Assembly (NCBI GenBank): GCA_965218795.1
Contig: OZ244653.1
Location: 3,598,234-3,662,233, forward strand
Direction of reading: 5' to 3'
DNA: 64,000 nucleotides
Source: a bacterium
GTDB lineage: Bacteria; UBA8248; JACPRG01; G963555815
Shown piece by piece: positions 1 to 64,000 of this stretch. The position numbers and the translations under genes were made by a program. The notes beneath the pieces are model-generated. The model did not search any database. It worked only from the letters and a program-made list of their open reading frames with translations, and was not told the origin of the DNA. Position 1 is the first letter of the stretch, and every line of letters starts with the position of its first letter.

Positions 1-335
1 ACGGCGTAGAGGTCCCTGGCCAGTTTGGGCAGCAAGACCCCGTTGGTGGTCAGCGCCAGGTCCATGTCCGGGTTGATATCCAGCATCAGGCGGATGAGCT
101 TGTCGAGCTCCTTGCGCAGAAGCGGCTCACCGCCGGTCAGGTGATAGCTGTCAAAGCCGAGAGCGGTTGTGATCCGAACAACGCGGGCGATCTCTTCAAA
201 GCTCAGGATCTTCTCTTTCGGGAGCCAGACCATTCCCTCTTCCGGCATGCAGTACTGGCAGCGGAAGTTGCACTGGTCGGTCACCGAGATGCGGAGGTCG
301 TTGTGCTCGCGCCCGTATGTGTCGTAAAGCCCCAT
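1..335 (-). CDS. moaA: GTP 3',8-cyclase MoaA (radical SAM), N-terminal 111 codons; gene continues past the window start
   Basis: Reverse translation from the ATG at 335-333 gives MGLYDTYGREHNDLRISVTDQCNFRCQYCMPEEGMVWLPKEKILSFEEIARVV...HLTGGEPLLRKEL. This has the CxxxCxxC radical-SAM motif plus GGEPLL, as in MoaA N-termini. It is open at the window edge, so it is absent from the ORF track. Confidence 0.85.
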   Translation of the reverse strand, partial: MGLYDTYGREHNDLRISVTDQCNFRCQYCMPEEGMVWLPKEKILSFEEIARVVRITTALGFDSYHLTGGEPLLRKELDKLIRLMLDINPDMDLALTTNGVLLPKLARDLYA

Positions 336-375
336 CTGCCTGAGTCTCGGTTGAGGGTGGCGGCGGATCCCAATC

Positions 376-407
376 AAAAAGGCCGGTGCCCCATGGAGAC
401 GCCGGCC
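376..407 (-). terminator. Intrinsic-terminator-like hairpin between the riboswitch aptamer and the moaA start (candidate expression platform)
   Basis: The minus-strand RNA reads GGCCGGCG-ucuccaugggg-CACCGGCC followed by UUUUUG. It lies about 40 nt upstream of the moaA ATG. Confidence 0.45.
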
Positions 408-431
408 CGGCGAACGGAATCCGCTGGCCCG

Positions 432-533
432 CGTTCTCCTTTCCAAGCACGGGAGGCTGGACGGTCACCCCTCCAACCCTGTCGGCCCTGGGGTCATGGC
501 CCATCCGCCATGCACCCGCGGGCTCGGAGAACG
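432..533 (-). ncRNA. Candidate molybdenum-cofactor (Moco) riboswitch aptamer in the moaA leader
   Basis: The minus-strand RNA has a perfect 8-bp closing helix: CGUUCUCC (533-526) pairs with GGAGAACG (439-432). The 5' side reads CUCCGAGCC. The 3' side reads CAGCCUCCCGUGCUUGGAAAGGAGAAC, which resembles my recollection of the E. coli moaA leader end (GCCUCCCGUAUCUGGAAAGG). There is an internal hairpin CAUGGC/GCCAUG. Its position upstream of moaA fits the class. Confidence 0.55.
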
Positions 534-563
534 GCAATGCTGTCATTCAACGTTCGTCTATTC

Positions 564-591
564 AATATACGCCGGTGTTCCCAGGGGTCAA
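564..591 (-). promoter_or_regulatory. Sigma70-like promoter for the moaA leader
   Basis: Minus strand: TTGACC (591-586), 16-nt spacer, TATATT (569-564). It sits about 25-30 nt upstream of the predicted riboswitch P1. Confidence 0.5.
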
Positions 592-733
592 GGAGGATCG
601 GACGTGAGAAAAACCTCCTCCAGGCGTCCACGGGGAAGCGCGTCCCGGCAAAACGGCGTTTGAGGGGGGACGGCGACCAAGGCTTTGGAGATGACGCGGC
701 GTCTGAGCGCGACGACCGGTTCGCGTTGATTGC

Positions 734-745
734 GGGGGGGGGGGG
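734..745. repeat. G12/C12 homopolymer tract
   Basis: Twelve consecutive G on the + strand, followed by aggaggcgg. It lies 19 nt beyond the TAG stop (767-765) of the minus-strand ORF 765..1175. Confidence 0.95.
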
Positions 746-764
746 AGGAGGCGGAATTGCCCGA

Positions 765-1175
765 CTAAGCCAGCAGCAACGCCAGCGTTTCGACCCAGCT
801 TTTCAGATTGCGCTCGGCGAGCGCCTTGTCGGTCAGTTCCTTATCGGAGTGCGCGACATAGGTGTTGCGGAAGTCATTCACCTTCGTGATGTGATCCAGC
901 AGTTTCTGCGCTCCCGGCAAACGGAACGACTCGCGGACGGCGGCGAACACGCCGTCGAGTTCCGTGTCGTCGTTCAGCGCATAATCAAGGCACGAGCGCA
1001 GCAAGCCGAGCACGGAAAGCGGGTTTCCGTACACCAGCCCACGCTTCAGGTTTTTCGCCATGTTCTGATAGTGGTTGCGTGACCTCCTGTCCACGTCCTC
1101 TAGGTACGGATTGAACCAGTTTTCCTGATCAAGCCGGTTTGTGGGAACCTTATCGCGTAAAAGACTTAGGATCAT
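765..1175 (-). CDS. Hypothetical protein with an RNx4H (HEPN-like) signature; may be the surviving C-terminal module of a decayed methyltransferase/defence gene
   Basis: An intact 136-aa ORF containing ...LLDHITKVNDFRNTYVAHSDKELTD..., which fits the Rx4-6H HEPN pattern. Its reading frame stays open upstream of the ATG as far as the methyltransferase remnant. I recognised no other motif. Confidence 0.45.
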   Translation of the reverse strand: MILSLLRDKVPTNRLDQENWFNPYLEDVDRRSRNHYQNMAKNLKRGLVYGNPLSVLGLLRSCLDYALNDDTELDGVFAAVRESFRLPGAQKLLDHITKVNDFRNTYVAHSDKELTDKALAERNLKSWVETLALLLA

Positions 1176-1574
1176 CGCCTTGGAGGCCTCATCGAACGGA
1201 CCCAGTAATGTATTGAAGACGGGAGAGAAGTTCGGAGCGTCTTCCTTGCGCTCGAAAAACCGATGTAGATGAGACTGATCGCCCCCTTGAACTCCTCAAG
1301 CAGCGAGGCCATCACCAGCTTGTTGTCGCCCCAGATCAGCCGATTCCGAAAATCATCCCGGTGGGCCTTTCCCTCATTGAATATCGAACCCTGCGCCTCG
1401 GCGCGCGCGCGGCTCGTCAATCGTCTCGATCTTCTGGAGCGGCATGGCGAGGCCGGCAGTATTGACCTCGCGGCGGTTGCCGAACTCATCGTATTTCCCC
1501 TCCCAGACCAGCTCGGTTTTCATCCGCGAGAGCGGGTGCGGGTTATCGGGGCCGAAGGCTGTGTTGTCGCTCAT
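1172..1574 (-). pseudogene. N-terminal remnant of an adenine-specific DNA methyltransferase (type III Mod-like), frameshifted and lacking the catalytic domain
   Basis: Frame 1 (1574-1374) reads MSDNTAFGPDNPHPLSRMKTELVWEGKYDEFGNRREVNTAGLAMPLQKIETIDEPRAR. It continues in a second frame as AEAQGSIFNEGKAHRDDFRNRLIWGDNKLVMASLLEEFKGAISLIYI. The frame switch falls in a (GC)n run at about 1399-1412. After LIYI the expected DPPF motif is replaced by unrelated sequence. Confidence 0.6.
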
Positions 1575-1745
1575 TGTGAATGGGTCTCGTTTGTTGGAGG
1601 ATTCTGACGGCCTGGGTGAGATTTCATGAGGCGCCGTCCTTCAACATAACACGCTCTCCGCAATCCTTGACACGGCTTTGGCCCCGATTCTAGAATCTCT
1701 GTCTTGAAACTCCCCAATGGACCTTTCACCTTTGCAGGAACCGTC

Positions 1746-2612
1746 ATGCCGGCGCAAATCTTGAGCGGTAAGGAGATCGGAGAGTCCATCCGCCAGGAGC
1801 TCAAAGCCGAAATCGACGGGATTTCGGCGGGCGGCGGCGGGAGACCCAAACTGGCCGTCGTCCTGGTCGGGGACGACCCCGCCTCGCACGTCTATGTCCG
1901 CAACAAGGAGAAGGCCTGCGTAAAGGTCGGCATCGAAACCGGGGACTGGAAGCCTCCCGCCGACATTTCACAGGACGAGCTCATCGCCCACGTCGACAGG
2001 CTCAACGAGGATCCGGCGGTGAACGGCATCCTGGTTCAGCTTCCGCTTCCCGATCACATCGACGAGGCGTTCGTCCTAGAGCGGATCCTGCCGGAAAAGG
2101 ACGTCGACGGCTTCCACCCCTGCAACCTGGGCCAGTTGGTTCTCGGGGCCGACGTCCTCGCGCCGGCCACGCCCTCGGGCGTCATGGCCATGCTCGACCG
2201 TTCGGATATCGAGATCCTCGGGAAGAACGTGGCGATGGTCGGGCGCAGCCGGATCGTGGGCAAGCCGCTAGCGGCCATGTTCACCAACCGATCCGCCACC
2301 GTGACCGTCTGCCACAGCAAGACCCGCGACCTCAAGGAGGAATGCCGCCGGGCGGACATCGTCGTCGCGGCCATCGGGCGGGCCCGGATGATCGACGCCG
2401 GGTACGTCGGCGACGGCGCCGTGGTCATCGACGTGGGCATCAACCGGGTGGACGACAAGCTGGTCGGCGACGTGGATTTCGATTCGGTCATCGGCAAGGT
2501 CAGCGCCATCACGCCGGTTCCCGGCGGGGTGGGTCCGATGACGATCGCCATGCTGCTGCACAACACCCTGAAGGCTTTCAAGCTCCAGACGAAGGCCGGC
2601 GTCGTCTCATAA
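1746..2612 (+). CDS. folD: Bifunctional methylenetetrahydrofolate dehydrogenase/cyclohydrolase
   Basis: MPAQILSGKEIGESIRQELK...YVRNKEKAC...GILVQLPLP...VDGFHP...VGRSRIVGKPLA...PVPGGVGPMTIAML are typical FolD motifs. I chose the ATG at 1746 within the longer 1704 ORF. Confidence 0.95.
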   Translation: MPAQILSGKEIGESIRQELKAEIDGISAGGGGRPKLAVVLVGDDPASHVYVRNKEKACVKVGIETGDWKPPADISQDELIAHVDRLNEDPAVNGILVQLPLPDHIDEAFVLERILPEKDVDGFHPCNLGQLVLGADVLAPATPSGVMAMLDRSDIEILGKNVAMVGRSRIVGKPLAAMFTNRSATVTVCHSKTRDLKEECRRADIVVAAIGRARMIDAGYVGDGAVVIDVGINRVDDKLVGDVDFDSVIGKVSAITPVPGGVGPMTIAMLLHNTLKAFKLQTKAGVVS

Positions 2613-2626
2613 TGGAGCCCGTCTAA

Positions 2627-4018
2627 ATGGCTCTGCCGGACCTGTTGGACTCCGCTCAGCGGCAGGTCTACACCGTCTCCGCCCTCACCCGCGAAATCCG
2701 CGATCATCTCGAGTCCGGCTATCCCGACGTCTGGGTGGAGGGGGAGGTTTCCAACCTTCGCCGACCGACTTCCGGGCACATCTATTTCACGCTGAAGGAC
2801 GAAAAGGCCCAGCTCCGGGCCGTTCTCTTCAAGATGTCCGCCGCCTTGCTTCGATTCGATCCGGAAGACGGCCTCAAGGTGCTCGTTCGCGGTCGGGTCA
2901 CCGTGTACGAGCCGCGGGGCGAATATCAGTTCTCGGTCAGTCACGTCGAGCCCATGGGGCTGGGACCGCTCGAGCTGGCGTTCCAGCAGACGCGCGAGCG
3001 CCTGGAAAAAGAGGGCCTGTTCGACGAGGGCGGGAAACGGCCTTTGCCCTTCCTGCCGGAACGGATCGGGATCGTCACCTCGCCGACCGGGGCGGCGATC
3101 CGGGACATGCTGCGCGTCCTCTACGATCGGTTTCCCGCCTTGAAGGTGCTGATTGCGCCGGTGCGGGTGCAGGGGGCGGGGGCCGCGCGGGAGATCGCCG
3201 AGGCCATTGAAAATCTGAACCGACAAAAAGACGTCGACGTGATCATCGCCGGGCGCGGCGGCGGCTCCATCGAGGACCTTTGGGCCTTCAATGAAGAGGC
3301 GGTGGCGCGCGCCGTCTTTTCATCCCGCATCCCGGTGATCAGCGCCGTCGGCCACGAAATCGACTTCACCATCGCCGATTTCGTGGCCGACGTTCGGGCC
3401 CCCACGCCGACCGCCGCGGCCGAGATGGCCGTGCCGAAGGTCGAAGCCCTGGCGGACCGGGTCGGAGAACTGGACCAGCGTCTGGCCTCCAAAGTGGCCG
3501 CCCGAATCCGGTCCCACCGCCGCGACCTGAGCGCCCTGCTGGAACGACGTCCCTTCCGGCGGCCGGTTTCGGTGATCCATGAATGGCAGCAGGAGGTGGA
3601 CGACCGGGTGGGGGAACTCGTTGCCGCGGTGCGCCGGAACCTGTCGGTCGGCCGTCTCAGCGTGGATTCGGCTTCCCGCCGACTCCTGACCGCCGCGCCC
3701 AGGGAAACGGCGGCCCGGCTCCGGACGCGGGCCCTGGCGCTTCAGCAGGCCCTGGTCCGCTCGGTGTCCCACCGCGCCCTCCTGACGCGGGAGCGTTTTT
3801 CCGCGCTGGCGCATCGGCTGGATGCCGCCAGTCCCCTGTCCGTTTTGGGGCGGGGGTTTGCCCTCTGCAGGCAGCTCCCGGATTTGAAAGTCCTGAAGAA
3901 TGCTTCGGCCGCTTCGAAAGGGGGCGACGTTCGCGTCGATCTAGCCCGCGGCCATTTGATCTGCGACGTGAAGGAAGTCCATCCCAAGGAGGGGATTTTT
4001 GAAAGAACCGAGCTTTGA
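2627..4018 (+). CDS. xseA: Exodeoxyribonuclease VII large subunit
   Basis: 463 aa. It has an N-terminal OB fold (VWVEGEVSNLRRPTSGHIYFTLKD) and the RGGGSIEDLWAFNEE motif. It is followed by xseB. Confidence 0.95.
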   Translation: MALPDLLDSAQRQVYTVSALTREIRDHLESGYPDVWVEGEVSNLRRPTSGHIYFTLKDEKAQLRAVLFKMSAALLRFDPEDGLKVLVRGRVTVYEPRGEYQFSVSHVEPMGLGPLELAFQQTRERLEKEGLFDEGGKRPLPFLPERIGIVTSPTGAAIRDMLRVLYDRFPALKVLIAPVRVQGAGAAREIAEAIENLNRQKDVDVIIAGRGGGSIEDLWAFNEEAVARAVFSSRIPVISAVGHEIDFTIADFVADVRAPTPTAAAEMAVPKVEALADRVGELDQRLASKVAARIRSHRRDLSALLERRPFRRPVSVIHEWQQEVDDRVGELVAAVRRNLSVGRLSVDSASRRLLTAAPRETAARLRTRALALQQALVRSVSHRALLTRERFSALAHRLDAASPLSVLGRGFALCRQLPDLKVLKNASAASKGGDVRVDLARGHLICDVKEVHPKEGIFERTEL

Positions 4019-4256
4019 AGAAGCCATGACGCGGCTGGAAGAGATCATCCAGCAGCTGGAGGACGGGGAGGCGGAGCTGGATCAGACCCTTTCGCTGTTC
4101 GAGGAGGGGGTCAATCTCTCGAAGCTCTGCCACAGGCGGCTGGAGTCGGCAGAGAAAAAAATCGAGCTTCTCGTCAAGAAAGAGGGAAAGAAGCTGGAGC
4201 GGCGGCCCGTCGAGGATGACGGGGAGGAACTGCCGCTCCTGGAGGAGATCGAATAG
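3999..4256 (+). CDS. xseB: Exodeoxyribonuclease VII small subunit
   Basis: 85 aa reading FEEAMTRLEEIIQQLEDGEAELDQTLSLFEEGVNLSKLC. TTG start preceded by AAGGAGGGG. It overlaps the end of xseA by 20 nt. Confidence 0.9.
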   Translation: MKEPSFEEAMTRLEEIIQQLEDGEAELDQTLSLFEEGVNLSKLCHRRLESAEKKIELLVKKEGKKLERRPVEDDGEELPLLEEIE

Positions 4257-4309
4257 TCCGCCCTTCTCTCTATGGAAGAGGGCGGAGAGACCGTTTCGCC
4301 GGAGCTCCC

Positions 4310-5206
4310 GTGAGCTCATTCGATCTCAATGGGTATATGAAGGAAAAAGCCGCCCTCGTGAACGAGCGGCTGGAGGCGTTCGTCCGCGGAAAAAGGGATG
4401 AGAACGGCCTCTACGAGGCGATGGAGTACAGCCTGATGGCCGGCGGCAAGCGGCTCCGGCCCATCCTGGCGCTGGCGGGCGCGGAGGCCGTCGGGGGAGA
4501 CGCTGCATCCGTTCTCCCGTTTGCGGCCGCGCTGGAGTTCATCCACACCTATTCGCTGGTTCACGACGACCTCCCGGCCATGGACGACAGCGACACCCGC
4601 CGGGGCCGTCCGACCAGCCACAAACGGTTTGGCGAAGCCGCGGCCATTCTGACGGGGGATGCCCTGCTGACGCACGCCTTCGAGCTGATGGCTGATCCGG
4701 CTCAGACCGGGGATCTCGCCCCCCGGCAGGTCCAGAAGGTGGTGTGCGAGGTCTCCCGAGCCATCGGGGTGGAAGGCATGATCGGGGGCCAGGCCGCCGA
4801 CCTCCGGTTCATGGGCGTCCAGCCGGGAGCCGACGATGTGGAATACATCCATCTCCGGAAGACCGCCGCCCTGATCCGGATATCCGTGTGGGGGGGCGCG
4901 GTATTGGGGAACGCGTCGGACTCCGAGGCGGATTCCATCGGCCGTTACGGGCAGAACGTCGGATTGGCATTTCAAATTGCGGATGATATATTGGATGAAA
5001 CGGGCGATTCCACGGTGCTGGGAAAGACTGCGGGGAGCGACCAGGAAGCGGAAAAGGCCACTTATCCGAAGGTTTTCGGTCTCGATCAGTCCCGGAGCCT
5101 CGCCCAGGCGCTTGTGGATGCGGCGCTGGAGGAGTTGTCCGGGTTCGGTGAGGGAGCCGAGCCTGTCCGGAGCATCGCCCATTTCATCGTCGCAAGGGAA
5201 TTTTGA
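4310..5206 (+). CDS. ispA: Farnesyl/geranylgeranyl diphosphate synthase (polyprenyl synthetase family)
   Basis: The two aspartate-rich motifs LVHDDLPAMDD and FQIADDILD are present. It sits in the conserved xseB-ispA-dxs context. Confidence 0.9.
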   Translation: MSSFDLNGYMKEKAALVNERLEAFVRGKRDENGLYEAMEYSLMAGGKRLRPILALAGAEAVGGDAASVLPFAAALEFIHTYSLVHDDLPAMDDSDTRRGRPTSHKRFGEAAAILTGDALLTHAFELMADPAQTGDLAPRQVQKVVCEVSRAIGVEGMIGGQAADLRFMGVQPGADDVEYIHLRKTAALIRISVWGGAVLGNASDSEADSIGRYGQNVGLAFQIADDILDETGDSTVLGKTAGSDQEAEKATYPKVFGLDQSRSLAQALVDAALEELSGFGEGAEPVRSIAHFIVAREF

Positions 5207-5351
5207 CCATGCCGAATCTGATCAGGCCCCCGCAAATCCGATAAGACGGCGGGCGGTTCGAACCCCGCCTCTGCATCCGTGACCGGGGGATCCTGCAAAC
5301 CCATCGTTCTGCTTACTGCAATCGGCGCGCTGTTTGGAGGCCTGATTCAAA

Positions 5352-7301
5352 ATGGAAATTCTGAACACCATCGACAGCCCCGAAGACCTTCGCCGCCTCA
5401 CGGTCCCTCAGGTGGAGCAGTTGGCCGCCGAGGCTCGCGATGAGATCGTTCGGGTCACGACGACCGTCACCGGAGGCCACCTGGGCGCCAACCTGGGCTC
5501 GGTGGAGCTGACGCTCGCCCTGCACTATGTGTTCGACACCCCCGAAGACCAGCTCGTATGGGACGTCGGTCATCAGGTGTACACCCACAAGCTCATTACG
5601 GGAAGGCGCGAACGGTTTGAGACCATCCGGCAGTTCGAGGGGTTGTACGGATTCACCAAGAGAGGCGAAAGCCCCTATGACATCTTCACGACGGCGCACG
5701 CCGGAACGGCGATCTCCACGGCTTTCGGACTGGCCGAGGCCCGCGACAAGCAGGGGCGGAAACACCGGGTCATCGCGGTGGTGGGAGACGGCGCGATGAC
5801 CTCGGGCATCGCGATGGAAGGTCTCAACAACGCCGGCGCCTCCGACACCAATTTCATCATCATCCTCAACGACAACAAGATGTCCATCGCTCCGAACGTT
5901 GGAGCCTTTTCCACCTACCTCAACCGGATCATGACCGGCCATCTGTTCGTGCGCCTGCGGAAGGAGTTCACCAAGCTGCTCAAGCAGATTCCGGGAATCG
6001 GCAACACGGCGGTGAAGGTCGCCCGCAAGCTGGAAGAGGCCGCGAAATCACTGCTTTCTCCGGGGGTCGTCTTTGAGGAGCTGGGATACAAGTACATCGG
6101 CCCCCTCCAGGGGCACAACATCGGCGCGCTGGTTCAGACTTTCGAGAACATCAAGGATTTCGAAGGTCCCTTGCTGGTTCACGTGTTGACCGAGAAAGGC
6201 AAGGGCTGGAAACCCGCCGAAGATGATTTCCTGAGAAAGCACGGGGTGTCCGCGAAGAAGCCCGCACCCCCGGACAAGGGGAACGGAAAGGTTGCGCCGC
6301 CCTCGTATACCGGCGTGTTCGCCAAAGCCATGATCAAGCTGGCCGATCGGGACGAGCGCATCATCGGAATCACGGCGGCCATGCCGGACGGCACGGGCCT
6401 CGACAAGTTCAGCGAGGTCCATCCGGATCGGTGCTATGACGTGGGCATTTCGGAGCAGCACGGCGTGGCCTTCGCCGCCGGCCTGGCGGCCCAGGGGCTG
6501 AAACCCGTTGCGGCGATCTATTCCTCATTTCTCCAGCGGGCGTACGACCAGATATTCCACGACGTCTGCCTCCAGAACCTGCCGGTCACCTTCGCCCTGG
6601 ACCGGGGAGGGGTCGTCGGCGAAGACGGACCCACCCACCACGGCGTTTACGACATGACCTATCTGCGGGCGTTCCCGAACATGGTGATCATGTCGCCCAA
6701 GGATGAGAACGAGCTTCAGCACATGCTTCATACCGGCATCGAGCATCCCGGACCCGCGGCAATCCGCTATCCCCGGGGATCGGGCCTGGGGGTTCCGCTG
6801 GACGAGGAATGCCGTCTTCTGGAGATCGGCAAAGGCGAAATCCTCAGGGAAGGCGATCATGTCGCGTTGTTGGGCATCGGCCGGCCGGTTGCTCCCTCTC
6901 TGCAGGCGGCCGAGCTTCTGGCCGAAGAGGGGATCGAGGCCACCGTCGTCAATATGCGGTTTGCCAAACCCGTGGATGCCGATCTCGTCCGCACCCTGGC
7001 CCGGAACGTGAAAAGACTCATCACGCTCGAGGATCACACCCTGTGCGGCGGATTCAGCAGCGCCGTGTTGGAGACCCTGGCCGATCAGGGGTTGTTGCGC
7101 AGCACCCGGGTCCTTCGCCTGGGAATCCCGGACGCCTTTGTGCCTCACGGGGCGCCGAAGATCCTCATGAAGCTCATCGGGATTGACCCGGACAGCATCG
7201 TGGAAGCGGCGCGGGAGTTCATCAACAACTCCCGGTTCCACCAGCATCAGCCCGAGATTGCAAGGATGGCGCTGGATGGGAAGAAGGCGGCGGCTCGATA
7301 G
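5352..7301 (+). CDS. dxs: 1-deoxy-D-xylulose-5-phosphate synthase
   Basis: 649 aa with GGHLGANLGSVELTLALHYVF, GDGAMTSGIAMEGLNNAG and DRGGVVGEDGPTHHGVYD. Confidence 0.97.
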   Translation: MEILNTIDSPEDLRRLTVPQVEQLAAEARDEIVRVTTTVTGGHLGANLGSVELTLALHYVFDTPEDQLVWDVGHQVYTHKLITGRRERFETIRQFEGLYGFTKRGESPYDIFTTAHAGTAISTAFGLAEARDKQGRKHRVIAVVGDGAMTSGIAMEGLNNAGASDTNFIIILNDNKMSIAPNVGAFSTYLNRIMTGHLFVRLRKEFTKLLKQIPGIGNTAVKVARKLEEAAKSLLSPGVVFEELGYKYIGPLQGHNIGALVQTFENIKDFEGPLLVHVLTEKGKGWKPAEDDFLRKHGVSAKKPAPPDKGNGKVAPPSYTGVFAKAMIKLADRDERIIGITAAMPDGTGLDKFSEVHPDRCYDVGISEQHGVAFAAGLAAQGLKPVAAIYSSFLQRAYDQIFHDVCLQNLPVTFALDRGGVVGEDGPTHHGVYDMTYLRAFPNMVIMSPKDENELQHMLHTGIEHPGPAAIRYPRGSGLGVPLDEECRLLEIGKGEILREGDHVALLGIGRPVAPSLQAAELLAEEGIEATVVNMRFAKPVDADLVRTLARNVKRLITLEDHTLCGGFSSAVLETLADQGLLRSTRVLRLGIPDAFVPHGAPKILMKLIGIDPDSIVEAAREFINNSRFHQHQPEIARMALDGKKAAAR

Positions 7302-8085
7302 CCTGCTGGTCGATAGAGGTCTGGCGCCGACCCGCGAGCGGGCCAAGGCGCTGATTCTGGCCGGGGCCGTTGAGGCGGGAGGCCGTAGAGATCTGAAGCC
7401 CGGCACCGCTGCCGAACCCGATACTTCCATTCGAATCCTTTCTGATCCCATACCCTATGTCAGCCGCGGCGGCGTGAAGCTCGATCACGCGCTGAAGGCT
7501 TTCGGGCTGGATGTTTCCGGCCGGGTGTGTCTGGACGTGGGCGCCTCGACCGGCGGTTTCACCGACTGTCTGCTCGCAGTCGGGGCGTCGGCGGTTTTCG
7601 CCGTCGATGTGGGGTGGGGCCAGCTCGATTGGGGCCTTCGCAACGATCCCCGCGTGACGGTTATCGAAGGGGTCAACGCGCGAGCCCTGTCCGTAGAGGA
7701 TCTGCCGGCCCGGCCCGACTTCGCGGTGGTGGACGTCTCGTTCATTTCCCTGCGGCTGATCTGGCCCCCCGTCGCCGCGGTGCTGAATCCCGGGGGATGG
7801 ATTCTCTCGCTGGTCAAGCCCCAGTTTGAAGTCGGAAAGGGGGAGGTGGGTAAGGGCGGCGTGGTCCGGGAAGCCTCCAAGCACGTCTCCGTCCTTGCGG
7901 GGCTGGTGGAATGCTGCGGGGCCGGCGGGCTGGCCGTGAACGGGGTGATCGCTTCCCCCATCACCGGGGCCAAGGGAAACGTCGAATACTTCCTGCTCCT
8001 CGATCCGGAGGGCGGCCGGAGCCGGGTGACCCTGGATGAGTTGGAGACAACGGTTTCGGAAGTCATGAGCGGGGGCGTTGCATGA
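7276..8085 (+). CDS. tlyA: TlyA-family rRNA 2'-O-methyltransferase (hemolysin A-like)
   Basis: MGRRRRLDSLLVDRGLAPTRERAKALILAGAV (S4 domain) and DVGASTGGFTDCLL (SAM motif). The ATG at 7276 overlaps the dxs 3' end. The longer 7183 ORF start lies inside dxs. Confidence 0.9.
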   Translation: MGRRRRLDSLLVDRGLAPTRERAKALILAGAVEAGGRRDLKPGTAAEPDTSIRILSDPIPYVSRGGVKLDHALKAFGLDVSGRVCLDVGASTGGFTDCLLAVGASAVFAVDVGWGQLDWGLRNDPRVTVIEGVNARALSVEDLPARPDFAVVDVSFISLRLIWPPVAAVLNPGGWILSLVKPQFEVGKGEVGKGGVVREASKHVSVLAGLVECCGAGGLAVNGVIASPITGAKGNVEYFLLLDPEGGRSRVTLDELETTVSEVMSGGVA

Positions 8086-8372
8086 CCGAGGCGGACGAAC
8101 GGAAGGCCCGCGGGATCATTCGCCGGTCGACCGTCTCCGCCGCGGTGGCCGAGGCCGCTCCCGGACCCCTCGGGGGGATTGCGGAGGTTCCCGTTCTTCA
8201 GACCAGAATGCTCGTGGAGATGAGCGAGGTCTTCGGCCGGCCGCTCCGGTTGAAAGAAGCCAGAGACCTGGTCGGCCTGTTGGGCGGGGCGACGGCCTTT
8301 CGCTATCTGTGCCGCAGGTTCGCGCTACGGGCCTGTCGGGCCTTTCCTCCTCCAAGCAGGGGGTTTCTGTGA
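8082..8372 (+). CDS. DUF697-like protein, N-terminal part (the domain seems to continue in another frame)
   Basis: KARGIIRRSTVSAAVAEAAPGPLGGIAEVPVLQTRMLVEMSEVFG resembles my recollection of DUF697. There is an ATGA start/stop overlap with tlyA. The C-terminal 25 aa look non-native. Confidence 0.45.
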   Translation: MTEADERKARGIIRRSTVSAAVAEAAPGPLGGIAEVPVLQTRMLVEMSEVFGRPLRLKEARDLVGLLGGATAFRYLCRRFALRACRAFPPPSRGFL

Positions 8373-8713
8373 AACAGTTTCTCTTCGGGATAGCGGCGTT
8401 CGCCTTGGGGCAGAGGGCCCTGCGATACTTCCGCTCGCGCAGGGCGAAAGGGGACGCAGGGCGAGGCGACTCCGGCTTCACTCGGAAGCCGGGATGGGCG
8501 CAGGTGATAACCGATTTTGAACACGAGGTCGGCGCCCTCAAGCTGGAATGGGAAACGGGGGCGAGAACCAAGAAAGACTACCGCCGCGCCCTCGACGACC
8601 TGGAAGATAAGTTGAACGCCCTCCGGGAGGAGATAACCGAGGAAACCTACCGCCGCGCCCTCGCCGGCCTGGAAGATCGGTTGAACGCCCTCCGGGAAAC
8701 GTCCGTCGAATGA
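8369..8713 (+). CDS. Small TM plus coiled-coil protein (or the frameshifted C-terminal half of the DUF697-like gene)
   Basis: The GTG at 8369 overlaps the TGA at 8370-8372. It reads VKQFLFGIAAFALGQRALRYF (TM helix, DUF697-like end), then two 23-aa repeats: YRRALDDLEDKLNALREE and YRRALAGLEDRLNALRE. Confidence 0.45.
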   Translation: MKQFLFGIAAFALGQRALRYFRSRRAKGDAGRGDSGFTRKPGWAQVITDFEHEVGALKLEWETGARTKKDYRRALDDLEDKLNALREEITEETYRRALAGLEDRLNALRETSVE

Positions 8714-9309
8714 TTCCAGACGGTCTCGGACCCGCGCTCTGGGTCCCTCCCCTGGCGGGGGCGCTCATCGGGTATGCAACGAACTACCTGGCCATCTGGA
8801 TGTTGTTTCATCCGAGGGCCCCGATCCGGGTCCTGGGACGGCCGGTCCCTTTTTCGCCGGGCCTGATCCCGCGTGAGCGCGGGCGCCTGGCCGAAGCCAT
8901 CGCCGAATCCGTCCAGCGGGAGCTTCTCTCCGGCCGGGAGCTGGTTGATTTGCTGAAGGATTCCTCCCTCAAGCGGCAGGCGGTGAGGACCGTCGGCGAT
9001 CTGGTGGATGACAAGTTGAAGCCGTTTCCCCTTCCCGAACCCCTTCGTTACCAAATCAAGCTCCTGCTGGCCCGTGAGGTGGTGAAGCAGGTCGACGCCT
9101 TTTTCGAGGAGCGAGCCCCGCACGTCGCCGAAAGCCTGGACGTGAAGGGAGCCGTCGCGGGTAAACTGAACCAGATGGACCTGGCCGAGATCGAGGCCCT
9201 GGCGTACCGCGTCTCCGGCCGGCATCTTCGATTCATTACCTGGTTCGGCGGGGTGATCGGCCTCCTGGTCGGATGCTTCCAGGCGCTGATCATCCTGTGG
9301 CTCAGGTGA
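8710..9309 (+). CDS. DUF445-family membrane protein
   Basis: LAGALIGYATNYLAIWMLFHPRAP at the N-terminus and a C-terminal TM helix. There is an ATGA overlap with the preceding ORF. Confidence 0.75.
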   Translation: MIPDGLGPALWVPPLAGALIGYATNYLAIWMLFHPRAPIRVLGRPVPFSPGLIPRERGRLAEAIAESVQRELLSGRELVDLLKDSSLKRQAVRTVGDLVDDKLKPFPLPEPLRYQIKLLLAREVVKQVDAFFEERAPHVAESLDVKGAVAGKLNQMDLAEIEALAYRVSGRHLRFITWFGGVIGLLVGCFQALIILWLR

Positions 9310-9323
9310 AGGGGACCCGAAGC

Positions 9324-12300
9324 ATGGTATCGAATGCGGGCGGCCGCCTGACGGTACGGACCGGTCCTTTCCATCCTGATTTGGAGCGTGGTCTTCAAGA
9401 GATTCTGGAGTCCCGGCTGGCATCCATCCGGCAGAGCCGCCGGCTGAGTCCCTGTGCGATTGTCTCGCTCTCCGGGGAAATTCGCCGGTATCTGAAACAC
9501 CGAATCACCCTCCGGTGGCGGATGAGGCTGGCCGGCGTCCACTTGTTGACGGCCGATTCCCTGAGCCGGCGCATCGTGGCGACGGCGCCCGCCGGACAAA
9601 TCAGCCGGAGAGTGGACGACCTGGTCCTGGCGGACCTGGTGCGGGATGCCGTCTTGAACGAAAAATTTCCGTCCGAGTGGAAAGACCTCGTCCGGTCTGC
9701 CGGAGGCGCCGCCGCTCTCCTGAGAACCCTGCGGGACCTCGAAGAAGCGCGGATTCCCCCCGAGGCCGGACAGCGGGAGCCCGTGCTGCGTCTTCACCGC
9801 TCGTATCAGGCGGCGCGCAAGCACCTGGGGCTGGGGACTCCGACCGATTCTGTGGAGGAAGCCATCCGGGTCGCCCATGAATCCCGGTTCCTCCAGTCCC
9901 TCGAAAAAATCGTCTATTACGGCTTTTACGATCTGACGCAGATCCAGATGGACCTGTTGGCGAAGGTGTCCGCGCTCTGTCCGGCATCGGTCCTCTTCCC
10001 TTGCGTGGCGGATCACCGGGCATACGGTTTCGCCAACGAGTTCCTGGAGGAGCTCCGGGCTCGATTCAAGGACATGGAAATCCGGCCGGCCGCGGACCCG
10101 GGGATACCCGGTCGTGCCGAGGGTGGCGGGAGCGCCCCGTTACGGTCCGCCATGGGCCGTCTGTTCTTGGAGACCCGGGCTGACGGTTCCTTCGGCATCG
10201 CCGGGGATTCGCTGCGGTTTTTCACCGGCTCGGGACCCGAGGCCGAGCTGGAGACCGCCGCAAAGGAGATCCTCCGCTGGACGGAAGAGGGGCTCGACTT
10301 CAGCGGGATGGGTATCATCGCCCGCGACCTGAGGCCTTATCTTCCATTTCTCCATTCGGTTCTCACGGCCCACGCCATCCCTTTCCGGACGCCCGAAAAA
10401 CTGCCGGTCTCCCGACTGCCCTGGGCAAAAGCGCTGGGGGCGCTTCACCGGATCCTGGCCGAAGGATTTCCCAAGACGGACGTTCTCGAGTGGACGAGCT
10501 CGCCATATTCCGCCTTTCGGGAAGAAGAATCCACATCGGATCATTCCGTCCGGTCGGCGTTGCGGCGGTCCGGCGCAATCCGCGGCCTGGATGATTGGAA
10601 GAAGCTCGCACAGGCCTCCCCGGCGGAATTGGCCGGCTCTCTCCATCCGGGCGCGGAGGGTCAAGCTCCGGAACCCGAGGATGTCAAGGAGGCCTTCCGG
10701 CGGTTTCAGAGGCCCCTGCAGCGTCTGATCGAGGCCGTCGGGCGGTTTCCCGCGAGGTGCGAATGGAGCGGCTTTATCGATGCCTACAGGACGCTCCTCC
10801 GGGAAGTGATGATTTTCCCCGTTATGGAATCAGAAGAGGCGGCCGATCTCCGGACGGTTGACGTCGAATCCGGCTGGAGGTTGATCGAAGACGTCCTCGA
10901 ATCCGTCGGCATCAGAATCGGCATCAGAAAAGGAGCCGGGCAAGAGGTCGAAGCCGCGGATTTTCTTTCAGTCGTGGATGAGCAGCTTGCGGCCCATGAG
11001 GTCCCGTATTGGGATTTTACCCATCCGGGCATTGAGGTCCTGAACGCGCGCGATGCACGGGCCAAACAGTTCGCCGCGGTCATCGTCATGGGTCTTCAGG
11101 AAGGGGTCTGGCCCCGGAGGGAAAATGCGGACCCGTTTCTCGGCGAGGGCATGAGGGAGCGGTTGTCGAAGAGGTTCTCAGTCCGTCTTCTGAAGGGACC
11201 CGAAGGTGTCGAGGAGGAACGGTTGCTCTTTATGCTGGCGCTCACATCCGCGGAGCGATACGTCACGCTGACATGCCAGCGGTCCGGGGAGGACGGCCGG
11301 CCGCTGGTCCGCTCGTGGTACGTGCACGAAGTCGCCCGCGCTTTGGGACATGAAGACGGCAGCCTGCCGTCGGAGATCCATGTCCCCCGCCGTCTCGACG
11401 AACGAATCGGAAATCGGCTGTTTGCCGAACACCTTTGGACCCCCCAGGAATGGAGCGCGCATCTGGCGGCCAATCGGCAGGACTCATCGGAATTGTCGAG
11501 AATCCGGGGGATCCCGGCGGAGTTCTTGAATCGCGGTTTCGACGCCGGTCTTCGACTGGACCGCCTGGGGGAGACGTTGACGGACCGGGACGGCATGACA
11601 GGCAGGCTCCCGGACCTGTGGGAAAGCCTTCGCGGCCGGGGATTCGCGCCGACCGCGCTGGAGCAATACGCGCGGTGCCCGTTCCGATTCTTCGCCGAAT
11701 ACGCCCTCGATCTGGAGGAATTGACGGATCCGGAAGAATCCCCCGGGTTGGAAGCAGTGGAAATGGGCCGTCTTCTCCACCGGATTTTCCAGCGGTTTTT
11801 CAAGGAGTGGTCATCCGGTCGGCCGGACGATGCGCAGGAGCTTCTCCGGGAAGTCATCGAGTCCACCCTGAAGGCTTACGAGGAGAAGGTCCCGGTCGGT
11901 TATCCGCTTCTCTGGAGTCGGACCCGAGAGGAGATCCGATCGCTCGCGGAGCTTTATATTCTGGAAGGGTTGGGGTCCCTGGCGGAGAGCGGATACCGGC
12001 CCGTGGCGTACGAGAAATCGCTCGAAACGACGCTTCTGGACGTGCCGCAGTTCCCCTCCTTCCTCCGCGGGGTCAAGATTCGGGGCCGTCTGGACCGGAT
12101 CGACCGGCGGGAAGGAGAGGCGGGGATCGAGATCCGCGTGGTGGATTACAAGTACCGAAGCGGGTCGAAACCTTCTAGGGGAAAACTGGAGCAGGATGCC
12201 CTGCGGGGGTCGAGACTTCAGCCGCCCTTCTACGTCCTGCTGGCCGAAGCCCAGGAGCGCGATGCAAAGGCCAGCGCGGAATTTCACTACCTTGCGCCCC

Positions 12301-12587
12301 ATTGGCCCGAGCCGGCGGACCGCCGGGACGCCTTCCCGGCCGGGCAGTGGCGGCAATCGCCGTGGGCGGGGGAAATGGCAAAGTCCCTCGCCGCCATCTT
12401 GGGGGGCATTCGCGACGGGCACTTCTACATCATCCCGAAGGACGGCGAATACGGTCACTGCGCGACCTGTTCCTATCAGGTCCTTTGCCGGAGGAACCAC
12501 CGGTCCACCCGATACCGGCAGAAGGCGGACCCCCGGACCCTTGCCATCGAGGGCCTATCGGAAAAGAAATGGCCGCCGAAACAATGA
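9324..12587 (+). CDS. addB: AddB-type PD-(D/E)XK nuclease subunit with Fe-S cluster cysteines
   Basis: About 1087 aa. It has the nuclease motif RGRLDRIDRR...IRVVDYKYRS. A single Cys in EQYARCPFRFF plus the C-terminal GHCATCSYQVLC (CxxCx5C) give the AddB Fe-S staple. No Walker A motif is visible at the N-terminus. It lies directly upstream of a UvrD-like nuclease-helicase gene. Confidence 0.75.
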   Translation: MVSNAGGRLTVRTGPFHPDLERGLQEILESRLASIRQSRRLSPCAIVSLSGEIRRYLKHRITLRWRMRLAGVHLLTADSLSRRIVATAPAGQISRRVDDLVLADLVRDAVLNEKFPSEWKDLVRSAGGAAALLRTLRDLEEARIPPEAGQREPVLRLHRSYQAARKHLGLGTPTDSVEEAIRVAHESRFLQSLEKIVYYGFYDLTQIQMDLLAKVSALCPASVLFPCVADHRAYGFANEFLEELRARFKDMEIRPAADPGIPGRAEGGGSAPLRSAMGRLFLETRADGSFGIAGDSLRFFTGSGPEAELETAAKEILRWTEEGLDFSGMGIIARDLRPYLPFLHSVLTAHAIPFRTPEKLPVSRLPWAKALGALHRILAEGFPKTDVLEWTSSPYSAFREEESTSDHSVRSALRRSGAIRGLDDWKKLAQASPAELAGSLHPGAEGQAPEPEDVKEAFRRFQRPLQRLIEAVGRFPARCEWSGFIDAYRTLLREVMIFPVMESEEAADLRTVDVESGWRLIEDVLESVGIRIGIRKGAGQEVEAADFLSVVDEQLAAHEVPYWDFTHPGIEVLNARDARAKQFAAVIVMGLQEGVWPRRENADPFLGEGMRERLSKRFSVRLLKGPEGVEEERLLFMLALTSAERYVTLTCQRSGEDGRPLVRSWYVHEVARALGHEDGSLPSEIHVPRRLDERIGNRLFAEHLWTPQEWSAHLAANRQDSSELSRIRGIPAEFLNRGFDAGLRLDRLGETLTDRDGMTGRLPDLWESLRGRGFAPTALEQYARCPFRFFAEYALDLEELTDPEESPGLEAVEMGRLLHRIFQRFFKEWSSGRPDDAQELLREVIESTLKAYEEKVPVGYPLLWSRTREEIRSLAELYILEGLGSLAESGYRPVAYEKSLETTLLDVPQFPSFLRGVKIRGRLDRIDRREGEAGIEIRVVDYKYRSGSKPSRGKLEQDALRGSRLQPPFYVLLAEAQERDAKASAEFHYLAPHWPEPADRRDAFPAGQWRQSPWAGEMAKSLAAILGGIRDGHFYIIPKDGEYGHCATCSYQVLCRRNHRSTRYRQKADPRTLAIEGLSEKKWPPKQ

Positions 12588-15500
12588 AATCCATCCCGGT
12601 GGAAGCGGGTCTGCGGGATGCGACCGAGCGGGAGAAGGCCGTCACGACGTTTGAACGCAATGTGGTGGTCACCGCGGGAGCCGGAACGGGCAAAACCGCC
12701 CTCCTGACCGCGCGGCTTCTCCGTCTCCTTTTTCGAAGGGATCATCCGGCCCAGCCGGACCAATGCGCGGCGCTGACGTTTACGAACAAGGCCGCCGGGG
12801 AGATGGCCGATCGTCTGCGCGATTACCTGGAGAGGATCATTCGATGGTCCTCCGCGGGGGGCCCTTCCGGCGAGAGCCAAGGCGTCGCCGCCGGAATCTA
12901 TCGCTCCATCGTTGAGCGGTATGGATGGACGGAGGAAGCGTTGGGGCGGCGCGCCCGCGAGATTCTCCGGGGAATCGAGCAAACTCCCATCTCCACCTAC
13001 CACGGGTTCGCCGCCCGGCTCTTGAGGCGGTACCCGCTGCAGGCCGGCGTGGACCCCTCCTTTCAGGAGGATGACGGAACCGTCTTCGATGAACGGTTCG
13101 AGCGCGATTGGCAGGCTTGGCTGGCCGATGAACTGGGTGAACGCCCCTCTCGAAAGGAATTGTGGGAGCGTGCGCTGGACGCATTCCATCTGGAGGAGCT
13201 CAGCAGCCTGGCCGGAAAATTGTGCTCGGAGATCCTTCCGCTGGATGAGCTGGAGCGAGCCCTGCGCGACGGCTCGCTGTTTGAAGTGGATGAGGAATGG
13301 CTGGCGGGGATTCTGGAAGAAGCGGAGAACCTGATCGCGCAGTTCCCGGACATAAGAAGAAAAGTCCACAAGCATACCGAGGCGGCCTTTCGGATCCTGC
13401 AAGGGGTTCGGGACGGGAAGGATGAAGCCGGTCTCCTGGAACACCTCGATGCCATCCGCGAAGGATCCCGGAGCAAGACCCGTGATTTGACGGATGAGGA
13501 CTATGAGTCTTGCCGGCGGGTCATCCGGATTGCGGAGGGGCTCGCTTCGCTGGACCGGAGGGCCCTTGAAGACGCCCTGACCGCCGTCCTCCCGTTCTCA
13601 CGCAAGTTCAGGGAGGATTTCATCCGGATGGGATACCTGACCTTCGATGCCCAGCTGGCCCGGGCCCGCAACCTCCTCCGCGATCACCCCGACGTCCGGG
13701 GGGAGCTGAAACGGCGGATTCGCCATCTCCTCCTGGACGAATTCCAGGATACCGATCCCATTCAATACGAGATCGTCTTCTACCTGGCGGAGGAACCGGA
13801 ATCGATTGCGGCCGACTGGCGGGAGGTTCGCCTGGAGCCCGGCAAGCTCTTCGTGGTGGGCGACCCGAAACAATCCATCTACAAGTTCAGGGGGGCGGAC
13901 ATCGAGGCCTACACCGCCCTGCTTGAGGATATTCTCGATGAGCCTCCCATGCGGCTCAGCGTGAATTTCCGAAGTCACGATCGGCTGGTCGATGTGGTCA
14001 ACGGGGTGTTCGGGGCATTGCTTCAGGAGAAGGAGAAGATCCAGCCTGTGTATCATCCCGCCCATCCCCGCCCGGACGCACCGGCCGCGCTGGACGCCCA
14101 AAAGGTCGAGGTGCGGGTCGTCGGGCCTGGAGGCGGCAAGTTATGGAATGCGGAAGAAGCGGCCCACTTCGAAGCGCGCGAGATCGCCCGGTGGATTCGG
14201 GAGGACCTGGTCCACGTGGAGAAAATCCCGGACGCCGGAGGGCGGATCCGCGCGATGGAGTACGGTGACATCGCCCTCCTTTTCCGCAAGACGACCGGCA
14301 TCGGCTCGTACATCGATGCCTTGCGCGAGTGGAGCGTTCCCTATCTGGTCGAATCCGCGCGCGGTTTCTTTGAGACGCAGGAGGTCACGGATTTCCTGAA
14401 TCTCCTCGCGGCTCTCGCATTCCCCGAGGACCGCCTCGCCCTGGCGGGGGTCCTCCGCTCGCCCCTTGGGGGCCTGACGGACAAGGAACTTTTGGAATGG
14501 TCGCAGACGGATGGGGAACCGGCAAAGAATTCGTCCAAGGCCGAGGCCGTCATCCGGCGGCTCGATCACCTTCGCAAAGATGTTCAACGGTTGCCGGTTT
14601 CGGAGGCCCTCGATAGGATCCTTCAGAGGCTTCCAGTGTTGGAAACCGCGGCCCTCCTCGCCGGCGAGCAGGGGAGGAGCAACGTCCTGAAGGTCCGCTC
14701 GATGGCGCTCGATCGGGAAGGCCGGCTGGGCACGAGCTTCTCCGGGCTCGTGGACTGGCTCCGGAGCCGGGCGCGGGAGGCGCGGGACGAAGGAGAAAGC
14801 CCCCTGGCCGAGGAAAACATCAACGCCGTCCGGCTGATGACGGTTCATAAGGCGAAGGGACTGGAATTTCCCGTTGTGGTTCTGGCGGGGTTGCAGGCGG
14901 GCGGGCGGCACCCGAAGTCCCGAGTCGATGTCCGCCGGGAAACGTCGTCCGGCGCCTGGGGGCTCAGAATCGATTCCGTCCAGACGCCACGGATGGTTCG
15001 GGCCGACGACCGGGACGTAGACCTCGAGGGCGCAGAAGAGCGGCGGCTGTTCTATGTCGCCGCAACGCGCGCTCGGGAGCGCCTTGTCTTCTCCGTCGCC
15101 CTGAGACACCACCAGGGCGGGAAGCCGGCCAAGGCGGAGGGGTTCCTCGCCCATTTGAGCGAGGCCCTCGGGCTGGATACGCGCTTATCGCAGGAGGACG
15201 CAATCCCCGCCGGCAGCGGGCGGATTGCCCGTGTTGCTGTGCCGCCTCCCGGGACCGATGTCAACGCAGAGGCGGCCGCCGGACCGGTCGCCACGCCGGC
15301 CGGGTTCGAGAAGGCTTGGCTGGACCGGGTGGAGAGAGTGAGGAAGCTTCGAGGTCAGGTGGCGGAACGCCGCCCTTCGGAGCTGGACCTGGAGCGCCGG
15401 GAGACGGCGGAGATTCTGCATCAGGGCAACGCCGATGACCGGGCCGCTCTCATCGGCCGGGTTGCGCACGCCGCATTGGAATCGATCGACTTCGCGGCTC

Positions 15501-15994
15501 CTCGGAATAAGCTCGAAGCGATTGTGGAAAGGTCCCTGGCGGAATGCCGGGTGGACCCGGAGGGGAAGGAGGACCGGGAGATCCGTCAGGAGGTCCAGTC
15601 CATGCTGGAAGGATTCTTTGCATCCGCCGGTTTCCAGGAGAAAATCCAGTCCCACGAAGAATTGGGCCGGGAGGTTCCCTGCCTTCTATCGCATGAGGCA
15701 GGTGAAGGATTTGAACAGGCGGTCGAAGGCCGAGCCGATCTGGTCTTGAGAGATGGGAAAGGGATCCTCGTCGTGGATTACAAGACGGCTGAAGTGTCCG
15801 TCTCGGAAGCGGGATCGAGGGCTTCCGACTTCACGGCACAAGGCGCGCTCTATTGTCGGGCCGTCTCAGAAGCGTTCGGTGAGGAGCCGGTCCGGTTCGG
15901 CGTGGCTTTCCTCAGGCCCGGGGTCATCGAAATATTGCAGAGTGAGGATTTGATCCCAGGTTCCGACAAAGCTGTCGAAAAGAGGATCAGGTGA
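12569..15994 (+). CDS. addA: AddA-type UvrD-family helicase with a C-terminal nuclease domain
   Basis: VVVTAGAGTGKTALL (Walker A), LLLDEFQDTDPIQY, VGDPKQSIYKFRGAD, MTVHKAKGLEFPVV and the C-terminal ADLVLRDGKGILVVDYKT nuclease motif. The ATG at 12569 overlaps the addB end. The 12302 extension lies inside addB. Confidence 0.85.
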   Translation: MAAETMKSIPVEAGLRDATEREKAVTTFERNVVVTAGAGTGKTALLTARLLRLLFRRDHPAQPDQCAALTFTNKAAGEMADRLRDYLERIIRWSSAGGPSGESQGVAAGIYRSIVERYGWTEEALGRRAREILRGIEQTPISTYHGFAARLLRRYPLQAGVDPSFQEDDGTVFDERFERDWQAWLADELGERPSRKELWERALDAFHLEELSSLAGKLCSEILPLDELERALRDGSLFEVDEEWLAGILEEAENLIAQFPDIRRKVHKHTEAAFRILQGVRDGKDEAGLLEHLDAIREGSRSKTRDLTDEDYESCRRVIRIAEGLASLDRRALEDALTAVLPFSRKFREDFIRMGYLTFDAQLARARNLLRDHPDVRGELKRRIRHLLLDEFQDTDPIQYEIVFYLAEEPESIAADWREVRLEPGKLFVVGDPKQSIYKFRGADIEAYTALLEDILDEPPMRLSVNFRSHDRLVDVVNGVFGALLQEKEKIQPVYHPAHPRPDAPAALDAQKVEVRVVGPGGGKLWNAEEAAHFEAREIARWIREDLVHVEKIPDAGGRIRAMEYGDIALLFRKTTGIGSYIDALREWSVPYLVESARGFFETQEVTDFLNLLAALAFPEDRLALAGVLRSPLGGLTDKELLEWSQTDGEPAKNSSKAEAVIRRLDHLRKDVQRLPVSEALDRILQRLPVLETAALLAGEQGRSNVLKVRSMALDREGRLGTSFSGLVDWLRSRAREARDEGESPLAEENINAVRLMTVHKAKGLEFPVVVLAGLQAGGRHPKSRVDVRRETSSGAWGLRIDSVQTPRMVRADDRDVDLEGAEERRLFYVAATRARERLVFSVALRHHQGGKPAKAEGFLAHLSEALGLDTRLSQEDAIPAGSGRIARVAVPPPGTDVNAEAAAGPVATPAGFEKAWLDRVERVRKLRGQVAERRPSELDLERRETAEILHQGNADDRAALIGRVAHAALESIDFAAPRNKLEAIVERSLAECRVDPEGKEDREIRQEVQSMLEGFFASAGFQEKIQSHEELGREVPCLLSHEAGEGFEQAVEGRADLVLRDGKGILVVDYKTAEVSVSEAGSRASDFTAQGALYCRAVSEAFGEEPVRFGVAFLRPGVIEILQSEDLIPGSDKAVEKRIR

Positions 15995-16082
15995 TTCGCG
16001 TTGATTTTGTCCCTATTTCGATCTTCCTTATGACTCACGACCCGGACTCGTTGGCCGATCTTGGATCGTTGCGTTGACGGCG

Positions 16083-17156
16083 ATGGAATGGATGGAAGGA
16101 TACAACGTCAAGGACTTCTCGGAGGCCGACTTTCAGGCGCTTTCGGATTCTCTTGGCGTGCCTGAATATCGGGGCCGGCAGATCGCCTTGTGGGTTTTCC
16201 ACAGAGGCGCGGTTTCTTTTGATGAAATGAGCGACCTTCCCAAGGGCCTTCGAAAGACGTTGAATGAAAACTTCGCCATCAGCAGGTTGAATCTCCTTTG
16301 CGCCCAAGCCTCCAAAGATGGGACGCAGAAATTTCTTTTTCAAACTTCGGGGAAAAACGAGGTCGAATCCGTTCTGATCCCGGACGGAAAGCGCCGGACG
16401 CTCTGCATCTCGACACAGGCCGGGTGCCGGATGGGTTGCACCTTTTGCGTGACGGGAACCCTGGGTCTGATGGCCCAGCTATCGGCCGCCGATATCGCGG
16501 ATCAGTTCCTCGAAGCGGGGAGGCGATCAGCCGAATCGATCTCCCACGTCGTGCTCATGGGGATGGGCGAACCGCTGGACAACTATGACAACGTCGCCCG
16601 GGCCATACGGACGCTGACGCATCCGGAATGGGTCGGGCTGTCCCCCCGGAAGATCACCCTTTCGACCTGCGGGCTGGCGCCGGCTCTGAGCCGCTTCAAG
16701 ACGGAGTTCCCGAAGGTTCGCGTGGCCGTGTCGCTGGGGGCCCCGGACGATGAACGGCGCGACCGCCTCATTCCGGTCAACCGGCGATATCCTCTGAAAG
16801 CGCTGATGGAGACCTGCCGAAAACTCCCGCTACAGCCGCGCGAGCGGATCACCTTCGAGTATACCCTGATGAAAGAGCTCAACGATTCGGAGAAGGACGC
16901 GCGGCGTCTGGCCCGGCTCGTCCACGGGATCCGGTGCAAGGTGAATCTTCTCCCGTTCAACCCGTCTCCGCTTTTGAGCTTTGAACGGCCGACGGACGAG
17001 ACCGTAGACCGGTTTGCGCGGGTGCTCCTCTCCAAGGGCCTGACGGTGACGGTCCGCAAGAGCCGGGGGCTGGATATCGATGCGGCCTGCGGGCTTTTGG
17101 CGGCGCGCCCGCCGGTTCAACCCGTCGCCGCGCACAGCGTCGAATCCGCCGATTGA
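16083..17156 (+). CDS. rlmN: 23S rRNA/tRNA (adenine-C2)-methyltransferase, radical SAM
   Basis: YRGRQIALWVF, CISTQAGCRMGCTFCVTG (CxxxCxxC), MGMGEPLDNYD and the C-terminal DIDAACG. The start is ambiguous (16074, 16083 or 16092). Confidence 0.92.
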   Translation: MEWMEGYNVKDFSEADFQALSDSLGVPEYRGRQIALWVFHRGAVSFDEMSDLPKGLRKTLNENFAISRLNLLCAQASKDGTQKFLFQTSGKNEVESVLIPDGKRRTLCISTQAGCRMGCTFCVTGTLGLMAQLSAADIADQFLEAGRRSAESISHVVLMGMGEPLDNYDNVARAIRTLTHPEWVGLSPRKITLSTCGLAPALSRFKTEFPKVRVAVSLGAPDDERRDRLIPVNRRYPLKALMETCRKLPLQPRERITFEYTLMKELNDSEKDARRLARLVHGIRCKVNLLPFNPSPLLSFERPTDETVDRFARVLLSKGLTVTVRKSRGLDIDAACGLLAARPPVQPVAAHSVESAD

Positions 17157-17237
17157 ATATCGGAATTCCGGGGGTTTTTTCCAAGACGCCCCCAGACCCT
17201 CGGTAGGGCGGGCTACCAGCCCTCCTTTCCGGTGAAT

Positions 17238-17286
17238 GAAAGTTTTTGAGGGGGGTTTGAGGGGACAATTTTCAAAATGCCCTCCC
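17238..17286. repeat. Repeat family A copy 1 (AAAGTTTTTGAGGGGGG...GGGGAC-ATTTTCAAAATG-CCCTCC hairpin element)
   Basis: It aligns by eye with 35538-35590 (same orientation) and 62089-62128 (inverted). All three copies are intergenic. Confidence 0.85.
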
Positions 17287-17412
17287 AGTTTACGCGCTTG
17301 CATGCCTGCTCATCAAGCTGTCGCATGGACGCGCGCCACAGAAGGCCATGATTCTGAGAAAGATTCTCATTCGCGAAATAGCCGGCGCGCAAATGCCCAA
17401 AAAGGCCCCAAA

Positions 17413-17441
17413 TTGACAGGTGTTGGACCGTGCGATAAATT
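17413..17441 (+). promoter_or_regulatory. Sigma70-like promoter upstream of coaD
   Basis: TTGACA (17413-17418), 17-nt spacer, TAAATT (17436-17441). It lies 34 nt upstream of the coaD ATG. Confidence 0.5.
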
Positions 17442-17474
17442 GATCTCCTTTTCCGAGTCTCATCGAGGGAATTC

Positions 17475-17966
17475 ATGAACAAGTGCGTGATTTATCCCGG
17501 TACGTTCGATCCCTTGACGAACGGCCATTTGGACATTGTCGTCCGGGTTCACAGCCTGTTCGAACGGGTCGTGGTGGCGGTTGCCGACAACCCTTCGAAA
17601 GCGCCCATGTTCCCGATCCCGGAGCGCCTGGATCTCATCCGGGAGGCCGTGGCCGATTTGCCGAACGTGGAGGTGGATACCTTTGAGGGGCTTTTGGTGG
17701 AATACGCCACAAAAAAATCATCGAAGGTGATCATCCGGGGTCTTCGGGCGGTCTCCGACTTCGAGTATGAGCTTCAGATGGCCCTGATGAACCGATGGCT
17801 GAACCATGAAATCGAAACCTTCTTCATGGCGCCGAGCGCTGAATTTTCCTTTCTCAGCAGCGGGTTGGTTAAAGAGGTGGCCTCCTATGGAGGTGAAGTG
17901 CGAAATCTCGTCCCCGATTGCGTGGGCGATGCCCTGGAGAGGAAAATTTCGGGGGGCTCGAAGTAG
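17475..17966 (+). CDS. coaD: Phosphopantetheine adenylyltransferase
   Basis: VIYPGTFDPLTNGHLDIV, RGLRAVSDFEYE and SSGLVKEV. Confidence 0.95.
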   Translation: MNKCVIYPGTFDPLTNGHLDIVVRVHSLFERVVVAVADNPSKAPMFPIPERLDLIREAVADLPNVEVDTFEGLLVEYATKKSSKVIIRGLRAVSDFEYELQMALMNRWLNHEIETFFMAPSAEFSFLSSGLVKEVASYGGEVRNLVPDCVGDALERKISGGSK

Positions 17967-17999
17967 CGCAGGGGCCGCGGCGGCCCAAGGGTTGAATCG

Positions 18000-19235
18000 A
18001 TGAACGCGAAATCAGGAGCGGGTGAGCGGGCTGCTCGTAATTTCAGGCTGTCCGAGCGCATCGGCGCGGTGAAGCCTTCCGCCACCCTTGCGATCACCGC
18101 GATGGCTCGGGATCTGCGCGCCCAAGGGGTGGACGTCATCGGTTTCGGGGCGGGCGAGCCGGATTTCGACACCCCCGAAGCCATTGTCCACGCCGCGGTG
18201 GAGGCGCTCCAGGAGGGGTTTACCCGATACACCGCCTCGAGCGGGATCCCTGAGCTCCGGGCGGCCATCGCCAGAAAGCTCGAGCGGGACAACAACGCGA
18301 TCTATCAGCCTGAGGAAATCGTCGTTACGGTCGGCGCCAAACAGGCGCTCTATTCCATCTTTCAGATCCTGTTGGACCCCGGCGACGAGGTCATTGTGCC
18401 GGCGCCGTATTGGGTGTCCTATGTGGATCTCCCCGCCCTCGCGCACGGGACGCCCATCGTCTGTCCCCTGGATGAAGAGAACGGTTTCGACCTGGACCCG
18501 GACGGGATCGAGCGGTGCCTCAGCCCGGCGACCCGCGCGGTGATCGTCAATTCGCCTTCCAATCCGACGGGCGCGGTGTACTCGCGCGGTGCCGTGGAAG
18601 CCGTGATGGAGCTGGCCATCAAGCACGGGCTCCTCGTCATCACGGACGAGATCTACGAAAAGATCGTCTACGGGGGTGCGGAGGCCCTTTGCCCTGCCGG
18701 ATTGGGCAATGACGCGTGGGAACACACCCTGGTGGTCAACGGTTTCTCGAAGGCCTATGCCATGACCGGCTGGCGGCTGGGATTCGTGGCCGGTCCCCGG
18801 GCCGTCATCGACGCGATCGGCAAGTTTCAGACCCAGGGCACGAACAACCCGACCTCCTTTGTCCAGAAGGCCGCGGTCGTGGCCATGGACAGCCCGGACG
18901 AAGTGTTCGCCCCCATGGTGGAAGAGTTCCGGAAGCGGCGGGATTACATGGTCGGCGAGTTCAACAAGATGGACGGCGTCTCCTGTTTCGTCCCCCAGGG
19001 CGCATTCTACGCCTTCCCGAACGTGGGCGGGCTCTTCGGCAGGAGCTCTTCCTCCGGCCCGATCGAATCCTCGGCCCAACTTTGTGAATACCTGCTGGAG
19101 GAGGGAAAGATCGCCGTCGTACCAGGCAGCGCCTTCGGCGCCGAGGGTTTCGTCCGGTTCTCCTACGCCACCTCCATGGAAAACATCCGAGACGGGATGG
19201 AGCGGATGGCCGACGCCATTTCCAAGCTCAAGTAG
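18000..19235 (+). CDS. Pyridoxal-phosphate-dependent aminotransferase, class I (aspartate aminotransferase-like)
   Basis: GEPDFDTP, NSPSNPTG, FSKAYAMTGWRLGF (PLP lysine) and RFSYATS. Confidence 0.9.
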   Translation: MNAKSGAGERAARNFRLSERIGAVKPSATLAITAMARDLRAQGVDVIGFGAGEPDFDTPEAIVHAAVEALQEGFTRYTASSGIPELRAAIARKLERDNNAIYQPEEIVVTVGAKQALYSIFQILLDPGDEVIVPAPYWVSYVDLPALAHGTPIVCPLDEENGFDLDPDGIERCLSPATRAVIVNSPSNPTGAVYSRGAVEAVMELAIKHGLLVITDEIYEKIVYGGAEALCPAGLGNDAWEHTLVVNGFSKAYAMTGWRLGFVAGPRAVIDAIGKFQTQGTNNPTSFVQKAAVVAMDSPDEVFAPMVEEFRKRRDYMVGEFNKMDGVSCFVPQGAFYAFPNVGGLFGRSSSSGPIESSAQLCEYLLEEGKIAVVPGSAFGAEGFVRFSYATSMENIRDGMERMADAISKLK

Positions 19236-19257
19236 CGTCCCCGGCGGGAGACCCTCC

Positions 19258-19446
19258 GTGGCCACGGTCCTCTACCTCATCGGCCGAATGCTCCAGCTTT
19301 TGGGTCTGGTCTACCTGGCCTGGGCCGTTTATCAGGGCATCGCCCTCGAACACGGCGGCATGGCCCAGGAATACAAGTGGTTCGGAATCGGGATCGGTGT
19401 CTTCTTCGTCGGCCGGCTGATGGAGCGGCGCTGGGGAACCAAATGA
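19258..19446 (+). CDS. Small two-TM membrane protein (hypothetical)
   Basis: GTG at 19258. It reads VATVLYLIGRMLQLLGLVYLAWAVYQG...WFGIGIGVFFVGRLMERRW. Its stop overlaps the next gene's ATG (ATGA at 19443-19446). Confidence 0.4.
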   Translation: MATVLYLIGRMLQLLGLVYLAWAVYQGIALEHGGMAQEYKWFGIGIGVFFVGRLMERRWGTK

Positions 19447-20639
19447 GCGCCTCCCGGCGTGACGTCATCGTGGTCGGCGCCGGGCCCGCGGGTTCGACCG
19501 CGGCCAGACGACTGGCCCTCGCGGGCCGGGACGTCCTCCTGCTCGAGAAATTCGAGCTGGGCCGGCGAAAGTCCTGCGCGGGCGGCATCAGCCCCCGCGC
19601 CGCAAACGCCCTCGATTTCCCCATCGATTCCGTCGTCGAGCACCGGGTTTCCGCTTACACATTCTCTTACCGGGCCCGGGCTTTCCACGCCCCTGAATCA
19701 GTCGATGTGAACATTTCGATGGTTAGACGCTCCCGCTTCGACCGGCTGCTCGCCGAGAAGGCGGCTGAGGCGGGCGCGGAGGTCCGCCCCCGGTGTCCCG
19801 TGGAGGAGGTGCGGGAGGAAGGCGGGGGCGTCGCCGTTCGAACGGGGGACAAATGGCATCGGGCCTCGGCGCTGATCGGGGCCGACGGCGCGACCGGGGT
19901 CGTCGGCCGCTTGCTGAACTTGGCCCGAAACGTGCGGCGGGGCGCGGCCGTCGAGGGAGAAGTCCGGGTCCCCGCGCTCCAGCTTCTCACAGCGCAGGGA
20001 TCCATCCAGTTCGATATGGGGGCCCTGCCCGGCGGGTATCGGTGGATCTTTCCGAAAGGCGATCACCTCAACGTCGGGTCGTGCACGACGCAGGAAAAGG
20101 TGAGGACCGTCAAGCCCTCCTGCCTCGAATTTCTGGAGCTTCATCCCGTTTTGAGGGAGTATTCCGACCTCACGATGACGGGGGCGCCCCTTCCCTGCCT
20201 GAATGCCCCCTGCGCGCTCAACACCCGTCGGGCGGTGGTGTGCGGGGATGCGGCGGGACTGGTGGATCCTCTGACGGCCGAAGGGATCCAGTACGCCATC
20301 GAGAGCGGCGTCCTGGCGGCCGAGACGGTGGACGGGTTCCTCCGCGGCGGCCAATCCCTGGACGTATATACCGAACGGGTGATCCGCACGGCGTTCGTCG
20401 AGATCTCCATCGCGGAGAAGTTCGCGCGCCTGCTCTTGAACCACCCTTACGCGAGCTTCCAGGTGGGGGTGCGCAATCCGAAGGTCAACGCCCTGTTCGC
20501 CGACGTGGTCTCCGGACGCAAGAGCTACCCGGAGATCTACGGCGAGATCAAACGGCGATTCTCCCGCCGGTTTCGTTTCGCGCGGTTCCTTCTTTCCGCC
20601 CGGTTTTATGGATCACCGCATTCATCAGCGATCCGGTGA
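19443..20639 (+). CDS. Geranylgeranyl-reductase-family FAD-dependent oxidoreductase
   Basis: DVIVVGAGPAGSTAARRLA (GxGxxG) and VVCGDAAGLVDPLTAEGIQYA. Confidence 0.8.
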   Translation: MSASRRDVIVVGAGPAGSTAARRLALAGRDVLLLEKFELGRRKSCAGGISPRAANALDFPIDSVVEHRVSAYTFSYRARAFHAPESVDVNISMVRRSRFDRLLAEKAAEAGAEVRPRCPVEEVREEGGGVAVRTGDKWHRASALIGADGATGVVGRLLNLARNVRRGAAVEGEVRVPALQLLTAQGSIQFDMGALPGGYRWIFPKGDHLNVGSCTTQEKVRTVKPSCLEFLELHPVLREYSDLTMTGAPLPCLNAPCALNTRRAVVCGDAAGLVDPLTAEGIQYAIESGVLAAETVDGFLRGGQSLDVYTERVIRTAFVEISIAEKFARLLLNHPYASFQVGVRNPKVNALFADVVSGRKSYPEIYGEIKRRFSRRFRFARFLLSARFYGSPHSSAIR

Positions 20640-20762
20640 ACCTCTATTCCTTTGGGGGACATTTCGGGCGCTTGCGCGCCCGGCATTTCGCGGAGGCGCG
20701 TTGCCTCCCAAAAGGCCCCAAAATTCTTTGGCGTTCTTGATTCATGCCATAATGAATTCGTC

Positions 20763-21878
20763 ATGCGGATTTCGTACTTGAGTCATTTTTCTTGTCCGAC
20801 CTCACGGGCGAAGAAGGCGGGGCGCTGCGGAGGCCGGCTCGCCGTCCAGCCGGGCGAGATCCCCACGCGGCTTGCGGACAGCGACGAAGACGAACTCCTC
20901 GAAGGCAACGTGATGTGCGAGCGTTGCGACGCCTGGTATCCGGTTTTGGGAGGCGTCCTGGTCCTTACGCCCAGGGCGAGGCTGTATCTGGGCGCACGGT
21001 ATTCATCGATGATGGGGTTCGCGGGCGTCCATGCCTGCCTCTCGGATAACGCCCGCCAATGGCTTCTCGATCAGCACTTCGACCTCTACGAAGTGTCGAA
21101 AAAGCAGGACACGGTCGATTCCAATTCGGCCCTGCATTACGAGAATCTCTTGGACCTGATGGAGCGCGCGCCTCTCCCGAAGAGTTTTCGGGCTTTCCTG
21201 GAAGCGTGGGACGGAAAGTCGCCCTATGACCTATTGTCGGCGATGGGCCTCGAACACCAAATGGTCCGGGAGAAGGAGTTCGAGCGAAGCTTCAACGGAC
21301 TCGCGGTGGATGCGGGGTGCGGGGCCGGGGGGCTGGTGCGCCGGCTGGCCGACCACTTCGAACGGGTCATCGGGGTGGACCTTTCCTTCAGTTCCGTCCT
21401 GATGGCGCGCTCGATCCTGCTTCATCAGCCGAGACCCTGCAATCAGCATTTCATCCGCACGGAGCGGGACGCCTTTCAGTCCCGCGACCTGGACCACGCC
21501 CGCCGCTCCAATGTCGAGCTGGCGGTCGGGGACGTCACGGTCCTTCCGTTCGGCGACGAGGCGGCCGATGCGGTGGCGAGCGCGAACATCGTGGATATCG
21601 TTCACCCGCGTACCCCGCTCTGGGAGGCCGCCCGGGTGATTCGGAGGGGCGGTCAGCTGCTGTTTACGGATCCCTTCAAGATTGCGGCGGGGATGTATTC
21701 GGCCACGTCCCGTCGTCCATTGGAGGACGCCAAGAAATACCTGGCCTCGCTGGGCCTACAGCCAGTGGAAGAGCACGACTACGTGCCGTGGGTCTGGTAT
21801 CGCTACAAGCGCCACGTGCAGATCTATTTCAACTACTGCGGGGCGTTTCGGAAGGGGGAGAAGCCGGAGGAGCCTTGA
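20763..21878 (+). CDS. Class I SAM-dependent methyltransferase with an N-terminal Trm112-like zinc-ribbon region
   Basis: The Cys pairs CPTS...RCGG and CERCDAWYPVLGGVLVLTP give the zinc-ribbon region. AVDAGCGAGGLVRRLA is SAM motif I. I chose the ATG at 20763 within the longer 20652 ORF. Confidence 0.75.
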   Translation: MRISYLSHFSCPTSRAKKAGRCGGRLAVQPGEIPTRLADSDEDELLEGNVMCERCDAWYPVLGGVLVLTPRARLYLGARYSSMMGFAGVHACLSDNARQWLLDQHFDLYEVSKKQDTVDSNSALHYENLLDLMERAPLPKSFRAFLEAWDGKSPYDLLSAMGLEHQMVREKEFERSFNGLAVDAGCGAGGLVRRLADHFERVIGVDLSFSSVLMARSILLHQPRPCNQHFIRTERDAFQSRDLDHARRSNVELAVGDVTVLPFGDEAADAVASANIVDIVHPRTPLWEAARVIRRGGQLLFTDPFKIAAGMYSATSRRPLEDAKKYLASLGLQPVEEHDYVPWVWYRYKRHVQIYFNYCGAFRKGEKPEEP

Positions 21879-21900
21879 AGGATCGTTTCAGGGAGCCATT

Positions 21901-22140
21901 TCAAGCGCGCATGCGCCACCAAAAGCCTCCAGGGAACTTCTTGCAAACACCTGGATACTTCAGCCGGGTTTCCTTGTTTTCCATCAGGTCGGCGGACTGG
22001 CCTTCGTAGCGGATTCGGCCTTTCTCGATGAGGCAGGCCCGCTGGATGATGCCCAGGGCCAGTCCTCGTGTTTTGCTCCAACTCAGGACGAACGGGGCCA
22101 ATCGATGTTTTTCTATCGATTGATAACAGTTTGAAATCAT
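21901..22140 (-). pseudogene. 3' remnant of a LivF-type branched-chain amino-acid ABC ATPase gene
   Basis: The minus-strand frames give ...ELEQNTR then, after a frameshift, GLALGIIQRACLIEKGRIRYEGQSADLMENKETRLKYPG. This matches the LivF C-terminus pattern (LLVEQN...Y.le.G.i...G....L..n..vr.aYLG). No Walker A or ABC signature lies upstream. Confidence 0.55.
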
Positions 22141-22305
22141 GACCCGAACCGCGGCGGAACTCAGATCAGGCGCCTGTGGTTCAAGACGAGCCGAACAAAA
22201 GGTTGGGTTGAAATTTGGTTCTCCGCGTATTAAATTCACTCGGTTAGATGGAATCCAGAGGATTTGCGGGTCGCCCCTTTCCAACAAAAATCAGGCATTC
22301 AGCGA

Positions 22306-23217
22306 ATGGAGCCAGCCAAAGAAATCTGGATGGACGGTCAGTTTGTGGATTGGGACGACGCGAAGATTCACGTCCTGACCCATACGCTCCACTACGGCCT
22401 GGGGGTCTTTGAAGGGATTCGGTGTTACCAGACCTCGAAGGGCTCGGCGGTATTCCGTTTGACCGAACACATGGATCGGCTCTATCGTTCGGCCCACATC
22501 GTCGGGATGGAGCCGAACGTCCCTAAAGAGGATGCGCACCAGGCGACGCTGGACCTGATCCGGCGGAACGGGCTCAATGCCTGTTACATCCGACCCATCA
22601 TGTTCCTGGGTTACGGAACGATGGGCGTCAGCAACCTCAACGCACCGGTGCATTCAGCCATCGCGATCTGGGACTGGGGCGCTTATCTCGGAGAGGATGG
22701 TCTGGCGAACGGGATTCGGGTCAAGATTTCCTCCTTCACGAGCCACCACGTCAACAGCTACATGACGAAATCGAAAACGTGCGCCAACTATGCCGTCTCC
22801 CAAATGGCCAAGATGGAAGCCGTCCGGAACGGTTACGATGAAGCCATCATGCTGGACGCGGAGGGAACGGTCGCCCAGGGGTCGGGCGAGAACATCTTCA
22901 TCGTACGGAACGGGATGCTCAAGACGCCCCCCCTCGTGGGTGTGCTCGAAGGGATCACGCGTGATGCGGTCATTCAGTTGGCGGATGCTCATGGCCTGGA
23001 GACGAAAGAGGAGGCGTTCGCCAGAGACGAGCTCTACATTGCGGATGAAGCCTTCTTCACCGGAACGGCGGCCGAGATCACCCCGATTCGCGAGGTCGAC
23101 AACCGACGGATCGGGTCCGGGCAGCCGGGGCGGGTGACGAAGACGTTACAGGATTCCTTCTTCCGGGCCGTTCGGGGGGAGGATGAGGCTTATGAGAAAT
23201 GGCTGACCTTCGTATGA
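22306..23217 (+). CDS. ilvE: Branched-chain amino-acid aminotransferase
   Basis: [50 protein letters not shown] and VLEGITRD. Confidence 0.95.
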
Positions 23218-23291
23218 AAAGGCGCCTTGACGGTTTTCAGGCTCGGAAGATGAGGTCTGTTCATTTTCCGAAGCGTTGGAGGTGAAAGAAA

Positions 23292-23630
23292 GTGCCCATC
23301 TATGAGTACTCATGCTTGGAATGCGGGCATGAATTTGAAAAGCTGCAGCAGGTTTCCGATTCGCCGGTCCGCAAGTGTCCCTCCTGCGGCCTCCTGAAGG
23401 CCCGCCGGATGATCTCGCGGACATCGTTTGTTCTGAAGGGGGACGGCTGGTACGTGACGGATTACCCCTCCAAGGATCGAAAGGCCGCGATGAAGTCCGA
23501 GTCCGGCGCCGGCAGCAACGGGGACGCCGCGAAATCCTCCGAGAAGGCCACCGCCGTCAAATCAGGCGGGTCCGACACAAAGTCTCCGACGAAGACCAAA
23601 AAGACCAAGTCCGAATCCAAGACCTCCTGA
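23292..23630 (+). CDS. FmdB-family zinc-ribbon protein with a Ser/Lys/Thr-rich tail
   Basis: MPIYEYSCLECGHEFEKLQQVSDSPVRKCPSCG, followed by a low-complexity tail. Confidence 0.8.
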   Translation: MPIYEYSCLECGHEFEKLQQVSDSPVRKCPSCGLLKARRMISRTSFVLKGDGWYVTDYPSKDRKAAMKSESGAGSNGDAAKSSEKATAVKSGGSDTKSPTKTKKTKSESKTS

Positions 23631-23744
23631 GCGTCTATCCGCCCCCCGGGCCTGAAGTTTTCCTTGGTCCTGTGAACGAATTTTTGCTTGATTTCCATCG
23701 GGCCGACTGATACCATTCATCTACTCATCACCTATCCTCCTGGG

Positions 23745-24470
23745 GTGAATCTCGTCCAAGCGACCCATTTTGTAGAGGGGTCCGGTGCCCGTTTTCAGAC
23801 GGCACGGAATGAGAGAACTGTTGCCTTGAGTTCCCCTGTTGCTGAGCGCATCCTGATATCGGATCCCGACGAGGGTTCCCGCGCCGCAATTGAAGAGGCA
23901 TCCAAGCTCCTCGATGTATCCCCCCACACGTGTGAAAACGGAGCCGGTCCCGACGAGTTGAGGGGGCAACGTTATCTCCTGGCCTTTGCCGCCTTCCCGA
24001 ACGATGCCTTTTTCGTCAATGCAGGATTTCGCGCGGGCCTGTCCAGGCTCGTTGTCTTAACGACCCCCGCGGCCAAGTCGAAGGGGTTCGAAACCGTCGG
24101 CGCCGACGCTTTCGGTTTTCTCACCAAGCCTTTTCAGCCGGAAGAGGCGTGCGCGCTCATTCGTCGCGCGCTGGAGCTGAAAAAAGTGCAGCGGGAGTTG
24201 AACCGGCTGCGTTCTTTGGAGAGCCTGTCGGAAGCCATGATGGACAGGCTTCGAAATGTCGTCCGCAAGTCCGACCCCTCGAAGAAGGGGGATGTGTTTG
24301 ATTTTGTGAAAAGGTGCGTGGAGAAGCCTTTGTTGAAGATGGTTCTCGAAGAGACCGGTGGAAATCGTCTCAAGGCCGCCAATGTTCTGGGAATCAACCG
24401 AAACACCCTCCGCACCCGGTTGCGGGAGTTGAGAATCGAGCCCCATCGTCTGTCCCGGTCCAACAAGTAA
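23745..24470 (+). CDS. Fis-type HTH regulator with a degenerate receiver-like N-terminal domain
   Basis: The C-terminus GGNRLKAANVLGINRNTLRTRLRELRIE is a Fis/NtrC-type HTH_8. The N-terminus RILISDPDEGSRAAIEEA...FLTKPF is receiver-like. The start is uncertain (23688 TTG, 23745 GTG or 23826 TTG). Confidence 0.65.
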   Translation: MNLVQATHFVEGSGARFQTARNERTVALSSPVAERILISDPDEGSRAAIEEASKLLDVSPHTCENGAGPDELRGQRYLLAFAAFPNDAFFVNAGFRAGLSRLVVLTTPAAKSKGFETVGADAFGFLTKPFQPEEACALIRRALELKKVQRELNRLRSLESLSEAMMDRLRNVVRKSDPSKKGDVFDFVKRCVEKPLLKMVLEETGGNRLKAANVLGINRNTLRTRLRELRIEPHRLSRSNK

Positions 24471-24694
24471 CCGGATCATCGTTGAAATTCGTCCGATTGG
24501 CCCGGCCTGGATGTTCCGGTCCGTCCGGTTGCTCCTTCAGGGTGCCGCTTCACGATCATCCGATTCTGCTTTTTGCTGTTTTTTTGTCCGAATCGACTGA
24601 AATAATGATGCGAAAGGCCTGGATTTTTCTGGTCCCTGAGGATCACCGTCCGGATGGACGAAGGCGTTACCCGAGTCGAGGGTGAGATTCAACC

Positions 24695-25900
24695 ATGAAG
24701 GCAATCATTCTGGCGGCGGGGGGTGACAGCCTGCCCCCGTTCACCTCCACACGTCCCAAGCCGATGCTCCATCTGAGCGGTCACTATCTGCTGGAAAGCG
24801 CCATCGAGTATCTCAGGGCCGCCGGAGTCATCGATCTCGTCCTCGTGGTGGGCTATCGGAAAGAGCGAATCGTCTCCTACTTCGGCAACGGAAGTGAGTT
24901 CGGAGTCCGGATCAGCTACGTCAGCCAGGAGGAGGACCTCGGGATCGGCAACGCGTTGCTCCAGGCCGAGAGCCGCATCAATCCGGGTGAATACTTCCTG
25001 CTGGTGTACGGTGACGTGGTCACCACCGGGAACATCTATCTGGAAACCATCCAGGGCTTCAATTCCTTCCGGGCTCCGGTCGCGGCCATCTGCCTGACGC
25101 CTGAGTCGGAGACGTTCGGCAACGTCTACCTGGACAACGAAATGCGGATCACCCGCTTGGTGGAGAAGCCCATGAGGGGGGGGTTGGGCAACTATGTCTT
25201 GGCCGGCGTGTTCATCCTGCCCCATGGGTTTTTTGAGATATTGAAAGAGGCTGGAGCGGATATGGGGAAGGCCCTGGACGATTTGATTCAGATGAACGGT
25301 CTGCACTCTTCCATATGGGAGCAGGACTGGATCGATGTGCGAACTCCTTGGGATATCCTGCGGGCCAACCGGATGATGATGGATACGTGGCACCAGGCCA
25401 TCGTGTCGGATACGACCCAGTTGAAGGGCTGGGTCCACATCAACGGCCCGGCTCATATCGAGGAAGGCGTGGAGATCCTGTCCGGCACCGTGATCGAAGG
25501 GCCTTGCTACCTTGGGCAAGGCAGCTTCGTGGGCAACAATGTGCTGATCCGCCCATACACCTGCATCGGGCCGAATTCGATGATTGGGTACGGTGTTGAG
25601 CTGAAGAACTGCGTCCTGTTCAGCGGCGCCCGCGTCGGCCGGCTCTCCTTCATCGGAGACAGCGTGGTCGGCGAAGGGGTCCACTTCGGATCGGGGACGG
25701 TGACGGTCAACGTCAACCTGGACGAGACCGATGTCAAGGCTGCCATCGGCGGAGAGGATGTCGAAACGGGGATGACCAAGGTGGGATCGTTCATTGGCGA
25801 CGGCTCCCGTATCGGGGCCGGGAACACTCTCCTGGCGGGTACGGTCATCCGCAACGGCAGCATCATATCTCACCACGGAACGGTGTCCCGGGAGGTGTAA
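24695..25900 (+). CDS. Sugar-1-phosphate nucleotidyltransferase fused to a left-handed beta-helix domain (archaeal GlmU-like architecture)
   Basis: MKAIILAAGGDSLPPFTSTRPKPML is the NTP-transferase signature. The C-terminal third is made of hexapeptide repeats (IGYGVELKNCVLFSGARVGRLSFIGDSVVGEGVHFGSGTV). 401 aa. Confidence 0.85.
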   Translation: MKAIILAAGGDSLPPFTSTRPKPMLHLSGHYLLESAIEYLRAAGVIDLVLVVGYRKERIVSYFGNGSEFGVRISYVSQEEDLGIGNALLQAESRINPGEYFLLVYGDVVTTGNIYLETIQGFNSFRAPVAAICLTPESETFGNVYLDNEMRITRLVEKPMRGGLGNYVLAGVFILPHGFFEILKEAGADMGKALDDLIQMNGLHSSIWEQDWIDVRTPWDILRANRMMMDTWHQAIVSDTTQLKGWVHINGPAHIEEGVEILSGTVIEGPCYLGQGSFVGNNVLIRPYTCIGPNSMIGYGVELKNCVLFSGARVGRLSFIGDSVVGEGVHFGSGTVTVNVNLDETDVKAAIGGEDVETGMTKVGSFIGDGSRIGAGNTLLAGTVIRNGSIISHHGTVSREV

Positions 25901-25903
25901 GCG

Positions 25904-27724
25904 ATGTGCGGGATCTCAGGCGTCGTCGGTCAGAAACCCGTCGCCGCCGATCTGTTTCAGTGCGTTCGCAACCTGGAATACCGGGGATACGATTCGTGCG
26001 GCGTCGCCCTTATCAACAACGGCGGGATTGAAGTCCGGAAGAACGTCGGGACGGTGGACGAGGTCAACGCCTTGGAGAGGTTGACGGAGATCGACGGGGA
26101 GATCGGTATCGCCCATACCCGTTGGGCGACCCACGGTAAGGTCAGCCGGGAAAACACCCACCCCCACACGAGCGCCTCCGGGAACATTGCCGTCGTTCAC
26201 AACGGAATCATCGCGAACTACCGCGCTCTTCGGGAGCAGTTGCAGGGCAAGGGCCATGCCTTTCATTCCGAAACGGACACGGAAGTCATTCCCCATCTGA
26301 TTGAAGATATCATGGGCGGCGGGCTGAATCTGGAAGACGCCTTCCGGCGGGCCGTCCGGGAGTTGGAGGGGAGCTTCGCCGTCGCCGTTCTCGCGGTTTC
26401 CGAGCGCGACCGGATTCTCTGCGCCAAGAAAGAGAGCCCCCTGGTCCTCGGCATCGGGGATTCGTGCAACTTCGTCGGATCCGATTTCAACACATTCATC
26501 GATTTCACCAAGCACGCAATCGTTCTGGACGACGGAGAGATGGCCGTGGTGATCCGGGACGGCTTCACCGTCAAGGATTTCCTCACGGGCCGGACCATCC
26601 GAAAGAGCGTCATGGAGATTCAATGGGACGCCGAGATGTCCAAACGCGGGGGCTACCCTCACTACATGCTCAAAGAGATTTACGAGCAGCCCCGGACTGT
26701 CAAGAACGCTCTGGACCTCGACCGCAAGGAGCTCCGCCGCCTGGCCCAGGCCATCGATTCCAAAAAGAGGACGTACCTCATTGGAACGGGGACGACCTAT
26801 TACGTCAGCCTGTCGGGCCAGTATCTGTTCTCCCGGTATGCCGATCGGTTCCTCCCCGCCGTCAGCAGCGACGAATTTCGCGGGCTGGCCCAGTCGGATG
26901 CCGACACGTTCATTCTGGCCGCCTCCCAGTCCGGGGAAACCTATGACACGCTGAGCGCATTGCGTTACGCCAAAGAGCGGAACGCGGCCTCGGCGGCGAT
27001 CGTGAACGTGATGGGTTCCTCCATCGCCCGAATGGTGGACCAGGTCATCCTTCAGGACGCCGGGCCGGAGATCTGCGTCCTCAGCACCAAGGCGGCCATT
27101 TCCCAAATCCTGATTCTCTGTCTGACCGCGCTGGAGTTGGGAGAATTAACGGGGCATCTCTCCTCCGTAGAGGTGAACGCGCTACGGGAGGAGATCGGCT
27201 GTCTCCCCGACCTGATGGAAGCCATTCTCAATGAACGGTCCGGTTTCATCCACGGGATTGCCCACCGCCGGATGAACCGGAAAAACTGGCTGTATCTGGG
27301 AAGGGGGATCTACTATGCCATTGCCATGGAAAGCGCGCTGAAGATGAAGGAGGTCACGTACCTCCACGCGGAAGGGATGCCCGCGGGCTTCCTGAAGCAC
27401 GGAACGATCTCCCTGATCGACGACCAGATGGCCTCGATGCTCTTCGTCCCGCCCCCGAGGGCGGGTGAGTTGTATTCCCTCTCACTGAGCAGCGCGGAGG
27501 AAATCAAGGCCCGGGGCGGGTACGTGCTCGGCGTGCACACCGAAGGGGACAAAGAGGCCGAGGAAATCTGCGACGAGTCGATCGCGCTTCCGTCCGGACC
27601 TGATGTGGTCAACCCCTTTCTCCACCTTCTCGCCGGCCAGTTGTTCGCCTACTTCACGGCCACAGGCCTGAAGCGCAACATCGACCGTCCCCGTTCGCTG
27701 GCCAAATCCGTCACCGTTGCTTGA
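25904..27724 (+). CDS. glmS: Glutamine--fructose-6-phosphate aminotransferase
   Basis: MCGISGVVG (N-terminal Cys), HTRWATHG, two SIS domains (SQSGETYDTL) and the C-terminal RPRSLAKSVTVA. Confidence 0.97.
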   Translation: MCGISGVVGQKPVAADLFQCVRNLEYRGYDSCGVALINNGGIEVRKNVGTVDEVNALERLTEIDGEIGIAHTRWATHGKVSRENTHPHTSASGNIAVVHNGIIANYRALREQLQGKGHAFHSETDTEVIPHLIEDIMGGGLNLEDAFRRAVRELEGSFAVAVLAVSERDRILCAKKESPLVLGIGDSCNFVGSDFNTFIDFTKHAIVLDDGEMAVVIRDGFTVKDFLTGRTIRKSVMEIQWDAEMSKRGGYPHYMLKEIYEQPRTVKNALDLDRKELRRLAQAIDSKKRTYLIGTGTTYYVSLSGQYLFSRYADRFLPAVSSDEFRGLAQSDADTFILAASQSGETYDTLSALRYAKERNAASAAIVNVMGSSIARMVDQVILQDAGPEICVLSTKAAISQILILCLTALELGELTGHLSSVEVNALREEIGCLPDLMEAILNERSGFIHGIAHRRMNRKNWLYLGRGIYYAIAMESALKMKEVTYLHAEGMPAGFLKHGTISLIDDQMASMLFVPPPRAGELYSLSLSSAEEIKARGGYVLGVHTEGDKEAEEICDESIALPSGPDVVNPFLHLLAGQLFAYFTATGLKRNIDRPRSLAKSVTVA

Positions 27725-27839
27725 GCCTGTCCGCGAAGGGCCGGGGAAGATCGACCCGTCCCGCCGGATGGACCGTCGGGCAGGCCGGATGTTCCTTGCT
27801 CGAAAACCGATATCTTTGCGGGGCTGAGACCGGGACGTG

Positions 27840-29915
27840 ATGGACCGACCTTTGCGTCTGCAGGGGACCGATGGGATTCGCGCCGCCGTGGGTCCTGATA
27901 ATGAAGCGAGCCGGCGGGATCCCCTGGGAACCTACCTGCGGACCGGACGCCTGACTCCGGCTTTCGCCACACTGTACGCCCGGGCCTTTGCGGAGGAGGA
28001 GACATCCCCCGGGGAGGAAGTCATTGTCGGATGGGACCCCCGGGACCGCGGCGGAGATTTCACCAAGGCGGTCGTCGGAGGCGTCCTCCAGGCCGGTCGC
28101 AGGCCGGTCGTTCTGGGAACCGTTCCGACCCCCGCCGTCCCCCTGCTCATGATCCGGCGGAAGTCCAACGCCGGGATCATGGTGACGGCCTCGCACAACC
28201 CCGAAAGCCAGAACGGACTCAAGCTCTTCCTCGGCCCCCTCGCGACCAAGCTCTACCCGGCGGATGAGGAGCGGCTGACCCGGAAAGTGTACGACCTGGG
28301 TGGAAGTCCGGCCCGTTCGTCCTCGGAAGGAGAGCCTTTGCTGAGGGAGGCCGAGGCACGGAGAGCCTTCATCGATGACTCCTGCGACCCGTTCAATTCC
28401 TGGCTGCCCGAACCCGTCCCAGGCGGGTCCGGCGCAGCCGAGGGACCCTTGGCGGATCTTCTGCTCGTGGTGGACGCCGCGGGGGGAAGCATGGCGGGTT
28501 TGGCCGCCGATGTCCTCCGCCGCCTGGGGGCCGGCGAAGTGGTTGAAGTGAACGGCACCGGCGCCCCGATCAACGAGGATGGGGGGGTGGTCGATCTGGA
28601 ACAGGTCCATTGGGTCGACGCCGATTGCCGAAGCGACGCCGGCAAGGACTTCAGCCGACACGCGGGGGTCGCCGCCTTGATCGAGGCCGCCGGCGGATGC
28701 CGCCCGGAGCTCCTGTCCGGAAAGCGTTGGGCCGCGGGCGCGGTTTTTGACGGCGACGGCGACCGCGCCGTTCTCCTGTTCTACGATCCGTTCAGCGAAG
28801 GGGCTGCGGTGCTGGACGGCGATCGGGCCGCCCTCCATATGGCGAGGTTTCTGTCGGACGCGGACCCGAATGGCTGGAAGGGGACCTCGTATGTCAATAC
28901 GGTGGACAGCGACCTGGGTGCGGCGGCGGCCGCATCGGAGTTGGGGTTTGCGCCCGCGCTCTCGGCGGTCGGAGACAAGTGGTTGCTCTGGCGCGCGGGA
29001 CTGGCCTGCGCCCGCGCAGGGGCCGATGAGGCGGGGGGGGCTTCGGGATCGCTGGGAGCGTTGGAGGCGGGAGAGGGCGACGCCCGCGCGCTCGCCGCGT
29101 ATCTGCGGGATCTGAGCCGGGAGCCGGCCGATGCCTTGCTGACCCCCGGAAGGATCCCCTTTGCCCTGGGGAGCGAGGCGTCGGGCCATCACGTGACCCT
29201 GGGGCGCACGCAGGTCGACGGAAACTTCTCTCCCGTATTCGCCGGCAACGGCCTCAAGGCGGCGACAAACACCCTTGCGGCGATTCGGGCGCTCTCCATG
29301 GGAAGGTCCGTCGGCGAGTGGGTCGAGGCGGTGTGCCGACCTTACCCGACGGGGTATCGAAAAACCTACTACGCCTTTTACACGGACCGGGAGAAATTCG
29401 CGCCCGGGACCGATGCCTGGCGCAAGATGGAAGAGCTTCTCCCCCGGACGTGCGAATCGAAGTTGGGGAAGCGCTGCCGGTCCCGCCGGTTGAGAATCTC
29501 CGAAGACCCCGGCATGCTGTATCTCGCGCTGGAGGATGCCGAGGGCGTTCAGCGGGCCGCGGTTTTCGTCCGGAATTCCGGGACGGAGGAACGGACGGGC
29601 GTGACGGTCCAGGGCGTTCCGGGCGAGGCGGCGGCTCTGGATGAAATCGGAGAGACTGGCCTCCGCTCTCTCCTCGCGGACCTCAAGCGCGGCGGCCATC
29701 CGTACGCTGAGGCGGAGAGGGAGATATTGGGACGGCTCACGGGCGGAACGTTAAGCGTCGAGGAAGCCGGAAAAGAGGTAGGGAAACATGTAGAGGTCCG
29801 GCGACTGTTCAAGGAAATGAAGCGCCAGGGCCTGATTCTCGTGGAGGGCGGGACCGTTGCCGCAACGGACATCGGTCGGTGGTACGCGGAGAATGCGGCG
29901 GCGCCGTCAGGGTGA
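27840..29915 (+). CDS. Alpha-D-phosphohexomutase-family protein (GlmM-like) with large insertions and a C-terminal extension
   Basis: All four family motifs are present: TASHNPESQNG (active Ser), FDGDGDR (Mg), GSEASGH (sugar loop) and RNSGTEERTG (phosphate loop). The protein has about 690 aa. The last 90 aa or so (LSVEEAGKEVGKHVEVRRLFKEMKRQGLILVEGG) look winged-helix-like. Confidence 0.8.
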   Translation: MDRPLRLQGTDGIRAAVGPDNEASRRDPLGTYLRTGRLTPAFATLYARAFAEEETSPGEEVIVGWDPRDRGGDFTKAVVGGVLQAGRRPVVLGTVPTPAVPLLMIRRKSNAGIMVTASHNPESQNGLKLFLGPLATKLYPADEERLTRKVYDLGGSPARSSSEGEPLLREAEARRAFIDDSCDPFNSWLPEPVPGGSGAAEGPLADLLLVVDAAGGSMAGLAADVLRRLGAGEVVEVNGTGAPINEDGGVVDLEQVHWVDADCRSDAGKDFSRHAGVAALIEAAGGCRPELLSGKRWAAGAVFDGDGDRAVLLFYDPFSEGAAVLDGDRAALHMARFLSDADPNGWKGTSYVNTVDSDLGAAAAASELGFAPALSAVGDKWLLWRAGLACARAGADEAGGASGSLGALEAGEGDARALAAYLRDLSREPADALLTPGRIPFALGSEASGHHVTLGRTQVDGNFSPVFAGNGLKAATNTLAAIRALSMGRSVGEWVEAVCRPYPTGYRKTYYAFYTDREKFAPGTDAWRKMEELLPRTCESKLGKRCRSRRLRISEDPGMLYLALEDAEGVQRAAVFVRNSGTEERTGVTVQGVPGEAAALDEIGETGLRSLLADLKRGGHPYAEAEREILGRLTGGTLSVEEAGKEVGKHVEVRRLFKEMKRQGLILVEGGTVAATDIGRWYAENAAAPSG

Positions 29916-29927
29916 CGAGGGAGAGGA

Positions 29928-30722
29928 ATGAGCAATCGGCCTGAAACCCGGCCCGGATTTTATTTTCCGGGGGACGACGACCCATGGGTCGCCGGGCTTT
30001 TCCGCGATACCGAACGGGTTTGGGAGGGGGTTCCCCGAATTGCCGGCGCCATCGATGAAGTGATCGCCGAAAGCGAGGCCCCGGCCGGGGCGGTACCGCC
30101 CGGAATCGGGCTCCACGACGGGATGATCACCGCCGACGCGCTGGTTCGGGTTTCCGAAGATATCCTCCTGCCCGAGTTGCGGATCCTGATTCGGGCGGGG
30201 GCGGTCCTGGAGCCGGGCGTCCTGATCAAATCCGGCGCCCTGGTCGGCGAAGGAGCGGAGCTCCGCCAGGGGGCGTACCTCCGCGGGGATGCGATCATCG
30301 CCGGCGGCGCCATCGTCGGCCATGTGAGCGAGGTCAAGAATTCGGTCTTTTTCGCCGGCGCGGAGGCCGGGCACTTCGCCTACGTGGGGGACAGCATCCT
30401 GGGCCGGCGCGTCAACCTGGGCGCGGGGACCAAGCTGGCCAATCTCCAGCTCAGGACGCCGAAGCAGAAGGCCGGGGACGCTCCATGCTCCGTCACATTG
30501 TCCGCGGACGGATCGATCCTGGACACCGGCCTGCGCAAGCTCGGAGCCATCCTGGGCGACGACGTGGAGATCGGATGCAATACCGTCACCTCGCCCGGAA
30601 CGCTGGTCGGCCCCCGCACCTGGATATATTCGACCACGACGGTCCGGAAAGGTTTTTATCCGGCCGATGCCATCATCCGCCCCGAGTCGAGAGACCTGGA
30701 AACCATCCCGAAGAAGAAGTAG
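29928..30722 (+). CDS. Left-handed beta-helix (hexapeptide) transferase, GlmU C-terminal-domain-like
   Basis: Hexapeptide repeats: IIAGGAIVGHVSEVKNSVFFAGAEAGHFAYVGDSILGRRVNLGAGTKLANL. Confidence 0.7.
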   Translation: MSNRPETRPGFYFPGDDDPWVAGLFRDTERVWEGVPRIAGAIDEVIAESEAPAGAVPPGIGLHDGMITADALVRVSEDILLPELRILIRAGAVLEPGVLIKSGALVGEGAELRQGAYLRGDAIIAGGAIVGHVSEVKNSVFFAGAEAGHFAYVGDSILGRRVNLGAGTKLANLQLRTPKQKAGDAPCSVTLSADGSILDTGLRKLGAILGDDVEIGCNTVTSPGTLVGPRTWIYSTTTVRKGFYPADAIIRPESRDLETIPKKK

Positions 30723-30729
30723 CCCCTCC

Positions 30730-33027
30730 GTGCATTCCTACCTCGAAGGTCTGACGGATCAGCAAAGAGAAGCCGTGCTCCACGAGGGCTCCCCCCTGCT
30801 CGTCCTTGCCGGGGCGGGATCCGGGAAGACCCGTGTGGTCACGCGGCGCATCGCCCGTCTGATCACGGAGGGCCTCGCGCGGCCCCAAGAGGTTCTCGCC
30901 CTGACCTTCACCAACAAGGCGGCGGGGGAGATGCGGGAGCGCGCCCTGCGCCTCCTGGCGGGTGAAGACGGGGAGTCCGTCGGGAGAGCCGGTGCGCGGG
31001 GAGGCGATCGAGGGGACGCGGATCCCGCTCCGGCCCGTCTGCTCTGGGTCTCGACCTTCCATTCGGCCTGCGCCCGGATCCTCCGGTACGACGGCAAGGC
31101 CCTGGGGCTCGAGCCCGATTTCACGATATATGACGCCGCGGACAGCCTGGCCGCGATCACCGCGGTCGCCTCCGACCTGGGAATCAACCGGGATCTCTAC
31201 GCCCCCCGCCTGCTCTTGTCGGTGATCCGCAGGGCCAAAAGCCAAGGGATCGGACCGGATCAGTTCGAGGGCCTGGGTTTCGGCGTGGACGCCAAGGTGC
31301 GGCAGGTCTACCCGGCCTATCAGGCCCGCCTTCGGGAATCGGGCGCGGCCGACTTCGACGATCTGCTCTTCATGACGACCCGGCTGTTCGAGGAACATAC
31401 CGATATCCTGAATGCTTACCGGGAACGCTTCCGCCGGATTCTGATCGACGAGTACCAGGACACCAACGGCGCCCAGCACCACCTCCTCAAGCTCCTGGCC
31501 GGGCAAGGCGGGAACCTCTGCGTGGTGGGGGATGAGGACCAAAGCATCTACAAATGGCGCGGCGCCGAGGTGGAAGGGATCCTTCAGATGGAGCGGGCCT
31601 ACCCGGGAACCCGCGTCATCCGTCTGGAGAAAAACTTCCGGTCATCGGCCGCCATCCTTCGCGGGGCCGCGGGCGTGATCGGGCGAAACCGCCGCCGGCG
31701 GAACAAGGCCCTCATCCCCACGCGGGAAGCCGGCGAGAAGCTGGTCCTCTATTCGGCCCTGGACGATGGGGCCGAGGCGGAGTACGTCGCCTCCAAAGTG
31801 ATTGACATCCGAAGAGGGCCGGGCGACCCGTCCGGACCGAGCAGCACGGCGGTGTTTTTCCGTACGCACGCCCAGTCGCGCCCGTTCGAGGAGGCCTTCC
31901 GCCGCCACCGCATCCCGCACCGCGTGGTGGCCGGGCTCCGTTTCTTCGACCGGAAGGAGATCAAGGATGTCGTTTCCTATTGCAAGGTCCTGGTGAACCC
32001 AAGGGCCGAGGACGCGCTCCTGCGGATCATCAACGTTCCGCCCCGCGGGATCGGCGGGACGACGGTCCAACGGCTGAAGGAGGCCGTCCGGGAGACCGGC
32101 CGGTCGATTTGGGACGTCATCGCCCGTCCGGGCGAGGCGGTTCGTGGCTCGGCCAAAAGCCGGGTGGCGGATTTCCATGAACTCATGGCGCGATTGGCGG
32201 AAGAAGCCGTGCGCCTGCCGGTCGTGGACCTGTTCCGGAGCCTCCAGGTCCGGACGGGGTATGCGGAGTTTTGCCGCGAGACGGGCCGGGAAGCGGTCTT
32301 GAAGGAGTTTGCGGATTCCCTGGAGAAGTTCCAGGGCGAATGGAAATCGGACGCCGCCCCCCGGCTGCGGGATTATCTGGACGAGGCCGCTTTGCTGAGC
32401 GACATCGATACCGTCGAAGGCCAACCCGGGGGGGAAGTCCTCCTCATGACCCTTCATGCGGCCAAGGGCCTTGAGTTCGACACCGTTTTCCTGACCGGCG
32501 TGGAAGAGGGTCTCATCCCCCACAGCCAGTCCCTGCGGGCCGCGGAGGGCGATATCGAGGAAGAGCGCCGCCTCTTTTACGTTGGGATGACCCGCGCGCA
32601 AAATCGACTGATCCTCACCCGGGCGCTGACGCGAACCCTGTACGGCCAAACGCGCTCTCATCCGGAATCGGTCTTCCTGTCCGAAATCCCGGAGGATGTT
32701 CTGACACGGGAGGGCGGGGAAGGCCGCTTCGGGCAGAAGGCCGCCTTCTCGGATGCGGGAGGGGATGGGCGGCGGCGGAGGCCGAGGCGTGGAGAGGAGC
32801 CCGCCGGGCCGCGGGGAGGTCATTTTTCAGGGCAGGCGGAATCCGAGGCCCGAACGTCGTCGGCCGGGCAATGGAAGATGGGGGCCCGTGTCCTTCACGA
32901 CACCTTCGGGTCGGGGACGATCGTCGAGAGCCGGGGCTCGGGCGACGAGCTCTGCGTCACCGTCCGCTTCGCGACCGGGACGAAGCAGCTGATGATCAAA
33001 TACGCGCCGATGCGCATTGCGGGCTAG
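30730..33027 (+). CDS. pcrA: UvrD/PcrA-type ATP-dependent DNA helicase
   Basis: LTDQQREAVLHEGSPLLVLAGAGSGKT, ILIDEYQDTNGAQ, VGDEDQSIYKWRGA and LMTLHAAKGLEFDTVFL. GTG start at 30730. Confidence 0.93.
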   Translation: MHSYLEGLTDQQREAVLHEGSPLLVLAGAGSGKTRVVTRRIARLITEGLARPQEVLALTFTNKAAGEMRERALRLLAGEDGESVGRAGARGGDRGDADPAPARLLWVSTFHSACARILRYDGKALGLEPDFTIYDAADSLAAITAVASDLGINRDLYAPRLLLSVIRRAKSQGIGPDQFEGLGFGVDAKVRQVYPAYQARLRESGAADFDDLLFMTTRLFEEHTDILNAYRERFRRILIDEYQDTNGAQHHLLKLLAGQGGNLCVVGDEDQSIYKWRGAEVEGILQMERAYPGTRVIRLEKNFRSSAAILRGAAGVIGRNRRRRNKALIPTREAGEKLVLYSALDDGAEAEYVASKVIDIRRGPGDPSGPSSTAVFFRTHAQSRPFEEAFRRHRIPHRVVAGLRFFDRKEIKDVVSYCKVLVNPRAEDALLRIINVPPRGIGGTTVQRLKEAVRETGRSIWDVIARPGEAVRGSAKSRVADFHELMARLAEEAVRLPVVDLFRSLQVRTGYAEFCRETGREAVLKEFADSLEKFQGEWKSDAAPRLRDYLDEAALLSDIDTVEGQPGGEVLLMTLHAAKGLEFDTVFLTGVEEGLIPHSQSLRAAEGDIEEERRLFYVGMTRAQNRLILTRALTRTLYGQTRSHPESVFLSEIPEDVLTREGGEGRFGQKAAFSDAGGDGRRRRPRRGEEPAGPRGGHFSGQAESEARTSSAGQWKMGARVLHDTFGSGTIVESRGSGDELCVTVRFATGTKQLMIKYAPMRIAG

Positions 33028-33092
33028 GGCTGGCCAAATGTGTCCTTCGGCTGTTACATTATGAGGGTAACAGAACTCTGGAGAACCCGGCA

Positions 33093-33380
33093 TTGGAATT
33101 AACCAGGGAACAGATCGATCACATCTCGCAGCTCGCGCGGCTGAACTTCTCCGAGGAAGAGCGTGAGCAGTTCCGGGAACAGCTCGCCGGTATCCTCTCC
33201 TATGTCGGGATGCTGAATGACGTCGATACGGCGGACGTCGAGCCGGTGACGACCGTCCTTCCCCAGGTGAACGTCTTCCGGGAAGACGAGGTCCGCAAAC
33301 CGCTCCCGCAGGAAGATTTTCTCTCGCTCGCCCCCTCGGCCGATCACGGCCACTACAAGGTCCCGAAAGTCATTGAATAG
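33093..33380 (+). CDS. gatC: Asp/Glu-tRNA amidotransferase subunit C
   Basis: ELTREQIDHISQLARLNFSEEEREQFREQLAGILSYVGMLNDVDTADVEP. TTG start at 33093 with GGAGAA 8 nt upstream. It is embedded in the longer 32871 ORF that overlaps pcrA. Confidence 0.85.
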   Translation: MELTREQIDHISQLARLNFSEEEREQFREQLAGILSYVGMLNDVDTADVEPVTTVLPQVNVFREDEVRKPLPQEDFLSLAPSADHGHYKVPKVIE

Positions 33381-33387
33381 AGAGAGC

Positions 33388-33467
33388 GGGCACGGCCTGC
33401 TCCGGTTTCGCCGGGCACAGGCGTTGGATTCATGTAAGATACCCTCCTCCAGCCCGGCTTCGGCGCC
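33388..33467. repeat. Repeat family B copy 1 (about 80 bp, GGCACGGCCTGCTCCGGTTTCGCCGGGCACA...GATACCCTCCTCCAGCCCGGCT)
   Basis: It aligns by eye over about 80 bp with 53794-53871, at roughly 85% identity. Both copies start 8-15 nt after a + strand stop codon (gatC, alaS). Confidence 0.85.
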
Positions 33468-33545
33468 TTGAAGGCGCCGCAAAACGCTGAGGCCTGTTGC
33501 CTCCAGAATGTCCTCTCACCCTTTTTGGTCTTGCCCCCCGGAAAA

Positions 33546-33931
33546 ACTTTGGAAATGATACGCTTGACTGGTCAGGTCTTTTTTCTGGATTCCCGCTTCC
33601 GCGGGAATGACAGGCTGTTGTACGTGGGCCTCGTTTGTCATTCCTGCGCAAGCAGGAACCCACTCTCCGACTGAAACACTCGGGGACAGGCTCCGCGGGA
33701 ATGACCCCCGCCTGAAACCGTTGGGGCGGGGGCGCTGGGGGACCGGCATGGTTCTGGTGATCATTCCCGCCCCCGACTCAAGCCTTCGGGGACAGGCTGC
33801 AACGGGAATCCATCTCGACGGAGAAATCGACTTACGCGGCGCCTGACGATCTCGAGGCGCGGTACGGGTCTACGGCAATCTCCGAAGAATGATACCCCTG
33901 GCTGGTCAAGCGTATCATTCCCAAAACTTTC
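33546..33931. repeat. REP-like palindromic-unit array (family C) bounded by an imperfect inverted repeat; MITE-like
   Basis: The units are GGATTCCCGC-ttcc-GCGGGAATGACA (33587-33612), GTCATTCCTGC-gcaa-GCAGGAACC (33637-33660), CGGGGACAGGCTCCGCGGGAATGAC (33679-33705) and GATCATTCCCGC...ACGGGAATCC (33759-33810). The flanking inverted repeat has the core AATGATACGCTTGAC at about 33553-33570 and, inverted, at about 33903-33920. Confidence 0.8.
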
Positions 33932-33934
33932 CTT

Positions 33935-34375
33935 TCGCTGCGCAAGTGGCGGTGTATGCCTGTGCCTGGGTCGCAGTCTGCGGCAATCTCGCGGCGGTGT
34001 CCCCTTGTGGCTGACTCTGGGATGGCCGCATGGGTGACGGGCTTCGGCTTCATATACGCCTGCCTGGATGACGACTTCGACCGTTCAGAGGAGGTGCGCG
34101 CTCCATCCCCGCGCGGTTCGGCATTGCAAGCGCCCTGCGGCTCTCCGCAATTCTGCATCCCGTCACCATTTTTCCTTTCTCGAGGCGGGCAGATCGGGTA
34201 ACCTTGGGGAATCTATTGGATTGGCTGGCGGGTAGCGGGATTCTGGTCTGTGAGCATCTCCTGGCGAGGCTCACCGATCTGTCGCGGGCAAATTTTTTTC
34301 GTTCTTTGACCTGAACGCCTGGTTCAGTGTCGTCGTCGGGTTGGGGGTGGTCGCTGATGTCCTCTGGCGTTCGCA
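33935..34375 (+). pseudogene. C-terminal half of a UbiA-family prenyltransferase gene, broken by at least 3 frameshifts; 5' half missing
   Basis: The pieces lie in three frames: VAVYACAWVAVCGNLAAV; MAAWVTGFGFIYACLDDDFDRSEEV; RSIPARFGIASALRLSAILHPVTIF...GILVCEHLLARLTDLSRANFF; FFDLNAWFSVVVGLGVVADVLW. This fits the UbiA pattern (fD.iYA.qD...D...Gv.SiP..fG). The last frame runs into the next gene's ORF. Confidence 0.55.
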
Positions 34376-34412
34376 TGGGCGAAAAGACCTCCGATGGGGA
34401 AGGGGGAAGAGG

Positions 34413-35372
34413 TTGAGATTCCGTGGATTGGCCGTGAGACTGGTCGTGCTGTTCTTGATGGGCGGCACCGGATTACTGTTGAAAGCCGGAGTGGCCCGGG
34501 GCGCGGAGAAAGAGATTCGCCTGGGCATCCTGCCCATTGTCGACGCGCTTCCCTACATCATCATCTCCGATAAGGGGCTCGACCGGAAACACGGTTTCCG
34601 GTTCATCACCTTTCCGTTCCAGAGCGCGCTGGAGCGGGACGCGGCGCTGACCTCCGGTTCCGCCGATGGCGGCCTGAGCGATATGATCACGGCCACTGTC
34701 ATGGTCTCGCGGAATGTCGACGTCGCGGTCGCCGCGCTCCTTCTGGGCGCGGTGGGGAAGGAAGGCCCGTTTTACATCCTGGGGTCCCCCAAGGGCGGCC
34801 CGGCGACCTTGAGCGCGCTGAAGGGCATGCCCATTGGGATTTCCTCGAACACGATCATCCAGTACGTAACGGACCGCATGCTGCAGGCCAGGGGATTCGG
34901 ACCGGACGATATCAAGACGGTAGAGGTCAAGAAGATCCCTTTGCGGTTCCAGATGCTCATGACCGGCCAGATCGGAGCCGCGACACTGCCCGATCCGCTG
35001 GCAACGCTCGCCATCGCCAAAGGGGCGAAGCCCCTCGCCAACGATGTCGCTGACAACCTGTCCCAGTCCATCACCATGTTCACCGGCCGGGCCATCCGGG
35101 CCAAGACGTCGACGATGAAGGCCTACGCCCGCGCTTACAACGAGGCGGTGGACGCGATCAACGCGGACCCCGATTCCTGGAAGGGCCTCCTCGTCAAGAA
35201 GGCGCGTCTCCCCAAGCCCATCCTGAACAGTTATTCCGTGGTCCCGTTCCCGAGGATTCAGCTCCCGTCGCGGGAGAAGGCGGAAGACGTCATCCGGTGG
35301 GCAAAAGGGAAAAAGCTCCTGAAGGATCCCGTGACGTACGAGAAGCTGACTACAAAGATCCTGTTGGATTGA
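34413..35372 (+). CDS. ABC transporter substrate-binding protein (NMT1/SsuA/TauA-like, NitT/TauT family)
   Basis: A signal-like RLVVLFLMGGTGLLLKAGVARGAEKE is followed by IRLGILPIVDALPYIIISDKG. The ABC ATPase and permease lie downstream. The start is uncertain (34413 TTG, 34434 GTG). The track start at 34341 belongs to the pseudogene tail. Confidence 0.8.
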   Translation: MRFRGLAVRLVVLFLMGGTGLLLKAGVARGAEKEIRLGILPIVDALPYIIISDKGLDRKHGFRFITFPFQSALERDAALTSGSADGGLSDMITATVMVSRNVDVAVAALLLGAVGKEGPFYILGSPKGGPATLSALKGMPIGISSNTIIQYVTDRMLQARGFGPDDIKTVEVKKIPLRFQMLMTGQIGAATLPDPLATLAIAKGAKPLANDVADNLSQSITMFTGRAIRAKTSTMKAYARAYNEAVDAINADPDSWKGLLVKKARLPKPILNSYSVVPFPRIQLPSREKAEDVIRWAKGKKLLKDPVTYEKLTTKILLD

Positions 35373-35537
35373 GTGGCTCCCAAGAGCGGGAAAACCCAGG
35401 GAGATTCTTGGGGAGGCAACGTACCTCTACTGCGATTTCGCATCTCACCGATAATTGTTTCCGTTCCGCGCTTGATCCACACGCAGCCAGCCAATCCGCC
35501 CTTCACCGCGAGCAGGCCGCGTCGCAGGCGCGGCCGT

Positions 35538-35590
35538 CAAAAGTTTTTGAAGGGGGCCACAGGGGGAACCATTTTCAAAATGTTCCCCCT
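35538..35590. repeat. Repeat family A copy 2
   Basis: AAAAGTTTTTGAAGGGGGCCACAGGGGGAACCATTTTCAAAATGTTCCCCCT. It has an internal hairpin GGGGGAAC/GTTCCCCC around the loop CATTTTCAAAAT. Confidence 0.85.
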
Positions 35591-35669
35591 GACTGACGAA
35601 CTTGCTTTCAAACCTTGATGTAGACACCCTGCTCTCCCTGTTTTTACTGTGGAACTATCCGTTGAATCC

Positions 35670-36419
35670 ATGATCCAAGTCGAGCATCTCTCCTTCGCTT
35701 ACGGTGATCATCCCGTCCTGGAGGACATCACCTTTTCCGTGCCCCCTGGGGGCAGCCTGGCGGTCATCGGACCCTCCGGGTGCGGGAAGACCACCCTGCT
35801 CTACAACTTGGCGGGCCTGCGGACTCCTGTCGCCGGCCGGGTGAGGATCGGCGGGGCCTTGATCCGCGGTCCGCGGGACAAAACCGCAGTCATTCTCCAA
35901 CACTACGGCCTCTTCCCCTGGAAGACTGTTTTCGAAAATGCCGCCCTCGGACTCCGGATTCGCGGGACGCCAGCCGCGGGGCGCATGCAGCGGGTCACCG
36001 CGATCCTCGAAGAACTGGGAATCGCCGCCCTTCGGGACCGGTATCCCAGCCAGATCTCGGGCGGTCAGCGGCAGCGCGTCGCCATCGCGCGCGCCCTGGC
36101 TATGGACCCCGACCTGTTGATCATGGACGAGCCGCTCTCCTCATTGGACGCCCTGACCCGTGAGGCGCACCAAAACCTCCTGCTGTCGCTTTGGCGGGAG
36201 AAGGGAATGACGCTGGTCCTCGTGAGTCACAGCATTACCGAGGCGGCCTACCTGGGCCAGCAGGTTGCGATTCTGTCCGACGGGCCGGCCCGGATCAAGG
36301 AAATCCTCGACAATTCCCGCGTGGGCGAGGAAGACTACCGGAGCCACCCGGACTATCACGACATCTGCACCCGGCTTCGGGGTCTGCTGAGAGGAGCGAT
36401 GGATGAGGCGGTGGGTTAG
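35670..36419 (+). CDS. ABC transporter ATP-binding protein (NitT/TauT family)
   Basis: GPSGCGKTTLL (Walker A), ISGGQRQRVAIARAL (signature) and LLIMDEPLSSLD (Walker B). Start at the ATG 35670 or the GTG 35649. Confidence 0.9.
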   Translation: MIQVEHLSFAYGDHPVLEDITFSVPPGGSLAVIGPSGCGKTTLLYNLAGLRTPVAGRVRIGGALIRGPRDKTAVILQHYGLFPWKTVFENAALGLRIRGTPAAGRMQRVTAILEELGIAALRDRYPSQISGGQRQRVAIARALAMDPDLLIMDEPLSSLDALTREAHQNLLLSLWREKGMTLVLVSHSITEAAYLGQQVAILSDGPARIKEILDNSRVGEEDYRSHPDYHDICTRLRGLLRGAMDEAVG

Positions 36420-37140
36420 GTACCTCTTGACGGCGGCTGTGTTGATCCTCTTGTGGGAGCTGGTGGCGCTGGCCCTGAAGAACGAGGCGCTTCCGGAGCC
36501 CTGGCGGGTCGTGATTCAGTTTTTTGCTCTCCTTGCCGCCGATCTCCCCGTGCATTTCGGCGTCAGCGTCTATCGGGTTGCGGCGGCCGTCGTGTTCGCC
36601 GTCGCCGCGGGCCTGCCGCTGGGTCTGTTGATGGGCCGTCTCCCCAAGGCGGACGCCTACATGGCCCCCGCCGTCTACCTGACCTATCCCATCCCGAAGA
36701 TTGTCCTCTTGCCCATCATTCTCCTGTTTTTGGGACTGGGGGACGCGTCGAAGATCGCCGTGATCGCCCTCATCCTGTTTTTCCAAATCCTGGTGACTGT
36801 CCGGGATGCAGTCCGCGGGATCGACGAGGAGTATTTCCTGTCGGTCCGCTCGCTCAACGCACGGGGTTGGGATGTCTTGCGGCACGTCGTCCTGCCCGCG
36901 ACCGTGGCGGAGCTCCTGACCGCCCTTCGGATCAGCGTTGGAACATCGGTGGCCGTCCTGTTCTTCGTCGAGACCATCGGCGCCCGCCGGGGTTTGGGCT
37001 ATTTCATTCAGGACGCCTGGGCCCGGGTGAATTATCAGGAGATGTACGCGGGCATTCTCGCCATGAGCCTTCTTGGCGTTTTCCTCTACGAGGTTCTGGA
37101 ACAGGCCGAAAAGCGGGCCTGCCGCTGGAAGCGAGTGTGA
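36403..37140 (+). CDS. ABC transporter permease (NitT/TauT family)
   Basis: 245 aa, multi-TM, with an EAA-like loop (VRDAVRGIDEEYFLSVRSLNARGWDVLRHVVLPA). It overlaps the ATPase gene by 17 nt. Confidence 0.9.
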   Translation: MRRWVRYLLTAAVLILLWELVALALKNEALPEPWRVVIQFFALLAADLPVHFGVSVYRVAAAVVFAVAAGLPLGLLMGRLPKADAYMAPAVYLTYPIPKIVLLPIILLFLGLGDASKIAVIALILFFQILVTVRDAVRGIDEEYFLSVRSLNARGWDVLRHVVLPATVAELLTALRISVGTSVAVLFFVETIGARRGLGYFIQDAWARVNYQEMYAGILAMSLLGVFLYEVLEQAEKRACRWKRV

Positions 37141-37352
37141 GAGAACGGCTTTGCGGCCCCCTGAATCTTCCGAAGCGATGCAATAATTTGCGAGGGGCGC
37201 TTTTGGAAGGTGACGCCCCTCTCTCGCAACAAGGTTTCTTGGCAAAGTAACAGAGTAACAGGTGGACCCGCCTCCACATCGTAAAAAGACCCGTTCTCCC
37301 ATCGTGCGCTGCTCGCACGATTCGGAGAACCACGCATTCCGCCCTGCCCTGC

Positions 37353-37382
37353 TGGTCATGGACGGCCTAAATCACCTATAAT
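37353..37382 (+). promoter_or_regulatory. Candidate sigma70 promoter P1 upstream of CIRCE
   Basis: TGGTCA (37353-37358), 18-nt spacer, TATAAT (37377-37382). CIRCE begins 20 nt downstream of the -10, which is the classical arrangement. Confidence 0.4.
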
Positions 37383-37401
37383 CAACGAATTGCGCCATAA
37401 A

Positions 37402-37428
37402 TTAGCACTCCGTCCTGGGGAGTGCCAA
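37402..37428 (+). promoter_or_regulatory. CIRCE element (HrcA operator)
   Basis: TTAGCACTC-cgtcctggg-GAGTGCCAA matches 17 of 18 positions of the CIRCE consensus TTAGCACTC-N9-GAGTGCTAA. Confidence 0.8.
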
Positions 37429-37435
37429 TAATCTC

Positions 37436-37464
37436 TTGATTCATGTTTGCGGATCGATTATATA
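37436..37464 (+). promoter_or_regulatory. Candidate sigma70 promoter P2 just downstream of CIRCE
   Basis: TTGATT (37436-37441), 17-nt spacer, TATATA (37459-37464), in an AT-rich stretch. Confidence 0.45.
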
Positions 37465-37689
37465 TTCTCTCAAAGGATTGAGGGTAAAGCGGGATCGGGT
37501 CATGCCTGTGGGGTGAGGCGCTCAAATGGTCTGATTCGATGTCCTTTATCCGAATCGAAGAATTAAAAATTTCTAATCTCATTGCTGATCTCCCCGTTGG
37601 ACCTAAGTATCGGGGAACTCGGAAAGACTCGAGGCGGCGTCTTTCGGGACGTTCGTCCATTTGAAGATGAGCACAGGGGAAGAACTGGC

Positions 37690-39081
37690 GTGCGCCGAAC
37701 CTTAAGGAACCTTGCCTTTGCAGGTATTGCCGCCGCCACGATCCTGGCGGCCGGGACCGGGTCGGCCGAGAAGCGGCCCGACAGCTTTGCTGATCTCGTG
37801 GAGCGTCTGAAGCCCACCGTCGTCAACATTCAGGTGACCATCGTCCAGCGGGGGGGCAGCCCTTTCCAAAGGCGGAGCCCCTTCGGCGGGCGACCCGACG
37901 ATCCGTTTGAGAAGTTTTTCAAGCGCTTCTTCGGCGATCAGCCCCCACGCGAGTTTCGAAACCGAGCCATCGGCTCCGGGTTCATCATCAGCCCGGACGG
38001 ATACATCGTCACGAACAATCACGTGGTCGAGAGGGCCAACGAAATCAAGGTCAAGCTGGACGACGGGAAGGAATACAAGGCGAAGCTGATCGGCCGAGAC
38101 CCGAAAACCGATCTCGCCCTCATCAAGGTCGAGCCGAAGAAATCCGTGCCCTTCACGGAGTTCGGTGATTCCGATGAGTTGCGGGTCGGCGATTGGGTGA
38201 TGGCGATAGGAAACCCGTTCGGCCTGTCCCACACCGTCACGGCGGGCATCGTGAGCGCGAAAGGCCGTGTCATCGGGCAGGGGCCGTATGACGATTTCAT
38301 CCAGACCGACGCCTCGATCAACCAGGGCAACTCGGGCGGACCTCTGTTCGACACGAAGGGTAAAGTGGTGGGAATCAACACGGCCATCATCGCCGGGGGA
38401 ACCGGTATCGGATTCGCGATTCCCGCCAACATGGCCAAAAAGCTCATCAATCAGCTTCGGGAAACCGGCACTGTGGTGCGCGGTTTCCTGGGAGTCCGGA
38501 TTCAAAACCTGACCCCGCAGCTGGCCAAGCGTTTCGGTACGGAGAAGGCCGAAGGGGCCCTGGTTTCCGACTTGACGAAAGACTCCCCCGCCGCCCGGGC
38601 CGGCGTTCGGCAGGGAGATGTGATCGTCGAATTTGACGGCCTGAAGATTCAGAACGTGTCCGATTTGGTCCGGAAGGTCGGTGCGACTGCGGTCGATAAG
38701 ACGGTGAAAATGAAGGTGTTGCGCGAGGGGAAGGGAAAGGTCCTGGATGTCAAGGTCGGCAAGCTCGCCGAGGAGCCCAGTGCGGTCGCGTCGGTCGGCA
38801 CCCCGGGAAAGTTGGGCCTGACGATTCGCCCGGTTCCCGCTGAGCGGGCCACTGAGCTCGGACTCAGAGCCGGTCAAGGCGTCCTGGTGACCGAGGTGGT
38901 TGCCGCAAGTCCTGCCGCCCGGGCGGGGATCCGCGCGGGCGACATCATTCTGGAAGTCAACGGGAAGGCCATTCGGGTGCTCGCCGACCTCAACGAGGCC
39001 GTGTCCAAGGGCAAGGAGGACCCGCTATTTTACATTCAGCGGGGCGAGAGCAAACTGTACACCGTCGTCCCCAAGGGGTGA
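37690..39081 (+). CDS. htrA: HtrA/DegP-family periplasmic serine protease with two PDZ domains
   Basis: A signal-like RRTLRNLAFAGIAAATILAAG, then GSGFIISPDGYIVTNNHVV (His), DLALIKV (Asp) and GNSGGPLFD (Ser). There are two PDZ-like segments. GTG start at 37690 with AGGGGA upstream. Confidence 0.92.
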   Translation: MRRTLRNLAFAGIAAATILAAGTGSAEKRPDSFADLVERLKPTVVNIQVTIVQRGGSPFQRRSPFGGRPDDPFEKFFKRFFGDQPPREFRNRAIGSGFIISPDGYIVTNNHVVERANEIKVKLDDGKEYKAKLIGRDPKTDLALIKVEPKKSVPFTEFGDSDELRVGDWVMAIGNPFGLSHTVTAGIVSAKGRVIGQGPYDDFIQTDASINQGNSGGPLFDTKGKVVGINTAIIAGGTGIGFAIPANMAKKLINQLRETGTVVRGFLGVRIQNLTPQLAKRFGTEKAEGALVSDLTKDSPAARAGVRQGDVIVEFDGLKIQNVSDLVRKVGATAVDKTVKMKVLREGKGKVLDVKVGKLAEEPSAVASVGTPGKLGLTIRPVPAERATELGLRAGQGVLVTEVVAASPAARAGIRAGDIILEVNGKAIRVLADLNEAVSKGKEDPLFYIQRGESKLYTVVPKG

Positions 39082-39095
39082 GAGGGTCTTCGGTC

Positions 39096-39608
39096 ATGAA
39101 CATTCCCGTCCGGGAGCCTCAAGACGATACAGTCGCGCGTCTGGCGCCGGAACCCTGTGGAGAGTCGGAGCTCTGCGTGGACCTCAAAGACGCCTATCTG
39201 GAAGAAAAGATCCTGTCCCAGCAGCTGGAAGCCCTTTCCGGTTCCACGGAGGCGGGCTGGGATCACCCACATGCGGACCGGGTGTCGTCTCTCGCAACCG
39301 AGGATGGGGCCCACATTCGAGCGCTGTTGGCGATTTTGGCTGAACTGGATACATTCCCGCCCGAGCGTCCGGAGACCGCGCATCCGCTGCCGCCGAAGAG
39401 ATCGGGCGTTCGCACAATCCTCCAGGCGTCCATGGATGGCAAGAAAGATCTGGAAATCCGATACATCCGCGCGGCCTCTCTGGCCGCCGTCGAGGGGCGT
39501 AGAGCTTTGGCCTCCCGGCTGGAAGGCATCGCGGATGAAGAGGCGCGGGGCCGGAGGAATCTGCTTCAGGTCCTCTCGCGGTTCCCTGCGAATCAGCCCG
39601 AGGATTGA
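39096..39608 (+). CDS. Hypothetical protein (about 170 aa, no recognised motif)
   Basis: An ORF tightly packed between htrA (14-nt gap) and the cyclase gene (2-nt gap). GAGAGGG lies 9-15 nt upstream of the ATG. It is the same ORF as the track's 39078 entry. Confidence 0.5.
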   Translation: MNIPVREPQDDTVARLAPEPCGESELCVDLKDAYLEEKILSQQLEALSGSTEAGWDHPHADRVSSLATEDGAHIRALLAILAELDTFPPERPETAHPLPPKRSGVRTILQASMDGKKDLEIRYIRAASLAAVEGRRALASRLEGIADEEARGRRNLLQVLSRFPANQPED

Positions 39609-39610
39609 GC

Positions 39611-40687
39611 ATGGTCCGAAACGCCGCCAAGACCGACGCCCCTGCGGCGGAACCCAAGGTGAACGGGAAGAAGAAGGCCGAAAAAGGGGAACGGGTACCT
39701 CGGGGAGGCCGGCAGGCAACGGGCGCCGCGGCGGCAAGGGCCCGGCGGGCTGTGAAACCCGAGGAGGTTCCGGTCCGGAAGGATCCGACCCGGTCTCTGA
39801 TCGCCGCCGCGCTCCGATTGGCCAAACAGCTCGATATCGACGCCGTGTTCATCTACGCTCAATCCATTTCCCAGGCGCCCAGCCTTTTTCAATTGTTCCA
39901 GGACGGTCCCAGTCTTCTGCTGATCGCGAGGAATGATGATGAGGAGGCGATGTGCAAGGGGCACTCCAAGAAGATCATTCGCGTTCCGGATATCAACCTG
40001 AGCCGAATGGACCAGGTCAAGCTGGCGGTGGTGATGGCCCTGACCGATCGGATGCTGAACGTGGGAGACCGCATTCTGTGTCTGGTGGGGCGGGTCAACC
40101 GCCACACCTCCGACACGCTCGTCGTATTGGATGTAGGCGATGAGTTCGAGACCATGAATCTCCCCGGCCAGTTGTCCCGTTCCAAGGAGATCGACTCCAA
40201 GGTCTTTGAGGCCACCCTGAGGATGGCCCTGGAGTTGGCGAACGAGGGCCGGGAGGGAAGGCCGATCGGCTCCATCTTCGTAATTGGGGACAGTGAGGAA
40301 GTCTCGCGCTACTCCCGGCAAACCATCATCAATCCGTTCGAGGGCCACCCCGAATCCCGCCGGAACATCCTGGATCCGCATCTGCGGGAAACGGTCAAGG
40401 AGTTTTCCACGCTGGACGGCGCGTTCCTGATTCGAAAAGACGGCGTTCTGATGGCCGCGGGCCGCCACTTGAACGCCGCCTATAACGGCGACGGTTTGCC
40501 CTCCGGCCTGGGGTCCAGACACGCCGCCGCCGCCGCCATCACGTCGGTGACCAAAGCGCTGGCCCTCACCATCTCGGAATCCACGGGAACCGTGACGGTT
40601 TTTCGCGGCGGCGAGGTCATGATGACATTGGAGAGATTTCGGCAGGCGCCCAGCCTGGCCGAAGGGGAAAACAATCTGGACCCGTGA
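39611..40687 (+). CDS. Diadenylate cyclase (DAC/DisA_N domain) protein, soluble, with a non-CdaA and non-DisA N-terminal region
   Basis: The C-terminal half reads GREGRPIGSIFVIGDSEEV...LDGAFLIRKDGVLMAAGRHL...GLGSRHAAAAAITSVTKALALTISESTGTVTVFRGG, containing the DGA and RHxAA DAC motifs. The N-terminus is a Lys/Arg/Ala-rich tail followed by an alpha/beta-looking domain. Start at the ATG 39611 or the TTG 39605. Confidence 0.85.
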   Translation: MVRNAAKTDAPAAEPKVNGKKKAEKGERVPRGGRQATGAAAARARRAVKPEEVPVRKDPTRSLIAAALRLAKQLDIDAVFIYAQSISQAPSLFQLFQDGPSLLLIARNDDEEAMCKGHSKKIIRVPDINLSRMDQVKLAVVMALTDRMLNVGDRILCLVGRVNRHTSDTLVVLDVGDEFETMNLPGQLSRSKEIDSKVFEATLRMALELANEGREGRPIGSIFVIGDSEEVSRYSRQTIINPFEGHPESRRNILDPHLRETVKEFSTLDGAFLIRKDGVLMAAGRHLNAAYNGDGLPSGLGSRHAAAAAITSVTKALALTISESTGTVTVFRGGEVMMTLERFRQAPSLAEGENNLDP

Positions 40688-40774
40688 TACCCGCCGGGCG
40701 CTTGAGGCCCGGGCGCGGCGTTCGCATTCACCCGTTACACGGCCTTTGAGCCCTGGTTGGGGAGGACAAACAGA

Positions 40775-42409
40775 ATGGCAGTCAAAGAATTGGCATATGA
40801 ACAGCAGGCCCGGTCCGAAATTCTGTCGGGCATGGATCAGTTGACGCGCGCCGTGGAGGCCACGCTGGGGCCGGCCGGTCGAACCGTGATCTTGGGAAGG
40901 AAGTGGGGCTCACCGCTGGTGACCAAGGACGGAGTGACGGTTGCGAAAGAGATCGACTTGCCCGAGCCCTTCGAGAACATGGGCGCGCAGATGGTGAAAG
41001 AGGTGGCCAAGAAGACCAACGACGACGTCGGAGACGGAACGACGACGGCCACCGTCCTGGCCGAGGCCATCTACCGCACCGGGCTGAAGTACGTTTCGGC
41101 CCAGGCCAATCCCGTGGACATCAAGCGCGGGATCGATGCCGCCGTGGAGACGGTGGTGGGCGAGCTCAAGAAGCAAAGCCGTCGGATCTCGGGGACGGAG
41201 CGAATCGCCAAGGTGGCCGCGGTGTCGGCCAACGGCGAGGAATCGATTGGGGAGATCATCGCAGCCGCCATCGACAAGGTCGGACGGGACGGTGTGATCA
41301 CCACCGAGGAAGGCAAGGGGATCGAGATGTCGCTCGAGGTGGTCGAAGGGATGCAGTTCGATCGGGGCTATCTCTCGCCTCATTTTGTGACTCACCCGGA
41401 CCGTTTGGAATGCGAGCTGGAAGACGTGTCCCTGTTGATCCACGAGAAGAAGATTTCCAATGTGAACGAGCTTCTGCCCATCCTCGAGAAGGTCTCCGCA
41501 TCTGGAAGATCCCTGCTGATCATCGCCGAGGATGTGGAGGGCGAAGCTCTGGCAACCTTGGTGGTCAACAAGCTGCGCGGCACCCTGAAGATCGCAGCGG
41601 TCAAGGCGCCGGGTTACGGCGATCGCCGCAAGGAGATGCTGGAAGATATCGCGGTCCTGACGGGCGGACGGATGATCACCGAGGATCTCGGCATCAAGCT
41701 GGAAGCGGTTCCTTTGGAAGACCTCGGCCGGGCGAAACGCGTGCTGATCGACAAGGAGAACACCATCGTCGTCGAGGGTGCGGGAACGGCCCGGGCCCTG
41801 AGCGGACGGTGCGCGCAGATCCGCGCGCAGATCGAGGAAACGACCTCCGAATATGACCGCGAGAAACTTCAGGAACGCCTCGCCAAGCTGTCCGGGGGCG
41901 TGGCGAAGATCCTGGTCGGCGCGGCCACCGAGACGGAAATGAAAGAGAAAAAGGCGCGGGTGGAAGACGCGCTGAACGCCACGCGGGCGGCGTTGGAGGA
42001 GGGTATCGTGGTCGGCGGCGGTGTGGCGCTGGTCCGCGCCGCCGCCGACCTGGGCTTGCTGGAGCTGCCGGGCGATCAGAACTACGGCGTAAGAGTGGTT
42101 CAGGATGCGCTGGGCGATCCGCTTCGGATCCTCGCCGAAAATGGGGGTTATGAGGGTCCCGTGGTCCTGCACGACGTCAAGAAGAAGAAGGGCGCGGTGG
42201 GCTTCAATGCGGCCACCGGCAAGATGGAGAATCTTGAAAAGGCCGGGATTGTGGATCCCGTCAAAGTGACCCGCTCCGCGCTGCAGAATGCGGCCAGCCT
42301 GGCGGGTGTCCTTCTGACGACCGAGTTGCTGGTGACGGAGAAGCCCGAGGATGAAGAGGATGAAGAAGGCGGCGATCACTCCCACGGCGGCCACGGCCAC
42401 GCCCACTGA
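40775..42409 (+). CDS. groEL: Chaperonin GroEL (no adjacent groES; acidic and His-rich C-terminal tail)
   Basis: [13 protein letters not shown]..., [24 protein letters not shown] and GGVALVRA. The tail is [20 protein letters not shown] rather than a GGM repeat. GGGGAGGA RBS. Confidence 0.97.
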
Positions 42410-42468
42410 TCCCCCAGGTAAGAACCCTCTCCCGATGACAGGGTGACGGGTGGGAAGGAACAGCGTGC

Positions 42469-43416
42469 ATGATTCAGGTTGAGAATCTGACGAAATTCTA
42501 TGGGCCCGTACCGGGGATTGAGGGCGTGACCTTCGGCATCGAGCCGGGGGAGATCGTGGGATTCCTCGGCCCCAATGGAGCGGGGAAGAGCACGACCATG
42601 CGCATCCTCACCTGTTATATGCCCGCTACCTCCGGAACGGCGACTGTGGGCGGGTTCGACGTCTTTGAATCCCCGCTGGAAGTCCGCCGCCGGCTGGGCT
42701 ACCTGCCTGAAAACGTCCCCATTTACCTGGACCTGACTGTTCGGGATTACCTGAACTTCGTCGGCGATCTCAAGGGGATGGACCGTAAGAAAAAGAGGCA
42801 CCAGATCGACAAGCTCATCCCTCTCACGGGGATCAAGGAGGTCGAGAACCGGATCATCGGCAACCTCTCCAAGGGGTACCGCCAGCGGGTCGGTCTCACC
42901 CAGGCCCTGCTGAACGACCCGGAGGTGCTGATTCTGGACGAGCCGACGACGGGCCTGGACCCTAAACAAATCATCGAGATCCGTGACCTCATCCGCGACC
43001 TGGCGGGAAGCCGGACCATTATTCTCTGCACGCACATCCTGCCCGAAGTCAGCATGACGTGCTCACGGGTCATCATCATCAACAAGGGCCGAATCATCAC
43101 CCAGGATACGCCCGAGAACCTCACCCGGCAACTTCAGCGGAAATCCCTGGTGGAGATCGAAGTGGAGGGGCCGGTCGAGCAAGTCCGGGACAAGCTCCAA
43201 TCGGTTCCGACGGTGGTTTCGGTTTTCCCGCAGCGGAGACCTGCGGACGGTTCGGGCTCGACCCTCTTCCATGTGGAAACGGATCCGGATACCGATATGC
43301 GTCGCGACCTGGCGGCCGCGGTGTGCGGGAGCGGGTGGGGGCTGATGACCCTCAAGCCCGTCTCCATGACCCTGGAAGACATCTTCGTCCAGTTGGTGAC
43401 GGAAGAAGAGCACTAG
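42469..43416 (+). CDS. ABC transporter ATP-binding protein (ABC-2/GldA-like)
   Basis: GPNGAGKSTTM, LSKGYRQRVGLTQAL and LILDEPTTGLDP. Confidence 0.9.
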   Translation: MIQVENLTKFYGPVPGIEGVTFGIEPGEIVGFLGPNGAGKSTTMRILTCYMPATSGTATVGGFDVFESPLEVRRRLGYLPENVPIYLDLTVRDYLNFVGDLKGMDRKKKRHQIDKLIPLTGIKEVENRIIGNLSKGYRQRVGLTQALLNDPEVLILDEPTTGLDPKQIIEIRDLIRDLAGSRTIILCTHILPEVSMTCSRVIIINKGRIITQDTPENLTRQLQRKSLVEIEVEGPVEQVRDKLQSVPTVVSVFPQRRPADGSGSTLFHVETDPDTDMRRDLAAAVCGSGWGLMTLKPVSMTLEDIFVQLVTEEEH

Positions 43417-43479
43417 GATTGACCCGGAAGATCCGGTCCGTCGGCTCTTTGCGGCGGATTGACGGAGGACGTTTTCAGC

Positions 43480-44250
43480 ATGAGAAACATTTGGGCCATC
43501 TATAAGAAGGAATTGCGGCTCTATTTCCATTCGCCCATCGCGTATGTCGTCTTAACGATTTTTCTGGTCCTGATGGGCTGGCTGTTTTACAGCAACATGG
43601 CCTTTTTCAGCCGGATCAGCGTTCAGGCGGTCCAGAACCCCCGCCTGTCCAGCCAGCTGGATGCGACCGACGCGATCTTTACGCCGCTCATCGGAAACAT
43701 GACCATCATCCTGCTGTTCATCATCCCGGGATTGACCATGAGGCTGTTTGCCGAAGAGAAAAAGCAGGGGACGCTGGAACTCCTTTATTCCTATCCGGTC
43801 CGCGACGGCGAGGTATTGTTCGGCAAGTTCTTCGCGTGTTTCACGGTCTTCCTCATTATGCTGGCTCTCACGGCCTTGTATCCGATCCTGATCGGCGTGT
43901 TCGGCTCGCTGGAAATTCGGCCGGTGCTCGCCGGTTACCTGGGGGTTCTCCTGCTTGGGATGACGTTCATCTCGGTGGGGGTGTTGATGTCTTCGTTGAC
44001 GTCCAATCAGTTGGTGGCGTTCATCCTCGGCTTCGGGATCCTCCTGTTTTTCTGGGTCCTCGGGTTCGCATCAGCCTATCTGGACCCGAAGATGGCAGCC
44101 GTGCTGGATCACGCCTCCCTGATCCAGCATGTGAACAATTTTTCCCGGGGGCTCATCACCACCCGCGACCTGATCTACTATGTGAATTTCAGCGTCTTCT
44201 GTCTGTTCCTGACCGTCCAGGCGCTGGCCTCTCACCGATGGAAAGGTTGA
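43480..44250 (+). CDS. ABC-2 type permease (GldF-like)
   Basis: MRNIWAIYKKELRLYFHSPIAYVVL and six predicted TM segments, with FAEEKKQGTLELL. Confidence 0.8.
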   Translation: MRNIWAIYKKELRLYFHSPIAYVVLTIFLVLMGWLFYSNMAFFSRISVQAVQNPRLSSQLDATDAIFTPLIGNMTIILLFIIPGLTMRLFAEEKKQGTLELLYSYPVRDGEVLFGKFFACFTVFLIMLALTALYPILIGVFGSLEIRPVLAGYLGVLLLGMTFISVGVLMSSLTSNQLVAFILGFGILLFFWVLGFASAYLDPKMAAVLDHASLIQHVNNFSRGLITTRDLIYYVNFSVFCLFLTVQALASHRWKG

Positions 44251-44256
44251 TCCGTC

Positions 44257-45828
44257 ATGAATAAGGAGCGATTTCCGCTGGTCGTCGGATCCCTGGGGAT
44301 CCTGCTTTTCTTGATTGGGATCTTCGGGGGCGCCATCGAAGGGCGATTCGGACTGCTCTTTCTCACCCTTGTGCTGGTGGGTCTGGCCCTGTTCCTGGTT
44401 TTCCTGTACCTGGCCGGGACCATCGTGCGCGTCTGGATGAACCGGCGGTCCACGCGGTACGGCACGAATCTGGCCGTCATGGCCCTGGTGGCCTTCGCCG
44501 TCGCCATCTTCATCGAGACCCTCTCCTACAGTCATTACAAACAGTTCGACGTGACCGGGGACCGGCTGAATTCCCTGTCCGCGCAGACCCTCCAGATTTT
44601 GAAAGGGCTGGAGAAGGACGACGAGAAAGTCCAGGTCGTGGCCTTCGTCCGTGACAGCGATCGAAAGGGGTATCAAGACCTGCTGGACCTGTACGCCTAT
44701 GTCACCGACCGCTTCCAATACGAAATGGTCGATCTGGACAAGAACCCACTGCTGGCCAAGAAGTTCGATGTCCGGGCGTACGGCACGCTGGTCTTTGAAT
44801 CGGGCGAGAACCGCCAGAAGGTGGAGCTCGCCACCGAGCAAAACATGGCCAACGCGATCCTCAAGGTGACCCGGACGGCCAAGAAAACCGTCTATTTTCT
44901 GAAAGGCCACGGCGAGGGGGACATCAGCAGCACGGAGAAAGACGGCTTTTCCCAGGCCAAACGGGCCATCGAGCTCGAGAACATGGTAGCGAAGGACCTG
45001 GTCCTTCTTCGGGCCAACGTCGTCCCGAAGGACGCCTCCGTCGTCGTCCTTGCCGGACCCCGAAAGGCCATCACCGAAACCGAGCAGAAGATGCTGGACG
45101 ATTATGTCCGCAAACGCTCGGGAAGCCTTCTCCTGCTCATCGACCCGCAGACGGATTCCAGGCTGGGGACTTTCCTGAAGCCTTACGGAATCGTTCTCTC
45201 CGGTGACATCATCGTGGACCGGCTGAGCCGGCTGTTCGGAGCCAGTGAGCTGACGCCCGTCGTAACCCAGTATGCCAAGCACAAAATCACGGAGGGATTC
45301 AACTCGGCCTCGTTTTTCCCCCTGGCGCGGTCCGTGCAGATTGCCGGGAAAGACGAGCTCCCCAAAAAGGCGAAGGCCGAAATCCTGGCCCTGACGGGGC
45401 CGGGGAGCTGGGCGGAGACCGATCTGGAGAAGCTGGGAAAGGGGGAGGCCGAGCTGGATGAGGAAGAGGAACTGAAGGGGCCGATCCCCGTCGGCGTCGT
45501 TGTCGAGTATGAGACCAAAGAGGCGAATCCTTCAGAGGGCGATCTCGGCCAGCGGGCCCGGCTTGCGGTCTTCGGAAACTCGCGGTTCGCCAGCAACGAG
45601 GTGCTGGGCGCCTCGGGAAACCGGGATCTGTTCATGAACAGTCTGAGCTGGCTCGCCCAGCAGGAAGACCTCATTTCCATCCGTCCCCGGGCGCGGCAGG
45701 GAAGCGGACCCATTTTCCTGTCGGCCGCTCAATCGCGCGCCATCTTGATCATTCCAGTGTTCGTCCTGCCGGGGCTGGTCCTGTTGTCCGGGGCGGCCGT
45801 GTATCTCCGGAGGAGAAAGAAGCATTGA
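44257..45828 (+). CDS. GldG-like ABC-transport auxiliary component
   Basis: 523 aa with N- and C-terminal TM anchors around a large soluble domain. It lies directly after the ABC-2 ATPase and permease genes, which is the standard GldA/F/G order. Confidence 0.75.
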   Translation: MNKERFPLVVGSLGILLFLIGIFGGAIEGRFGLLFLTLVLVGLALFLVFLYLAGTIVRVWMNRRSTRYGTNLAVMALVAFAVAIFIETLSYSHYKQFDVTGDRLNSLSAQTLQILKGLEKDDEKVQVVAFVRDSDRKGYQDLLDLYAYVTDRFQYEMVDLDKNPLLAKKFDVRAYGTLVFESGENRQKVELATEQNMANAILKVTRTAKKTVYFLKGHGEGDISSTEKDGFSQAKRAIELENMVAKDLVLLRANVVPKDASVVVLAGPRKAITETEQKMLDDYVRKRSGSLLLLIDPQTDSRLGTFLKPYGIVLSGDIIVDRLSRLFGASELTPVVTQYAKHKITEGFNSASFFPLARSVQIAGKDELPKKAKAEILALTGPGSWAETDLEKLGKGEAELDEEEELKGPIPVGVVVEYETKEANPSEGDLGQRARLAVFGNSRFASNEVLGASGNRDLFMNSLSWLAQQEDLISIRPRARQGSGPIFLSAAQSRAILIIPVFVLPGLVLLSGAAVYLRRRKKH

Positions 45829-47633
45829 ACGTTCGTCTGACCGCAACCCTGGCCGTCGTCCTGGCCGTTCTGATCACCGCCTACGTCTGGTCACTCCGCG
45901 TGGACGAGGAGCGGAAAGAAGCCGAGAAGCGGGAGGCCAAAGTTGTCCGGATCGATTCCGACAAGGTCGTGGCCATCGACCTGCGCCCGGCGAAGGATCA
46001 AGACAAAGCCTCAGCGCCGCTCTCACTGATCAAGGAAGGCGGCGTCTGGCGTCTCACCGTGCCGCTGAAGCTGCGGGCGGACTCCAGGGCGGTCGATGAT
46101 ATTCTCAGCTCCATCGGGGAGATACGGAGGAGCCGGGTCATACAGGAATCCGCTGAGGATATCTCCGCCTTCGGGCTGAAGCCGGCCAAGCTCACGGTTC
46201 AGTACAAGCTGGATGGCGGGGAGCAGGGCAAGCTGCTGTTCGGCGAAGAGAGCCCCTCGGGCGAGGGCGTGTACGCCGCGGTCGAGGGAAGAAGCACGGT
46301 CTACCTCCTCTCCAAGCGCGCCCGCAGCCCCTTTGAGAAGTCCCTCTATCAAGTCCGAGACAAGACCGTTCTCCGCCGCCCGCGCGGGGAAATCGGGCAA
46401 ATCATCTTCGAGCGGGATGGGAAGCGGTATTCCCTCCGAAAGGCGGGCCCGGACAAGTGGGACATGGTCGAACCCGTCGCGGCGCCGGGGAATATCGAGA
46501 CGGCCAACTACGCGCTGGGCCTGACCGTTCAAGGCAAAGTCCAGAAGTTCGTCAAGGAAAACCCGACCGCTGAGGATTTGAAGAAGTTCGGCCTGGATCC
46601 CCCCAAGATTCGGATGACCCTCGCGGACAAGGACGGGAAGAACCCGGACGTCTTCATTATCGGCGGTCAGGAGGAGGGTACGAAGAACTATTACGCCCGC
46701 AAGGAAGGAAGCGGCCCCTTGTTCACGCTGGAGCGGTTCAGCGTGGAGGACCTGCCCAAGAAGCCGTTGGAGGCCCGCAAGCGTTGGATCTTCGATTTCG
46801 AGAAGGAGTCCGTCGTCAAGGTGGAGCTCGAAAGCCCTGCCGGGAAGGTCACCATTCGGCAACTGGGCAAGAAGGATGAGTGGGAAGTCGAGGGCGCCGA
46901 CGGCAAGCTGCCGGGCAATGACCGCCGAATCAGCGATATGCTCTGGGACATCAAGTACGCAAAGATCGCACACTTCTACGATGAAGGCTCCGACAAGCCG
47001 GACACATCGCTGGTCGATCGGGTCACTCGAAAGGTCGCCCTGTACGTCGAGGGCCGGGAAGACAAACCGCTCCGTTTCACCGTCGGGCAGCAGGGCCCTT
47101 CCGACCCTGCCCAGAAAGATGAAGAGGACCGGGAGCGGTGGTATGCCCGCAGGAATGCAGACGGCAAAATGTTTCTTCTGACCCGGGACAGTGTCAACCG
47201 GATCAGCAAAGGGGTATGGGATTTTCAGGAGCGAAAGGCCCTGAGCTTCGGCTACCAGGACGTTGCGAAGCTGGATTTCATCTATCCGAAGGAAAAGGTG
47301 GAAATCGAAAAGGATGGCCGCCGGTGGAAGATGGTCAAACCGCTGGATGAGATCGCCGTCGGTGACAAACTGGACTTTATTCTCAACGAGATTCATTTCA
47401 TGGAATTCGAAAAGATCGTCAAAGACGAAAAACCCGATTTTGCCTCCGTGGATCTTGGGTTGCGCGTCACGTTGAAGGATGGGAAGAAACTCCCGCTGCT
47501 CCGGCTCGTTCGAGACAGGGAAAAGAAGATCGCCTACGTCAGCCGCGGGAAAGAATCCAGGGTGTACGAGATCGAGGACCGGTTCCTCGACAATGTTCCC
47601 AAGAGCTACAAGGGATTCCTCGCCAAGGAGTGA
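45825..47633 (+). CDS. DUF4340-like protein (N-terminal anchor, repeated beta-rich modules)
   Basis: 602 aa with a TTGA start/stop overlap with the gldG-like gene. The position and architecture match the DUF4340 partner that usually follows GldG-like genes. This is a call from context. Confidence 0.6.
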   Translation: MNVRLTATLAVVLAVLITAYVWSLRVDEERKEAEKREAKVVRIDSDKVVAIDLRPAKDQDKASAPLSLIKEGGVWRLTVPLKLRADSRAVDDILSSIGEIRRSRVIQESAEDISAFGLKPAKLTVQYKLDGGEQGKLLFGEESPSGEGVYAAVEGRSTVYLLSKRARSPFEKSLYQVRDKTVLRRPRGEIGQIIFERDGKRYSLRKAGPDKWDMVEPVAAPGNIETANYALGLTVQGKVQKFVKENPTAEDLKKFGLDPPKIRMTLADKDGKNPDVFIIGGQEEGTKNYYARKEGSGPLFTLERFSVEDLPKKPLEARKRWIFDFEKESVVKVELESPAGKVTIRQLGKKDEWEVEGADGKLPGNDRRISDMLWDIKYAKIAHFYDEGSDKPDTSLVDRVTRKVALYVEGREDKPLRFTVGQQGPSDPAQKDEEDRERWYARRNADGKMFLLTRDSVNRISKGVWDFQERKALSFGYQDVAKLDFIYPKEKVEIEKDGRRWKMVKPLDEIAVGDKLDFILNEIHFMEFEKIVKDEKPDFASVDLGLRVTLKDGKKLPLLRLVRDREKKIAYVSRGKESRVYEIEDRFLDNVPKSYKGFLAKE

Positions 47634-47765
47634 CCGCCTGGCTTGCGGTTTTCAAGGAGCTTTCAGGAAAGGAACCCTTGAGCTTTCCCGCGGGAATTCC
47701 CCCGAATGAAAACGGCGGAACTTCCGAAAAGAATAGAAAGGAACTGGGATTCTTTTGAGTGGGGC

Positions 47766-47794
47766 TTGTCGGACCAGACGGGAAGTTATATATT
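47766..47794 (+). promoter_or_regulatory. Candidate sigma70 promoter upstream of ORF 47895
   Basis: TTGTCG (47766-47771), 17-nt spacer, TATATT (47789-47794). Confidence 0.35.
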
Positions 47795-47894
47795 TTCCTG
47801 AGTCGGGTTCGGAGGCATGATGGAGAAGCCAGCCGGTTTCTTCAAGAATGCAGGGTCGACAACCTAGTGTCTGAGAGGGAAAGGAAGCCAAACC

Positions 47895-48380
47895 ATGTGG
47901 GATGGGCTGAAACCTGGACCTCAATATGAGCAATTGAGCCAAGCCATCATCCAGGCCATTCTCTCCTCGTCGGAGGTTCAGGCCCTGGTGGCGGATCTTC
48001 ACGAGAAGGGCGGTCTCGAAGCGGAAGACATCGTCGCCTTGGCCCTGCGCTTCCCGCCGCAGGGGGGGCTGGAGGCCAAGGTTGAACTCATGCGACGGAG
48101 CGAAGGCGAAGAATCCGGGGAGCCGGTGGAAGAGGAAGCGGGCGCGATGGATCTGGAAGAAGAATTCTCCGGGCAGGACACCGATTCCGGGTTCAAGCCC
48201 AGGGGCTCCATGAATTCCCGATCGCCGAACGAAATCGCTTTTGAGAATTTCCTCCGAGATCGGTTCGACAGCGAGGCCTGGATGAAGAAGGTAGGCATCC
48301 GGTTTTTAAAGGGGAAAGATTCAGGGATTTTTCTCAACGAAGGAGAATCCCCGATGGAGGAATCGGAGCAACCCGGCTGA
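47895..48380 (+). CDS. Hypothetical acidic protein
   Basis: A 161-aa ORF with GGAAAGGAAG upstream of the ATG. I recognised no motif. A strong palindromic terminator follows it. Confidence 0.4.
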   Translation: MWDGLKPGPQYEQLSQAIIQAILSSSEVQALVADLHEKGGLEAEDIVALALRFPPQGGLEAKVELMRRSEGEESGEPVEEEAGAMDLEEEFSGQDTDSGFKPRGSMNSRSPNEIAFENFLRDRFDSEAWMKKVGIRFLKGKDSGIFLNEGESPMEESEQPG

Positions 48381-48426
48381 AGGCAATCTGCGCCAAACCG
48401 AGCGTTGACGATATTAAGAGACGATA

Positions 48427-48460
48427 TAAGAAAGGGACCCGGATCCGGGTCCCTTTCTTA
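48427..48460. terminator. Perfect 34-bp palindrome (17 paired positions per arm, centred on GGATCC); likely bidirectional terminator between convergent genes
   Basis: TAAGAAAGGGACCCGGATCCGGGTCCCTTTCTTA. It lies between the + ORF ending at 48380 and the - cupredoxin gene ending at 48515. Confidence 0.7.
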
Positions 48461-48514
48461 TTGCGCGAATCTGTTGCAAGGCGATCGCGAGAGCGCCGCG
48501 CCCGTCCCCGAATG

Positions 48515-48859
48515 CTATTTCTGGACGACGATCCTTCCCTCCATCGAAGGATGGATGGAGCAGTTGTACGTGTACTCCCCGGGATTGGCAAACGTGATTT
48601 TCATATTCCGCCCCTGGCTGAGAGATTCGGTGTCGAACGCTCCCTTTGCCGCCCGGGTTGCGGTGTGCGGGACATCGTCCCGGTTGACAAAAAGCACCGT
48701 ATCTCCGGCCTTGATTGTCAAACTCGCCGGGGAGAAGGCGAAATTCGCAATGATGACCCTGTGCTCAGCCGCTCCGGACGGGGAAGCCAGCCCCATCAGC
48801 AGGCACAGGCAGACCGCCGCCATTCCCATCAATCCCGAGACGAACCTCTTGTTTCGCAT
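48515..48859 (-). CDS. Cupredoxin-fold blue-copper protein (plastocyanin/amicyanin-like)
   Basis: Signal peptide MRNKRFVSGLMGMAAVCLCLLMGLASPSGAA. It has the FSPASLTIKAGDTVLFVNRDDVPHT...YNCSIHPSMEG copper-ligand pattern (H...C..H....M). An alternative longer start is at 48928. Confidence 0.8.
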   Translation of the reverse strand: MRNKRFVSGLMGMAAVCLCLLMGLASPSGAAEHRVIIANFAFSPASLTIKAGDTVLFVNRDDVPHTATRAAKGAFDTESLSQGRNMKITFANPGEYTYNCSIHPSMEGRIVVQK

Positions 48860-49033
48860 CTCCGTTAGCCCCTGATCGGAGGTTTCGTTTTCAGGCGGCT
48901 GTGGGCCGCCCTGTTGAGGCAGCTTCATTCCGCGAACGTTTCAAGGGAAACTTTATTCCTCGCCTCGCGAGGACAAATCCGGCCAGGAAAAAGTTCGCTT
49001 CTCTTGATGAGTCCGGCGATTCCTCCGGCCGCG

Positions 49034-50707
49034 TCAGACCGTGACGGCCCCCTCCGACGCCGAGGAGACAAGCTTGGCGTACTTCGCCATCACCCCGCTG
49101 GTGTAATGGGGCTCGGGCGGAGCCCACGCATTCAGGCGGGATTGGATCTCCTCATCGGAGAGCGCTACCGAAAGCTTGCGGTTGGGCACGTCGAAATGGA
49201 TGGTGTCGTCGTCCCGGACCGCCGCAATCGGGCCGCCGTTGGCTGCTTCGGGGGCAACGTGACCCGCCATCAACCCGTGGGTCGCGCCCGAGAACCGTCC
49301 GTCCGTCAAGAGCGCGACGGATTCGCCCAGTCCCTCCCCGATCAAAGCCGCGGTGACGGCGAGCATCTCGCGCATGCCTGGGCCTCCTTTGGGGCCCTCG
49401 TACCGGATGACCATGACGTCCCCGGGCCGGATCTCCTGGCGGGTGACCGCCGCAAAGGCGTCCTCCTCCCGATCGAACACGCGCGCCGGTCCTTCGTGGG
49501 TCAGCTTTTTCTTTCCGGCGATCTTCATGATGCAGCCATCGGGGGTCAGGTTGCCCTTCAGGACGACGAGACCTCCGTTTTGCGCGAGCGGCGCGTCCAG
49601 GGAAGCCACCACGTCCTGCCCCGGGGTCTCCTCGGCGCCCCGGGCCTCCTCCCCGATGGTTCGGCCGCTGACGGTCATCTCGTTTTCGTTCAGAACGCCC
49701 GCGTCGAGCAGCCTCCTGGCGATCAATGCGGTTCCGCCCGCGGCGAACATGTCCGTGGCGACGTACCTTCCCCACGGTTTCAGGTTGGCCAGCAGCGGCG
49801 TCTTTTGGCTGATGGTGTCAAAATCCTCCATGGCCAGCGCGACGCCCATCTCTTTGGCGATCGCGAGGAGGTGGAGCACCCCGTTCGTGGAGCCGCCGGT
49901 CGCCGCGATCGAGGCGATGGCGTTCTCTAGGGATCCCCGGGTAATGATCCGGCTGGGACGCAAGTCGTCTTTCAGGATCTCCATGATCTGGCGCCCGACC
50001 TGCCGGCAAACCTCGTCCTTCTTGGGGTTCGTGGCGGGCACGCAGGAGCTGCCCATAACGGAGATGCCCAGGCATTCCATGGCCGTCGACATGGTATTGG
50101 CCGTGAACTGGCCCCCGCAGGCCCCCGGGCCGGGACAGGCGCTGCATTCCAGGTCATAGAGCTCCGCGTCCGTCATCGTCCCGGCTGCATGGGCGCCCAC
50201 GCCTTCAAAGACGTCCTGGATGGTGACGTCGCGATCCTGGAATCGGCCGGGGTCGATGGAGCCGCCGTAGAGCATCAGGGCCGGGATGTCCAGCCGGGCC
50301 AGCGCCATGACCGTGCCCGGGATGGTCTTGTCGCACCCGGAAAGCGCGATCACGCCGTCAAACAGGTGGCCCCGCGCGACGAGCTCGATGGAGTCGGCGA
50401 TGACCTCACGGCTGACGAGCGAAGCCTTCATCCCCTCCGTGCCCATCGTAATCCCGTCGGAGATGACGACCGAGTTGTACTCCATGGGGGTGCCCCCGGC
50501 TTCCCGGACGCCCTCCTTCACCTTTTCGGCCAATTCCCTCAGGTGATAGTTGCAGGGCGTCACCTCGGTCCAGGTGTTCGCAATCCCGATCAGGGGTTTT
50601 TTGAGAGCGTCATCGTCAAAGCCGCACGCCCTGAGCATCGCGCGGGCGGGGGCGTGGTCCCAGCCGTCGGTGATGGCGCGGCTCCTGCTTTTCGGGTCAA
50701 CGGTCAT
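49034..50707 (-). CDS. ilvD: Dihydroxy-acid dehydratase
   Basis: [15 protein letters not shown]..., CDKTIPG, SGATHG and TDGRFSG. The ATG at 50707 has GAGGAGG upstream. The longer 50773 start is unlikely. Confidence 0.97.
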
Positions 50708-50723
50708 GGCTGCCTCCTCGCGG

Positions 50724-50748
50724 GCTTGTCCATTCGAAGCGGACAAGC
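50724..50748 (-). promoter_or_regulatory. 8-bp stem hairpin in the ilvD 5' leader
   Basis: GCTTGTCC-attcgaagc-GGACAAGC. It lies about 17 nt upstream of the ilvD ATG, just upstream of the RBS. Confidence 0.3.
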
Positions 50749-51127
50749 ATTTCGTCCACACCGGAGCGTCCATCGACGCCGGGTCTGTGGATTGTCCGCC
50801 GAAAATGCGCAGAGTTCAGACGAAATACCCCGCCCCGTCCGACTGAATTCGGGGGCGCCATGCGGCCCGCGCGTGGGCGGTCCACTCTCGGGGTCATTCA
50901 ATTGTAGCGGGAATCCCGGATAAAGAGAATAGCGGGGGCCGTACGGAATATGAAGGCGGGGCCGTGACATCCTCAACGGATCTGGAATGGACCGATTTTT
51001 TTTCATCCAGCGATCGGGATCAGAGAGGGCCTTGTCGGATGAATCGGCGTGCCCTATCTTGGTGAAGATAAGAGGGGTTGAAGAACTCGAATTTCAACTT
51101 GACTCGCTTCCAATGGATTTGTGAAAA

Positions 51128-53779
51128 ATGACGGGCGACGAGATTCGCGAAAAGTTCCTCGATTATTTCGGACGCAGCGGCCACCAGAAGGTGAAGAGCG
51201 ATTCCCTTGTGCCTGCCGGGGATCCAACGCTGATGTTTGCCAACGCCGGCATGGTGCAGTTCAAGAATGTATTCACCGGAGAGGATAAGCGGGACTATTC
51301 CCGGGCCGCCTCTTCGCAGAAGTGCATGCGGGTGAGCGGGAAACACAACGACCTCGAGCAGGTGGGCTACACCGCACGCCATCACACCTTCTTCGAAATG
51401 CTGGGGAACTTCTCTTTCGGGGACTACTTCAAGGAGGAGGCCATCCGCTTCGGCTGGGAATTCCTCGTGGATGAGATGGGCCTGCCGGGCGATCGCATGT
51501 GGGCGTCCGTCTATCACGAGGATGAAGAGGCCCATCGCATCTGGAACGAGGCGGTCGGCGTCCCGGAATCGCGCATCCTCAGGCTCGGCGAGAAAGACAA
51601 TTTCTGGTCCATGGGCGACACCGGCCCGTGCGGTCCCTGTTCGGAGATGATTCTCCAGCTTCACCCGCGCGAGGACGCGGATTCGCCGCTGACCGAGGAA
51701 GAGCTGGACGGCGACGGCTTTCTCGAGATCTGGAATCTCGTCTTTATGCAGTTCGACCAGTCCGCCGCCGGCAGGCGGACCCCGCTGCCCAAGCCCAGCA
51801 TCGACACGGGCATGGGGCTGGAGCGCCTCGCATCCGTCGTCCAGAACGTCGCGGGCAACTTCCACACGGACCTGTTGTTCCCCATCATCCGGGCGACGGA
51901 AGAGTGGACCGAAACGCGCTACGACCTGGAGGGGGATTTTTACTCCCGCGCCAATATGAACTTTCGGGTCATCGCCGACCATGCCCGCGCCACGTGTTTT
52001 CTGATCGGGGACGGGATCATGCCCTCCAACGAAGGGAGGGGCTACGTTCTCCGGCGCATCCTTCGGCGCGCTGCGAGGCACGGGCGGATGCTGGGTATCG
52101 AAGATCCCTTCCTGTATCGAGCGGTCGGCACGGTGGCCGACGTCATGAAGACCGCCTATCCGGAGCTGACGGACGACTTGAGCTACATTTCCCGCGTGAC
52201 CCTGGCGGAGGAGGATCGTTTCGCCCATACCCTGAGCCAGGGCCTCCCCATCCTGACCGACCTGATTGCGGCGGCCAAGGACAACAGCGGGGTGATTGAC
52301 GGACAGGCGGTGTTCCAGCTCTATGACACGCACGGATTTCCGGTGGACCTGGCCGCGGACGCCGCTCAGGAAGAGGGGCTTCAGATCGACCGGGCCGCAT
52401 TCGACGCCGCCATGGAGGGCCAGCGGGAGCGCGCCCGGGCCTCCTGGAAGGGGTTTGCGGAGTCGGCGGCGGCGCCCGCCCATCAATCCCTGGCCGAGGA
52501 TTTCCCCGCGTCCGGGTTCGTCGGCTATGAGCAATGGAAGACCGACGCAAAGGTTCTGGCCGTCCTGAAGGATGGAGGGCGGGCCGATGAGGCGTCGGAA
52601 GGGGAGCGGGCCGAAGTCCTTCTGGACCGGACCCCGTTTTACGCTGAGTCGGGCGGACAGATCGGGGACCGCGGGGTTCTGGAAGCCGAGGGCCTGCGGT
52701 TTGAGGTGGAAGACTGTCAGGCCCCTGTGCCCGGCTACCGGATGCATGTCGGCATATTGCGGCGGGGAACCCTCCGTGTCGGGGTCGAGGTCGAGGCCAC
52801 CGTTGATGCCGGAAGCAGAAGCTCCACCCAGCTCAATCACACGGCGACTCACCTGCTCCAGGCCGCCCTTCGGGACGTTCTCGGCGACCATGTGAAACAG
52901 GCCGGTTCCCTGGTGGCGCCGGACCGGCTCCGGTTCGATTACACGCACTTCTCCGCCATGAGCCCGAGGGAGCGGGAGCGCGTCGAGGAGATCGTCAACG
53001 ATCACATTCGGGCCAACGCGCCCGTCCGCTGGTCGGAGATCCCCATCGACGAGGCCCTCGCCCAGGGGGCCACGGCGCTGTTTGGAGAAAAGTACGGCGA
53101 CGTCGTCCGCATGGTGTCCGTCGATTCGATCAGCAAGGAGCTTTGCGGGGGCACCCACACGGCGGCCTCCGGCGATATCGGACTGTTCAAGATCGTTCAT
53201 GAGGGGAGCGTGTCATCGGGCGTCCGGCGGATTGAGGCCGTCACCGGGGGCGAAGCGCTCGGTCATGTGCGGAAAGAGGAAGAGGAGCTGGCGCGCGTCG
53301 GCGAGCTGCTGAAGACGTCTCCCCGCCAGGCGTCGGAGCGGGTGGAGAAGCTTCTGGAGGAGCAAAGACGGCTGGAGAAGGAGCTCCAGGCGCTCAAGCA
53401 GCGGCTGGCCCGCGGCGAAACCCATGATTTGGTCAAGGGCGCACGGGAGGTCGGCGGCGCGCGGGTGGTCGCCGCGCAGGTCGATGAGTCGAACCCCAAG
53501 GGTCTTCGGGAATTGGTCGACGCGCTCAAAGGGAGGCTCAAGTCGGGCATCGTTGTGCTGGCGGCCGATGTCGGAGGCAAGGCGGCCCTGGCCGCGGGCG
53601 TGACCCAAGACCTGACGGACCGGTTCCACGCGGGAGATATCCTGAAGGAGGCCGCAAAGGCCGTCGGCGGCAAAGGCGGGGGCCGTCCCGACATGGCCCA
53701 GGCGGGCGGCAAGGACGCCGGGAGGATCGGGGAGGCTTTGGAGAAGGCCGTTCAGTTCATCGAAAACACGGCGGGATGA
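51128..53779 (+). CDS. alaS: Alanine--tRNA ligase
   Basis: MTGDEIREKFLDYFGRSGHQKV, FANAGMVQFK, the HTATHLL...H editing/Zn motif and the C-terminal GGGRPDMAQAGG. Confidence 0.98.
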   Translation: MTGDEIREKFLDYFGRSGHQKVKSDSLVPAGDPTLMFANAGMVQFKNVFTGEDKRDYSRAASSQKCMRVSGKHNDLEQVGYTARHHTFFEMLGNFSFGDYFKEEAIRFGWEFLVDEMGLPGDRMWASVYHEDEEAHRIWNEAVGVPESRILRLGEKDNFWSMGDTGPCGPCSEMILQLHPREDADSPLTEEELDGDGFLEIWNLVFMQFDQSAAGRRTPLPKPSIDTGMGLERLASVVQNVAGNFHTDLLFPIIRATEEWTETRYDLEGDFYSRANMNFRVIADHARATCFLIGDGIMPSNEGRGYVLRRILRRAARHGRMLGIEDPFLYRAVGTVADVMKTAYPELTDDLSYISRVTLAEEDRFAHTLSQGLPILTDLIAAAKDNSGVIDGQAVFQLYDTHGFPVDLAADAAQEEGLQIDRAAFDAAMEGQRERARASWKGFAESAAAPAHQSLAEDFPASGFVGYEQWKTDAKVLAVLKDGGRADEASEGERAEVLLDRTPFYAESGGQIGDRGVLEAEGLRFEVEDCQAPVPGYRMHVGILRRGTLRVGVEVEATVDAGSRSSTQLNHTATHLLQAALRDVLGDHVKQAGSLVAPDRLRFDYTHFSAMSPRERERVEEIVNDHIRANAPVRWSEIPIDEALAQGATALFGEKYGDVVRMVSVDSISKELCGGTHTAASGDIGLFKIVHEGSVSSGVRRIEAVTGGEALGHVRKEEEELARVGELLKTSPRQASERVEKLLEEQRRLEKELQALKQRLARGETHDLVKGAREVGGARVVAAQVDESNPKGLRELVDALKGRLKSGIVVLAADVGGKAALAAGVTQDLTDRFHAGDILKEAAKAVGGKGGGRPDMAQAGGKDAGRIGEALEKAVQFIENTAG

Positions 53780-53793
53780 CTTTTTTGCGGGGC

Positions 53794-53871
53794 AGGCACG
53801 GCCTGCTCCGGTTTCGCCGGGCACAAGACTTCCGTTCAGTTCGATACCCTCCTCCAGCCCGGCTGCGGTAC
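53794..53871. repeat. Repeat family B copy 2
   Basis: AGGCACGGCCTGCTCCGGTTTCGCCGGGCACAAGACTTCCGTTCAGTTCGATACCCTCCTCCAGCCCGGCTGCGGTAC. It begins 15 nt after the alaS stop. A family-C-type motif CTCGGACAGGCTCCGCCCC follows at about 53927-53951. Confidence 0.85.
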
Positions 53872-53873
53872 TT

Positions 53874-54263
53874 TTGAGAAGCCCGGAAATCGCGGAGGAC
53901 CGTCGCAGACGAAAGGGAGAGCCCCCGCTTCGCTCGGACAGGCTCCGCCCCTCCCTGAAAATCCTGGAGGCGCGTTCTCTTTTGGATATCGATAAGCCTT
54001 TGGCCGTCGAAATCGAGATCGAGAAAGAGAAAGCCGAGGCCCTTGGGCGGACGGGACGAAAGCTCGAATCCTGCGTCCAGAAGGTCCGGGAGATCGAAGC
54101 GGGCTGGCGGGGTTCGCTCGACTCTCTCAAGCGGCAGAAGGCCTACCGCCTGGCGGTGGAGCGGGCTCATCGTTACAAGTATTACCTGATCGTTCAACGG
54201 GAGGCCGTGGGCCTGACGGCCCATCAAGACGTCGAGCGCCTGTACGCCCTTCCAGAGCTGTAA
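53874..54263 (+). CDS. Hypothetical protein; the true start is probably internal (for example the TTG at 53982)
   Basis: The C-terminal part (KAYRLAVERAHRYKYYLIVQREAVGLTAHQDVERLY) looks protein-like. The first 30 codons or so are translated from repeat sequence. Confidence 0.4.
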   Translation: MRSPEIAEDRRRRKGEPPLRSDRLRPSLKILEARSLLDIDKPLAVEIEIEKEKAEALGRTGRKLESCVQKVREIEAGWRGSLDSLKRQKAYRLAVERAHRYKYYLIVQREAVGLTAHQDVERLYALPEL

Positions 54264-54289
54264 CCCATCGCATTCACGAAGAAGCCGCC

Positions 54290-55093
54290 TTGAGACTTTA
54301 CGGCTGGATCGGCCTGGCCATCCTGGTCCTCGCCGAGACTCTTCTGTTCGCCGGAAACCCCGTGGCGGCGGCCAACATGACGCCGGTCGCCTGGACAGGG
54401 TACATCCTGCTGGCGGACGCCGTCGTCTTCCGCCTCGCGGGCCAATCCTGGCTGATGACCCGAAGGCGGGAGTTCTGGCATCTCCTGCCCGTCTCGGTGA
54501 TTTCCTGGCTCATTTACGAGTTCTACAACTACAGGATGCAGGGGTGGCATTACATCGGCCTCCCCGACGATACCTGGGCCAGGGGGTTCGGCTACTTCTG
54601 GGCGTTTGCGACGATCTTTCCGGGATTGTTCGTGACCGCGGATCTGCTGCTGGCTCTCCGGTGGTTCCGAAGGTTCCGGGGGAGGCCGAGACCCTGGTCG
54701 GCCCAAACGCTGCGCGTATTGTTCACCTTGGGCTTCATCTGCCTGGCTGTCCCGCTGCTCTATCCTTCCGGCTATCTCTGGGCGCTCGTGTGGGTCGGGA
54801 CGGTGTTTTTTCTGGGTCCCATCAATTTGATGTACGCGCCGGACAGCCTCTTCCGCGATTTCGCCGAAGGGGATTACGAGCGAATCGCCGCGCTTTTCGC
54901 AGGCGGTATCATCTGCGGTTTTCTATGGGAGCTCTGGAACTTCTGGGCGACCGCCAAGTGGTACTACACCGTGCCCATCCTCTCGGACGTGAAGATCTTT
55001 GAAATGCCCGTCGTCGGTTTTCTGGGCTTCCCCCCCTTCGCCCTGGAGTGCTTCGCCATGTACCAGACGGCCCGCGCGATCCTGAGGTTCTAG
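54290..55093 (+). CDS. Integral membrane protein of unknown function (about 7 TM)
   Basis: 267 aa, strongly hydrophobic, rich in Trp/Tyr/Phe (WELWNFWATAKWYYTVP). I recognised no family. Confidence 0.65.
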   Translation: MRLYGWIGLAILVLAETLLFAGNPVAAANMTPVAWTGYILLADAVVFRLAGQSWLMTRRREFWHLLPVSVISWLIYEFYNYRMQGWHYIGLPDDTWARGFGYFWAFATIFPGLFVTADLLLALRWFRRFRGRPRPWSAQTLRVLFTLGFICLAVPLLYPSGYLWALVWVGTVFFLGPINLMYAPDSLFRDFAEGDYERIAALFAGGIICGFLWELWNFWATAKWYYTVPILSDVKIFEMPVVGFLGFPPFALECFAMYQTARAILRF

Positions 55094-55147
55094 GTGTCCT
55101 CTAAATCTTCTTTCCGTGCGATTTTACATTGCAAGGAGGTCTTTTTT

Positions 55148-55285
55148 ATGGGACGAACGGCAACCGGGGCTGCAAGCGGTGGGAAGCGCGTTGCGGCGAG
55201 CCAGCTTGCCGAGCATCCACTGAGCGTTCTGGAGTTGGTGCACGAACTGAGCAACGTCTCGGAGGCCTGCCCCCGAGTATTGTAG
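55148..55285 (+). pseudogene. 45-codon stub resembling the HTH N-terminus of an IS-type (IS481/IS3-like) transposase
   Basis: A strong AAGGAGG RBS lies 7 nt before the ATG at 55148. It reads MGRTATGAASGGKRVAASQLAEHPLSVLELVHELSNVSEACPRVL*. The pattern ..SVLELV.EL.NVSEAC.. recalls transposase HTH regions. It is truncated just before the REP array. Confidence 0.35.
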
Positions 55286-55294
55286 TCGGGAAAT

Positions 55295-55460
55295 GGATTC
55301 CTGCTACAGCCTGCCAGCTTACCCCCCCCTGAATTCCTGCCTGCGCAGGAATGACAGTCAGGGGCAGGGGGCGTGTCCCCCAGTGTTTTAGTCGAGGCAG
55401 GAATGACAGAGCAGGACCATGCAACCCCCCGTCTTGTCATTCCCGCGCAGGCGGGAATCC
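55295..55460. repeat. REP-like palindromic-unit array (family C), second locus
   Basis: GAATTCCTGC-ctgc-GCAGGAATGACA (55331-55356), GGCAGGAATGACAG (about 55397-55410) and GTCATTCCCGC-gcag-GCGGGAATCC (55436-55460). The units are of the same type as at 33587-33810. Confidence 0.85.
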
Positions 55461-55519
55461 ACACCGAACGACCCCATCCGGCGCATCGCAACAATCAAAT
55501 CATTCGTCAGACAAGAAGG

Positions 55520-56443
55520 TTAAGGGATATCATCATCAAAATCTGGTTCAAAGTCATCTGCTGGGTCCACGGTTTCTTCGATAATATTTTCACCATACTT
55601 TTCGGCAAGAAATCGTTCCCTATATAAGTAGAAAGCAGCATCACAAATCTTGTTGGTGTAATAGGCATTAAAACTGCCCCCCACTACTGCACCTGTCACA
55701 GGAACCACTTGGGCTAATTTAGCTTTAGTAAGACGTATGCCGAGCGAAGAAGCAATTGTTTTAATGATTGTTACAAAAGAATGCTTCTCTAAATCTTGCC
55801 ACGCCTTCTTTTTAGCAACATCTTTCGCAATCCTAACGAGTTGAGCCATTGCGACTTGCTTGGCAGCGTCATTTGGGCTTGATGCTAACCCCAAAATATT
55901 CAGGGCAAACAATCTTTCCTGTTGAGATGAAATATCAAATCCATAATAGGTAGCATATTCTCCAATTGCTCGCTGATTTAGTGTAATAAGAGCTACAATA
56001 TCAGGAGGGATTCCTGGTAAACCAACAGACCCCGCCCCCGCCCCTTCGGCAGTTGCAAGGGTTTTGTATTTTGCTGACAACCAACCACATACCCTGTCGG
56101 CATCTTCTAAATCCAATGTGAATATGTCGCTCGGTGCTTCGATGTGCTCAAAACCGGCTTTTTGATATTGTTTGTATATTGCATCGGGGCGAACTGTCCA
56201 TGCAGCCAAATCATTAAGCAAACCAACCAAGCCACCTATAGCTTTTTCAATTACCCAATTAACACCTGGCGCTTCTGTTATCAGGTCTCCCGCTTTTTTA
56301 AGAGGCCAATTAATAACTTCCATAGTTTTTCCGAACCAGCCAATTTGTGGATTTTTCCACTCATGGATGCTTGAAATTGCTAATCTTTCGTATTCACTTG
56401 GTCCATTTTTTATGAGGTGGCTCCGGTTCTGAGATGGTCCCAC
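55520..56443 (-). CDS. EcsC-family protein (low-GC gene)
   Basis: SEYERLAISSIHEWKNP at the N-terminus, GAGAGSVGLPGIPPDIVALITLNQRAIGEYATYYGFD in the middle and VVPVTGAVVGGSFNAYYTNKICDAAFYLYRERFL at the C-terminus. This follows the EcsC layout as I recall it from B. subtilis EcsC. GTG start. Confidence 0.75.
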   Translation of the reverse strand: MGPSQNRSHLIKNGPSEYERLAISSIHEWKNPQIGWFGKTMEVINWPLKKAGDLITEAPGVNWVIEKAIGGLVGLLNDLAAWTVRPDAIYKQYQKAGFEHIEAPSDIFTLDLEDADRVCGWLSAKYKTLATAEGAGAGSVGLPGIPPDIVALITLNQRAIGEYATYYGFDISSQQERLFALNILGLASSPNDAAKQVAMAQLVRIAKDVAKKKAWQDLEKHSFVTIIKTIASSLGIRLTKAKLAQVVPVTGAVVGGSFNAYYTNKICDAAFYLYRERFLAEKYGENIIEETVDPADDFEPDFDDDIP

Positions 56444-56492
56444 TTTCTTGGACAGTCTGGCGGCTGATGTTAAGGTGTATTTCGATTGTCGA

Positions 56493-56600
56493 TCAAGCCG
56501 CCAGAATCTCTTCGAAATCGATCTCCTGCATTCCAGGCTTGTAACGCGATAGGAATATTCTTTCGATGATTGCGGAATAGGTTCCCTTGCGTTGGTTCAC
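56493..56600 (-). pseudogene. 35-codon ORF stub immediately downstream of the methyltransferase gene (possible remnant of a partner gene)
   Basis: The GTG at 56600 lies 4 nt after the methyltransferase stop. It reads (M)NQRKGTYSAIIERIFLSRYKPGMQEIDFEEILAA*. It is too short to be in the ORF track, and its function cannot be assigned from sequence alone. Confidence 0.3.
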
Positions 56601-56604
56601 AACC

Positions 56605-57957
56605 TTATTCTCCAGGCCAATGGAGGAGAACGACTTCCTCTCGAAGTTCCGACCTCGTTGCCGTTGCCCTTCTGGTTCGGAATAAGTCGATACCTGTCAC
56701 GTCATAACCGAGGGACTCGGCAATGTCCGCCAATAGCCGCCCGGTCCGGATCATGACTCTGAAATACGAGGCTTGATCGCCTGCAACATATGCAAGTTGA
56801 GCGCCGGGACGAAGTATCGAGCGGAGATCCGAAAGGTGCCGCATCATCCCTCCGAAATACAGCCTTGCGACTCTTCCATAAAGCCGTTCAAAGCCGGAGG
56901 TCTTCTTCAGTTCTGTCCGCCGGTCTTCGATGGTCTCCGCAAGCTGCTGTATCTCCTTGTGATCCGCGACGATCAGATCGTCCGTGTCATCTTGATATAC
57001 GTTACGGGTGTTGGACCTGACCAAATGCTGTTTGAGTTCCCGCAACTCTTGCCTGTTTCTGATAAAGCCCAAAAGAACGGATTCGAGGCGAGTCGTCCTG
57101 GTGTAATCCTTCTCGTTCGGATAAGGAGGCGAAGTGATCACTGCATCAACAGAACGTGGAGGGAGGATCTCCCCAAGGGTTCGCGCGTCTCCCTGATGAA
57201 CGGCTGCTTCGGTTCTGTTACGGCAACTCGGTTTTTTCAGGTCTTCCGCCATGCTCTCAACCCCATGCAGCCAGGAGGAGAGTACAGGGGCATCGGTCTT
57301 CGGAGGTCCAACGCCGACTTCCGGCCCGAAACGCAGGTTGCCAATTCCAGAGACGAGCGCCCGCGCCAACGCCAACCGTTCGTGATCATGAAATCGATGG
57401 TCTTTGTTCTCTTCCAAGGTTTCAAGGAGAACCAATGACTTGTGCAGAGGCAAGGGGCTTATGGAATTTTTCAAAAGAAGTTTTGAGGTTTCTTCCGGCA
57501 GGCGTCGAAGGCTGCTCTCTGAAACGGTTTCTTCTCCCCCTGAAAATAAAGGAAGGTCCCCTCCTTCATGGATTCCTGCGTCCTTGAGCTTTTTCGAGGC
57601 GATTCGGGAAACCTTTTTCGCGTGATGGAGCAGGCCGGCAGGGTCAATGTCCCAGTTCACTTTGACCTTGGTGGCGAAACCGGCCATTGGATTCACTTCA
57701 ACCCCGAAGCTCGGGATTCCATGCTTTTTGCACTCTACGAGGGTTGTCCCGGTTCCGCAGAAAGGATCCAGAACGCGCATTTCCCGGTTTACGCCCAATC
57801 GGCTCAGGTATTGCCTGACAAGGTGTGGAGGAAACGCAAGAACGAATCGATACCAATCGTGAGCAGCGCGATCGTCACGCTTGACTTTATTGTCTTCACG
57901 CTTGGCGACGAAAACCTGCTCCTCTGCCGTTCTCACGGTGAAGAAAACCCCATCCAT
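56605..57957 (-). CDS. Site-specific DNA methyltransferase (N6-adenine/N4-cytosine class, SPPY motif)
   Basis: VLDPFCGTGTTLVEC (motif I, FxGxG) at about aa 63-77 and DAVITSPPYPNEKDY (motif IV) at about aa 270-285, with a long variable region between them. Confidence 0.85.
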   Translation of the reverse strand: MDGVFFTVRTAEEQVFVAKREDNKVKRDDRAAHDWYRFVLAFPPHLVRQYLSRLGVNREMRVLDPFCGTGTTLVECKKHGIPSFGVEVNPMAGFATKVKVNWDIDPAGLLHHAKKVSRIASKKLKDAGIHEGGDLPLFSGGEETVSESSLRRLPEETSKLLLKNSISPLPLHKSLVLLETLEENKDHRFHDHERLALARALVSGIGNLRFGPEVGVGPPKTDAPVLSSWLHGVESMAEDLKKPSCRNRTEAAVHQGDARTLGEILPPRSVDAVITSPPYPNEKDYTRTTRLESVLLGFIRNRQELRELKQHLVRSNTRNVYQDDTDDLIVADHKEIQQLAETIEDRRTELKKTSGFERLYGRVARLYFGGMMRHLSDLRSILRPGAQLAYVAGDQASYFRVMIRTGRLLADIAESLGYDVTGIDLFRTRRATATRSELREEVVLLHWPGE

Positions 57958-58006
57958 ACGGGTCGAAGAGGGTTTGTCGAAGCGGAGTCCAATGAAAATG
58001 CGGGAT

Positions 58007-58432
58007 TCAAATCCGTCCCAGCCAGACCCCCAAAAAGAAGACGATCACGAACAGGTGGATGTTGATGATCATCCAGCGCCTGCGGTTTTGCTTCATTGAT
58101 TGAAACGCCTTGCCGGGCAGCGTCAGTGCGATGGCGATGGTGAAGATGACGATGGCCAGGATGATCTTGATCCCCAATATGGAATGGTAGAGGGGGCTCG
58201 GGACAGCGGTCATCACCACGATGATCATCCAGATGCCCGTGATGATGAGAAGGGCGATGGCGATCCAGATCATCCGGCTGAACCGGACCGTGACGCTCTC
58301 CATCAACTTGCCGGACGCCTCTGAGTCGATCCGGCCCGCGGACGGCATCAGCGCCCAGAGCACAAAAGCCACCCCGCCAAAGGCGATGGCTGCCGACATC
58401 ACGTGAAGAAATTTCGCGATCACAAAATCCAC
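58007..58432 (-). CDS. Four-TM membrane protein (CopD-like/DUF-type; function unknown)
   Basis: 141 aa reading MDFVIAKFLHVMSAAIAFGGVAFVLWAL... with four hydrophobic helices. Confidence 0.65.
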   Translation of the reverse strand: MDFVIAKFLHVMSAAIAFGGVAFVLWALMPSAGRIDSEASGKLMESVTVRFSRMIWIAIALLIITGIWMIIVVMTAVPSPLYHSILGIKIILAIVIFTIAIALTLPGKAFQSMKQNRRRWMIINIHLFVIVFFLGVWLGRI

Positions 58433-59061
58433 GGTCGGTCTCCTCGTTTGAAATCATACCCTCCGCGCTCGCACTCCGCAGTTTAGCAGGCATCGCAAAA
58501 AAGGAAAACCAGGGTCCGGGCGTTTTCTATGGTGTTTGCCGAGGGGAGGGTGTATAATTCTTTGACACTGAAGCTTCTGATATGGATCTCTGAACCGATC
58601 CGGATTTCCGGGGTCCAAATCGCGGGAAGTTCTCAAGGAGCCCGCAACCATGACGAAAATTCCTGTCCGAAACGACTCTTTATGGGTGCAAGAGATTGGC
58701 CGGGTCACGCCGCGCAGGCTAATGAAATTCCGGACGCGCGGCAGGCCTTCAGGCCGGCGGACAGGGATTTCGAGCAAGAATCCCGCCTAGGTACAACCCC
58801 AGAGCAGACTCGAATCGAAATCCCTGATTCTTTTGGATTGGGAGGAAGGCCGCCCGTTTTCGGACCGGCATTTTCGTCAATCCTGCAAGGCGCAGGCTTC
58901 TATTGCAGGGATTCAGGATTGAAACCGTGAAAACCATCGAAGAAAAGGCGGATGAGAGGCGCCCCCAGCCGATGCTTCCGGGAGAAGGTTTGAGCATCCC
59001 GGGGAAAGGCGACCCGGGCATGGCCCGGAGGAGCGTCTCTCAGCCGGGATAATGGATCACC

Positions 59062-59430
59062 ATGGCAAAAAGAAAATCAAGGGAAAGGGCGACCGTCAAG
59101 GTCTTCCGATACGATCCCGACGTCAACAAAGAACCCCATTTCGACACCTATGAGGTCCCCTACGACGCTCAAAACAGCGTCCTTCAGGTTTTGACGGACA
59201 TCCGCGAACAGCAGGACCCCACCCTGGCCGTGCGCGAGTCCTGCTGGGTCGGCTGCTGTCTCATCTGTACCTATCGCGTCAACGGGAGATCGGAGGTCAC
59301 CTGCCGGACGCGGATGGAGAAGGAGATGGTCATCGAGCCGCTGAAGAAGGAGCGGGTGGTCCGCGACCTGATTCAGCTCGAACGAATGGACGTGGTTGAC
59401 GGACGCGACGAGGCCGAAGAGGAAGAGTAG
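59062..59430 (+). CDS. SdhB/FrdB-like [2Fe-2S] domain protein lacking the C-terminal 4Fe-4S/3Fe-4S ferredoxin domain
   Basis: VKVFRYDPDVNKEPHFDTYEVPYD...VLQVLTDI...SCWVGCCLICTYRVNGRSEVTC carries the Cx4Cx2Cx11C ligand spacing. It has only 122 aa and an acidic tail, with no further Cys clusters. Confidence 0.75.
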   Translation: MAKRKSRERATVKVFRYDPDVNKEPHFDTYEVPYDAQNSVLQVLTDIREQQDPTLAVRESCWVGCCLICTYRVNGRSEVTCRTRMEKEMVIEPLKKERVVRDLIQLERMDVVDGRDEAEEEE

Positions 59431-59460
59431 CCCCCGGCCCGTGGGAAGGGAGTGATCAAG

Positions 59461-61245
59461 ATGCGAATCAACGGTACGAACGTGAGGGTGGTCGAGACGG
59501 ACCTGCTCATCATCGGAACCGAGGCGACCGGCGGGAAGGCGGCCCTGGAGGCGGCCGAGAAGTTTCCGGAATGCCGAATCACCGTCGTCAATAAGCAGGT
59601 GATCGCGCGGAGCGCGGTCACGATCACCGCCGTGGCCACGTATAACGCTGCGGTGAATCCATACGACGACCCCGACACTCACACAGCGGACACGATCAAC
59701 GGCGGCTCGCACCTGGCGGACCAGACCCTCGCCAAACTGATGTGCGATGTCGGGGTGCAATGCGTGCACGAGCTGGAGGCCTGGGGCTGCCGGTTCGCCC
59801 GGCAGGAGAAGAATCCGGAGTTGTACGACTGCTTCGAGTATCCGGGACATTCGAAGGCCAGAGGCGCTTACACGTTTCCCTACGGCACGACAGGCCGGAA
59901 GATGGTCCAGATCATGAAGCGGCAAATCTTCAAGCAGCCCAACATCACGGTCATGAACGACGTGTACATCTCCGACATGCTCATGGCCGACGGCAAGTGC
60001 GTGGGGGCGGTCGGCGTTTGTCTGGTCGAGACCCGGCCTGTCGTCATTCGGGCCAAGGCGGTCATCATCGGCGCGGGCGGCGGGATGGAGATCTTCAAGA
60101 ACAGCGATGCCGCCCGCGATGCTGTGGGCAACGGTTACGGCTGGGCCTACCGGGCGGGGAGCACCCTGGTCGACATGGAGCTCTGCCAGTTCTTCCCCAC
60201 CAATGTCGTCACGCCGAAGACCATGTACGCCCAACAGCCGGTGGCCGTCATCCGTTACGCCCTCGGGGCGCGTCTTTACAACAGCAAGGGCGAGCGGTTC
60301 ATGCACCGGTATGATCCCGTCCGGGGCGAATACAGCACCCGGGATCTCACCTCGCGCGCCATGTGGATGGAAATTCTGGAAGGGCGGGGCGGGCCCAACG
60401 GCGGCGTCTACCTGTCGGTCGCCCATCTTCCCGACAACCTGATTGACGACTGGGTCGCCAAGAACAATCCCGGGTACAATTTCGGGGGCGTGAAGCTCGA
60501 GGAGGAAGGCGTCGATATCAAGCACGATGCCTTGGAGGTCGCTCCCATGGCGCACTTCTATCTGGGCGGGATCAAGATCAACGGCCGTTGCGAGACCGAC
60601 ATCCCCGGTATGTACGCCGGAGGGGAGGTCGCGGGCAACGTTCACGGGGCCAACCGGCTCGGCGGCAACGCCCTCACCGATTGCCAGGTCTTCGGCAAAA
60701 TCGCCGGGGCGGAGGCGGCCGGGTACGCGTCGAAGGAAGAAGGGTACGGGGCGGTCAATGAAGACCAGGTGAAAGACCTGGTCGAGAAGATCGATGCCCT
60801 GTACGCCCGCGAAAACGGAACCCCGCCTCATGAAACGCGGAACAGAATCCGTGACGCCATGTACGAGGTCAGCCTGGTCAAGCACGGCGACTGGATCGAG
60901 AATGCCATGGGCATTCTGAAGGAAGTGAGAGAGAATGAACTTCCCGCGCCGGTCCTGGTCGGGAAGAGCAAGACCTTCAGCAAGGAGCTCATGCTGGCCC
61001 TGGAGAACGAGGATCTTTTATTGACGGCCGAACTTCACCTCAAGGGGGCCCTGATGCGGGAAGAGACCCGGGGCGCCCAGTGCCGGCTCGATTTTCCGGA
61101 TACCGACAACGAGAACTGGTGCAAGAACATCCACTACCGAAAAGACGGGGACGACGTGGAAATCTGGACCGAAGACGTGGACCTCCACTTCTACAAGCCG
61201 GATTGGTATCTGGAAAAGGAGAAAGAGACCGCCGGCGCAGTGTAA
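59461..61245 (+). CDS. Succinate dehydrogenase/fumarate reductase-type flavoprotein (FAD_binding_2 family)
   Basis: DLLIIGTEATGGKAALEA (dinucleotide fold), the HFYLGGIKING...GMYAGGEVAG...HGANRLGGNAL FAD motifs and EETRGAQCRLDFP. ATG at 59461 with GGGAAGGGAG upstream (the track start at 59452 is a GTG). Confidence 0.85.
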   Translation: MRINGTNVRVVETDLLIIGTEATGGKAALEAAEKFPECRITVVNKQVIARSAVTITAVATYNAAVNPYDDPDTHTADTINGGSHLADQTLAKLMCDVGVQCVHELEAWGCRFARQEKNPELYDCFEYPGHSKARGAYTFPYGTTGRKMVQIMKRQIFKQPNITVMNDVYISDMLMADGKCVGAVGVCLVETRPVVIRAKAVIIGAGGGMEIFKNSDAARDAVGNGYGWAYRAGSTLVDMELCQFFPTNVVTPKTMYAQQPVAVIRYALGARLYNSKGERFMHRYDPVRGEYSTRDLTSRAMWMEILEGRGGPNGGVYLSVAHLPDNLIDDWVAKNNPGYNFGGVKLEEEGVDIKHDALEVAPMAHFYLGGIKINGRCETDIPGMYAGGEVAGNVHGANRLGGNALTDCQVFGKIAGAEAAGYASKEEGYGAVNEDQVKDLVEKIDALYARENGTPPHETRNRIRDAMYEVSLVKHGDWIENAMGILKEVRENELPAPVLVGKSKTFSKELMLALENEDLLLTAELHLKGALMREETRGAQCRLDFPDTDNENWCKNIHYRKDGDDVEIWTEDVDLHFYKPDWYLEKEKETAGAV

Positions 61246-61347
61246 TCCGGGAACGACGGTATCCAGGGAGCGGACGGAGGTCTGCCCCGGAGGCGAATCG
61301 GATCCGGACGAAGCCATTCATGAATTCGGAGACAGAGGAGATAGCCC

Positions 61348-62022
61348 ATGGCGCGCGATATGCTTGAATCCCTGGCCAATAAGATCGACCCGAAGAATGC
61401 CGCTTTGCTGATTGTGGACGTCCAGAATGACTTTGCCGCGGAAGGCGGAATGATGGACCGTGAAGGGAACGACCTGTCGATGTCCCAGGGGATCATCCCC
61501 CGGTTGCAGCAGCTCATCGACGAAGCCCATGAGGCGGACGTTCCCATCATTTTTATCCGCAACGTCTACAACACCGACGCCAACTGGTATCTCTCCGACG
61601 TCTGGCTCGAGCAGGCCAAGCGCGTGCGCCAGGGCAGCTACGTCATCCATTCCGTTTGCGCGCCGGATTCCTGGGCGGGGGATTTCTATGAGATCCGGCC
61701 GACCGAGAAGGACGTCATTGTCACCAAGCACCGGTTCAGCGCCTTCCAGGACACCGACCTCGACCTGATCCTCCGCAGCCGGGGGATCCGCACGCTCATC
61801 ATGACGGGCATCGCCACCAACGTCTGCGTGGAGAGCACGGCCCGGGACGGGTTTTTCCGGGATTATTACATCGTCTTCACCTCGGACTGTACGGCCACCT
61901 ATTCGAAGGAAGACCACGAGGGTACGTTGAACAACATTCGGCGGTTCTTCGGAGAAGTCGTCACGGCGGACGAGGTGGCGGGCGCCTGGAAGGGCGCGGC
62001 GGTCAAGGCGGCGACGTCCTAG
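61348..62022 (+). CDS. Isochorismatase-family cysteine hydrolase
   Basis: The Asp-Lys-Cys triad context is present: LLIVDVQNDF, VIVTKHRFSAF and MTGIATNVCVESTARDG. Confidence 0.9.
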   Translation: MARDMLESLANKIDPKNAALLIVDVQNDFAAEGGMMDREGNDLSMSQGIIPRLQQLIDEAHEADVPIIFIRNVYNTDANWYLSDVWLEQAKRVRQGSYVIHSVCAPDSWAGDFYEIRPTEKDVIVTKHRFSAFQDTDLDLILRSRGIRTLIMTGIATNVCVESTARDGFFRDYYIVFTSDCTATYSKEDHEGTLNNIRRFFGEVVTADEVAGAWKGAAVKAATS

Positions 62023-62088
62023 CCGGTCCGGTTATCCCGAATGGGGGGGAGGGCCGCGATGAAGTCCAGCGGTCCCGACGAGAGCTCC

Positions 62089-62128
62089 GGGGGGACATTT
62101 TGAAAACCGTCCCCCCTCGAAAACTTTC
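62089..62128. repeat. Repeat family A copy 3 (inverted orientation)
   Basis: The reverse complement reads GAAAGTTTTCGAGGGGGGACGGTTTTCAAAATGTCCCCCCGG, with hairpin GGGGGGAC/GTCCCCCC. Confidence 0.85.
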
Positions 62129-62133
62129 GTTTC

Positions 62134-62169
62134 CCAATCGTGGCGGGCATAAAGGCCCGCCACGATTGG
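62134..62169. terminator. Perfect 15-bp stem hairpin downstream of the isochorismatase-family gene
   Basis: CCAATCGTGGCGGGC-ataaag-GCCCGCCACGATTGG. There is no clear U-tract, so terminator function is uncertain. Confidence 0.4.
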
Positions 62170-62626
62170 AATAAGCGCAAAACCCGGGCGGACACTTTTG
62201 ATGATTGCCGCGAAGCGTCCCGAACGGCGTGAGGGAGCTATCAAGCTCGAAACTTTTTGTTTTTGAACGGATTGACAAAAAATTCCCCTATTGGAAGAAG
62301 GTTCTTCGCGCGGCTCGATGACTTCGGGTCGTTGACCCCTCGCTCAGAATGACATGGGGGCTGCATCACGGGCCTCGACATCGTTTTTCCGCAGCCTGTC
62401 ATGCGCTCCTCCCCGATTTCAGCCCTCTTCAATTTTTTTTGAACCCTTTTTGCCGTAATACCCTTCAAACATGCCGCTCCCGTATGGGACAATTGTGCGG
62501 CCGGGTGAATCCATGATCTCCGTGGTTCCGCGCGATTGATTCCGGCATGAGGAGGAATTGCGGGCGGCCTCCTGTTGACGACTTCATCGTTTGAGGCCCC
62601 GGTCTGTGTCTGGGAAGAGATATTCG

Positions 62627-64000
62627 ATGGCAAAGATTCTCATTGGAACCGGTACGGTCATCACGATGGATGCCAAGCGGCGAATCATCAAGAACGGGGC
62701 CGTTCTCGTCGAGAATGATCGAATCGCCTGGGTGGGGAAGGCTTCAAGGATCAAACCGGAAGCGGCCGGCGGGGCCAGGAAGATCAACGCCGACGGAAAG
62801 ATCATCATGCCCGGGCTGATCGATGCCCACGTCCACAACGTTCAGTCCCTCGCCCGGGGTCTCGGCGACGACATCGATCTCATCGATTGGATCCACGAGC
62901 GGATCTATCCCTACGAAGCGGCCATGACGCCCCAGGATACCTACTGGAGCGCCATGTTGGCCTGCGTGGAAATGGTGCGCACGGGAACCACCTGCGTGGC
63001 CGACCCGGGCAGTTATTTGATGGACGACGTCGCGCGCGCCTGGGTGGATTTCGGAATGCGGGGGATGCTGTGCTGGGCCGGAGCCGATCAGTGGAGCCGG
63101 GACCGGCGGCTGGAGAAGGGGTTTCGCGGCAGGCTGAACACCGACGAGACCATGGAAGCGGAAGAAGTCCTCATCGAGCGCTGGCACGGAAAGGCCAAAG
63201 GGCGCATCCGCGCCTCGGCGGGCGTCCGCGTGGAGCCGAACTGTTCCCCCGAACTGCTGAAGCGCTGCGACGCCCTCGCGAAACAGAAAGACCTCATCGT
63301 GCAATTTCACGCCTGTGTGAATTGGGATCAGGTGAACTGGGTGAAGCGGCGATGGGGGAAACCGACCATCGAGTGGATGGACTCCCTTGGCGTACTCAGC
63401 GACCGCTGGCTGTTGACCCACATGTCGGCTGTCACCGATCGCGACGTGGACCTGGTGAAAAGGCGCAGCGTCAGCGTCTGCCACAATCTGGGCGCCACGC
63501 TCCACGGGGCCTACGGGGCCGTCTCCGGGGGAAAGTTTCCCGAGATGATCGAGGGGGGCGTCACCGTCGTCCTGGGGTGCGACAGCACCGCGGCCAGCAA
63601 CAGCCTCGACATGTTCCGGGCCATGCATCAGGTGGCCACCTGCCACAAAGAGGCCCGGATGATCCCGGACCTCATCCTTCCCGAGAAGGCCCTGGAGATG
63701 ACGACCGTGGATGCCGCCAAGGCTCTGAGGTGGGAGGAGATCGGCTCGCTTGAGAAGGGCAGGAAGGCGGACCTGATCGTGGTGGACGGGACCAAGACGA
63801 ACTGGACGCCGAGTTACGATTTCGCCCTTGTGCCGAACCTGGTCTACTCCGGGGAAGGACGGGACGTGGAGACCGTTCTGATCGACGGGAAGGTGGTCTA
63901 CAAGGACCGGAAGTTCACCACGGTGAACGAAGCGGAGGTCAACCGGGAGGCGCAAAAAGCCGGCGAGCGCATATTGCGGCGCCTTCCCTACAGGCTCAAG
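62627..64000 (+). CDS. Amidohydrolase-superfamily protein (chlorohydrolase/aminohydrolase, TrzA/AtzA/MtaD-like); 3' end beyond the window
   Basis: My own translation gives MAKILIGTGTVITMDAKRRIIKNGAVLVENDRIAWVGK...IIMPGLIDAHVHNVQSLARG...HMSAVTDRDVDLV...VVLGCDSTAASNSLDMF...GSLEKGRKADLIVVD. It has the HxH metal motif and later His/Asp ligands. It is open to the window end, so it is absent from the ORF track. Confidence 0.85.
   Translation, partial: MAKILIGTGTVITMDAKRRIIKNGAVLVENDRIAWVGKASRIKPEAAGGARKINADGKIIMPGLIDAHVHNVQSLARGLGDDIDLIDWIHERIYPYEAAMTPQDTYWSAMLACVEMVRTGTTCVADPGSYLMDDVARAWVDFGMRGMLCWAGADQWSRDRRLEKGFRGRLNTDETMEAEEVLIERWHGKAKGRIRASAGVRVEPNCSPELLKRCDALAKQKDLIVQFHACVNWDQVNWVKRRWGKPTIEWMDSLGVLSDRWLLTHMSAVTDRDVDLVKRRSVSVCHNLGATLHGAYGAVSGGKFPEMIEGGVTVVLGCDSTAASNSLDMFRAMHQVATCHKEARMIPDLILPEKALEMTTVDAAKALRWEEIGSLEKGRKADLIVVDGTKTNWTPSYDFALVPNLVYSGEGRDVETVLIDGKVVYKDRKFTTVNEAEVNREAQKAGERILRRLPYRLK

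What the first reader, a model, noticed from the sequence alone, without database searches (positions are those of the whole stretch)
37353..42409. CIRCE operator in front of an htrA - orf - diadenylate cyclase - groEL block
Seen: TTAGCACTC-N9-GAGTGCCAA (17/18 match to the CIRCE consensus) lies at 37402-37428, in an unusually AT-rich 550-nt spacer. It is bracketed by two sigma70-like promoters (TGGTCA-N18-TATAAT and TTGATT-N17-TATATA). The four downstream genes are co-directional with gaps of 14, 2 and 87 nt. I can find no promoter-like hexamers and no U-tailed terminator in the 87-nt gap before groEL, and no second CIRCE there.

Established: HrcA/CIRCE classically controls groESL and dnaK operons.

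Inference: HrcA would here co-regulate a periplasmic protease, an unknown protein, a c-di-AMP synthase and a GroES-less GroEL paralogue. That would wire c-di-AMP production into the heat-shock regulon, a link I am not aware of being described.
Basis: partly seen in the sequence, partly recalled or inferred. Interest (0 to 1): 0.7.

Follow-up and report, generated by a model that had tools for sequence, protein, structure and literature searches.

The report
Heat-shock operator before htrA–cyclase–groEL operon
A near-perfect copy of the bacterial heat-shock operator CIRCE sits next to the promoter of an operon encoding a periplasmic protease, a ferritin-like protein, a c-di-AMP synthase and GroEL, and the arrangement is conserved in seven lineages of uncultivated Nitrospinota-type bacteria, so heat-shock control of c-di-AMP synthesis there is plausible but unproven.

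Summary
TTAGCACTC-N9-GAGTGCCAA lies at 37402-37428: 17 of 18 consensus positions, the only match in 64 kb, none expected by chance.

Six related lineages carry the same arrangement: CIRCE, then 6-7 nt, then a TTGAYY-N17-TATATW promoter, a 225-240-nt leader, and htrA, a 170-aa ferritin-like gene, a DacZ-type diadenylate cyclase gene and groEL. Five of the six fetched loci also continue into ABC-2, GldG-like and DUF4340 genes. The CIRCE arms are 90-94% identical across lineages. The 9-nt spacer and the upstream flank are about 40% identical, which indicates selection on the arms as a protein-binding site.

- Only the downstream promoter is conserved, so CIRCE lies upstream of its -35 box, which is an unusual position. 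The upstream promoter is specific to this window.
- The co-directional block probably runs on to 47633.
- htrA-cyclase linkage predates CIRCE: sister lineages have the same promoter and htrA-dac(-groEL) without CIRCE or the ferritin-like gene.

Still open: I could not check for hrcA, co-transcription is inferred, and whether this GroEL is a second copy is unknown. No paper I found links HrcA to a diadenylate cyclase. Verdict: a new variant of a known regulon, of moderate interest.

The parts
37353..37382 (+). Promoter-like site P1 (TGGTCA-N18-TATAAT), upstream of CIRCE. It is specific to this window.
   Evidence: 10 of 12. No counterpart is found in L095, L003 or L001.
37402..37428 (+). CIRCE inverted repeat TTAGCACTC-N9-GAGTGCCAA, the inferred HrcA operator.
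   Evidence: one mismatch, unique in the window, 0 expected by chance. Orthologous sites occur in L001, L003, L012, L013, L092, L093 and L095. Arms are 0.90-0.94 identical and the spacer 0.40.
37436..37464 (+). Conserved sigma70-type promoter P2 (TTGATT-N17-TATATA), 7 nt downstream of CIRCE.
   Evidence: TTGAYY-N17/18-TATATW lies 216-240 nt before htrA in seven CIRCE-bearing loci and in the CIRCE-less L014 and L015. It is the only promoter the scanner calls in L095, L003 and L001.
37465..37689 (+). Long 5' leader of about 225 nt, conserved in length. Its function is unknown.
   Evidence: No Rfam family matches. The fold z-score is -1.8 and the consensus structure is weak.
37690..39081 (+). htrA: Do/DegP-family serine protease, 463 aa, with a signal peptide and two PDZ domains.
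   Evidence: (TIGR02037, 501.6 bits against a cut-off of 416). The signal peptide is read directly from the sequence.
39096..39608 (+). orf170: a lineage-specific ferritin-like four-helix-bundle protein.
   Evidence: No Pfam or NCBIfam hit. Only 9 clusters exist in the 5.8-billion-protein database. The AF2 model has pLDDT 82.7 and TM-scores of 0.67-0.71 to ferritins and bacterioferritins. 54-87% identity across its database homologues shows it is a real gene.
39611..40687 (+). Diadenylate cyclase of the DacZ/CdaZ type (DacZ_P plus DAC domains), with a basic N-terminal extension of about 60 aa.
   Evidence: The DGA motif is present. The RHR motif reads RHA, and this is invariant in the family.
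40688..40774 (+). dac-groEL spacer: a GC-rich hairpin with no U tail and no conserved promoter. Only the ribosome-binding site is conserved.
40775..42409 (+). groEL: group I chaperonin, 544 aa, with an acidic, His-rich C-terminal tail. No groES is adjacent.
   Evidence: (TIGR02348, 777.7 bits).
42469..47633 (+). Probable downstream extension of the operon: ABC ATPase (42469-43416), ABC-2 permease (43480-44250), GldG-like ABC_transp_aux (44257-45828) and a DUF4340 protein (45825-47633).
   Evidence: The genes are co-directional, with gaps of 59, 63 and 6 nt and a 4-nt overlap. No terminator follows groEL. The same genes follow groEL in L001, L012, L013, L014 and L095 (all four genes) and in L092 and L093 (loci end within the third gene), and they precede htrA-dac in L017, L018 and L038.

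Best explanation
The inverted repeat at 37402-37428 is a functional CIRCE operator, and I infer that an HrcA repressor binds it. It abuts, at 6-7 bp, the -35 box of a conserved sigma70-type promoter at 37436-37464.

That promoter drives a long-leader operon: htrA, a ferritin-like orf170, a DacZ-type diadenylate cyclase and groEL. The operon probably continues through an ABC-2, GldG-like and DUF4340 transporter to 47633.

Proposed mechanism, all inferred:
- Without stress, HrcA kept active by GroEL occupies roughly -43 to -69 and hinders RNA polymerase at the -35 and UP region.
- When unfolded proteins titrate GroEL, HrcA lets go.
- The protease, the ferritin-like protein, the c-di-AMP synthase and GroEL then rise together.

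The htrA-cyclase(-groEL) cluster and its promoter are older than the operator. CIRCE and orf170 were added in one Nitrospinota-type lineage.

Shown here: the motif, its conservation, the promoter, the gene order and the gene identities. Inferred: HrcA binding, repression from this position, co-transcription and cyclase activity.
For: - Motif: 17 of 18 match, unique in the window, none in shuffles.
- Orthologous CIRCE sites lie before htrA in six other lineages, with 0-3 mismatches and an invariant GCACTC-N9-GAGTGC core.
- The arms are 0.94 and 0.90 identical. The spacer is 0.40 and the upstream 30 nt 0.38.
- The variants found here, TTgGCACTC and GAGTGCcAA, are the ones listed for Desulfovibrio groESL sites (PMC545781).
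- In L003, L012, L013 and L092 the upstream neighbours differ and lie on the other strand, so the repeat belongs to htrA and is not a terminator for an upstream gene.
- Promoter P2 sits at a fixed distance from CIRCE and from htrA.
- Gaps between htrA, orf170 and dac are 2-24 nt in the window, L001 and L003.
- The dac-groEL spacer has no conserved promoter and no U-tailed terminator.
- groEL is a classical HrcA target (PMC545781).
Against: - I could not check for hrcA. It is absent from the window and from all fetched loci.
- The operator is upstream of the -35 box, whereas mapped HrcA sites enclose the transcription start (PMC7464140). It is also 262-290 nt from the start codon, against 45-99 nt in PMC545781.
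- Sister clade B keeps the same promoter and htrA-dac(-groEL) without CIRCE, so expression does not need HrcA.
- A different Nitrospinota MAG has groES-groEL with no CIRCE and a sigma54-like promoter instead, so the regulon is not phylum-wide.
- The GC-rich hairpin before groEL could attenuate read-through.
- There are no expression data.
Confidence: 0.62

Rival explanations
1. CIRCE and HrcA control only the promoter-proximal genes. The cyclase and/or groEL, and the ABC genes, are expressed mainly from internal promoters that consensus scans miss, or the GC-rich hairpin after dac stops most read-through. c-di-AMP synthesis or GroEL would then not be under effective heat-shock control.
For: Spacers of 87-190 nt with strong hairpins (-33 to -42 kcal/mol) precede groEL in every lineage. 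A 59-nt gap precedes the ABC ATPase gene. Promoters in this GC-rich organism may not look like TTGACA/TATAAT.
Against: The best promoter-like pair in the spacers is 7-8 of 12 and is not conserved; only the ribosome-binding site is. The hairpins have no U tract. dac is separated from orf170 by only 2-24 nt, so an independent dac promoter is unlikely. The order htrA-dac-groEL is conserved across clades A and B.
Confidence: 0.2
2. In this particular genome CIRCE works in the classical geometry. The window-specific promoter P1 (37353-37382) starts transcription about 10-15 nt before the operator, so HrcA blocks P1 while P2 gives HrcA-independent basal expression.
For: P1 matches 10 of 12, with a perfect TATAAT 19 nt before CIRCE. 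The closest relative, L095, has TAAAAT at a similar distance.
Against: There is no P1 counterpart in L001, L003, L012, L092 or L093, and none is called in L095. CIRCE is nevertheless conserved in all of them at a fixed 6-7 nt from P2. About one such promoter hit is expected by chance in the scanned region.
Confidence: 0.1
3. The repeat is no longer, or never was, an HrcA site. It could be bound by another regulator or act only as a DNA or RNA hairpin, for example as an insulator from upstream transcription, with the operon expressed constitutively from P2.
For: hrcA is unverified. The position for a repressor is unusual. Clade B manages without the repeat. In four lineages the spacer extends the hairpin to 12 bp, and the terminator scan flags it.
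Against: An 18-position match to the CIRCE consensus, kept over lineages whose flanks have diverged to about 40% identity, is very unlikely without HrcA-type selection. The spacer sequence and hairpin length are not conserved. The upstream genes are divergent in several lineages, so no insulation is needed there.
Confidence: 0.08

Closest known systems
HrcA/CIRCE heat-shock regulon (Bacillus subtilis type; delta-proteobacterial sites in PMC545781; Campylobacter footprints in PMC7464140)
   Same: The same 9-N9-9 inverted repeat, including the tolerated variants TTgGCACTC and GAGTGCcAA. It is promoter-proximal, and the operon contains groEL, the one constant regulon member.
   Different: - The first gene is htrA. 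groEL is fourth and has no groES.
- The operon carries a diadenylate cyclase, a ferritin-like protein and probably an ABC exporter.
- The operator lies upstream of the -35 box of the conserved promoter, rather than over the transcription start or in the 5' UTR.
- It is 262-290 nt from the start codon, against 45-99 nt.
DacZ / DacY(CdaZ) diadenylate cyclases (Haloferax volcanii DacZ, PMC6741144)
   Same: An N-terminal PK_C-like sensor domain (PF21755) followed by a DAC domain (PF02457) with the DGA motif. The paper already notes that this family has bacterial members.
   Different: - It scores 142 bits against the haloarchaeal DacZ equivalog, whose cut-off is 430.
- It has an extra basic N-terminal tail of about 60 aa.
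- Its genomic partner is htrA and groEL, not mscS.
- The RHR motif reads RHA.
- Activity is untested.
Mycobacterial GroEL1 and other multiple-chaperonin systems under CIRCE (from my own knowledge, not checked here)
   Same: A GroEL with a His-rich C-terminal tail instead of GGM repeats, under a CIRCE element.
   Different: In mycobacteria the His-tailed copy sits next to groES, whereas here no groES is nearby. A canonical groES-linked GroEL from another Nitrospinota MAG also lacks GGM and carries His residues, so the tail may be typical of the phylum rather than of a paralogue.
cdaA-cdaR-glmM operon of Firmicutes (from my own knowledge)
   Same: A c-di-AMP synthase embedded in an operon with cell-envelope functions.
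   Different: The cyclase class is different (membrane-bound CdaA), the partners are different, and no heat-shock operator is involved. Here the glmU-glmS-glmM-like genes lie about 10 kb upstream in a separate cluster.

Membership tests
HrcA/CIRCE operator | Inverted repeat TTAGCACTC-N9-GAGTGCTAA | tested here: met
   17 of 18 at 37402-37428, unique in the window, 0 in 100 shuffles.
HrcA/CIRCE operator | Arms under selection while the spacer is free, across orthologous sites | tested here: met
   In seven lineages the arms are 0.94 and 0.90 identical, the spacer 0.40 and the flank 0.38.
HrcA/CIRCE operator | Operator overlaps the core promoter or transcription start, or lies in the 5' UTR of a chaperone operon | tested here: inconclusive
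   The site lies 6-7 nt upstream of the -35 box of the only conserved promoter. It is downstream of a promoter-like site only in this window. No transcription start data exist.
HrcA/CIRCE operator | An hrcA gene in the same genome | not testable with these tools
   hrcA is absent from the 64-kb window and from the 96 loci then held. The rest of the 5.17-Mb or 813-kb contig could not be read.
HrcA/CIRCE operator | HrcA binding, and derepression by heat or unfolded proteins | not testable with these tools
   This needs an EMSA or footprint and expression data.
DacZ/CdaZ-class diadenylate cyclase | DAC domain plus an N-terminal PK_C-like DacZ_P domain | tested here: met
   PF02457 scores 72 bits (cut-off 27) and PF21755 scores 43.7 bits (cut-off 27.4).
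DacZ/CdaZ-class diadenylate cyclase | Catalytic DGA and RHR motifs | tested here: inconclusive
   D269-G270-A271 is present and invariant. The second motif reads R303-H304-A305 and is invariant in 11 homologues. Whether RHA supports catalysis was not established.
DacZ/CdaZ-class diadenylate cyclase | NCBIfam equivalog NF041371 (haloarchaeal DacZ) cut-off | tested here: not met
   142.2 bits against a cut-off of 430. It has the same architecture but belongs to a separate bacterial branch.
GroEL (group I chaperonin) | Equivalog score and ATPase residues | tested here: met
   TIGR02348 scores 777.7 bits against 582.1.
GroEL (group I chaperonin) | Adjacent groES and a GGM-repeat C-terminus | tested here: not met
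   No GroES-like ORF is in the window or any locus apart from the unrelated L094. The tail reads [20 protein letters not shown].
HtrA/DegP (Do family) | Trypsin-like domain plus two PDZ domains, and the subfamily score | tested here: met
   TIGR02037 scores 501.6 bits against 416.2, with Trypsin_2 and two PDZ domains.
Ferritin-like superfamily (orf170) | Four-helix bundle fold with E / ExxH / E / ExxH di-iron ligands | tested here: inconclusive
   The fold criterion is met: pLDDT 82.7 and TM 0.67-0.71 to ferritins. The sequence shows no Pfam hit for the window protein, and the best PDB profile hit has E = 0.3. Five of six ligand positions are kept, and the second His is missing (read).

The most novel reading that the evidence does not exclude
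In this Nitrospinota-type lineage the cytoplasmic protein-folding sensor HrcA directly sets the transcription of a c-di-AMP synthase. It does so together with a periplasmic protease, a ferritin-like protein, a GroES-unlinked GroEL and an envelope ABC exporter. Proteotoxic or heat stress would then be converted into a c-di-AMP signal that adjusts ion, osmolyte or envelope homeostasis. The repression would come from an operator placed upstream of the -35 box, a geometry not described for HrcA.
Probability: 0.45. Interest if true: 0.55.

Novelty: new variant of a known kind. Interest (0 to 1): 0.42.

Why it matters
HrcA regulons are usually small, limited to groESL and dnaK operons. Transcriptional control of diadenylate cyclases is poorly understood, because most known regulation acts after translation.

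A conserved CIRCE in front of a cyclase-containing operon would be a concrete, testable case of a second-messenger synthase wired into the heat-shock circuit. It would also be a case of an HrcA operator acting from upstream of the -35 box.

The comparative series makes this a tidy example of regulon growth by operator gain. The cluster occurs without CIRCE, then with groEL, then with CIRCE plus a ferritin-like gene.

The practical limit is that all carriers are uncultivated, so tests need heterologous systems or metatranscriptomes.

Tried and rejected
- **Leader as riboswitch or RNA thermometer.** No Rfam family reached the gathering score in the window. Only a meaningless snoRNA hit (E = 2.2) appeared in 37141-37720. 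The single-sequence fold has z = -1.8. The consensus fold of 8 leaders is -7.65 kcal/mol with two short helices. I do not claim a structured element.
- **hrcA, groES and grpE.** Pfam on most larger window ORFs found no HrcA. This is uninformative about the rest of the genome.
- **Canonical Nitrospinota groESL as a second CIRCE site.** L094 has none. It has a sigma54-like promoter instead.
- **CIRCE in the clade B and clade C loci at up to 5 mismatches, and a relaxed GCAC-N13-GTGC core.** Nothing relevant was found.
- **Sigma32-type and sigma54-type readings of the promoter region.** I rejected both by inspection. There is no CCCCAT-like -10 box, and TGGCAC within TTGGCACTC lacks the TTGC partner.
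- **The repeat as a terminator of the upstream ABC operon.** Rejected, because the upstream genes are divergent in four lineages.
- **Literature.** Searches for HrcA with diadenylate cyclase or c-di-AMP, with htrA, and with Nitrospina found no description of this link.


Full report
**1. What is in the sequence**

The sequence TTAGCACTC-CGTCCTGGG-GAGTGCCAA occupies 37402-37428. It differs from the CIRCE consensus TTAGCACTC-N9-GAGTGCTAA at one of 18 positions. It is the only match in the 64-kb window at up to three mismatches, and no dinucleotide shuffle produced a match.

It lies in the 549-nt spacer between an ABC permease gene (36403-37140) and htrA. GC content there drops to 44-50%, against 61.5% for the window.

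Two promoter-like sites flank it:
- TGGTCA-N18-TATAAT at 37353-37382.
- TTGATT-N17-TATATA at 37436-37464.

**2. The genes**

- **htrA (37690-39081).** A Do/DegP-family protease with two PDZ domains: TIGR02037, 501.6 bits against a cut-off of 416. The N-terminus reads as a Sec signal peptide.
- **orf170 (39096-39608).** It has no family hit but is a real gene. Its database homologues are 54-87% identical, and only nine clusters exist among 5.8 billion proteins. An AlphaFold2 model (pLDDT 82.7) is a four-helix bundle that matches ferritins and bacterioferritins at TM 0.67-0.71. Five of the six di-iron ligand positions are kept.
- **Cyclase (39611-40687).** It has the DacZ_P sensor domain plus a DAC domain. 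It is closest to NCBIfam DacZ but far below that model's equivalog cut-off, 142 bits against 430. It keeps the DGA motif and has RHA where CdaA has RHR. Braun et al. already noted bacterial members of the DacZ/CdaZ family (PMC6741144). Clade-A proteins carry an extra basic N-terminal tail of about 60 residues.
- **groEL (40775-42409).** A bona fide GroEL: TIGR02348, 777.7 bits, with ATPase and apical residues conserved. Its tail is acidic and His-rich. No GroES-like ORF is nearby.

**3. Provenance**

The window is part of ENA ERZ25067100 contig_7, which is 813 kb. Identical proteins also occur on a 5.17-Mb contig. NCBI labels the closest named relatives as Nitrospinota MAGs.

**4. Conservation**

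I collected related loci through the cyclase, orf170 and GroEL.

Six further lineages share the full arrangement: L095, L001/L011, L003/L013, L012, L092 and L093. In each, CIRCE (0-3 mismatches, core GCACTC-N9-GAGTGC invariant) is followed after 6-7 nt by TTGAYY-N17-TATATW. A leader of about 225-240 nt follows, then htrA-orf170-dac-groEL. Five of the six loci (all but the shorter L003) then run on into ABC ATPase, ABC-2 permease and GldG-like genes, and L001, L012, L013 and L095 also reach the DUF4340 gene.

Across the seven lineages the two arms are 94% and 90% identical. The 9-nt spacer is 40% identical and the 30 nt upstream 38%. This is the pattern expected for a protein-binding palindrome.

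The two arm variants seen here (G at position 3, C at position 25) are those listed for Desulfovibrio groESL sites (PMC545781).

In L003, L012, L013 and L092 the upstream neighbours differ and face the other way. The repeat therefore belongs to the htrA promoter region and is not a terminator of an upstream operon.

**5. Which promoter**

The upstream promoter P1 has no counterpart in the relatives. In L095, L003 and L001 the only sigma70-like site the scanner reports is the downstream one, P2.

P2 is also present at the same distance from htrA in the sister loci L014 and L015, which have no CIRCE at all, even at five mismatches.

CIRCE therefore sits at about -43 to -69 relative to the start expected from P2. 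It is also 262-290 nt from the start codon.

Mapped HrcA sites enclose the transcription start and cover 30-40 bp (PMC7464140). Delta-proteobacterial CIRCE sites lie 45-99 nt before the start codon (PMC545781). The fixed 6-7-nt distance to the -35 box argues that operator and promoter work together, and a footprint of normal size would reach the -35 box. Repression from this position remains an inference.

**6. Extent of the transcription unit**

- htrA, orf170 and dac are separated by 2-24 nt in the window, L001 and L003.
- The dac-groEL spacers (87-190 nt) share only the ribosome-binding site. They have no promoter-like pair above 7-8 of 12 and contain GC-rich hairpins without U tracts.
- No terminator follows groEL.
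- Four more co-directional genes follow, up to 47633: ABC ATPase, ABC-2 permease, GldG-like ABC_transp_aux and DUF4340. The gaps are 59, 63 and 6 nt, followed by a 4-nt overlap.
- After 47633 comes a 261-nt spacer with a P2-like motif, TTGTCG-N17-TATATT at 47766-47794, before the next gene.

**7. Evolutionary layering**

Of 80 GTDB loci carrying homologues of the cyclase (with for the weaker matches):
- About 70 have neither htrA nor groEL beside it.
- L017, L018 and L038, and also L008 (fetched separately), have the ABC genes, then htrA, then a response-regulator/PilZ gene (gene calls available for L008 only), then dac.
- L016 has htrA-dac.
- L014 and L015 have htrA-dac-groEL, and L014 also has the ABC genes.
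- Only the clade containing the window has CIRCE and orf170.

The simplest reading is that an older htrA-cyclase envelope module first acquired groEL, and then, in one lineage, acquired CIRCE and the ferritin-like gene. The heat-shock wiring is a lineage-specific addition rather than a general property of these cyclases.

A different Nitrospinota MAG (L094) has a canonical groES-groEL pair with no CIRCE. It has a TGGCAC-N5-TTGC motif next to a sigma54-activator gene instead. HrcA control is therefore not uniform in the phylum.

**8. What could not be settled**

- hrcA is not in the window or in any fetched locus, and the rest of the genome was out of reach.
- Whether this GroEL is a second copy is unknown. 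The groES-linked GroEL of L094 also lacks GGM repeats and carries His residues, so the tail is not proof of paralogy.
- The long leader matches no Rfam family and has no convincing conserved fold. Its role is unexplained.
- Cyclase activity is inferred from homology only.

**9. Comparison with the literature, and verdict**

groESL is the only constant HrcA regulon member (PMC545781). Full-text searches found no paper that places a diadenylate cyclase or htrA under CIRCE in this way, and nothing on HrcA in Nitrospina.

The element is a member of a known operator family, in an unusual position, in front of an unusual operon. I rate it a new variant of a known kind. My confidence is about 0.6 that HrcA controls the cyclase-containing transcript. 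Interest is moderate, at 0.42.

Noticed in passing
window 420-541 (-): A Moco (molybdenum/tungsten cofactor) riboswitch, RF01055, scoring 50 bits against a gathering score of 36. The gene it would control runs off the start of the window. The overlapping + strand ORF at 141-1082 has no family hit and is probably spurious.
   Followed up: no
window 37465-37689; L001 5202-5441; L014 6051-6267: The leader between the conserved promoter and htrA keeps its length (about 216-240 nt) in lineages both with and without CIRCE. It matches no Rfam family and has only a weak consensus fold. Its role is unexplained.
   Followed up: partly
L094 about 860-880 (Nitrospinota MAG GCA_003696125.1): The canonical groES-groEL pair has no CIRCE. 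It has ATGGCACacgaaTTGCT, a sigma54 -24/-12-like motif, upstream of groES, and a sigma54-activator gene directly upstream. This suggests sigma54-dependent chaperonin expression in that lineage.
   Followed up: no
window 39611-39790 (cyclase residues 1-60): Clade-A cyclases carry a Lys/Arg/Ala-rich, probably disordered N-terminal extension. The homologues of about 295 aa in other phyla lack it.
   Followed up: no
L003 2686-2702, L093 208-224, L001 5173-5190: In several relatives the -35 box and spacer of the conserved promoter form a second palindrome, for example TTGACCC-GTT-GGGTCAA in L093. This could be an operator for another regulator. The window and L095 lack it.
   Followed up: no
window 24695-29915 (+): A glmU-like, glmS-like and phosphoglucosamine-mutase-like gene cluster lies about 10 kb upstream of the cyclase. 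In Firmicutes glmM is co-operonic with cdaA (from my own knowledge). Here the two are not adjacent.
   Followed up: no
window 47766-47794: TTGTCG-N17-TATATT, the same promoter style as before htrA, precedes the next gene (47895-48380, no family hit). It marks the likely end of the htrA operon.
   Followed up: no
L008 5268-5981; matching interval in L017, L018, L038: In the CIRCE-less lineage represented by L008, a response-regulator/PilZ gene sits between htrA and the cyclase, and a DUF1648 gene follows. L017, L018 and L038 leave a similar interval between htrA and dac. This hints at a link between c-di-GMP and c-di-AMP signalling in that version of the cluster.
   Followed up: no
window 9273-15994 (+): Two very large adjacent genes encode an AddAB-like nuclease/helicase pair (PD-(D/E)XK nuclease; UvrD helicase plus PD-(D/E)XK).
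   Followed up: no
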